A program made the translations under genes and the position numbers. A model generated the notes under the pieces. That model ran no database searches, was not told where the DNA came from, and saw only the letters and a program-made list of their open reading frames with translations. A stretch of 64,000 nt of DNA from Bispira polyomma (Eukaryota). The DNA lies in assembly GCA_965649765.1 (NCBI GenBank), contig OZ287751.1, positions 27,094,001-27,158,000 of the forward strand, written 5' to 3'. Positions 1 to 64,000 of this stretch are shown here, one piece after another. Numbering within the stretch: position 1 is the first letter of the stretch; each line of letters opens with the position of its first letter.

Positions 1-226
1 TAAAGTTGAGTTTCATATCATAATTTTACGATTTAGGAAGATATCCTGTATTTAGAAATTGGTTCCTTGATTTAACAGATTTCGGGGAATCTGTTCTGGC
101 TTTTTACAAGAGAAAACAAAACCAATCAATAATTATTCAACATTTTAGCCCCCAAAAATTAAATTATTTGATTATATTTATTTCCATATGTAACCTATTG
201 AACAAAACATATAAATGGAGATGAAT

Positions 227-434
227 GTTTTAACGTCAAGATGTTTCAAGATGGGTAGTTTATTGGTGGCAATAAGCGGTTCAGAAAATTACCGGCCTTT
301 AGCAAGTCTACTGGCAAATTTGCATTCATGGTTTTAACGTCAAGATGTTTCAAGATGGGTAATTTATTGGTGGCAATAAGCCGTTTAGAAAATTACCGGT
401 CTTCAGCAAGTCTACTGGCAAATTTGCATTTATG
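227..434. repeat. Two-copy tandem duplication, ~104-bp unit
   Basis: GTTTTAACGTCAAGATGTTTCAAGATGGG...GGCAAATTTGCATT starts at 227 and again at 331 with few mismatches. Confidence 0.9.
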
Positions 435-559
435 GTATGTGGCCCACATGTTGCAGAAGCCGAATTTAAAGGTGGGACATATCTTTAAAATAATGGTAAC
501 CATAAATAGGCCATGTGGAAAGAACAAGGCCCCAAATAAATTTGAATATCTTCCAAGTT

Positions 560-1180
560 TGTGAGTGCAGAAAAACCATCAATTAGGACCAGCACACTGA
601 CAATACATCCCCTCGATAACCCACAGTGTCAATACAACTTTAGAGATCCTTTACTACTTGCTTATTAGACACTGGCAATAGTCTGTTGGCGTGTTGACAT
701 TTTATATACCCCCTGGGGCCCTCTAAAGCCCAGATCACACATAGAAGGATCACAGTGAAAGAAGGTCACAAACTTAAATCTGTGTATGTCAACCATGGTA
801 AAGCCATTAAGGAAATGTTAATTGTATGTTCTTGTACATCTACAATTTGTTCTTCCACATTCACCTTTGCTCCATGATTGTTTGGAAATGTTTAAAAGTT
901 CCATTGCCATGCAGCAAATGCATAGAAACCTACCATGAAATCTTCGCTCTACTGTATGGCAACTGTAAAGGCTTCTTTGTCATTCTTGCCTTTTTGTATC
1001 CATTCTTGTATAAATTTTCAGTGTAAATGTATTACTAGCCTAGAATTGGAAAGGTTAACATGCAGGCATATGTGTGTGTTCTTGAATAAACATCTGTACT
1101 TAATCCATGCAAGCTTTGCTAAAATTATTGCAAGCTCTCAGTAAAACCACGAGTCTTGGAAATCCATAACTGGTGCCGTG
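560..1180 (+). mobile_element. Possible LTR remnant followed by a tRNA-His-type primer-binding site
   Basis: AATAAA at ~1085; ...CCATAAC followed by TGGTGCCGTG (1171-1180), complementary to the 3' end of tRNA-His (CACGGCACCA). Left boundary is a guess and no internal gag/pol was seen. Confidence 0.35.
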
Positions 1181-2049
1181 GTGATTCTTTCTATGTGTGT
1201 GAGCATTAAAAAAATAGCTATGTAAAATTTACTTGGGTGAATTAACATAATGAACTCTTAGAAATCCCTAATAGAAATGTTCTTAACAGCTGAGCAGTAC
1301 CAATACAAAAAAAACTTGAAGAGTATTACATATGTATGATATCAGTGTAGTTTTTTAATATTTAATAAATGACATGTTGCGAGAAGGCTCTATAATAATT
1401 TTTTTGATTTTGACTGATTGTTTTTCTCCAATGAAATATTGTTCAGTAAAAATAAATCAAATGCAGATTATTGGGCCTTAATAAAGGCTAAGTCCCAGTT
1501 ATTAAATATGCCGTTGATACAGGCAATCTTATTTTATGATGAGGGATCATAAGAGCATCTTTTATTGCTAAATATATAGCTTTTGGAAAAATAACTAATT
1601 ACCACAAGCTGAGTGGTGTTTAAAGGGGGTGATAGAAGAGCCAGTTGACATAAGCAGAGCTAGGTAGATTGACATATTTCAGGTACTTTATACTCAATTG
1701 ACTTAGTTATGTATAGCCTTTGTAATTTAAGGAGGTCAGGCTGCTCACCTCCAGAAGACCACCAATTTATTTTAATTGCTTCGGCCTAGTTATTTACTCT
1801 GCGAATGCTCAGAGAGCAGGCAAATATGTTAATATGAAACAGTGTGTGTTTATTTTAGCCCCAAGTTAGTGTAATAATGTATAGTTTTAAGGTGACTATG
1901 AATTACAGAAACGTATCACAAAAAGTATTGAAATAAAGAAGTGTGAAACTGTATTTAATTTTTAAAAATGTACGGGTGTAGGTTCATAGTATGATATTAC
2001 CCCTAGTGAGGTCTCATCCGACTTTATAGTTTACACTCCCAGCCTGGGT

Positions 2050-2280
2050 TCTTCAACTTGTTAACCAATCGTCCACTCTGAGGAAGCATACTAACCATGC
2101 TGCCATATAAGGCGCAAAGACTAACACCCATTAGTAGCCAGGTGCCAATTTACACGCTTGGTTGAAAAGCGACAACTTTGTGTAATATACCTTGCCCATG
2201 GGTATAATCTCCAGACCAGCAGCAATGATTAAACCTTAGACCCGATGATTCAAAGTGGAACACTTTACTCACTAGGCTTA
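2050..2280 (-). mobile_element. Decayed tRNA-derived SINE
   Basis: Minus strand begins AGCCTAGTGAGTAAAGTG (A-box-like) with a degenerate B box, followed by a SINE-like body (GGGCAAGGTAT...GCGCCTTATATGGCAGC). Confidence 0.5.
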
Positions 2281-2489
2281 ATAAGTCGCTTAGGTAACTA
2301 GCTAAACACCTTAATAAAAATGTTAGTGTGATTTCTGTACAAACTTTAGTCACAACAAAATAGTAACAAATTGCACTATTTTTCAAATTATCAGTTGATA
2401 ACAGCTGAACTGTTCTCTTCTCATAGTTATAATTGCACTTACATTGACCAATATATTTTAACCCATGATAGGATAGTATATAATACTCC

Positions 2490-5415
2490 TGTTACAGTAT
2501 GCCGATCAAAGTTCTCAACTGTTAGGATTATGGGATCCTTATATATATCCTCTCATTCATGTCCATCCCTCGCCTGGAGAAGGGTTTCGTGTGTTTAGGG
2601 CAAAGGGTTTATCTTCAAGGATGAAGTAGGGGACGGGGAGGGGGGGATCTGAAGGGGCTAATGGGTTCAAGGGGAAAGTTGATGGAGCGATCTTCTATCT
2701 TCTCATTCAGTTTAAATCTGTTAAAAATCTTGGAGCTTGAACCGAAGTTGACCCATAGGAAACAGTAATTCATGTCTACTAGGACAAGTATGACGATCAA
2801 GTGAATCCCTTGTAGTTGATGTACTCGCTCCCACCTTTTCACAGGCATCTAATAGCAATGTGCTTGCCGTCTATGGCCCTCTAAAAATTTGGAACATTAC
2901 ACGTATTTCTAAAGACAGGCTTAACCTTCTTCCAGTCCTCAGGGGTGGTAGGGCATATGAGAAATTTTTCCTGGTACTTATCTATGATGGCCTGTCAAAC
3001 CTTCTGCACAAACTTGTTGATGTTAATGTTAATGTTTTTAGTTTTATATTGCCACAATCAATGACCAGGCATCCTCTGTGGCGCATATCCTAATCAGTGT
3101 GCAAAAAGATAGACTGGTAGACAGAAAACGGTTGGTGATCAGAGTTCAGTCCTGACCAGCAGATGAATGCTAGGGTGGCAAAGCGAGTTGATACAGATGT
3201 GTTTTGAGCTTTTTTCTGAAACCTGTGATGCTTGTCTCAATCCGAAGACTAGTAGGGAGGCTGTTCCACTCAGCAGGTGCTACTCTAAAAATGATTTTGA
3301 ACCAGCTGATGTATTTGGGTAAGAAACCTGAGGTGGAGAGATGATTACATCTTGTTAGATTGCTAAGAGACAGCATGGATGATAAGTAGGCATGTTGATG
3401 TACTGTCGTAAAAATAAGGATAATTACCTTAAATTAAGCACAGAACTCAATAGGTAGCCAATGTAATTGTTTAAGGAGGGGGGATGTGTGTGAGTGCGAG
3501 GGCCAGCATGGCTTACTATTCTGCACAGGTTTTTTTAATTTCTGTAGCTTGTTTATTTAGCCCTGTCCAATTCCATATAGTAGTGAGTTGCAGTAATCTA
3601 GCCGACTTTATACCAGGTCATTTGCCACTGCAATGGCATTTTCTAGAGTTTGAATCCTAAGAAAGTCACAGATGTTGCAGTAGCCGGAACGACAAATATT
3701 GGAGACATGTTTTTTGAAGGAGAAGTCAGAGTCAAAAGTGACTCTTAGGTTCTTCGCACTGTCAGCAATGAGAGTAGTAGGAAAGAAGTCAAGGACCTTT
3801 TTCTTTTGATGTTTGGAGCAGATAAGCAGGAATTCATTATTTTTAGGTTTGTGTTTCAATTTTGAATTACTCATCCAAGATTCAATGGAATTCAGGCAGC
3901 TAGAAAGCTGTTCTAGGACCTGGATTGAGGGAGCAGTAGATCTGTGTGTCATCTGCACAGAAGTGATAGCTGATATTGTGGTGTAAGGATATTTTATTTT
4001 CAAAGGGAGTAGTTTACAGTGAAAACAGAAGGGACCCAAGGAACAAACCTTGAGGGACACCGAACGGGAGATTAAAAGGAGATGACTTAGCTCTGTTGAC
4101 CCTGATGATCTGATCACGGCATTCCAGATAGGATTCAATCTATTAAAGAACTGAAGTCTGATAGCACGAACCAAGTATTTAGGCATTCAGAAAGTACCTT
4201 GTGGTCAATTGTATCAAATGCAGCAGACAAATCAAGAAGAGTAAGGGCAACTACACCATCCCTGTCCAAGATCATATTGATGTCACTGCAAATTTTTAGA
4301 AGTGCTGTTTCCGTTGAATGGTATTTTCTGTAAGCTGACTGGTGTGTATTTTCCCAAATGGTTGGTGCGTAAGGGTTCATTTATTTGGAGAGCAACGGCT
4401 TTTTCAATCATTTTAGAGACAAAGCTTAGATTTGACACTGGTCTGTAATTTTTAAGGCTATTTCTGTTTAGATTTGACTTTTTGAGTATAGGGGTTACAT
4501 TGATGGTTGACCTGCCCACTACAAAAGAGTACTGCAGTGATGTGTATGACTCCACAGTAGCCAAATGCCTCAAAGTGATAGCTATCTTGAATCCAGGGGA
4601 AAGTGGCTTCCTGTACCAGATGGTCTGTTTCTGTACCCTGTTCTCCACCCCTCCTCTCTATCTCCAGGAACACACCAGGTGTCATCCTGAGGAGGTTGTC
4701 ATACTACTAGACATCTTCAACTCCACGTGTGGCATAAGTGCTGTGTAGTGTTCATATCATTCCCTCCTCTCAGCCATGGCTTGACCTAGAACCTTTTCCT
4801 TGCTCCCCTCTTCAGGCCAACTTTCCCTGAGTTTGTGTGTCTCTGTGCCTCCCATTGATTTCTTAATCTTCTTTTTCTTCCTTCTAATTATATAATAACC
4901 ATTACTTGAACTTGCATGTACAGGCAATTACAGCCCTAAGTGCTGTTGCAATATTTATAATACCTTCTTGGTATCATCTTTCTTACTTGACTTCTCAATT
5001 ATAACTGTCTGAATACAAGTTCTCTGCCCTCTTTTATAGCATGTAGTGGCATATCTTGAGGTTTCAAAGCCCCCAAATTTTGATTGCCCAGGATTTGGTT
5101 GGGATCAGTCACTTGAAGGCGCCAAGTTATCTTTGTGTACGAGTAGGTTGGGGTGTTCTAACTACTTATTTTTTGGATCGTAACTGGCTGCAACAACTTA
5201 TCTTTTTCAATCAGGCAGGTCAGGGGCAAAAATATGTGATCCTGGAGTCTAATCACATCAATTTACCTAACCTTCTGTGGCTTACTAACTAGTTATCTCT
5301 TTGGTCCTTGCACAATACGAATATAATTGGACGCATTTTTTCTCACACTTTTTGAAACCAATCAGGACAAATTGCACACGATTTACCCTGATCATATAAT
5401 CGGCCCATCCCCCTG
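2490..5415 (-). mobile_element. PIF/Harbinger transposon remnant (HARBI1/DDE_Tnp_4-like nuclease pseudogene) split by an L2 insertion
   Basis: Minus-strand pieces: MTPGVFLEI...QKQTIWYRKPLSPGFKIAITLRHLATVESYTSLQYSFVVGRSTI (4500-4690), then NKFVQKV*QAII...PTTPEDWKKV...RAIDGKHIAI...YINYKGF and LVDMNYCFLWVNFG...IFNR (2640-3022). AIDGKHI matches the first catalytic Asp motif. Contains stops and frameshifts; outer ends approximate. Confidence 0.85.
3023..4499 (-). mobile_element. 5'-truncated L2/CR1-group LINE (RT pseudogene plus 3' tail)
   Basis: PILKKSNL...KNYRPVSNLSFVSKMIEK, HQSAYRKYHSTETALLKI, LLDLSAAFDTIDH, C-terminal APAEWNSLP...FRKKLKTHLY; (AACATT)n tail; TTGATG on both flanks (3017-3022, 4500-4505). 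Confidence 0.95.
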
Positions 5416-6649
5416 ACTAGTCTTGATAGTGGAACAATACCATTAACAGTGATATGTGTGACCTATGTATTATAAACTATTATAGGTAATTTCTAACTTC
5501 TTTAAATCTCTACTGCAAACACTAACACATCAACAAATATTCTGGTATTGAAAACTCTGCAATGAGTGAAATATATTCCTTTAAGTGTTAAACATTACCC
5601 AATAGATTTACAGAAACAAAAAACGTGCCTCAGCTGTTTTTATTTAAGGTGCCAATACTGTCGTCTTGAGAATTTCCCACCAGTTCCCCAACCTGTTAGA
5701 AAATGGCACTGCAAAGCCCATCAACTAAGTAAATGGGCCAAAAGCTCACACCACATTTTGTCAGTTGAACATATAACCATCTCTTTAGCCTTGCTTAAGT
5801 CTCATGTTTGTCAGAAATTCTCATTCAGTTTGGAACCAATTTAAATGTTGTACATGTTTAACTTTAGAAAAAAATTTAATTAAGGCTTGGTCACACTGGG
5901 TTTACATTTATGTTTATTTCATTTTTAGAAATGTAAGCAAAACAGAAATAAACAAACTGAAATTGGGGAAACTGTTTTGGTAGCCATTTCAACTATGTTT
6001 GCGATGTTTGCCACATCTTTAGATAGGTCCCATATGATTTTCTAATGCATTTTATTACATTTCGAAACATTAGTGCCGTCTTATACGTCCATATACGCAT
6101 TAATGACATGTCAGATGTGTCCGAACCCCGAACGCAGCAACCGTTTTAGTGGAGATTGTCAAAAACAGCTATAAATGCAGCATATTTTCATGCAGCTCGA
6201 AATAATAAATTTTTTCTTTGTTTGTCTTATGTTTTATTTACGCAAGCATACATTTATATACATTCAATACGTTAATTTCATTATAAGTTATTATTCATGT
6301 TTTGCCTTCCATCTGCTCATTTTTGTGTACAATTAAAACAACAAGCCAGTGTGAGTGGGCCATAAGTACATGGTCCAAAAGTAGTTACATACATGCAACC
6401 TGTAGAGCTCTAACTGTCATCACAGTACTCTATATAATGTCCACCACCACCACCACCAACATAAACTCATCGACTGTAACGCTGACCTATGGCAAGTAGT
6501 AAGTTTTGAGAAAATATATCCACACGCTAGCTCTCCTTATAGGTGAAAGACCAGTGGTTTTATAGTAGATGCTTATGATCAACAGAAACCCTGGAATTTG
6601 AATTTATTTGGGTTTTACATTATTGTTAACAGTTTAGGTAGTGGTTTTC

Positions 6650-6720
6650 TGTGGCGTAGTGGTTAGGGAAGTGATCAGGTGACCAGAAAGTCCCCGGTTC
6701 AACTCAGAGTGGTGAGGAGT
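6650..6720 (+). mobile_element. tRNA-like SINE head
   Basis: A box TGGCGTAGTGG and B box GGTTCAACTC; no complete cloverleaf. Confidence 0.45.
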
Positions 6721-7517
6721 TGGTCAGGTAAATGAAAGGTTTTTGACTCCTGCTAATGACGCTGGGAACATGCCATTGCCTACTGATGACAATCTAGGCC
6801 AACTAATACAATACAATTTCTTGGTGGAGTAAACCAATGCAGAAACACTGAAAACCACTGTCTTACAGCAACAAAAACATATCTTCTCATATACAGTACC
6901 CCACACTGGGGAATAGTTTTACTAATGATATTCAATTTGTTCCTTCCCTTTATATCGTCCATCTGTAGTTGTAAACTAAAACCTCTTTGTCTCATATTAG
7001 TTTCGCCTTACTAATCGTGACATCTCAAAAGGAACAACCCCCTTTTCTCTTTGAAATAACTAAACGATTACGAACAACCCTGGTGAATTATTGAACCTCA
7101 GAAGTCATGTGTGTTAGACATATCGTGCACAGTGTGAGCACTTCTATGTGTCAGATGTACACAGCAAATGACATCAGATACTTGGCAGAAGCTTAGGAAA
7201 TTTTTTTGGTCATGAAGCAAATAAAACCCTGACACATTTGGCCAGATTTTGGGGTATTTTTGAGCAATATGTATTGTTAAAAACTTGATTCCAATGAAAT
7301 TTGACGGACAGAAACATATTTTTATCAGCTGCATAAAATAATAAATCGGTTGACGTCTGACAAAAAAACTGATCGGCCCATATAAAATATACCGAAGTCA
7401 GGATCTGCGACATTGAAGCCTAGGCTTACGGAATAGAATATAACTGTATTGCCTACTTTCTCAGAGCTTTAGGATGAATCGGCTTTAATATAAACTCCAT
7501 ATTTCATGATGGCCATA

Positions 7518-7882
7518 TATATGTCATGGTAGAAAGTCCAATTTGGTAAAATTTGAAATTCTACCGGTAGAAAGTTTAAAGAAATAAAAAGAAAACACAA
7601 CCTGTGATTTATGTTTTATTGTTTTAAAAAAATGCAGTACATTGCAATATACTAAAAGATATCTTGACTTTTTATGATGTTTGCATATTTTTTTGTATTA
7701 CATACCTTTATAGAGTATATTTTGGCAACAATTGCATCAACCATCTTGTAATATTAATGCTCTGGAAAACAACAAGATTCCCAGTGTTGTTATTCTGATT
7801 ACTGACATATTTAACTCCAGTTGGACTTTCTACCAGTAGAATTTCAAATTCTACCATATTGGACTTTCTACCATGACATATA
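7518..7882. mobile_element. MITE with ~60-bp terminal inverted repeats
   Basis: TATATGTCATGGTAGAAAGTCCAATTTGGTAAAATTTGAAATTCTACCGGTAGAAAG at the left; reverse complement at 7821-7882; TA at both ends. Confidence 0.85.
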
Positions 7883-9338
7883 CATTCATTTGCACTTGCA
7901 GTTTGTCCCTACATTTAAAGGGAGACTGTTTTGAACAATGTTAACAAAGAACTGCACAAACCCATGCTCCACCAAAACTGCTCTCATAGTTTCGTGTCCA
8001 TTTCATCCACACAAATAATTTAATTGGGTTATATAACTTTAGCTGAAAGTTTGATATATGGTATTCAAGGCAAAATAGAGCAAAGTAGTTGGACGTGTTT
8101 TCACCATTGTGCAGAACTTTGATAACAACTTGGTTACTAGGCAAACTCTAAAGTATGTGACTTTACAATAGCAGGCTTAAGGCTGTTATGTCGGCCATCT
8201 TTGTATTCGGTGTTGACAGACAGTTTCTGAAGTGAAAAAATTTTGTATCAATGAAATCAATAAAAAAATAAGAATGTGCTTAATATTCCAGTACTTCCTC
8301 TGATTCTATTGTGTTTGTTCCCTGGAAGCTAATCATTTGTTACTACTATTTTATCCAAACTTAAGGGTAATCCACAGCTACATGTAGTTTAAGTTTTACT
8401 CAATGAAATTTTTAAAGAAAGACAAACTAGTTATCAACTATTTTCTAGTGTTTTTGATGAACCTTTACATTTCCTAGTATTCTAGATCTGTATAACGCTT
8501 GGCGTATAAATGATTGACACTTACTAGACGTACATGTACTATGAATACAGTTAGTTTGAAAATGCCTCAAGCTAAAATTAGTTAATGTCAATTGTTTCTA
8601 AAACCTAAGAAAGCAGCAACATCCAATAGAAAATGCCATTGATTGATAAACCTCCGCCAACTTGTAGTGAATGTAAAGCCAATGAATGACTCCAGGTCCT
8701 CCTTTTCTAATTCTGGCAAACTTGATTATCTCTTTGTTATGGGAGGAAGTCATGGTCCCTTTGTGTTCATAGCATCATCGATATCATTCCCCACAATTCA
8801 GAGAAAACCCTCCATTGGCACCGAGGACTGAACAACACCAATTGATACAATGAAACAAAAAATTATATAATGAACATGTCAAAGCATAGAGGGTGGGGAG
8901 GGGTGTTTTTATATATTTGTGGGAGATGGATAAACAAGTTTAGCCAATAACACAATTTGGATTCCAATAGGTGCCTGGAACACTTCTTTGCAGATATTTA
9001 GACATTCCATCTGAAGATATATAATAGTTTATAAGACATCTGTATTGTTATACTGTTTTACTTTATTTTTCAGTAGACTTATTTGTCATGTATAATAAAA
9101 TTATGACGCCATTTTGTCGCTCAAACCGGGTATGGGACAATGGCAACAGCTAGTTATTATTGTAATATCGGGTATTTACACAGTGCAATACCATACATAA
9201 GCTATGGCCTATGTGCATAACATATACAATAACACCTGCTTGAGACACCACCCACTTGCTTTCAGAGCTGACCATCTGCGGAAGTTTCAAACATGTTCAA
9301 AAAATAATTCCGGCTGTAGCTCCCGTTGTTGCAGTTTA

Positions 9339-9943
9339 AAGCCTGGTCACACCTACACGTGCTGGAGCTACGTGTGTGTGACGCTGTTAACTGTTCTGAA
9401 AGCTAGTATAAACGTAGTAGACAGTAATACAAAAGTGAGGAACTCTGCTGTGTTAGTTTTTTGACGTTGGTTAACAGATGATATCATTCGGGAAAAGTCT
9501 CTGTTTAGTTCACTGCCCCGATAACTTTAAATTGTTTGAAATAATCCTGGCAGAGCTCTCTGTTTCTTAAGAACATCTCTACTCATCTGTATAAGTAGCT
9601 TAACGTAGCAGTAAGTAGCAGTAAATAGTGAGATTGTCTCCACTCATCTGTACTCGTCATGAACATTTCACTAGGTAGCTAAACACAGCAGAACAAAGCC
9701 ATAAGTGGCATGTACAGTAGATCTACGTAGTAGTAGATAATTATATCCCACCAGTAAAGTGTTAGATTTTCGCCCTCGCTCCATGTGTATAAGTACCAAC
9801 ATCATCACGAAACTTTATGAAACGTCACAATCGAATGCACTTTTTTGAAAATGACATCACTTTGACATGAAACTACTATGTTTTAAGTTTATATTGCTTT
9901 GCTTCGTTGTGGGACGTTAGCACGTGTTGGTGTGACCAGGCCA
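9339..9943. mobile_element. PIF/Harbinger-type MITE
   Basis: TIRs AGCCTGGTCACACCTACACGTGCT / AGCACGTGTTGGTGTGACCAGGCC; TTA on both flanks. Confidence 0.85.
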
Positions 9944-11147
9944 TTATCCCTGTTTATGCCCAGTTTACACAAGTTTTACTCCAGTTCACACACATTCTCA
10001 GAACGGGTCGAATGGGGACCGAGAATGTAGACAGTGTGAATGCCACATAAGGTCATATCACAATGGATAGATTCAATGGTGGAAGATATCAGTGCTAAAG
10101 CACTGTCTTAAAAACCAATCTACGTCAAATATGTGACGAACTTTCCCACATGGAGTGATTTTTATATTAACAGCTTCCTGGTTACAGAGTATTAAACTTT
10201 GGTGAATATTCAACGATATTAAAGGGAAAAAATTACTGAATAATTTCAAATTCATTCCAAAAGCTAATTCATAAATAATCAGAAGCTATTTGTTTCAGGG
10301 TCTTCCTGTAATGTTTGGCTATCTTTGATTTGACAGGTAATCACCTAGTTCACCTATATTTTCAGAAAAATAGTTCAGAGCTGTTTTTATTTATACTGAA
10401 ATGTTAGGCTATGATTGATGTTTAATTTAATATATGATTTGTAGGGCCAGCACTTTGCCGGACTTCAGTATAGCGCAAATATTAGTAGTGGTCTAATTCC
10501 ATATGATATGAACCCACATTAATGAGATACCAATGATTGTGAAGGGGACAGAAACTAGACAAATTGGTGATTAGTAGGAAATTGGATCCCTAGTGTTCTC
10601 ACATATGATTCGTCCATCAATGAACTTGGACATCGTATTACCTGACCTACGAAAAATAATGTACACATCCTGCAATGGACTCAATCTCCAACCAGATCTA
10701 AATCATGTGTCGATTCTTATACCTCAACATGCTTTATCAACATTTAATGCTACAATTATGACTTCTCTTGAGAGGAAAAGGTTATAAGAGTTTTTTTCCT
10801 TGTCTATCATAACAGGCTGTTAATACTATGAATATGTTCGCTACTTGCCTGTCTATTTGAATCTTTGTTATCTGTATACTGTGGTGTAATCAGCATAAAG
10901 AGGTTGTTCCACGTTCAAGTACGATCAGCAAAATGGGTCCGTTTTTGAGATCGGTGTGCTCGTGGCAAAAAAATCAATAATGTAATATTTTGAGCAAGTA
11001 AATGAAAGTGTGGGCGACCTTCCAGATCAAACTGATTGAGTCCCGTTTTGACGGGACACAGTCCACAATCAAACTTGTCCATACAAAAACTGCCTCGGCC
11101 TCCCCGACCTAGGTTAGGATCGAACTTACTGGTAAAAGGAACTGATG

Positions 11148-11215
11148 TATCAACCATATCAGCGATAGGATCGACCGTATCGGTGATAGAATCGACCATA
11201 TCGGCGATAGGATCT
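11148..11215. repeat. 21-bp tandem repeat (~3 copies) inside a probable DNA-transposon remnant (~10910-11330)
   Basis: ATCGACCATATCGGCGATAGG-like units; ACCACCCTGTA at ~11318-11328 resembles a Tc1/mariner terminus. Confidence 0.6.
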
Positions 11216-12424
11216 GACAGATCTATACCCCTGTCACTCACAATCATACTTGCAATAATCAAGGTCGGGACTGCTATTTCAAAATAACTGAAAAAAAATG
11301 GTGTTATATTCTTTCACACCACCCTGTATGCTCAGTTTTCGCCCCAAACCTATACGTTAAAAGGGCCAGTGTTGGGAAAGGCCTGGAGTGAGATAAGACC
11401 TAACAGACAGAACGTATTGACAATAAGATTGAACTTATTCGGCGACGCTGACCTTGCCGTTTTTAGGGAAGAGCAAGTCTGGGGGACTTTTTGAAATATC
11501 AAAAATGTTTGATATTCTTTCTGACCTTCACCTTCGCCCTGTTTTCAACCCCCGGACCTATACAGACACGCCCCGGACCTCAAAATTAAGAAGGTCGGGA
11601 ACCAAATTGGCATAGCCGAACCGCCATTTTAGTTTACTGTGGGCAAAGGAAATCATTGCTATTCATAAACCGATGAGATGTTTATGAAAGCGGTAATATA
11701 AAACAAAAATGTCACACAAATCTACTACTCAAGAGTTGGCCTTTTTAAAAATGAATTTGATAACAATCTGGTACATGTCTAATGTACATGTGTGTGCCCT
11801 AGCTCCATCAACCTGGTGATTGCAAGGTATATTAGACTAAAGGCTTGGCCACACCATATGATAATAAACCAGTTCATCTAGCATGAAGAATGGTTTAAAC
11901 TAAGCAGCAAGGACACTAAAGGTATCAGACCCTGCATTTAGAATGCATTGCATTAATGCAGTAGGGTTATAGGTTTATTATAAATACAAGGAACTACACT
12001 TTGAACATGTATCTTTTGTGGAACAATATTTATCTGTATCACATCTAACTCCACATTTTTATTAAATCATATATCTGTGTTACATCTGACTCCTTATTTT
12101 TATTGATTGTTTTGTTTAAAATCTCACAAATTTGTTCAAACTGAATTGAATGTTATAGGATATGGTAATTTTCCAGGATTTTAGTTGGGTTTTACATCAC
12201 TTGTAAAAGCTTAAGGTCATATTATGACGGCCAGATTTAACGGTAGAAGAAACCAGTGCTGAAGCATTCCGTAACCCACTGACCTATGGCAAATATCTGA
12301 CAAACAACATCCACACAAAGGAACAAGTGTTATTCGAAAGCTATACATAAGTCAAAATTCTTAGGGCTCTAGTTATAAGAGGAATGGAAATATTCTCTAA
12401 AACTTACCTAAAGGCGACGACGAG

Positions 12425-12680
12425 GGGCCGCGGTGGCCAAGTGGTTAGCAAGCATTGCGCTTCACAATCACGGGTCTCTCACATCTGAGTGGCGTGAGTT
12501 CGAATCCTGTTGATGCCTATGTGGGAAAGGTGGTAGTTCCTTACTGTGGGCCTCTGGTTTTAGTGCAGAACCTTGACCGACTGTATGCAGTGTTTCCTCC
12601 AGCGTTTGCAACTACCCGTCCCAATGTAACCTACTAAAAGGTACCAGAGTGGACGTTAAATATCCAAATTCAAATTCAAA
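12425..12680 (+). mobile_element. Full-length tRNA-derived SINE (MetaSINE-like body)
   Basis: A box TGGCCAAGTGG, B box GTTCGAATCC, CAAATT-repeat tail; imperfect TSD ACCTAAAG(GCG)ACGACGAG on both sides; close second copy at 36503-36757. Confidence 0.92.
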
Positions 12681-15594
12681 CCTAAAGACGACGAGTAAAT
12701 TTGGATAGATTAAATTATGCTGATTGGTTTTCAGGGTTAAAAAAAGCTACAGGTTTGAGTTACTATATAGCAGCTACCTTTGTTTGTAAAAGATACTTTA
12801 TCAGCACCTGTCTGAATTACACTACTCTAGCAACATTAAAGTTCACTGGGAATAAAACTTTGGTTATTACCTGTATTTGTATTCAACTTTATCTGCCTTT
12901 ATTCATACTGGTAAGTAACTGGCATTCCCCTACTTGATGACAGAAACCTAAGGTTGATCATTTATCAACGTCCTAAAGAATCTTCAGCCTGTCACTGGAG
13001 ATATGACCCAATGACAGAGGATTTTAAGTGGTCATTTGAGCCACTAAGTCTCTGCTTGTACTTAGGGGCCGCATCGCTTGGATCAAACACAGGGTCCCAT
13101 ATACTTCTATGTCCTTACAATGAACTAATGGCTAATGGCATACATAGGTGAACATGTAATTTTAAGTCTATTAACCTTTACATTTTAAGTCGTGTTAAGT
13201 TAACAAATAACATTTTAAGTTGTGTTGAGTTAAAAAATTTACATTTTAAGTTGTGTTGAGTTTATAAAAAAAACATTACCATTTGTTTCAATAAATTCCA
13301 GTTAATTTTGAATTCAGTGACATTTCCAGCTTAAATCCCTGATTTCCCCGATACAGGATGAGACATTATATAGTATATGAGCTGAGTGACGTTATTTACA
13401 TCTGTACCCGGGACTATCCACACTGTAGCCAGTTTGCCCTCTGCTGTCAATGCGCAGCTGGTTACAGTAATTGAGTCATTCCCCCCAAAAAACTCGCTGT
13501 GGCAGAAATCACACCAGTGGAAGGTCTGCACTGGACTCCTGGCACTAAAACACTGCTACACCAGCCAACTGGATTTTGACATTCTCGTGGAGAAAAATAC
13601 TTTAGTAAACAGTCAACTAGCTCTCATAGAGTCCCCAATGGCTACCACCCTCTGAACTTAAGAGAATAACATTTACTTACACATTTATTGACAACATAAA
13701 TCAAAGAACCATTTTCTATCTCTATAAAAGTGTACAATAAAATTTTAAAAGGCTGTTCATCTTCTATAAAATTCTCTTTAAGTTTAGACTTAAATTAAGA
13801 ATGTATATCTATTTACTTAACTTTAAATTAAAGCCTTAATTAATGCAAGGTGGCCTTATGTCCTTTGTATTGCATATCTTAACTATATATAGATTTATTG
13901 AAAATACTTTATCCGCAAACTCTTGATACTGTCTTCACAACTTTAACTTCTAAATTCACTTAAACTGTTTGGGTGATACCTATGTTAAAATCAGGTGTTT
14001 CTTTTTAAAGAATGTACTGTCTGCTTTCTGGGCCACATTATTGAATGACTTTGTTTAATAAATTACTCAGTTCAAGTTTACATTGGTACATCATATTCAG
14101 TAACTTTAAAATACATATTACATTTATTCATCAAAATTATGATATAAAATAATATTTACATGAAATTGCATCGCCTTACTTTTATTTACCTTACCTTCGG
14201 CTCGAACCATTAATTTTAAAGAAACACCTGATTCTTGGCTATTCTGCACTTAATCTGACTTGTACCCTGAAAAACAGTACCTTATACTTGGAAGTGGGTG
14301 TTTTGATCAAATAAGTTATTCACCAAAGTTTTGAGATGTCTAGGTGTGTGAGCTAAACCATACACCCCCCAGAAGCAGCCCCCCCCCCCCACAATAATTA
14401 AGACATTTTGTTAAAAGCCTTCTACAAAGCATAGTCTATTAGTGGTGTATTTATAAACTGCAGCATGCCAATAGTTTAATGAGGGACATCCTTCATCAAG
14501 ATAGAATGGGCCCATGTCATGGATTAGTAATTATCTACAATTAGTGTCCATTATGAGATTTATTTCTGCATTAACCCACATTGGTTGATGCCACAGTAAT
14601 AGTTGTGATGCACATGAAGTGGACTCTTACCTCAGAAATAATTAAGGACTATTAACTACAGTTTGCTCGAGTTGAAGTCAGATAAGGTGAAAGTGGAATA
14701 TGGCAAGCAGATGAGTAGAATAAGAACACAGAACAAAACATATGTTTAAAAAACTCTTTTGGGTTGTTTATTTATAATACCGACCATATTTAAACACATT
14801 TATGAGTACATTGCCTTAACCTTAGTCTAAGGTGACCCTAATGTGTATTGAATGTGTGTCTCTGCACTGTGAGATCACCTGTTTCTGTGACATGTTTTCC
14901 ATTTATAAGGATAGCTTAATTAATTGATACTTTCTGTGCAAGTAACCCTAATTTCTTCAAGGCTTATGTTTGTAAAATGTTACTATGAATATATGTAAAT
15001 TTTGTAGTGCATATGATAAAAATGCCAGGACCACGGGTGCATTGGCAGCCCTGACCAGCAAACGTGTGTTAGGACCCAACATCTACGGCACTGATTCGCC
15101 TAGCAGTAGGGGGCTTATGCCCCCCAGCGCCCCACCTTTGCAGCCCGCACACAAGGAGGCGATTAGGAGACAAGGACTATTACCTAAATGAGACCAGCAA
15201 ATAGTGGTAGACTTATATATGTAGCCATTCATTTGGTGATGTATCACTTGATTGAGGTCCAATAGTAGGCTAAATTCACTGGACAGGGCGTGGCGGCCAT
15301 ATTAAAAGAAGATCTTGCTACTATCACAAGCAACAGGGTTGATAGCATCGTCCTTATACGGTTTAGCATTATATGTATTCATCTGTCAAATCCAACATGG
15401 CCGCGCCCTGGAATTCTAGAACTTGTTACAGACTTGTGTAACAGTCTTAAGGTGTTTTCATTGAGTAGTATATAGTCACATGGCCTGTAACAAAACTGAA
15501 TGTTAATACGAATATTTACTTTGTGCATAATATCACTCAAAATTAAATATAGGCTTTACACAAGTGAAACTATATAATATGATAGATTTTTATG

Positions 15595-16560
15595 CGTCTA
15601 ATTGATGCCAGGCATCTTCTAAAGTGCGACATCATTGACATAGTTGTTTATAAAGCAAATTCGTGATTGGGTTGAGGTTGAAGAGAAAGGTTACTGCTAA
15701 AGCCAGAGAGGGTTTCTTGGGATCGTATATTGTTGGTAAATTATTCCATGGGGTAGGTACTGTAACAGAGAAGGCATAGGATCCAATCTGTTTACTAGTC
15801 CTGGTATCAGAGACTGAAATTCTGTTTCCCCTGGTAAGTCTGCTGAAAGACAACAATGAGGCAAGATATGGGGGCTGACGTAGTTTTACAGCGTTGTATG
15901 TAGTAACATTGGTCTTGGAAATGATACGGTACTTGACGGGTAGTTAATGTGGCCTTTTGAGAAAAGGAGTCGTACTGACGTGTGATCCCACACGGCACAC
16001 ATCTCTGCAGAGGGGCTTCTGAATTGATTGTAGTCTTTGCAGCTGGTACTTCTTTAGTCCAAGAAGTAGATAATTGCAGTAATCCAATAGGCTGCTTACG
16101 AGTGCAACTATTGCGGTTTGATGGTATAGGAGTTTTCTAATACTCTTGAAGTCACGAATTTAGAGGTAACAAGATCAACGTATATTAAAGATATGATCAT
16201 TAAAGGAAAAGTGGGAGTCAAAAGTGACACCTAAATTATTTATTTTATCCGCTGGAAGTACGTCATTGCCAAGTAGATTAATAGGAAACAGTGATTTAAG
16301 TTTATTCCTGTCTGTTTTTAGTGCCAATTAGTATAAATTTTGTTTTGTCAGGATTGAGTGTTAGTTTCTTGACTCCATCCGGCAAGGATGCTGAGCTGAT
16401 CTTGTGCATTGTTTGCTGTTAATGATAGGTACATTTGGGTGTCATCGGCATACATGTGATGTTTGATATTGAGTTTATTTATAATAAAACACAGGGGAAA
16501 GGTGTCAATAATAAATAAAGGGGGCCCCAAGATGGATCACTGGGGGACTCCAAAAGGTAA
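15595..16560 (-). mobile_element. L2-type LINE 3' fragment
   Basis: FGVPQ*S(I)LGPPLF...HHMYADDTQMYLS (RT YADD motif), SRLDYCN-like region, GSYAFSVTVPTPWNNLP, conserved 3' hairpin. Confidence 0.9.
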
Positions 16561-16979
16561 GTTAAAAGGAATAGACTATCTGTATAAGTATGCCTAAATT
16601 GGACCAATTTTGGGCTGCAATAATTTAACTCTTTAACTTCAATTTGCAAAATACTTGAAAAGCTATATCCATAGATTTAATTTGGGCAGTATATTAATCA
16701 AAATAGAACATAGGATTTAAAACAAGTGGAACTATCAATATGTAAGTATGCCTAAATGGCACCAATTGTTGGTCCAAAACAAAACTTGTATTCTAAAAGC
16801 TGTATTCTTCTGACTATCACTTTGTCCCGATTCCTTCAGTAGTCTAGTTCTAAATGGTGAATAAATAAATTCATATTGTAATAAAACCTAAGAATAATAA
16901 AACACAATTTTTACGATCTATATCTATTTTATTCAAAAATTGATCCCTTGGTATGTTAGTTATTGTTTTTACTTCTATA

Positions 16980-17075
16980 GTGCCACAATCAATGACCTGA
17001 CTCTTCTGTGGTGCACATCCCGATCAGTATGTAAAAGAATAATCCATAGTAGAAAGGGTTTGTGATCAGAGTTGA
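16980..17075 (-). mobile_element. 3'-end fragment of the L2 family seen at 3023-4499
   Basis: TGCCACAATCAATGACC...CTGTGGTGCACATCC...TGATCAGAGTT matches 3050-3146. Confidence 0.75.
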
Positions 17076-17231
17076 CACACTTTATGTTATGTAAAAAATG
17101 TCTTCTATTTTACCAATTTATTCGCCTGACCCTCCCGAGTATCCGAATCTCCCGTTTATTCGACTAAAGGTCATGTCTGCGGCAGCATTCAGATAAATGG
17201 ATTTCTTCTCTAGTAGTTTTTGCAGAAGTAT

Positions 17232-17369
17232 AAACTATAAACTTCTTTAGATATATTTTTATATATATATATATACATGTGTATATATCTAGGTTATCAA
17301 ACTATAAACTTCTTTATATATATGTATATATATATATATATATACATGTGTGTATATCTAGGTTATCAA
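17232..17369. repeat. Two-copy duplication (~68 bp) containing (TA)n
   Basis: AAACTATAAACTTCTTTA...(TA)n CATGTGT...CTAGGTTATCAA occurs twice. Confidence 0.85.
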
Positions 17370-18289
17370 TTTTGTGCTAAGATGTAAATTTCCGGCTAGT
17401 ATGTGTTTTACCTGAGCACCAATTCCATCTAACGATGGATTGTCCTATTGATAGCCCTGTCATTTCCTTAGTAAACACTATCATGAAAAAAGGCTACTCA
17501 TATACCAAGTAATTAATACCCCTCTAGTAAAACACAAGAGTGTTTTGTTTTTATATGTAATGTATACATGTATATACAGTCCAGAGGGAGAGGAATTTTC
17601 AGGTGCATCTATGTTTGTAATAGATAAATCATTGCTGACTTCAGCTGATAATGGGCTTGATATGTGGCTTGAATAAATTACTTACTACAGATCAAATGAG
17701 AAGTGATAACAGTTCATATTGTTCACATTTATGTAATGTGATGTGAGAAACAATACATACAGTTGATCTTGTTTACAACAGAGTTTGTAAATAGAAGGTC
17801 ACTCAGTAGACTGCATACCTCCACGAAAGTGTCGCAGTACAAACAAAGTGAAAATAATTCTTTGATCTAGATATTCTCTACAATTTACTTGATTTTCCCC
17901 ATGTCCCGTCACTAAATTTCATGTAAATCGGTTCAGTGGTGTTTGTGTATTCCTAGTGACAAACAAACAGATGAACCAACAGATATAAGTGAAAATATTT
18001 TAAAAACACCTGTGTTGATGCGAGTAAACCAACTAACAAACATAATGAAAACATAACCTCTGTGGCACTTGTAAAAAATAATCGTAATGCTAGTACTATA
18101 TTTACGATCTAGTTTAAAAACTGACGTAAAGTTAACAATACATTACGATATGGCTACATCCTCATGTCATGCTGGCAAAATGAACACCTCACAGATAATG
18201 CTTGAAATTCTGGTAATAAGTAAAATAGTTCCCATGTATAGTTTTTGAGTAACTTTGTTGCAATGAGATGGATTAAAATGGGACTTTAC

Positions 18290-18915
18290 TATTGTGAAAG
18301 CAAAAGAATCAGAAATCACTTGTCATTGAATACTGCTATGATTGTTGCTCATACTCTTGTAAGTAGCCACCTTGATTACTGCAATTCTCTTTTGTTTAGG
18401 GTAAATAAGTCTCGCATTAAAAAGTTACAGACCATTCAAAACTATATATGTGGAGTAATATTTTACATGGGCATTCGAACCAATGTCATTCCCTACCTCA
18501 AACAATTGCATTAGCTTTCCATTTATTATAGGATTTTGTTTTAAATTCATGGCACAACTTTCAAATCTGTTGTCTCTGAACAGTTTTCCTACATTGCTAC
18601 TCATCATTCTTTCAGTAACCTTAAAAGAGGAAATATACTCTCTGCTTCTTCTGTAAAAACCAAAGAGGACTGAATATAGATCTTTCTCAATAGCTGTTAT
18701 GGATTGGTCTACCAGTTCAGCTTAGATTACTGGAAACACTGTCTGGGTTTATGACAAATCTATTTTTTCAAACTCATTTAACCTCGTTAATTCCCTCTAT
18801 GTACAGCCCCACATCCTTCCATGAGACTGATGTCTTAGGACTTCACGATTGTTTTATTGATTTGGTTGTTGCACTTTAGATGATGCCTTGCATCTATAAA
18901 GTGCAATAAAATACG
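18290..18915 (+). mobile_element. L2-type LINE 3' fragment
   Basis: KRIRNHLSLNTAMIVAHTLVSSHLDYCNSLLF...KKLQTIQN...PYLKQLH*; 3' hairpin GATGCCTTGCATC. Confidence 0.9.
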
Positions 18916-21722
18916 TAATATATTACAATACAATATAGAAACAAGTTTAGAATTTTATACCAATGACTTATCAATCGGGCATAATCTGACTACTTTTTTA
19001 AATTTATTTGAATGGTTTGTACTATAATTATAATGGCACAGTTAGAATCAAATGAGAGACAGTGTGAGTAAGCAATATCAGTGTAAAAGCACACTAAAAA
19101 TACAACACAGCAAATATCAGGACAAACACAAAGATGCACACAATGCACTTTTGATAGGCAAATACTACAGGTCTTGATCGTGCAGTTCTCAGACTAGGGG
19201 GATTTATTCAGCTTGAGAGACAATGACCTTTAATAATAAAACTATGTGGTTTAAAGATCTATTGTCTCTGTACAGCAATACAGCTTTATATAAACTCTTT
19301 TTTCAATTTTAAGAATAAACTTGTAAAATATATCCACAAAAAAAATTGCGGCCAAAGTGAGTGCCACTAGCCAAAAAAAAAACTCTTCATATCAAATACT
19401 TACTAATAAGTGCCCATGCCCAAATGGTAACTTAAAATATTCTTTATTTTTAATAAAAAAAAAATGTGAAGATTTTTTTGTTAGAAATGGGGTTCTCACA
19501 TATATTTCAATGATTTCTAATGACAATTTAAGTTATATTACTCATTATTTTCACTATAACAATGACTTCATATTTCAGTTTATGTTTATTATATTAGGAA
19601 AAGCGCCAAACTGATAACTATTTTTGCATTTGCATACATATGAACCCCATTGACATTGCCTTCACTGATTGATAGATGGCTAAGTGGGAATTTCAAGATT
19701 ACTCTGGATCAACAGGGTTTGTAGTTAGAGGTTGGAGGCAAGGGAAAAAAATCAAAGTGTGAGGGGAAGCAGGAAACAAAGGTAATTCTTCTTAGGGGAA
19801 ATTAACCATTGCCCTTCTGTGACTTTGGGCTATAAATAATGCCAAGTTGTTTCGGAACTCATGCCTCTTTTGTTCATTCTGATTAAAGTCCTGTTTTATG
19901 AGTGTGTGTGTGCTACTAACTTACAAAACTATGCAATACTAAAACAGGGTCAATATATAAAATATAAAATTGACTAAGTCAGTTGTAATGTTTGTTGGTA
20001 AGACATATACGTTTATGGTAGTTCGAGTATTTCTTAAAAGTGGTAATATGTTTATATGGCTTATCAGAAGATTTTTGCAAAAATATTTTTTTTTTTAATT
20101 ACTTGTTTGTGTGATACATATTGTTTTCAACACATGCCTCTTTTTATAGAATGTACTGTTTGTCAACCATTGTATGAAAGCTTAATTCATACACTATTAC
20201 ACTAAATGCAACAAAGTGATATCCAAAATTTTTATTGTTTAATAAATTATTGTGGTTCGATTGCTGCACACCTGTCAACTAATTAATAATCTTATATTAT
20301 CGCAAAAAATTGGGATTTTTTGATAAATTACTGTGCTTTAATTGTTTCACAGCTATGAACTAATTCATGATCTCTTATAGATCCAAATACTGTGGCCTCC
20401 AGGGTGATGGCCGGCTTCATTACCAAAGCAACCAGATCAATATTTCATAACCAATATTAAGTAAAAAATATATGCTACTCCTTTAGTCCCTTTCACTGTC
20501 AAGCTCTTCTTATATACATCTTCGTTTAAAAAAGTTTTAATTAACAAGGACTTTGCCCTGACATGTTTCTAAAATTGTATAACTTAACTTAAGCAGTTTT
20601 ATAGAGGGGTCCACTAAGACCACTTCTCTGTTGTTTAAAATGACTGTCATATCCCATTTCCGTGCTGTCAAATCAGTGCATATCTATAAACATAGGCAGT
20701 TAAGTTTACATTGGTACATCATAAATTTATGTTGGCTTTATTCATGAAAATCGTTAAATAAAATTATATTAACATATAATTTTATCGCCTTACCTTTATT
20801 CGTTACTGTCACCTTAGGTTTAAGCAGTTTAAGCCTTCGGCTTGGACAATTAATTTTAGAGAAACTCCTGCTTCACGACAATTCCCCTACACATAGAATT
20901 CAAATCATTGAAAAGAATCTCTTCTGTAGTTGATACTATTTACATGAGTTGTAGTCCCCTTTGTAATTTTGCAATTAAGCACTATTACTAAGTGGCATTG
21001 AGGCAATTATGGTGCTTTGTTATTGCTGAGTTTCATGACAGATAGCAACCTACTTTATATGGTCTATTCTTGATACAGTGAGCTCTGTTATTAGAACTGT
21101 ATTCTAAACAAGAGTATGTGAAGACAATTGTGTGTTCATTAATGAAGAAGGTGTAATTTGTCACATGGCAAGTATCATCAATGTTGACACTTTTTAGGGT
21201 ATATATTGTTGACTCATCGCCAAAGCAAACTCGGCCACAGTCTGGCCAACTCAGCACCAATTCTAGTTGGCACACTGGTCACCACTGATTTATAAATTAA
21301 CTTACATAAAATTTTATGTCAGTCAGAAACATCAGTAACTTTACATGAATCGACTTTCACAACATTCCGCTCGGACCATTAATTTTAAAGAAACACCTGA
21401 TTCTTGGCTATTCTCCTACACGTAATTTCTAATTGCACAAGATGGCAGTCCATATAATGTTAATGTTATAAACTTCTATAGCACCACAACTCAGGCATTC
21501 ATTCTCTGGAGGTGAATATCCCCAATCATGTTCTAATAAAGAGTAGTCTGGTGGAATAAAAGGTTTCTCATCGATTGGTCCAGTCACAATCACAGATATA
21601 TTATAGAAAAAACACCAAGTAGATGGAGAAAGGGGTTTTAAGAGGGATGTTTTAAAACAAAACCAGGAATCTTTGTTTCGGCTGTTTATTGCCAGTCTAT
21701 TCGGAATGTGCTCAGACTCTAA

Positions 21723-22271
21723 TGCCGTGGTCACACTGAGCTTACATTTAGCTTACCCACAAAAAATGCCGAACGTAAGGTAAAACGTAGTGAACGGAAG
21801 TAAAACATAGTAAACATTTATGTTTTTTGCCATTTGCTGCAAAACTTTCAGGAAACGGGTGGTGCATTCGCAGAAAAGTATCAAAACTTATATAATACGT
21901 ATTTGACATGAACAACAGGAGTAAAACCAACTATACCTACACATAATATTAGGGACGAGGAGAACGAGAGCGAAACAGGTTTACAAACATTAAAAACTAA
22001 ACTGAAAAGGGGTTTAGAAGCGTGATAACGAGGCTAAAACATGGCCAACAAGGCTCACGTATTATTAAAAGGTGTCTAACGAGTTAAACATAATGAAAAT
22101 GGCTAATAAAACATATTGAATGTGTGTACAAACGTGTACAGATGAGTACTGAACGAGTACAAAACAGCCCATATATTTGATTTTTGCTATGTTTCCCCAT
22201 TTTTCCATGGTTTTTAACTTCGTTTTTCTTCCTGTTACGAAAATGCGAAAGTACTCAGTGTGACCACGGGA
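21723..22271. mobile_element. PIF/Harbinger-type MITE
   Basis: TIRs TGCCGTGGTCACACTGAG / CTCAGTGTGACCACGGGA, flanked by TAA and TTA. Confidence 0.8.
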
Positions 22272-23416
22272 TTAAAGATATGAAAAAGTTGGAATAATGA
22301 TTCCCTCTCGTGAGAATGCTGAAATATATCACGGAGGAAATTGAAAACATTTAATTAAAATTTTACACAGAACTCGATTGGCAGTGAACCAGTGGAGCTT
22401 TTATAAATGTGAGCCAAGACCGACTTGAAGTTCAATTCCTCAGAGATTGATGTAGATTTTTGCAGCTTTTGATAAAGTCCCTGTCTGATACCATGCAATA
22501 TAGAATTGTAATAGTCAAGTGTTCATGCGAGGCATTCAAAACTGCAATTGTATTTTTACATGGTCACATACTTATCAGCGCATACAAGTACTCTGTTATT
22601 GAGTCTTATGCCCAGTGTTGATAAATGGTTTCCTCATATATTTCTGCCGGCTGTAAGCTTCAGTAAATTGACACAGAATATATAACCAGGTGTTAAGGGT
22701 AACACTCCAGAGCAACAAGTGAGTCTGTCATCAATAACCTCATCTAAATTAAGGTTTTGTAATCAGAAGTGCTGCCATGTTGGCACAGGTGGTAACCTAG
22801 TCAATTCTGTCATTGTGACAGTGGCATCCTAGATATAGCAGATACATAGTGACTATGACTTGTAAGAACCATATTTTGGTCTCGGTCTAAGAATGATTCC
22901 AACTGGCAGGTCAAACAATACTGGGTTCATTGATAAATGATGCCATTTTTCAGCCTCTTTCTTTAGGTTGAAGAGAGACAGTTACTGTTGCTGGTTGGCT
23001 GTACTTGTGCACATAAAAAGGGGTGGCACCTCAAGGATACCACAGCTACAATATACCTGGGGGTTTCCCTGCCAGATCTGTGATCGTTTGCATGTATACC
23101 GCAGCAATGGTGTGTTAGGTATTTTTTTCCAGCTAAAAGTTGTACTTATATACACCTTAGGAGATACTTTGTCATAAATTTGGTCATACATAAGTTTTAA
23201 TCAATAAGCCATTTATATTATTTTATATGATCAAAACCTGGTTGCTGTAAAAAAGAATGTACTCTTCCCATTTTCACAATATACCGGCATCTTAGATCTA
23301 TGATTATAACACTTCTATAAATATAAGATTTCCAGAATATAATTTGAATAGTTGTCCCTTAGAATCTCCTAAGACAGACATTGAAACTCTACTCTGATTG
23401 TGTTTTATTACATTAA

Positions 23417-24990
23417 AGGGGCTGTCCCACCATGCCGATTATAGCTCCCGACCATCCTGATTATACAATCGGTATATAATTGGGACAATCTTCGGGACAA
23501 TGGGTGAGTTGTCCCGATTTATCGTCGTCACTCAGGACAATCTTGGTCACTTGTCCCAATTAACTAAGACGTTTGAAAACCTCTGCGACTGGCTGACTTT
23601 CATCTGATAGATTAGGGTCAATCGAGGTCAATTGTCAGCTGCCAACAAGTTATCTTTACCTTAAAAAGACGCAACTGTTCAATCAGGATCTAAATCGGGA
23701 ATAAATTTAGCCATCATGATAAGGATTTATTGTCCCATCCATCCCGATGGGTCGGGGGCATTATGAGTCATTGTCCACTTCTCCCGAGTTATCCTGTCAG
23801 ATGTTAACAATCGATTGTAAGAAATGGCCTGATTCTAAAGATAGCTCAGGAATGTCATAAGGATAGGTCTTTACCAAGCTCCCGATTCTAAAGATAACTC
23901 GGGAAAAGTGACCAATAGATCTTTAGGAAGCCCCGAGTGTAAAGATAGCTCGGAAAGACCAACGATAGGTCAGGTGGAATAAAGAATAACTCAGGAGTGA
24001 AACCGATAACTCAGGCGCAAATATTTGATTAATCGAGGGCGGAAAGCGGATTGTAGAGAAGGTGGACGAGTCACTCTTCTTACAACAGATTCATCCCAGC
24101 TTTCAGAGAGGACAGATCAATTGGCAATATTTTAAGAAATATTAGTATAGATGATTATAACAGGGATAACAGAAACTCAACAGTCCGCGATAGAAAGTGA
24201 CACCCCAGAACTTTTTTCCCAGAGCCACGATACCCAGGATATTTGGGAAACACAGGATACACTGGACAGGGAGGTGGCGGCCGACCCCAGTCGCAAACAC
24301 GGGAAGGGAATAATAAGGACTGTGTTGTTAGCTGATAAGCAGGAGGCTGTAGTGGACTTCCTGAAGAACTGTGAGTGGCTCTACAATAAGCACGATTCAC
24401 AGTATAAAGACACTCAGAAGAAAAACATGCTGTGGAAGGAGTACTGCACGGCCACTGGATTAGATAAGACAGAAGTTATGAAGTGGTTCCATACCTAGAG
24501 GACTATCTTCGGCAAGCTGAGTATGGGCTAGTCTGGGTAAGCTGCCATCGAGTTGACCGAGTGACAGCAATGGGTGAAGACCAGCTTCGACTTCCTTAAG
24601 CTGCATATAAAGTGCCAGCTTAACAAGTCTGCCGGCTTCAAGCCTATCGCATCAGCTTCTCAGGGGGCTGCTCCTTGTAAATGTCCAACACCAGGGGTGT
24701 CTCACTCTGATACATATCAGGGTGAGATGGAGTCATCCCTCAATGTGGCCTCATCCAAAACTTCAACAGCCTTCGAATCCTCTACCCTATCCAGGAGTGA
24801 CAGTTCAGCATTTAATTTTGCGATTGAGAGGATGGAAGAGAAAATAACAGGAATCCTGAAGGAGGCCAAGAAACCCCAAGATGAAGGACCACGAGGAGCT
24901 TTCTTGAACTGGTTAGCCATGGAGGCTGGGAAACTGCTAGAACATTCCTTCCTGAAGTTTAGGAAGGAGTCCTTCAACGTAATAACCACA
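23417..24990 (+). mobile_element. PIF/Harbinger remnant carrying a MADF (Myb/SANT-like) DNA-binding pseudo-ORF
   Basis: TAA then GGGGCTGTCCCACC terminus; subterminal CCCGA/TCGGG repeats; 24151-24960 encodes EAVVDFLKNCEWLYNKHDSQYKDTQKKNMLW...VMKWFHT*RTIFGKL (MADF-like) with stops. Confidence 0.8.
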
Positions 24991-25319
24991 CTCCAGTTTA
25001 TTGGTTTACATTTTCCAACACATTCCCAGTACTTGCCTTTAATATTTGATGGCATCCCTGTGGAAGCTCAGTTACATAAAATATTTTTCAAATTCATAAA
25101 GTGTCTCTTAGAGAGTGGAAATCATATTTTTGGTTATGTGGAAAACTGACTATGACTGATAGTAAATATGAAGTATCAAGATCTCTTTTATATCTGTTGT
25201 ATCCTTATAAAATTCCCTTTGATCATGTGAATTTCTGTGATATTCTCAGAAAAGTTCCTACCGACGGCAAAAGTTATTACATTGTTAACATTCAAAATAT
25301 CCAGCTTCTGCTTATCATG

Positions 25320-25527
25320 AGAGATAATGTGCTAAATCTTAATGAATGCCAATCTAAACACTTGTACATTTACAAAAGATGATTATCGATACGTTTCATA
25401 CATTTTCTTCTTTGGGGTTGTTTGGGAGATAATTTGCTTAATCCTAATGAATGCCAATCTAAATACTTGTACATTTACAAAGATGATTATCGATACATTG
25501 TTAACATTTTCTTCTTCGGGTTTGTTT
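25320..25527. repeat. Two-copy tandem duplication, ~105 bp
   Basis: GAGATAAT...TAATGAATGCCAATCTAAA.ACTTGTACATTTACAAA...CATTTTCTTCTT occurs twice. Confidence 0.85.
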
Positions 25528-27539
25528 CCTTTTCTTTTTGTTTTATTGTAAACTCTGAATCATGTATACGAGAAATAAATAAAAGGCAGAATCAAAATAA
25601 AAGGCAGAATAAAAATAACTTGACACTAATTTAAACATGGTTTCTCTTAATTTTGTTGTATTCGGAGTTGCCGAATTGAAGTAGCAAACCCATGTCAGTC
25701 TTAGGGAAAGCTTTAGAAACATAAAATGAAATACAAGTGGCCTAGCTACTTTAGTATTAATACGAGTTTCAAAATGTTTATGAAACAGAAGGTCACCTCT
25801 TGGCCGACTTGCATGTACTACTTTAACTAGACCACAGGGTGTTGTCTACTTGGACTTGAGATATTGAACCACGTGGTGGCTGTCTGGTCAAGTAGCAAGA
25901 ATAACAGAATATGCCACTGCCAGTCACATTATGACAAAGGGCAGTGTCACTCTTGTCACTATTTGATGAAGTTATGAAATACAGTTTAGACTCTCCAAGT
26001 ACATGTACCAAAATATACTGTTATGTAGATAAACACCAAGTGGCACTACATTATGTAAACTTAATGAAGTATGAGCGCCTTTCAATATGTTTTTAAAACA
26101 ATTACACCTCCCTGCTACAGATCATTAGGGATTATTTTCTTTGTTTAATGATAAATTGCTATTACAATGTTGATGCATATTTAAAGTTCCACGTCTGGGA
26201 TCGTACAAGTATTTTATTGAGTTGTTTCCCTTTAAAACGATTTATCATCAGGGGGTTCTTAATAAATGTTTTATGCAATTTGTAACAAAAATGGGAGAGA
26301 TCCTTTTATCAGAAGAATCATTTATCAAGATGATATATGGTAATGAATCACGTGCGTTGACTGTGACGTCACTTGCTAGGTGTGTTTTTTGTGATGCTAC
26401 TACATAGAAAGGTGTCACAATGAAATCATTTGATGTTCAGTTATCATTACATGTCAGTAGTATTTTTACAACTGGAAGTCAGCCAAGGTAAATACAACCC
26501 TCTATCACACAAATATGAATATTTATGGCGAGCTGCAGTGCCTTCATTAGCCCCATCTACAGGTTATAATGTATCAGTAGCTCTAAACTAAAACAATGCT
26601 CCATTTCCTTGGGGGAAACCATTGTTAAATGCTCTAGGAAATTAAATAATTATTTACTGCGTCCATGTCTGCAAGTGAAACCATTCCTTTTATTCTGTTT
26701 CATATGATGATATCATTCTAATGAGAAATTGTAATATTTTTTTCTATTTTAATTCAGTTACTATTTTTTCTTATTTCACTGGTCTGGTTTCCAAAAGGTA
26801 AATATTATCGGCAAACAAACAGTTTCTTTGTTTACATTTTAATTTTTGTAACAAAGATATGAAGTCTTATTTTAAACAAGAAATCAATGTGGTGACATAA
26901 CAGAGTCTATGTACCTACCTGGCTGCTAGTACATAAAGTTACCCAAAACACACATAACTCTATTGATTATACTGCAATGATCAAGAGGGTTGCTTTTACA
27001 CAATTACTGTGATAATTCTCAGTTGCCACCTTTGGTTTAAAGGAGATACCCAATCTACAGAATTCTTATTACCAGATCTTGTTGCCGTCTAATACACAGC
27101 TCTATTGGCTTTATTAGGTACTGCTTATTTACAAAAACATGCTTCTTTCCTAACAAATCTCTCTCTATACATGGAGTTTTCTGATACTAATAGCATATAT
27201 GGATATTAACTGCATAAATGAATGACATTATGTGATTGTTGGTTTTTGGAGTCATTCGGTTGACTACTTACAATTGCTGAAATATTTACTGTATTTAAAG
27301 AATACACACAAATCTACTCTGCCATCCTATTACGCCCACAAAGGAGGTTAATTGTCCACTGCTTTATTGGTAAGCATTATTACACAAAACTAATGAACCA
27401 ATTTGTATATGAAATTTGGTAGAGAGGATGGGCGTGAACTATGAAAGATTCAGGTAGAAAGTTAGATTTGCTTTCAGGTTTCTAGACTGTGGGGCCTCAT
27501 CAGATATATGTGCTCTAGATTGTCTGCTAGATTACTTAG

Positions 27540-28015
27540 GGTTTCGAAGGAATTCAAGGCACTAATTACCATTAAGTGCAGTCCAATCTGCCTCAGTAGG
27601 TAGCTTCAATTCTGTTTAAAGTCCATGTGACCGCTTTCAAAGCCGTTGTCTCTCAACAGCCCTCCTACCTTGCTACTTGTCTTTCCTTCAGTAAACCTCA
27701 AGAGAGGGAAGAGACTTTCTGTTGCCTCTGTTAAACCCACCAAGAAGGGTGGATCTAGAGCTTTCTTAATTGCTGCCCCCATGTTATGGAATAGTGTCCA
27801 AGTTGAGCTTAGATCACTAGAACCATTTTCTGGGGTTGGGAAAAAAACTGTCAACCTGTATTTTCAAACTTACTTACCCCCTTTATTTCCCTCCCTGTAT
27901 ACCCCTACATCTTTACACATCCTGTAGCTATATATTTCGATTTCTCAATGGCTTATTTGATTCTGGTGGTGCACTTTAGCAGATGCCTCGCATCAACAAG
28001 GCGTGTTAAAAATGA
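27540..28015 (+). mobile_element. L2-type LINE 3' fragment
   Basis: GSRAFLIAAPMLWNS motif; 3' hairpin GATGCCTCGCATC. Confidence 0.8.
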
Positions 28016-28769
28016 AATATATAATAGAATACAAATAACTGGCTTTTCCCTTGCTGAAAAACAGAGGGTTCAAGATGACTTACAAACATCTTCAAGGTTT
28101 TTAGGACACAGGGACAGAAGACTGCCATTTAAGTGGTCATCCGAGCCACTATATATCATCCTCTGTACCTGAGAGTTCCAAGGGGTATCGAACCAAGGTG
28201 CTCTGTATTCATAACAAAGTGTCTTACCTATTAGACGACAATTGTGTTCTAGTTTTATTTGTGCTCATTCTAGACTTGCCGGTGTAATTCTACTGTTGAA
28301 TTGAGGAGAAAAAATATATTTATAGGAATAAACGAAGGAGTAGTGAAGTAATTCATATCCTATGAGAAAACATTTGTTGTGATGCATTGACGATAAAGAC
28401 AACAATTTTTTGTAATTTTGTTTGTAAACATACTTTTGCTTAGTGCCTTGAAAAAGAAAAGTGGATGGTAAACTTATACAAATTCCTAAAAAAAATAGAC
28501 ATACAAAGAATGTGTGAAGTGTACAATGCAATGTAAAGACTCTTTTTTGTTTCTATACGTGAAACTAATCTAATCAAACTTTTATAGCGCATTAAGGTGG
28601 ATTCTAGGGCGAATATATCATGATCATATTCATGTCTTGTAATGTCCTTTTCCGGGAGATGGTGATATCTCAGGAGACGCCGGAATGAATCTGAAAAAAA
28701 AATGACCTAGGTAGGGCAAGCCTTGGTAAGTATGTCTTAAGTGTGCTCGACAAACAGGGAGTTGCAGTA

Positions 28770-29410
28770 GTGCAGCCTACTGCTGACAAAAGCATTAGTG
28801 GCCGTGCTATCAGTACTCCTGGATAGATGCCTTATTGTCCTTTAAAAATGCCTGATATTTGCAAAACATCTGCCTATAGTCTCAACATGTTCAGTAAAGG
28901 AAAATTCAGCATGAAATAGAACACCCACATTTTTGACAATTTTTAATGGAAAGAGTATATTTCGTAATATATTGACAGAAACAAATCTAGATATATTTAT
29001 TAATTATGCGGCTTAATTGGGTGGTGTACAGAGAGAACAGGGCCTAACACAGAACCCTAAGGGACACTGTATTCTAATTTAAATAGATTAGAAATAGATT
29101 TTCCAATCTTGACAGCCTGGTATCTGTTTGTAAGATAGGTCTGAAACCAATCAAGGACAACACCCCTAAAACCGTGAGGACAAACAATCCAGAAGAGTAC
29201 TATGATCGATGGTATCAAAAGTTGCCGATAGATCAAGCAGAACCCTTAAATAGTGACATATGAATCTAACAGAACAGTTTCTGAGTGGCCGCTTTTATAG
29301 GCTGACTGGTAGCAATTTCCAAGGCCATTAATGTCCAGATGTGACTTAATCGGTGTGGTTATAACTCTTTCAACTAATTTGGAGATGCAATTTAGTCTTA
29401 GAAGGACAGA
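28770..29410 (-). mobile_element. L2-type LINE RT fragment with internal deletions
   Basis: ISKLVERVI...YQSAYKSGHSET, VLLDLSATFDTIDH and SVP*GSVLGP remnants. Confidence 0.85.
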
Positions 29411-29745
29411 GCGGTTACCATTAGCAAAGGTTTGCCAATCTGACATGGGACATTTCTACGTTTTATACAACATACAGGAACTTATTTGAAATAATGACAT
29501 TTCTGTGAATAAGTATGTATAGGTTGGGTCATAAGTTGGTCATTATAATTATTTTTGTTTGTTATAAGTGCCAGATTTCCACAGGTATGGTAAATGTATC
29601 AAACCTCTGAAAACAACTGTGGCAAAAGCCAAAACATGGTATCTTTGGTTTCTCCAAAACGGATGTATCAGTCTATTATCGTTTTACCAACCCTTGCACT
29701 AACAAAACACAAAGTAACAAGTATGCAGTTTTGATTTGTTTAGTT

Positions 29746-29993
29746 CTGGGCCCGTATTCTCGAACGTATACTCAGCTTAAACTCATACTCAAATCAAATA
29801 CAGGCCATGTGAAAATCATTGTACATGGAAATAACCTATACTTGTGACCACTCATTTTAATAGAGCTTTTAACCTTGAATTCAAATATGAAGTCAGATTT
29901 TGGTTATCTTTGCTGTATCCAGAGTTATAGAGAATCCAGATTTGAGCTGAGTATGAGTTTAAGCTGAGTATATGTTCGAGAATACCAGCCCAG
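29746..29993. mobile_element. MITE of the GGGCCCGTATTC family
   Basis: CTGGGCCCGTATTCTCGAACGTATACTCAGCTTAAACTCATACTCA with its reverse complement at ~29948-29993. Confidence 0.85.
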
Positions 29994-31479
29994 ATTACAA
30001 CCCTGCTGTGTCATGATGTACTGAGCTCAACGATTAGACACACGAGTGTGTTTTTTCCATCTCCGTGGCTTCATTTGTTCTGTAAACATGGAAATGCGTT
30101 TCCCTGCCTTGTCTTATGCGTAAAAAGACCATATCTTCGCAACGAGTTCAACTGCCACCTATAACCACCATGCTATCTGGATGGCTACGATACATGTGAC
30201 TTAAAGAGACAAAAATTCCGGAGATGAGTTACAATCCATGGCTTATGCTGCAGCCTTGATTTCATAACAATAATGGTGGAAGGAACACCTCTGACAGTCA
30301 AGGTAATCAAATTTGGTTTGATTAAAATCATTAGTTGAGCATTCTACAATAGCTTTTTTTCTGCAACAATAGCTATTGTTTTCTGCATTGAAAAATAATT
30401 GGCTTTTAGAACCAAAAATATCATCACAAATTTGGAGCGCTGATATTTAAAAATGTGATCGAGTTGAATTATTTAAATGTGCTGTTTTGTCGGATCCAGT
30501 GCACAATCATTAATGTAGAACATATAGTATCGGATTCATAACGGTTTTCTCAGATCGGATCGTTGCAGTTGAATCCACTCCTTAACTGGCTACAACTGAA
30601 ATGTCTGAAGTTATTTCATTTCTTTGCTTATTTGTGTAGTTTTAGCTTTCATCTTTCATCAGAGATTTAGAATTCAGAGCTGTAAAGGGTTTCACTGAAT
30701 AACGTTAAAAATGGCCTTTTTTGTTAGCAGTGTTATGTCTTAGGGATGAATTAATGTCCAGGGAGACAATATTGGTTGTCTTTTTATATAAATTGTAATT
30801 ATCAATAGCACATGCAGTGGCAGGTCTAGGATTTTCCTAAAAGGGAGGGGTGGAGGGGTTATACATGTCATGCAATGAACAGAGAAGCTATAGATAGCTT
30901 TTTATTGACATACTACTTTCTGCTTATTCTTCTGTACTGTTTGTATGGATCCTTGTCATGTGTGGTAATGGGCAATGTAAAGAAATATAGATTGATCTGA
31001 ATCCCTCATCACCTAAGCTATCAGCTAAACATAATGTCTTTTTTACCAAAACGGTACCCTGATTATACACAAAGTGGTCAATTTTCTAATTAATTTTGCA
31101 TCATTATGAATTCCAGAATATTAAGGTTTGTCTAGTGTTTCGGAATCAATGTTCTCGCCTCTGTGCTATAAAACACATGGATGACCACGATGATCAGTCT
31201 GAACTGCTAAACCTAAGTGTTTGTTCTGCTATGTACTTTCAAGGTCACATAAATGGCAGGATTTACATTTTGATAGTAGCAAATCCATGTTATGGTTCCT
31301 ATTAAAACTGGATTACTTCCCGTAGGTCAGTGGTTTTTGCTGTACAGATAGTACGGTTTTTTTCTCCACCAAGAACACCTGGACATCACACTTTGACTAC
31401 AGGTGTGGAAAATGGTGGAAAAAATGTCTACATAAATAGCTGTTACTTAGCCTGGCCTTATTTTTGTCTTTCCACAGGT

Positions 31480-31775
31480 TTACGAGGGGGAAACAGAATA
31501 TCAGTCTCCAGTACCAGAATTAGTAAACGGATTGGATCCTATGCCTTCTCTGTTGCAGCACCAACAATTTTCCAGCCAATATAAGATCCCAGAAAATCTT
31601 CTCTGGTTTCAAAAGCAACCGTAGGACCAATATTTTCAACCTCGCTTAGCCTCCTCCATAGAGATCTCTCTCATTCATGTCACTTCCCCGATCACGAATT
31701 TGCATTGGAAACGGGTTATGATTTTAACTTTGTCAAAAATATTGCGCTTTAGAAGATGCCTGTCATCAATAAGGA
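31480..31775 (+). mobile_element. L2-type LINE 3' end
   Basis: RGGNRISVSSTRISKRIGSYAFSVAAPT, closely similar to the reverse of 15600-15840. Confidence 0.85.
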
Positions 31776-33485
31776 ATGTTTAATGTATCATTTCACATCA
31801 AATAAATTTATATTAAGAAAACTGACGCTGAAATGTATGAATGTATGACAGTACAGCTCGTTGTAAATGATAGAGAGGATTTTATTCACTAGTTAAAACT
31901 TGTGATATATATACAATATCACATTTTATTGCATTGAGTAAAATTAACAATAATTAACCCGCAGATAGTAACAATGTCATGTAATTCATTACTAGTCTTA
32001 GTGACTAAACAGAAAATGGGTTTTAACATTACCATTGAAAACTTGTTTTATATGTGTACAGTAGTTTGCAGAATTTAGGTTCTGATGTGCTGTTGTTGTT
32101 TATTATCTTCAAGTGTCAGTACAAATGAAGCTCACACATAAAAAAATATACTAGTACATATAAAAAACCAAGACGTTGTATATATCATTTCAATTTCATT
32201 AAAAATCAAACAAAAAATTTTTGTTATAATTTTGAAATCTAATTACATTATTTCATGCACACATTTTCTGCATTTTTTCCTTATTAACTGAAAACTATTT
32301 GGTGAGCCTTGGAATTGGATGGCCATCTTGTGAATGCACTTGATATATCCGACAGATGAGGTTTTAATCGGGTATTCGTTGCACAAAATAGGATTTAGGT
32401 AGCAGACCCAGCAACTGGTATCCATGGTCATGGGAGATGACTTTGGTAAATGCAAGCAGGGAATTTTAAATTTGCATGGATGTTTTATAACAACAGCAGT
32501 AGAAAGAACACTGTGTGCAACTTAGCTATGTATTGAACATTTCAAACAGGGCTAGAGTTATATTATTGGTCTCTGAACTTTTAACAAAAAAAGTTTACCT
32601 AAGTGTTATACTATGCACTACATTTAGGTAAAACAAATGAAATAGCCTAAAGCAATAAAAATATGAAGACAAAAATGTTACTTGGTACTTGAAAGGTATT
32701 TTGCAATAAAGTAAAACGTGCATACTTTGTGTGAGAAGTAATTTAGCCAAATTTTTACACAGCCTTAGTTTAAGTAACTGTATATCCAGTCAAAATGTGG
32801 TTTATGTGGATCAGTGTATTTTACCAATATCATATATTTATATAATTTCCAATACATTGTTCTGAGGATTGTATAAGCAATCATTTTTGTTTGCATTTTG
32901 TACACTTATTATGAAACTACACCATTTCTAACGTTTGGTTAGGGTTTTTTCACAATAGGAATCTAATTAAGTGTTGGTATTGACAAAACCTTGACTTCTG
33001 GAAAACACTATCTTTCCACAAACCAATCTTTACTCATGTATATGACCATTCTACCACCTTTTTTGTCACTACCCTGCCAATTAGGTATTGGTATTTTTAA
33101 GCACTAAACTGCAGACATCTTAAATTACAATAATTAGACATCATTAGATATCTGTATGAGAATCTACATAACCCGAACAGGGTGAGAGGGAACAACAAAT
33201 AGTTTAACATAGTCAAAGATCCATACAACGCGACTTGAATTTTTATATTGTTTAAATGAGAATTAGAAATTAATTTTTGTGTAATGTTTCTGCATAAAGT
33301 GTAAACTCACTAATAGTACGAAAAAAAATAATGAGACAATTAACAGGTAAATAATTGTTTACATGTGTCACATAGAGAAACTGTAAGATGTTATAGAGGA
33401 GACAAAGATATGTAACATATCCTGTACTTTATGTAAATTACACATCAGAAAATAGTAAATTATATAGACCAAGCATAGGCTCCAC

Positions 33486-35006
33486 TCATTGGTTATAACT
33501 ATCCACTGTGTTAACTGAAGCCTTCCCATCTATGACTTCATTGCCTTGGTCTGCTCGATGGACAGCTGATCTCTTCTCACCTGTTTGACCTTGACCTCCT
33601 TCTCTGCCCATCTGCGTGTAGGTATCCTTGTATTCTCGCCTGTCGTCCACATTGTCTGAGGCCTCCCATTTACCAATTACAAAGTCTTCGATACCATTGT
33701 GATATCTCTTATCTTGGGGGCTCGGGGCACTTTTCTTGACGCCTACAAGGAAATCGGTATATTTACTTCCAAGGCTCTGTTTTTTGCCGAAGCCAGGCAT
33801 GGGTGAAAATCTTGCTCGCTTGCCCAACACAAAGTCACGATATCCAGCTGTGTCCTTGTTACCCGCCAAGAACTGGTCATAATTTGGGTGCCCTCTTTTA
33901 CCCAAAACAAAGTCATCATAGCCACTCCTCTTCCCAAGGACAAAGTAATCGTAGTCCGTACTCTTTTTTTCCTGACAGAAAGTTATCATAGGCACCTTCT
34001 GGTGAAGCTTTTTTTCCTAGAACAAAATTATCATACCCTTTATCAAGGTCGCTTTTCTTTCCCAGAACAAACCCGTTATAACCTCCCTCTAGGGAATTCT
34101 TTTTACCTAAAACAAACTTATCAAAACCTTCCTCTGGGGTACCTTTTTTACCTAAAACAAACCCATTAAACCATCTTTCTGGGGCATCCTTTTTACCTAA
34201 TACAAATTTATCAAACCCTCCTTCTGGGATACTCTTTTTACCTAAGACAAACCCATTAAACCCTCCCTCTGGGGAACTTTTCTTTCCTAAAACAAAATTA
34301 TCATAACCACTTCTTTTCTTACCCAGTACAAAATTATCATACTCCCCTTCAGGAGACCTTTTCTTTCCCAGTACAAAATTATCAAACCCTTCCTGAGGGG
34401 AACTTTTTTTCCCCAACACAAATCCATCATAGCCTTCTTTGGGGGAACTTTTCTTTCCCAAGACAAAGTTATCAAAGTCCTGTGTACCTTTCGACTTTTT
34501 TCCCAGCACGAACTGACCGTGTAGCCATCATCAGTACCTTTAGGCACAGCTCTCCTAACACGCCGCTTTCCCAGTACAAAATCCTTGTAATTCTGCATAC
34601 GCTTCCCAAGAACGAAATGATCAAAGTCGTATGGTCTTTTACTTCCAGTCAGTAAGTCTGTGTATGCATCCCTCTTGACGTCCAGCATGTCTGTGTAACC
34701 GTTTCTCTTTGCCCCCATGACAAAATCCATGTACCCGAGTGGCTGCCTCTTCATCCCCACTATAAAGTCGCTGAGATCTGCTCGCTTCACAGTACCTTCT
34801 CCCACCAGGAAGTCGTAGTATTTGGGATTCTCCCTCTTAATTTTCCCAAGAAGAAATCCCATATAAGAACTTTCATCACGTGGCATCCCACGTTTTCCCA
34901 AAAGAAAGCTTTCGTATGATGGTCTCACATTCCGCTGGAACGATGGATGCAATCCCTCTTCTGCTAATGCCAACGAAATAATAACTGCACATAAAATGAT
35001 GGACAT
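33486..35006 (-). CDS. Multicopy prepro-neuropeptide (FVL-amide-type), ~505 aa if two indels are repaired; frame-disrupted as assembled
   Basis: ATG at 35006; signal peptide MSIILCAVIISLALA; 17 ...FVL-G-KK/KR units plus FLLG, FLVG, FIVG, FVMG, FLSG, FLAG and FVIG variants between dibasic sites; RVRR furin-type site; TGA at 33486-33488. Pieced from ORFs 34287-35027, 33916-34509 and 33486-33995. Confidence 0.93.
33970..34515 (-). repeat. Coding minisatellite, 45-bp unit (15 aa, KKSSPEGGFDNFVLG-like), ~12 copies
   Basis: Regular 15-codon repeats in ORF 33916-34509, one shortened to 12 codons. Confidence 0.9.
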
Positions 35007-35120
35007 CACTGTTTGTAAATAAATCACTTTTCAAATGGTTCACCAAAATGTTCGCTTTGTAGTAACTTTGCAAAGGTTTTTAACCAGTGCTAATAATGTT
35101 AGCGTGCACACATTCTTGTG

Positions 35121-35159
35121 AATATACGTCTAATTGTAGACCTTCAATTACGTCATTGG
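35121..35159 (-). promoter_or_regulatory. Candidate proximal promoter of the neuropeptide gene (CCAAT, CRE-like site, TATA-like box)
   Basis: Minus strand CCAATGACGTAA (35159-35148) and TATATT (35126-35121), ~115-150 bp upstream of the ATG. Confidence 0.35.
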
Positions 35160-36502
35160 TATGGCATCAAGATGCTTTTCAGTGATCTTTTAGTCTAATT
35201 GATCACATTTCCTGCAAAGAGAGAGGAAGGTGCAATTATGAGTAAGTGGTACAGAGATAATAGTAGGGTACAACCCAAGCTTATACACACAAACATATCC
35301 ATGTATATGCTAAAAAAACAAGAAATGTCTTTTTTATTAAAGACACAGGCGCACGGTATAAAATACACTAACGTTGATATGGACACTAAAAATTGAGCCA
35401 AATCTGACACCCCCTTTAGTTTGGATGAGTCAATTGCTTCTATGAGCAATCCATGAAGGCCTTGCATATTATTTCCAAGATGGCGACATCCTTTTAGGAA
35501 TGGAAACATCAGGCTTCGCTTGATAAAAATGGTAGTTGTTGAGTTTCACACAGTCTGATTATAATAAAAATAACTATCGCTAATAAACCCAAGCCTCCTA
35601 CAAGCCCAATACAACTTCCCATTGAAAGTAGGTTTTCATAATTTTTTAAAGAATTTTTGTTGTTCTCTGGTGGTCTTCAGTAGATGTAAGACCAGTTTGG
35701 TCAGAAGGAGGTTTTCTGGTGCTGCACCAACAAACCTGCTGGCCATTAAACTGCTCGGAAATATTCTGTAAGTGGTCCCATGTGCTTTTAAAAAAATTAA
35801 AAATAATGTACGATAGGTTATGCTAGTTGAAAGCTACCTGCATGTCTGAACTCACGATGTACTTCCAAGTGAAAGCAACTACTCAGACAAGGTGCCATAA
35901 ATTATCAGTGACCAGTCGGCAACAACTAACTTCCACCTCCACCCAATGGCTTCTTTGTTGACCAATTCGGCACTGCTCAGCAATAGATCAGCTATCAGGA
36001 AAAGATATGCTGTGATCGGTCGGCGACAGGTTGCAAAGTGGAAACAATCTTGTCAGTAAGAACAAAAAAACACACATCCATACCTGAAAAATTACTTCAT
36101 CAGCACCTGAACTTATTAACAGAGAACAACGTATGACCTCTAATGACCTGCATGACCTTGATCAATTTTTCCTTTTACAAGAATGGATTTTCATAATAAC
36201 CCTAAAGAAGGATGGTGACCAGCGAAAAAGAATGTCCAGGACAAAAGGAATAAATAGAATAACTTAAACTCAAGGGATAAGTTAAGATTGAGAACAAAAT
36301 AGACTAAGGAAGAACTGACATTCTAAAGAAGGAGTAAGATTACAACGAATCAGTGATATTCCGAGAAAGAAATTAGTCATTAAGGCAAAACGTATACATT
36401 TGGTCATGTATTCACCACAAACAAGACCAGTGATGAACATTTATACATGATTTTAAAATACCAAATTTAAATAACACATGGAAACTAGAATCATATGCTC
36501 CA

Positions 36503-36757
36503 TTTGAATTTGGATATATTTAACATCCACTCTAGTACCTTTTAGTAGGTTATATTGGGACGGGTAGTTGGAAACGCTGGAGGAAACACTGCATACAGTC
36601 GGTCAAGGTTCTGCAGAGAAACCAGCGGCCCACAGTAAGGAACTACCACCTTTCCCACATAGGCATCGACGGGATTCGAACTCACGCCGCCCAGAGGTGA
36701 GAGACCAGTGATTGTGAAGTGCAATGCTTGCTAACCACTAGGCCACCGCGGCCCCAC
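36503..36757 (-). mobile_element. Full-length tRNA-derived SINE, same family as 12425-12680
   Basis: Close reverse-complement match; perfect 13-bp TSD ATCATATGCTCCA (36490-36502, 36758-36770). Confidence 0.93.
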
Positions 36758-50825: not shown

Positions 50826-52892
50826 AGCAATATCTCGGCTATTGTGAAGTTGGACATACCACAAACTTTAGAACCACCATTGACCACATCTACACAAATA
50901 TACCATCAAGGATGTTTTCTTCTAGTACATTTGAGACATATTTTCCCGATCACAAAGCCATCTGGATTGGTATAACTGATTGTTAAATTTGTAACCCAAT
51001 AATACATTATAAAGGTTATCTTTTTGCTGAAAAATAACTTGGACAAAATCGCCCTGGTCAAAATTTATTGTTGTTTTTTTGTCTAAAACCTATAACTTAC
51101 ACAAAATTGCCCTGGTCAAAATTTAAAAAAAATTTGTCTTGAACCTGTAACTTGGACAATATTGCCATGGCACTGTTTCTGAAATAACAGAATTTCAAAA
51201 TGGCCGCCAAAATCGAAATTTAAAAAAAAAAGTTCACATATTAGCAGAATCAGCCCTAACGGACAATAAGATAACGGACAATTTAAAAAAAAAAAAAAAT
51301 TTTGAAAAGTTTACATACATGCAAAATTAACCATATGGGTTGAAAATGAGCTCGAAATTGCTCTATTTAGTAATTTTTATGAGATAATGGACATTTTAGA
51401 AAAAGACGCAGAATTTCAAGATGGCTGCCAAAATTAAAATTAAAAAAAAAAAAAAAGTTCACAGCAGAATCGGCACTATGGGTCGAAAATGAGCAAAAAA
51501 AAAGTCTATGAATAACTTGTACCAAGAAAAAGCCAAAATCCCTAAAGTTTCCGAGAAGTACCAATTTTGGGGATTTAAATAAAAATCAATCGGTCAGCAA
51601 TTGGTCAATTTACATCTGATATCTAAACAGCATCTCCCTTCCAGAAAATTGCCTTGCCAAGTTACAGGCCAAATTTCTTTGAGCTATGACAAATACCTTT
51701 TTAGAAAACCTAGTGACAAACACTTTTACACCCCCCAGGGTCACATTTAAGTAGGCAAAAGTTCAAACCCAAGAATTTGAAAAAAATTCCCACTTCTGGT
51801 TAAAAAAACTGACAGAAGCAATTTTGATGCAGATAATATTAAAGGAGATGTTTGATTAAAAGACTACTGAAATATATTTAAAAAGAAAGGGCAGTTATTT
51901 GGTTTTGGTCTGGTTTTATTGCCAAAGCTACATTGTTGTCTTCTTATTATAAGGGTATCAAAAAGGTTTTTAGTCTTCATTTGGTGTGGAAATATAGTTG
52001 CTACGAAACGTTAAAACCTACCATAGACTAGACCAATTCAACTATCCAGAAAAAAATATGTAATAATTTTTGCTGGTACTTAGTCTTGACAAAGTTTACA
52101 TCTGGGAAAATTGGAAATTTCATCACTTGCTGTGACTTTGAACTTGGCCTTTTGATGGACAATATGGCCCACAGTTTGCCTTTTTCTTTTCAACCTAGGA
52201 ATATTCTTCCTTTGTAAAAGCATTCAAACACAAAAATTTTAAACAACTGTGGAAAATGTCAATTTTGAACCCCATCTGGTATAGTGCATTCGCTAATCAG
52301 GGAAACAGCTGGACACTGAATATGCGATTGTTGCCTGAGGCATCATATGAATGTAAGTACTGGACTTTGAGATGAATAAGGGGTGCTCCAGCCATTATAC
52401 CACATGGCCACCCAGACGTATCATGAAACTAGAAACATTTTTAAAGCAAGGGAAGTGGTAGCTGGGTAAATAGATGTTTCTTCAACAAAATTATTTGAAT
52501 GACATTGATTTTAAAAGCAGCTGATTAGACAGTTTTGATTAGCCTGTTAACCCAGAACCTAACTTCCAAACGCCGGATGCTGCTCTCTAAATATTGTTGA
52601 CATTTTTTCCAATAACGTCAAAGATGAAAACTGCAGTTTGGCAGGTTTATCCCACACAAATAAAAAAAAAGCTTGACTGGTTTCTATTTTGTATGTTACA
52701 CACCTGTTACCTTTGTAAAGAATTCAAAGAATTGTGATCCCAAGATATTAATTGTTGGAAAAAACGCAAACAATGCTTTGCCTATATGAACTTTACGTGA
52801 ACTATCTCAGGAACGCTGTTTTTGTTTCCAAAAATCTTTTTGCGTTGATACTTTTTAACCCCCTGACGAGGTTTGACAGGAGTCAATTTAAT

Positions 52893-53925
52893 TGTATTCA
52901 CCGATCCGGTGGATACTTTGGTTTAGCGTTTGCTACGCCGTCACTGCTGAGAGATTTTCATCGTTCACACTCTGCGGAAAACTAGAACAGCTAGTTTCAC
53001 CAAATTTGCAGGATATCTTCATTGGGGGGCAAGCTTCTCTGTGACTGAAATTAGCCTCATTCTGAAAAAAAAGATGGCCACCCTGGGTATTTCTTTGAAA
53101 ATTATCTACCTTTTTCTACTGGCTGGTTCTCGTAACTAGAAGGTTCAACCCCTTCATAGGTAATATGTATAAAAGATAGATGTCCTCTATAAGCATGTAA
53201 ACATTTGATCATGAAGCTCTTCATTCAAGGTTATCCATGGAGTGCCAAAGTACCCCACATAGCAGACTTTAAAAGTCCCTATATCTTGCAAAGCCTACCT
53301 ACAGGAAATCATGGGATGGAAATCTTCTGATGCCGTCACCTTTGACCTTGGAGGCCTTCAAGGTCAAACGAGGATAGCCAAAATAAAAAGTGCTTATAAC
53401 TCGCTTATTATTAGTCCTACAGTTTTGAAATGTTAAACCAACCTATAGAAAATCATGGGCTGGAAATCTTTCAATGGGGTCAGATTTGACCTGGGGCCCC
53501 TCCATCAAGGTCAGATGGGGGTAGCTAAACTTAAAAGTGGGCCCCTCCTGTAAGGTCAAATGAGGATAGCCAAATATAAAGTGCTTATAACTCGCTTAAT
53601 TTTGGTCCTACAGGTTTGCAATGTCAAACCAACTTATAGGTAATCAAGGGCTGAGAATCGTCTGATGTCCTTAGATTTGACCTTAAGCCCCTCCTTCAAG
53701 GTCAGATGAGGGTAGCCGTAGCTAGGGTGCTTCCTACCTAGGTTGCTTTGTCTAGGGTGGATCAAATATGCATCGGTTCTCCAAAGCGCTAGGTCTGGTT
53801 TAGTTTTAAATGCTCTGTCTAGTCTTTGGTGCTTGCTTTCAACGAAAAAAAGAGCCTTGCATGGAAACCATAACTGTCTGGATTCTGACAGTGGGTGATT
53901 GTCATTTAGACTATTGTTTCCCACA
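52893..53925 (+). mobile_element. Second HINE-like element with internal tandem core repeats
   Basis: 5' inverted motif TATTCACCG..CCGGTGGATA; repeated TTTGACCTT...CAAGGTCA..GAGGATAGCCAAA...AGTGCTTATAACTCGCTT units at 53290-53720; short 3' hairpin. Confidence 0.6.
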
Positions 53926-54943
53926 AGGAATTTTAATTATATTGTAGCTTTCCTATTGAAAAGAAATATTTGGTTTTTGATCTAATAATGAAAAAAGAAA
54001 AAAAACTAAAACTAGATATGATAGACTGACAATGTCAGCGTTTGGGTTATCCCTGGCTAGCAGCTTTCTCAGAACTTTGTTTTCTTGTTAGTAGAAGGTT
54101 CCTTTCAGATTATTAGTCACTTATTTTTCAAGTCTATAATGGTTGGGGTGATTTGCCTGCAGTGATGTTTGGGCAGGGAAATTAGGTTTTGGGCAGGAGT
54201 CAAGGAAGTGTTTCTTTGGCAACTATTTATCTTTGAATGTTATGGGGTTTTATTTGGTGTGGATGCCACAGATAAAAACACTAAATGGATCTACAGCAAT
54301 TTTGGTGGCCTAGTGGTTAGGGAGTTGGTCTTGTAATCAGATGGTCCTAGGTTTGACTCCTGGTCCCGAATGCTAGTTTCATTGATGGGATTGAATCTTT
54401 AACCTATGTTTTCATCATTTGAATCCAAAACACATGCTCAGAAATTACTTGACTAATGAACATAATGTAAGTGTAATGTAGATGTTATTCCTATATAAAC
54501 TTCAGGCCCAATCAATAGTGCATTCAATGTAGCAATGCATGATTTACAAGTGACCTCAATTTACCCTTGGATATAACATGGCTCAAATTTTCTACTCCAA
54601 TCCTCATTCTATGTCTTTGTTTCACATAACACAAGTATACTCTGTTCTGCACTTTTATTGATCTTACAAGCAAGATTCCAATTTGGATGCTTTCATTTTT
54701 TTTACAAATAATCATTTTTCTTTTTATAACACAAAAAAACTATTTTACACATATATATCACGATTTACTTGGAAAATCTTTTTTTCTCAAGTGCAGTGGT
54801 GCTTGTGAATATGTTGGGAAGGAATAAATAATGTCACAAACGTAATCTGAAAAACCAAAGTGTGACAAGTCCTGACAGTAATTTTGAAAGTGAAATTAAT
54901 TCCACAAGGATTTTTTGAATTTTTCATCTTGTAGATGTAGTGG

Positions 54944-57727
54944 CTAAATGTTCTCTTCATTTAAGTCTCGTAAAAGAGCACTTTTCAGTTCAATAAATAA
55001 GTCAAACCGTCCATCTACATCACACACAAAATCTAAACCATTCTCCTCCATATATATCTGACAAAGATCATAAATATCTCCATCACAGATGTTGTTACAT
55101 TTCACTATTTCTTCTTCGCAGGCTTCCATAAGTTCTACCTGGACATTCTGTAACTGATCTTCAGCATGAAATAAAACAGGTAACGTGTAAAGCACCAGTG
55201 GTCGTCCATTTGGAATATTTTGGTTTTTGCAATGCCGGATGACATGACAATTCCACATTTTCACAAAGTTTTCCAATTCTTTCTAAAATTAAAAAACAAC
55301 AACATTACAAAGCAACATTAAAAAAATTTAAAAAGGAAACAATATACAAAGTCATATTCAGATGCACGTACAAACAAATTCACATAAGCGTTTAAAGAAA
55401 ATGAGTGGTTTACATGCCACCAAAATCAGACACTATATCCATGAATGTTTAGTGTTCCTTTGTACATAGATTTAATATAAAGTTTACTGTTGTCTAGTCT
55501 CAATGTTGGAAAGAATGTAAATCTGGTGATAAATCACAATTGGTTACATTAGAAATATAAAAGTTTGTTTGAACTTGGTGTAGGTGACTGGAGTAATCTA
55601 ACTGCCTTACATATTAATATTGGTTAATATATTTCGAACTCCTATGGGTATTCTCATCAGAGGCTGTATTAGAATCACCTTTCATGCCTTAAGGTGGTAA
55701 AATGAACTCCGCCCAACTCTGCCTGATCTGGCGGAGCAATTGAGCTGAATAGAGCTCTATATGGGCTCTAAGTCATTTTCAGGTGTTGTGTAGGCTCAAA
55801 ACCATGATTATACCTAATTAAGGTGACCAGGTAGGGTCCACAGATAGTGTACAGTTAATAAAGGCAGATATACATAATATTTTATAATATAATATAAATG
55901 ATTATAATTATACCTGTGTGGAGTATAATTAATATTTTTATCTGAATAAAATATAGAATCCAAAAGATATGCTTTTATTGGATTTCATTTCTCCATGGTT
56001 TTCAATAGACCAAGGAATAGAACCAAATGTGGTAGTCGGTAAAATTAACAGCTAATATATACATAAACACAGGTTAGTTCAGTGTGATTATGTGTGAATG
56101 CGTTCATGCACATTTGGTAAATATATGGCTTCATTTTACCACCTTAAGGCAAAAAAGGTGATCCTAATACAGCCTCTGATGAGAATACCCATAGGAGTTC
56201 GAAATATATTAACCAATATTAATATATAAGGCAGTCAGATTACTCCAGTCACCTGCACCAAGTTCAAACAAACTTTTATATTATTCACTTGGGTATATAA
56301 CCATGAGTGCAAGTGACACAGCACCATCCCAGCACTTAACCACCTTTCAGTGGGATAAAGTTCAACATTCAACACTCCAGAGCCAGGTACATGTATACCT
56401 GGCAACAGATTGAGTCATCATACTCTGAGCCTACTGGAAGAAGCCGCAAAAAACTTGTGGCTCCCCCCAAACCCATCAAAAGTCCATCCCAGTTTTCAGG
56501 CACTTTAGTCAGAGACAACACTGCCAAAAATGTGGAGTTCAGTATTGTTTATTGGTTAGGCTTGGATAATAAGGTAAATAGTACAGATAGACGCAGATGT
56601 CAAGAACTGTACTATGTTTGGTCCTTACCAACCCTCTACCCCAACTGGGATTAATGTATTTGTGTGATGAGGCCCTCTTACCTGGCACCCTTACCCTAGT
56701 GCCCCTTTACCCTTTACATTAGAAATATGTTTTGTGTAGAAATGGTCAGCAAAATATTTATTTTATGTTTTTCTTTTGTTCAATTTGATGGTATATAAGT
56801 GTCTACTGAAAGATTTTATTCCTGATAAAAATTGTAAACCCTTTTTAGGTGTGCAATGAAGCAACATTTGTTGATAACCCTTTTGGGTATCCTCTTTCAA
56901 TAAAACCAATGCAAACCTTACATTTATGATATCAACAAAGCAAAACTGCAACAAACTAACATCAATGTAGGTTCCTGTGAAATAGCCATCATCTTTAAAT
57001 TTACTAAGCATTCCATCCAAAAATTTGTGCACTCCTTTTGTAATGAACCCCACAATCTTTCAATTCTAGTATTTGAAGTGCTTTTTCCATATTTAAAGCT
57101 TTCAGATATGAATAAATTTTGCATTGCAGCAACATGAGCATTTTCAGTGCCGTAATCTCCACGGACAAATTTAGGACATCCATCTATTCTTTTGACTGCA
57201 TCAAGATAGTAGCCTGATATGAGACGGGGATCACTATTGGTACTGTTGACTTGTAACCAAATGATTTTCCTTGAGTAACCATCAATGCACCCATGTATGC
57301 AAAAACCATATAGGGTTAACTTATCATATCCATCTATGTGCCATGTATGGTTAGGTCCTTTGCTATGATAGATGCGTCTTTTCAATCGTTTCTTTTTTCG
57401 CAGTTCAACACCCTGTGGATCTAACAGTGTCATCAATATTCTTACATTTTCCCGAGTAATATTAAGGCCAGATTGCCGACATTTCAAATGCATCCATCTG
57501 TATCCATGTAGTGCACCAGATGAACCTAATTGACTTTCTATAAAAAGAGCACCGTCCAATATATCTGTTACATATTTTCGCCAAAAGAGGCCATAAGAGT
57601 TTATTAGTCTCTTTAAATGAGTCTTACTGATGACCATGCCATGTTCTTGTGCTAAGAAGGCTAGTATTTCATTATAATTAAACCCAAGGTGAAAATAAAA
57701 TGTAATGATGGGCTTCCTCTCTTCCAT
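54944..57727 (-). pseudogene. Integrase-core (IS3EU-like) transposase with two coding exons (57727-56922, 55282-54944) and one frameshift
   Basis: LHGYRWMH...LLDPQGVELRKKKRLKRRIYHSKGPNHTWHIDGYDKL..YGFCIHGCIDGYSRKIIWL...VRGDYGTEN...GKSTSNTRIERLW; -1 frameshift near 57010; GT donor at 56921, TTTTAG acceptor at 55283; exon 2 KELENFVKMWNCHVIR...PNGRPLVLY. Confidence 0.88.
55554..56282. mobile_element. Foldback/MITE-like element with ~150-bp inverted arms inside the integrase intron
   Basis: 55554-55706 is the near-perfect reverse complement of 56129-56282. Confidence 0.9.
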
Positions 57728-59994
57728 GACACTGTAGCATGTAGCAACTGAGCAAGAATAATTCCTGAAACACAATATAATTATTATTTTGTAAGTTTTA
57801 CGTCATGTGAAAAAACTTTGAGTTAGGAATAACAATTTACCACATTAAATTAGTAAAAAGTTTAAATTATATTCGTACTTCAAAATCTGTAGAGGACCCC
57901 TTAACAGATAACCTTGGTGAGAAATTAACTCTGAAAATCAACCCTCCCCCAAATCTACAATCTTATTAACACCTTTAAACACAGAAATGATGCACATACA
58001 CCAAAATACACAAAATTGCAAAATATTGACAAAGACAGGAATTGTGGAAGCTAATAAATGTGGTTTGGTTTTGATTTGCCTTTTTTTCTTCATTGATAAA
58101 GGACTTTGTCATATTGGACAGGGTGCTTATAGTAAGACCAAATAATTAAAGTGTTCGTTTAAGCCTTATAACTAAGCTGAAAACCAATCTTACATTGGGC
58201 TTAGCCATGGTTTCTAAGTTATATACTCCTACTTTATTTTAATTATTAAAAACTAGGTGAGCATTTTTATTGTAAGTAGGTGAGCTTTTCAATCGTTTAG
58301 TAAAAGGTTTAATTTTTCATAGTTTTATATAGTTTCATCACATGACTGTGGTGAAAAAAGGTACAGAGTTTATGATACCATTATAGCGACTTAAAGGGCA
58401 TGTCTTCTTTGACCTATGGTATGTGGCCATTATGGCATGTCACTGAAAAAATATACCTTGTGTGTACCATCACGGTGATGGAAATGTTTTACTTAATTAT
58501 TGTTATCCCTCACATTTTACCCCGGACTGTATATGGTTTTAAACAAGCAGTTTTTAGAAATGATTAAATTAATTGTGTAGATCAGCTAATTCCCTCTGTG
58601 ACATAGTATTTAAACATACCTATACCCATGGGTCCTTTATGTAGTTTGAAGTGGATTTTATTAGTATCTTGCTGTTTTACATATACATTATAATATGATA
58701 ATATAATAACCATACAAAGATAATAGTAAAGTGGATGCTTCACATCCTCATGTGTCATTACTGACTTTCCTGACCATGCCCTATCTTGGTCCTGAAAAGG
58801 CCAAGCCATCTCAATTGAAAATAATTAGAAAACAAAGTACAAATAAGAGCAGATTCATAGGAAATCTTCAGAGTTAACATTTAGATTGTCAAAAAAATCA
58901 GTTGATGTCAGTCATATATAAAAACATTTTTTTTAATGTTTCATACTTCACATATTTAATACTTTGAATCCCACATAAATATTATTTGATAAGAAATTAT
59001 TAATTTTCGAGAGTAAAAACATTCCTGAAATAAACATTGCTCCCGATTTAAAGGACTTGAGTGAACTGGAGTAAACCTCAAACATCTGGGCATTAACTAG
59101 GCATAAACTGGTGAGATCTTCAAGAGAGGCAGAGCTGGAAATTTTGAACATTTTCAAAACTTCTGTAGGTAATCGGCTCTGAAAGTACATCTTTAGAGAA
59201 CTGGACAAAAGGGATGTGTTCGGGGCTTAAACAAGGCATGAACAGGGCTTAAATTGGTTTGAATTTGTGTGATCTGGACAGAACTGGTGTAATATGGTGT
59301 AATCTGGAGCAAATGTTACACAAACGTGATGAAATGCTTAGATCTGGTCTGGGCATAAACTGGTGAGATCTGCTAAAAAAACTCGGAATATACTGGGCAC
59401 AAATGAGGCTTAAAATGGGAATATATCCTGGGCATAAGCAGGGCTTAAACAGGGCCTATCCTGGGCATGCAAATATATATAAATGAGCAAATTTCTCCAT
59501 TCTTTCCTGAGCTGCCAGGTTCTAATGGTTGAGAGTAAACTGTTATAAAGGTGGCGAGAGCTTAAACAGTGTGAATGCCGCATAAGAAAAGGTACAGAAA
59601 TGGCCATAGCCATTTCAAAACGGCCATCAATTGCAAAATAGAAAGTAACATAGATACACAACATAAAGAACATTTCCGTGTCAGTATTACAACAAGAATC
59701 GTGCTGAAACTGACCAATATAATGGCTGACACAATACATTGCATAGAAAGACAGTGAAGTGAACGATATTATGAGGTCTTGTACAATTCCAAAGCACCAG
59801 AAATCATTCAGTGAAAGTGTAAATATTGACATTAAAACATTGAATAAGTAATAATACAATTAAACAATTACCTGTATATTTTCATCAAAGAGAAACCACA
59901 ACCATTGGAACTTGAATATCCAATATAGATACAGCCCAAAAGGATCCGCATTAACATGTGCTCATGTACATCTCATAGATACAACATATACAAA

Positions 59995-60132
59995 AAATAG
60001 AAATGGAAAACAAACTTTCCATCTCGTTATAACGACTTATTAAAATTTTAGAAACGGGAAACAAACTTTTAAAAATTTAGAAACGGAAAACAAACTTTTT
60101 TTTTTCTTTAATGTTACTAATGGGCTTCCATA
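59995..60132 (-). mobile_element. Probable 5' terminus of the IS3EU-like element
   Basis: Minus strand starts TATGGAAGCCC (TAY terminus) followed by three AAAGTTTGTTT(T/C)CC(G/A)TTTCTA subterminal repeats and the palindrome CGTTATAACG. Confidence 0.6.
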
Positions 60133-60226
60133 GATTTATATCGAAAATGCGCCTATTTATTTGTCGTATTATGTTGTTCCTACTTTTGTAAAGGAGGTTT
60201 TTCACATTTCATTCTATTATTTGTAG

Positions 60227-60331
60227 TGTCCAGCTATTGGTGCGTCCTTTTGTTACCTGCTGTCATATTTGGTGGGTAGAAGACTGGTGAAGAAATATAT
60301 ACCAGAAAGAGCAGCAGCGTGCGCAGAAACT
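60227..60331 (+). CDS. TMEM41B: TMEM41B internal exon (VTT/DedA-domain lipid scramblase), 105 nt, phase 0/0
   Basis: TTGTAG acceptor; CPAIGASFCYLLSYLVGRRLVKKYIPERAAACAET; GTAAGT donor; matches human CSGLGASFCYMLSYLVGRPVVYKYLTEKAVKWSQQ as recalled. Confidence 0.93.
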
Positions 60332-60345
60332 GTAAGTATAGTCTT

Positions 60346-60454
60346 GGGCCCGTATTCACGAAAGGACTTAGCCAGGTCTTAGGCTTAAATTAGTATACTT
60401 TTGTGCTAGATTTAAGCCTAAGATCTGGCTAAGTCCTTTCGTGAATACGGGCCT
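60346..60454. mobile_element. Short hairpin MITE (GGGCCCGTATTC family)
   Basis: GGCCCGTATTCACGAAAGGACTTAGCCAGGTCTTAGGCTTAAAT / ATTTAAGCCTAAGATCTGGCTAAGTCCTTTCGTGAATACGGGCC, ~44-bp arms with one mismatch. Confidence 0.9.
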
Positions 60455-61490
60455 TGCACACGGTACAAAGTAAGGAATTTGAAATTCACCAATGTATCTG
60501 AAACTCGCCATCTGCAATTTAACCCAAATTAATACAAATTGCAAAAATTAACTATAAATATAGTGGGAAAAAAGGAAGATAACCATGGTTATTTTATGTC
60601 CACAGGGTAATCTCAGAACTCACAAGGATTACAGCTTTCATATTTTGCATACATATGCAATCTGTTTCAGTGACGGTCCATTTTTAATTTAATGTCAATA
60701 TAGTTAAAAATAAGTCAGAAATATCCATTTTCTGTTTAGGGATCCTGAGCTTTGATTGAAGGGTCTATCACCGCCCATTTCCGGTTTCTCGATTTCTAGA
60801 ACGATCTCAGCTGGTTCATTCATGGATAGTTTTCGTTGTTTTTGTGAATGAATTTAAGCGTATGTAGTAAGGTCACCTGGTCTTTCGAGCATGCACAGTG
60901 AAACGATCGATACCTCTTCCTCATTTATTCTCACAAAGAAGTTGCTAGAACCTTCTAACGATCGTTATGGCAAGTTAGAACGAAGTACATAATATATATA
61001 CTTTAAAATTCGCAAGTAAGAAGTTTAAAACAAATGAAACCTTTTGTGACTATTGAGACAATATATTAATAAATTTTGGGGAAGAAGTCTAGAATTTTCC
61101 CTCACGTGTATGAATATATATATTTTCGTGTATGAATATTTAAAAAAAGTGCCCTAAACCCTAACTTTAAATGTAAGAGATATTTAGGCTTAACAATGAT
61201 GGCTAACTCCGCTAAATACCCCTAAACCTTAACCCTAAACCAAACATTTAGATCCAATTGTCGTTGTTTTAGTTTGAATCTTCTATTTTCAAAGACGGAC
61301 ATCTTTTGTAGCTATTTCCGGAAATGATCAAAGAATATAGTTCATATAAACATCGATGAATTGGTGTCGCGGAAATATCCTGGCATATGGCGGTAGTTTC
61401 TTAATATTTTATACTGCATTGAATGGGTCTATCTTCATCAATATTCAACCTAAAATTTCACTTTTTGTATCACCAGAAAGCTATTGATCT

Positions 61491-61657
61491 GGGGCCGTAT
61501 TCACAAAAGGGATCAACGAAAAATCAGCTCAAGTTGAGCCAAAAATTAACTAAGCCAAAAATCAGCTCAAATTTTTGGATCAGATCAAATTTGGTATTCA
61601 CTAAAAAGTTGAGCTGATTTTTCGCTCAGCTTGATCCATCTTAGTGAATACGGCCCC
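61491..61657. mobile_element. MITE related to the GGGCCCGTATTC family
   Basis: GGGGCCGTATTCAC...GTGAATACGGCCCC with internal AAAATCAGCTCAA inverted repeats; CTG at both flanks. Confidence 0.85.
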
Positions 61658-63261
61658 TGTGCTATTCGACCGTTCCGACTGTTTTCAACCCTAAAGGATA
61701 TTCTCTGACATATTTGCATAAATCGTTGTAAAAATCTTAAAAGTTTTGAGATAAATAGGCATTGATCAAATTATGATTTCTCTGTAATTACTTAAGCTAA
61801 AATTTTAAGATTTATATTTCATGAAAGAGCAATCAATACACTTTCTGACCCTTTTTACAGAATAAAATGTCATTCAATATTGACTGAGATAGTAGTCTTT
61901 GTATTGTACAAACATATTCTACTGTGAATTCTATGTGGCAGTCAAATTTGTCGCGAGAATCTGCGTACCGAAGGATCCTATCTATGCAGTGTTTGTAAGC
62001 CGAGAGCTGTGAGAAACTGTGAATATAAATATATATTTGAAGTTTTCCCAATAATATGCAGTAAAATATCTAAAGATACAACCTTCATTGTTGTTAGGAT
62101 TATATACAATGACAAAGGTATAGTTTCTATTTATATACTGCTACCACGGAGTCGGATTTGGTCATGAAAGTTGGTCGATAGAATTTGTTATCGTCAAACG
62201 TCCTGTTATCGTACGCTTCCTGTTAACGGAAACTAGCAAATCTCTTATTTGGGGATTTAGAAAAAATTAAAACGAGCACGAAACAGCATTCTCTGATCTT
62301 TTAATTTTTATTATCGCCCACTGAAGACCGACCCTGTAGTGACTGTGTCCTTGTCAGTATTAGTGGACTCGCAAATTTCGGGATATTGTAGGCGCATGCG
62401 CAGTCTTTGGAAATTGTTTTTTTACTGATGGTTCACTAATTTGGGACGCTTAGCAAGATAACACAGCTGAAAATATTAAAATCGTAGTTTGGTCATTTCG
62501 AGAGCTGTAAAAATTGTTTTTATTAGGTTTTAAAGCAAAATTATTTAAACAATAAATTATTGAAACATTTTTTAAGGTGATTTGGTTCTTTATGCATAGA
62601 TGTTTTAATTTTGGTTTACCTTACTGGGTACCCAGATGGTTTTTCGAAATCCATTTCGACTGCTAACTAGCAACTTGCTTTGTACTGGTGGCATTATCAT
62701 GATATGACCGCAAGGTCATTCTCCTCTTGTTCAAATATAAAGTCAGATTTTATTCAGTTTCACTTCAGCCAGACATTCGGAGCTTGAACTTGAATCCTTA
62801 GTGTAGACTCACTCAATCTAAAGCCTTTTTCTTGTGTCATTATTCACATTTAGTATGGCTGACTTGATGTCCAAAATAGTTTCTTAGTATTTTGCTGGGT
62901 GAAAAAAAAAACAACAAAACCCCAAGTACTTGTACTCTCCATCCTCTTTTATTTCAAGAATCTTGCAACTAAGTAAAATTTAATTTGGATAATATAATCT
63001 TTATCAAGTAGTATTAAAGACCAGGAAAATAATCTTATAGAATAAAATTCAGATAAAACAAGGTAAAATTCAGATAAAACAAGTTATTTAACAATAGATA
63101 TTTTCAGTTAATTGGATCCAGCTAGTAATTTGTTTCCCTTGATGACGCTGTTTGCCTTGGTGGAGGTATTGACTCCTCTGAATGTTCATCTGGTTTTCTA
63201 CTGTTATCGGTTCTTATTCATATTATTGGTTATCAGATACTATTTTGTTCTGTTTTTCCAG

Positions 63262-63400
63262 GTTGATCGGCATTCTGAACATCTTCTCAATTACATTATA
63301 TTTTTGAGAATCACTCCGTTTTTGCCAAACTGGATCATCAACATCACTGCTCCAGTGATCAATGTGCCTTTAACTCCATTCTTTCTGGGGACATTTATTG
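63262..63400 (+). CDS. TMEM41B: TMEM41B next internal exon, 139 nt, phase 0/1
   Basis: TTTTTCCAG acceptor; VDRHSEHLLNYIIFLRITPFLPNWIINITAPVINVPLTPFFLGTFIG; GTGAGT donor; in frame with the preceding exon. Confidence 0.95.
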
Positions 63401-63644
63401 GTGAGTATTACTGCCCTGTCACAGTAGTGTTGTCATAAATTTTTTATCAGGCACGGCCTGATGCTATTTCATTCTAAAAAAGACTCCGCCTACTTAGAAA
63501 TAACCATTTAACAGTAAAATGATGCATACTAAAATAATAACTAAATTTCCTAACTCAAGTAGATTCATTTGAGTCTAAAACTATGTGAATTGAAATTTAA
63601 GTTTTGTGGAGTTATTGTGGGAGCATTAATTTTGTTGTATCCTG

Positions 63645-64000
63645 TAAATTATCAGGGGTTGACCCACCTTTTTATGTGGCCATCCATATAATAGTTAATA
63701 TTTTGAGATATCTTGTCAATCATGAGGTGTAGCCCTGCCCTCCTTTACAGCCTTCCATAAAATACTCAAATAGTTTGATGTGTCTTGTCAATCATCAGGG
63801 GTAGCCCTGCCCGTTTTTTGGGGCCATCCATAAAATACTTAATGTTTTGATGTATCTTGTCGATCATCAGGTGTAGCCCCACCTTACTTTGTGGCTGTCC
63901 ATAAACTAGTTAATATTTTGAAACTTTTGATTGTCTGGTCAATCATCAGGTGTATTTCCATCTTCCTTTCATGGCTATCCGTAAAATACTTAATGTGTCT
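63645..64000. repeat. Minisatellite, ~72-bp unit, ~5 copies, running off the window
   Basis: TCAATCATCAGGGGTAGCCCTGCCC...CCATAAAATACTTAATGTTTTGATGTATCTTG recurs at ~63716, 63788, 63860 and 63939. Confidence 0.85.

What the first reader, a model, noticed from the sequence alone, without database searches (positions are those of the whole stretch)
33486..35006. Large multicopy FVL-amide neuropeptide precursor hidden across three ORFs: a candidate uncharacterised peptidergic signalling system
Seen: joining three minus-strand ORFs gives a signal peptide followed by about 27 related peptides with core [YF]-x-x-F-[VLI]-[LVMI]-G, flanked by KK/KR. Seventeen end FVL-G-K[KR] (e.g. SSPQEGFDNFVL, SGYDDFVL, MQNYKDFVL, PYDFDHFVL). 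Established: G before a dibasic site is the PC1/PC2, carboxypeptidase E and PAM amidation signature, so these should be C-terminally amidated. Inference: I cannot place the family among the common bilaterian ones (RFamide, MIP/Wamide, allatostatin A/buccalin, PxFVamide, EFLGamide). The nearest C-termini I recall are annelid FILamide/FVMamide-type precursors, so it is either a divergent member of that poorly studied group or a new family with an unknown receptor. Broken frames mean automated annotation would probably miss it.
Basis: partly seen in the sequence, partly recalled or inferred. Interest (0 to 1): 0.88.

Follow-up and report, generated by a model that had tools for sequence, protein, structure and literature searches.

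The report
Worm neuropeptide gene copied twenty times
This is a broken duplicate of a known annelid neuropeptide gene (FVMamide, also called FILamide); the unusual part is that the gene sits in a 40-kb block copied to 20 places on five chromosomes, where all but two copies are decaying.

Summary
The precursor is real: a signal peptide, about 27 related peptides and 17 FVL-G-K[KR] sites, split by two one-base frameshifts. It is not a new family. Its best relatives are a Paralvinella protein and Urechis FILamide, and it shares motif and three-part layout with Platynereis FVMamide, whose amidated peptides were detected by mass spectrometry.

An exhaustive search found 20 copies in 8 clusters on 5 chromosomes, 2.6% apart with a star-shaped tree. 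There is also a ~100-kb satellite of ~154 gene fragments. Only two copies (C4:26.885 and C4:26.837 Mb) keep an open frame. Copies evolve neutrally overall (N/S ratio 1.03); the open pair shows a modest deficit of amino-acid changes (p~0.02).

The window's copy is most likely a pseudogene. The amplification looks passive: a microhomology tandem duplication followed by dispersal. No RNA or read check was possible.

The parts
34962..35006 (-). Signal peptide (15 codons from the ATG at 35006; the upstream in-frame ATG of most copies is GTG here, at 35009)
34566..34961 (-). N-terminal region of divergent FVMamide-type peptides, many not amidated, as in Platynereis FVMamide
34551..34565 (-). Furin-type R-x-x-R site (RRVRR) separating the N-terminal region from the repeat array; matches RKRR in Platynereis and RYRR in Urechis
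34524..34525 (-). First break: one base missing relative to all 17 other copies read here; not in a homopolymer; private to this copy
33971..34524 (-). 45-bp repeat array encoding KK-flanked [YF]xxFVL-G peptides, out of frame after the first break; four units fewer than the longer open copy
33964..33970 (-). Second break: run of 7 A instead of 6; the same run is lengthened in at least 7 other copies
33486..33963 (-). C-terminal KR-flanked peptides, acidic tail and stop codon
24993..38443 (.). Second, truncated unit of the 39.6-kb amplicon, carrying this gene copy
1..24996 (.). Right-hand part of the preceding amplicon unit (begins at C4:27079441, outside the window; its broken gene copy lies at C4:27.089 Mb)
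24993..24996 (+). Head-to-tail junction with 4-bp microhomology CCAG; the same junction occurs at six other places, and eight outer array ends fall on these points
24151..24996 (+). Decayed Harbinger-type Myb/MADF gene, cut by the junction
   Evidence: (PF10545, E 0.008, below cut-off); dispersed relatives ~80% identical
2500..5000 (-). Decayed Harbinger transposase interrupted by a LINE fragment; passenger within the unit
   Evidence: PF13359 by features, score 0.96
38414..38443 (.). (TA)n microsatellite at which this unit is cut, 3.4 kb upstream of the ATG
38444..48262 (.). Dispersed repeat with 72-bp tandem arrays that follows the cut; shared at 91-97% with the arrays at C6:79.28 and C6:82.02 Mb

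Best explanation
The gene is this worm's orthologue of annelid FVMamide/FILamide. An open copy gives a ~567-residue prepropeptide. By established pathway knowledge, signal removal, furin/PC cleavage at KK/KR, carboxypeptidase trimming and PAM amidation would yield about 20-25 [YF]xxFVL-amides. Processing is shown in Platynereis and inferred here. A role in neuronal control of cilia is inferred from Platynereis larvae, and signalling through a GPCR is assumed. In this lineage a 39.6-kb stretch holding the gene among transposon relics was duplicated head to tail through a 4-bp microhomology (junction shown). It was then copied in a short burst to eight clusters on five chromosomes, with later deletions, inversions and insertions (copies shown; replication-based or circular-DNA mechanism inferred). 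The extra copies were redundant and decay neutrally. The window's copy is one of 18 broken ones, and the two open copies at C4:26.84-26.89 Mb most likely carry the function.
For: Top hits are Paralvinella KAK2146576 (E 1e-59) and Urechis FILamide QUP52035 (E 2e-18). Same three-part layout as Platynereis FVMamide, whose precursor also contains FVL-G-KR units; KNYQDFVM-amide was detected by MS, against MQNYKDFVL here. 20 copies with all 21 candidates scored and no diverged outlier. Flanks co-duplicated at 93-98% over the whole unit. Two open frames. Distinct changes S61/N159/stop10 against neutral 63/160/7. Coding divergence 3.1% versus flank 2.6%. Star-shaped tree. CpG sites, 6.5% of positions, carry 25% of changes, so the differences are real mutation. 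Open pair has 20 amino-acid changes against 33 expected, p 0.019.
Against: No RNA or read data for this species. About 0.7 open copies of 20 are expected by chance, so two is not significant on its own (P 0.14; lesions were slightly overcounted, which understates the chance expectation). The open copies also carry motif-damaging changes. The outer ends of the arrays could not be read, so a large mobile element as carrier is not excluded. Changes upstream of first lesions trend below neutral (N/S 1.84 versus 3.04 downstream, p 0.13).
Confidence: 0.75

Rival explanations
1. Dosage amplification. The copies were retained because they raise peptide output. A modular precursor cut short by a frameshift still releases its upstream peptides, and a single-exon coding region gives little handle for junction-dependent mRNA decay.
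For: Some broken copies stay in frame for 238-381 codons and still encode 9-18 FVL-type amidation sites; the window copy keeps 4. Signal peptides are mostly intact, and N/S upstream of first lesions is lower than downstream.
Against: Overall ratio 1.03. Stops at codons 70-75 in several copies. Coding DNA is no more conserved than flanks. The upstream/downstream difference is not significant (p 0.13).
Confidence: 0.12
2. The arrays are cargo of a giant mobile element (CACTA, Harbinger, Helitron or Maverick type) whose true ends lie outside the 39.6-kb unit.
For: Dispersal to five chromosomes in a burst. The same outer points recur at eight array ends. Harbinger transposase and MADF relics lie inside the unit.
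Against: The Harbinger relics are old (72-83% to their families), broken, and not co-located in their dispersed relatives among the hits listed. No Helitron Rep domain lies within 250 kb of any array, with all 49 candidates scored. The junction is a microhomology inside a coding relic, not an element end. Other arrays end at varied points.
Confidence: 0.2
3. The window's copy is functional and its two breaks are assembly errors.
For: One break is an A-run, a typical long-read error. The two breaks compensate. The copy has no in-register stop.
Against: The first break is not in a homopolymer. The copy has lost its first ATG, carries 14 amino-acid versus 7 silent changes, and is cut 3.4 kb upstream by a repeat. 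Broken frames are the norm among its siblings.
Confidence: 0.08
4. A new neuropeptide family unrelated to described ones.
For: The main repeat ends in FVL rather than FVM or FIL. No Pfam family matches. No paper using the name FVLamide for a peptide turned up.
Against: Platynereis FVMamide and Urechis FILamide precursors both contain FVL-G-K[KR] units and share the layout.
Confidence: 0.03

Closest known systems
Platynereis dumerilii FVMamide precursor (GenBank JF811328; PMC3890597)
   Same: Motif Y-x-x-F-V-[ML]-G-K[KR]; divergent, partly non-amidated N-terminal peptides; furin site; KK-flanked array; KR-flanked FVL/FVM units towards the C-terminus.
   Different: Main repeat ends in FVL, with longer Ser/Pro/Glu spacers. 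Here the gene has 20 genomic copies, 18 broken.
Urechis unicinctus FILamide (QUP52035, MT162136; PMC7737342)
   Same: 31% identity over 334 residues to the open paralogue; shared N-terminal landmarks (LLGKIK/ILGKIK, YxDFxMG, R-x-R-R); contains FVL-G-KK units.
   Different: 336 residues with 8 peptides against ~567 with 20-25. Published as Urechis-specific; by motif and layout it is the FVMamide orthologue (my inference).
Paralvinella palmiformis KAK2146576 (unnamed, 732 aa)
   Same: Best database hit (E 1e-59); single coding exon; same layout.
   Different: Repeats end in FLM/FLL; annotated as hypothetical.
Interspersed segmental duplications with microhomology junctions and permuted order (PMC7450558)
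   Same: Short microhomology junction. The C9:16.9 Mb array runs in permuted order across the junction with only one gene, while C9:47.0 and C10:48.5 Mb are unpermuted single units.
   Different: Twenty copies rather than a pair. The permuted copy could equally derive from a tandem dimer, and its left end was not read.

Membership tests
Annelid FVMamide/FILamide precursors | N-terminal signal peptide, no other domains | tested here: met
   Hydrophobic N-terminus (no SignalP run); no Pfam domain above cut-off
Annelid FVMamide/FILamide precursors | Repeated [YF]-x-x-F-[VIL]-[MLI]-G before KK/KR | tested here: met
   compared
Annelid FVMamide/FILamide precursors | Layout: divergent N-terminal peptides, furin site, KK array, KR-flanked tail | tested here: met
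Annelid FVMamide/FILamide precursors | Best named database relatives belong to this family | tested here: met
Annelid FVMamide/FILamide precursors | Host is an annelid | tested here: inconclusive
   Only annelid orthologues among named hits; no FVLGK or FILGK in nemertean, brachiopod and phoronid supplement files, some cut when stored. No independent marker gene could be compared; an earlier scan note also calls the genome a worm's.
Annelid FVMamide/FILamide precursors | Neuronal expression and amidated peptides in vivo | not testable with these tools
Annelid FVMamide/FILamide precursors | Single open reading frame (this copy) | tested here: not met
   Two frameshifts in the window copy; met by the paralogues at C4:26.885 and C4:26.837 Mb
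FVamide/EFLGamide (TRH-like) and FLamide precursors | C-termini RMFV-, FSEFLG- or YFL-amide | tested here: not met
   Peptide inventory; listed as separate families in PMC3890597; motifs partly from memory
Helitron-captured gene | 5' TC and 3' CTRR termini, RepHel linked to copies | tested here: not met
   Junction is a CCAG microhomology with no TC start; no PF14214 hit near arrays; the outermost ends were not read
Harbinger (PIF) element carrying cargo | Terminal inverted repeats and 3-bp target duplication around the unit; transposase and MADF from one family | tested here: inconclusive
   Both relics present but broken; dispersed relatives not co-located in the sampled hits; outer flanks unavailable
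Segmental duplication | More than 1 kb, more than 90% identical copies of host DNA including flanks and old repeats | tested here: met

The most novel reading that the evidence does not exclude
The amplification changed signalling: several broken copies are still transcribed and release their upstream amidated peptides, so this worm has a several-fold higher FVL-amide dose and a shifted peptide mix, supplied by an amplicon that spread between chromosomes as a circle or inside a giant element.
Probability: 0.12. Interest if true: 0.6.

Novelty: new member of a known kind. Interest (0 to 1): 0.3.

Why it matters
For peptide biology the gain is small but tidy. It adds an FVL-dominated member to the FVMamide family, indicates that Urechis 'FILamide' is the same family, and names two open loci to annotate instead of this broken one. 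For genome biology it is an uncommon case (from my own knowledge, multi-peptide neuropeptide precursors are usually single-copy) of such a gene amplified to 20 copies and turned into a 100-kb satellite. That gives a natural test of how much extra dose a peptidergic system tolerates, and of whether truncated modular precursors stay partly active. It also warns that primers, probes or knock-outs for this gene would hit many loci.

Tried and rejected
Pfam on the three pieces gave nothing above cut-off. The word-indexed search with the middle piece was blank; the exhaustive HMMER search and the full-length open paralogue found the family. Spider, crinoid, rotifer and fungal hits are repeat look-alikes with other C-termini or unrelated repeats. 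Weak genome hits on C2 and C7 are unrelated minisatellites. A splice acceptor just before the ATG was rejected because that AG occurs in only four copies. Uncollapsed haplotypes were rejected: 20 distinct sequences on five chromosome-scale contigs with CpG-biased differences. Helitron transport is not supported. Neither open paralogue protein is on record as an exact sequence. No paper on an amplified neuropeptide gene in an annelid turned up.

Full report
Observation. It begins with a 15-residue hydrophobic leader, followed by about 27 related units. Seventeen read FVLGK[KR], and the motif occurs nowhere else in the window. The middle is a 45-bp tandem array. The frame breaks twice: one base is missing between 34525 and 34524, and an A-run at 33970-33964 is one base too long. 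The first frame ends after 239 codons with four amidation-ready units.

Family. Pfam and the word-indexed search gave nothing. HMMER over 1.84 billion representatives returned a Paralvinella protein and Urechis FILamide near the top. With a natural full-length paralogue as query, these two were the only hits (E 1e-59 and 2e-18). The Platynereis FVMamide precursor in the supplement of PMC3890597 has the same plan: divergent and partly non-amidated N-terminal peptides, a furin site, a KK-flanked array, then KR-flanked units that include FVL-G-KR. Its peptides were found amidated by mass spectrometry, for example KNYQDFVM-amide, against MQNYKDFVL here. FVMamide raises ciliary beat frequency and reduces arrests in Platynereis larvae (PMC7017327). 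FILamide is expressed in the Urechis apical organ (PMC7737342). The family is described as annelid-specific, and no FVLGK or FILGK string occurs in the held nemertean, brachiopod and phoronid supplement files. The Urechis paper calls FILamide species-specific; by motif and layout it is the same family (inference). The Paralvinella coding region is one exon, as here. I recall no receptor for FVMamide, but could not check the deorphanisation paper.

Copy number. Searching the window's own genome (G000; 1.035 Gb, 75 contigs; window at C4:27094001-27158000) found the gene many times at 92-97% protein identity. A search with the unique 3' end scored all 21 candidates and gave 20 loci: four on C4, six on C6, two on C9, four on C10 and four on C12. 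None is a diverged outlier. On C12, 18.91-19.01 Mb is a tandem array of about 154 units of 637 bp. Each unit holds 152 bp of upstream DNA, the first 120 codons and a short later piece. Of the 20 genes, only C4:26885167 (566 codons from the second ATG) and C4:26836910 (491 codons) are open. Twelve full-length copies read here, including the window's, carry one or more frameshifts or stops. Five more are truncated, deleted or stopped, and the C12:18.91 Mb copy is split across frames.

The duplicated unit. The flanks are copied with the gene at 93-98% across window 1-38443. The tandem neighbour lies 39,645 bp away. The head-to-tail junction is at 24993-24996, a CCAG microhomology inside a decayed Myb/MADF gene. 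Six other places carry the same junction. Four arrays start at this point and four end at it. C9:47.0 and C10:48.5 Mb hold one unit, C4:26.81-26.90 two, and C10:40.60-40.72 three with internal deletions. C6:81.95-82.09 holds several with inversions. C9:16.9 runs across the junction with a single gene, a permuted order. Apart from the gene, I saw only transposon relics in the unit: LINE pieces, palindromic elements, and a broken Harbinger transposase at about 2500-5000. Small host exons could have been missed. The window's unit is cut at a (TA)n run at 38443 by a dispersed repeat that two C6 arrays share.

Age and selection. Flanks differ by 2.6% on average and coding parts by 3.1%. The tree is star-shaped, which points to a burst. 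CpG positions are 6.5% of sites and carry 25% of changes, so the differences are real mutation. Distinct coding changes number 61 silent, 159 missense and 10 nonsense, against 63, 160 and 7 expected under neutrality. The open pair has 20 missense changes where 33 are expected from flank branch lengths (one-sided p 0.019, one of several tests run), while silent changes match (12 versus 13). Two open copies out of 20 is not itself beyond chance (P 0.14). In broken copies, sites upstream of the first lesion show N/S 1.84 against 3.04 downstream (p 0.13). That is a hint only.

Mechanism. Shown: family identity, copy number, lesions, junction and neutral drift. Inferred: a microhomology-mediated tandem duplication of ordinary host DNA, then dispersal of whole or partial arrays by replication-based copying. 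The permuted C9 copy fits a circular intermediate (PMC7450558) but could also come from a tandem dimer. A Helitron carrier is not supported. The Harbinger relics are old and their dispersed relatives were not co-located in the sampled hits. A larger element with ends beyond the unit remains possible, because those flanks could not be fetched. Earlier scan notes, unchecked by me, report other young tandem amplicons in this genome, so large duplications may be common here.

Limits. The host is inferred to be an annelid from this gene family alone.

Verdict. A new member of a known family. This copy is most likely a pseudogene from an unusual but apparently passive 20-fold amplification. Interest 0.3.

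Noticed in passing
G000:C12:18912476-19010507 (units in L002, L006, L020): About 154 tandem 637-bp units built from the 5' part of this neuropeptide gene; many units keep the ATG and signal peptide. A coding gene fragment turned into satellite DNA.
   Followed up: partly
L027 4378-4629 and L033 5143-5394; window 12424-12675 and 36502-36755: A ~254-bp mobile element present twice in the window has also inserted into the coding array of two C12 gene copies at the same site.
   Followed up: partly
L029 8313-8537 (G000:C9:16938313-16938537, +): Exon of an unrelated secreted protein (signal peptide then coiled-coil-like stretch) about 1 kb beyond the right end of the C9 array.
   Followed up: no
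window 54947-57802 (-): Integrase-core (PF24764, E 3e-28) transposase, interrupted by a high-copy palindromic element at about 55554-56720.
   Followed up: partly
window 48307-57000: A separate large repeat family (88-98% copies on C2, C5, C6, C7, C8, C9) with an endonuclease-like fragment at 50708-50983 recognised by eye only.
   Followed up: no
window 44748-48262: 1.55-kb direct duplication (95.6%) with 72-bp tandem arrays inside the repeat that truncates the amplicon.
   Followed up: no
window 63112-63435 (+): Exon of a VTT-domain (TMEM41-like) gene, PF09335 E 1.6e-6.
   Followed up: no
P0004, P0005, P0006, P0021 (L042): Unnamed FVMamide-like precursors in metagenome assemblies; P0006 lies on a gene-dense 19.7-kb scaffold, possibly from a compact-genome worm.
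   Followed up: partly
window 35112: A ~480-bp deletion upstream of the gene, shared with the C6:79.27 Mb copy, which also shares two coding changes, the GTG start and the downstream repeat, although the flank tree does not group them; suggests mosaic exchange between arrays.
   Followed up: partly
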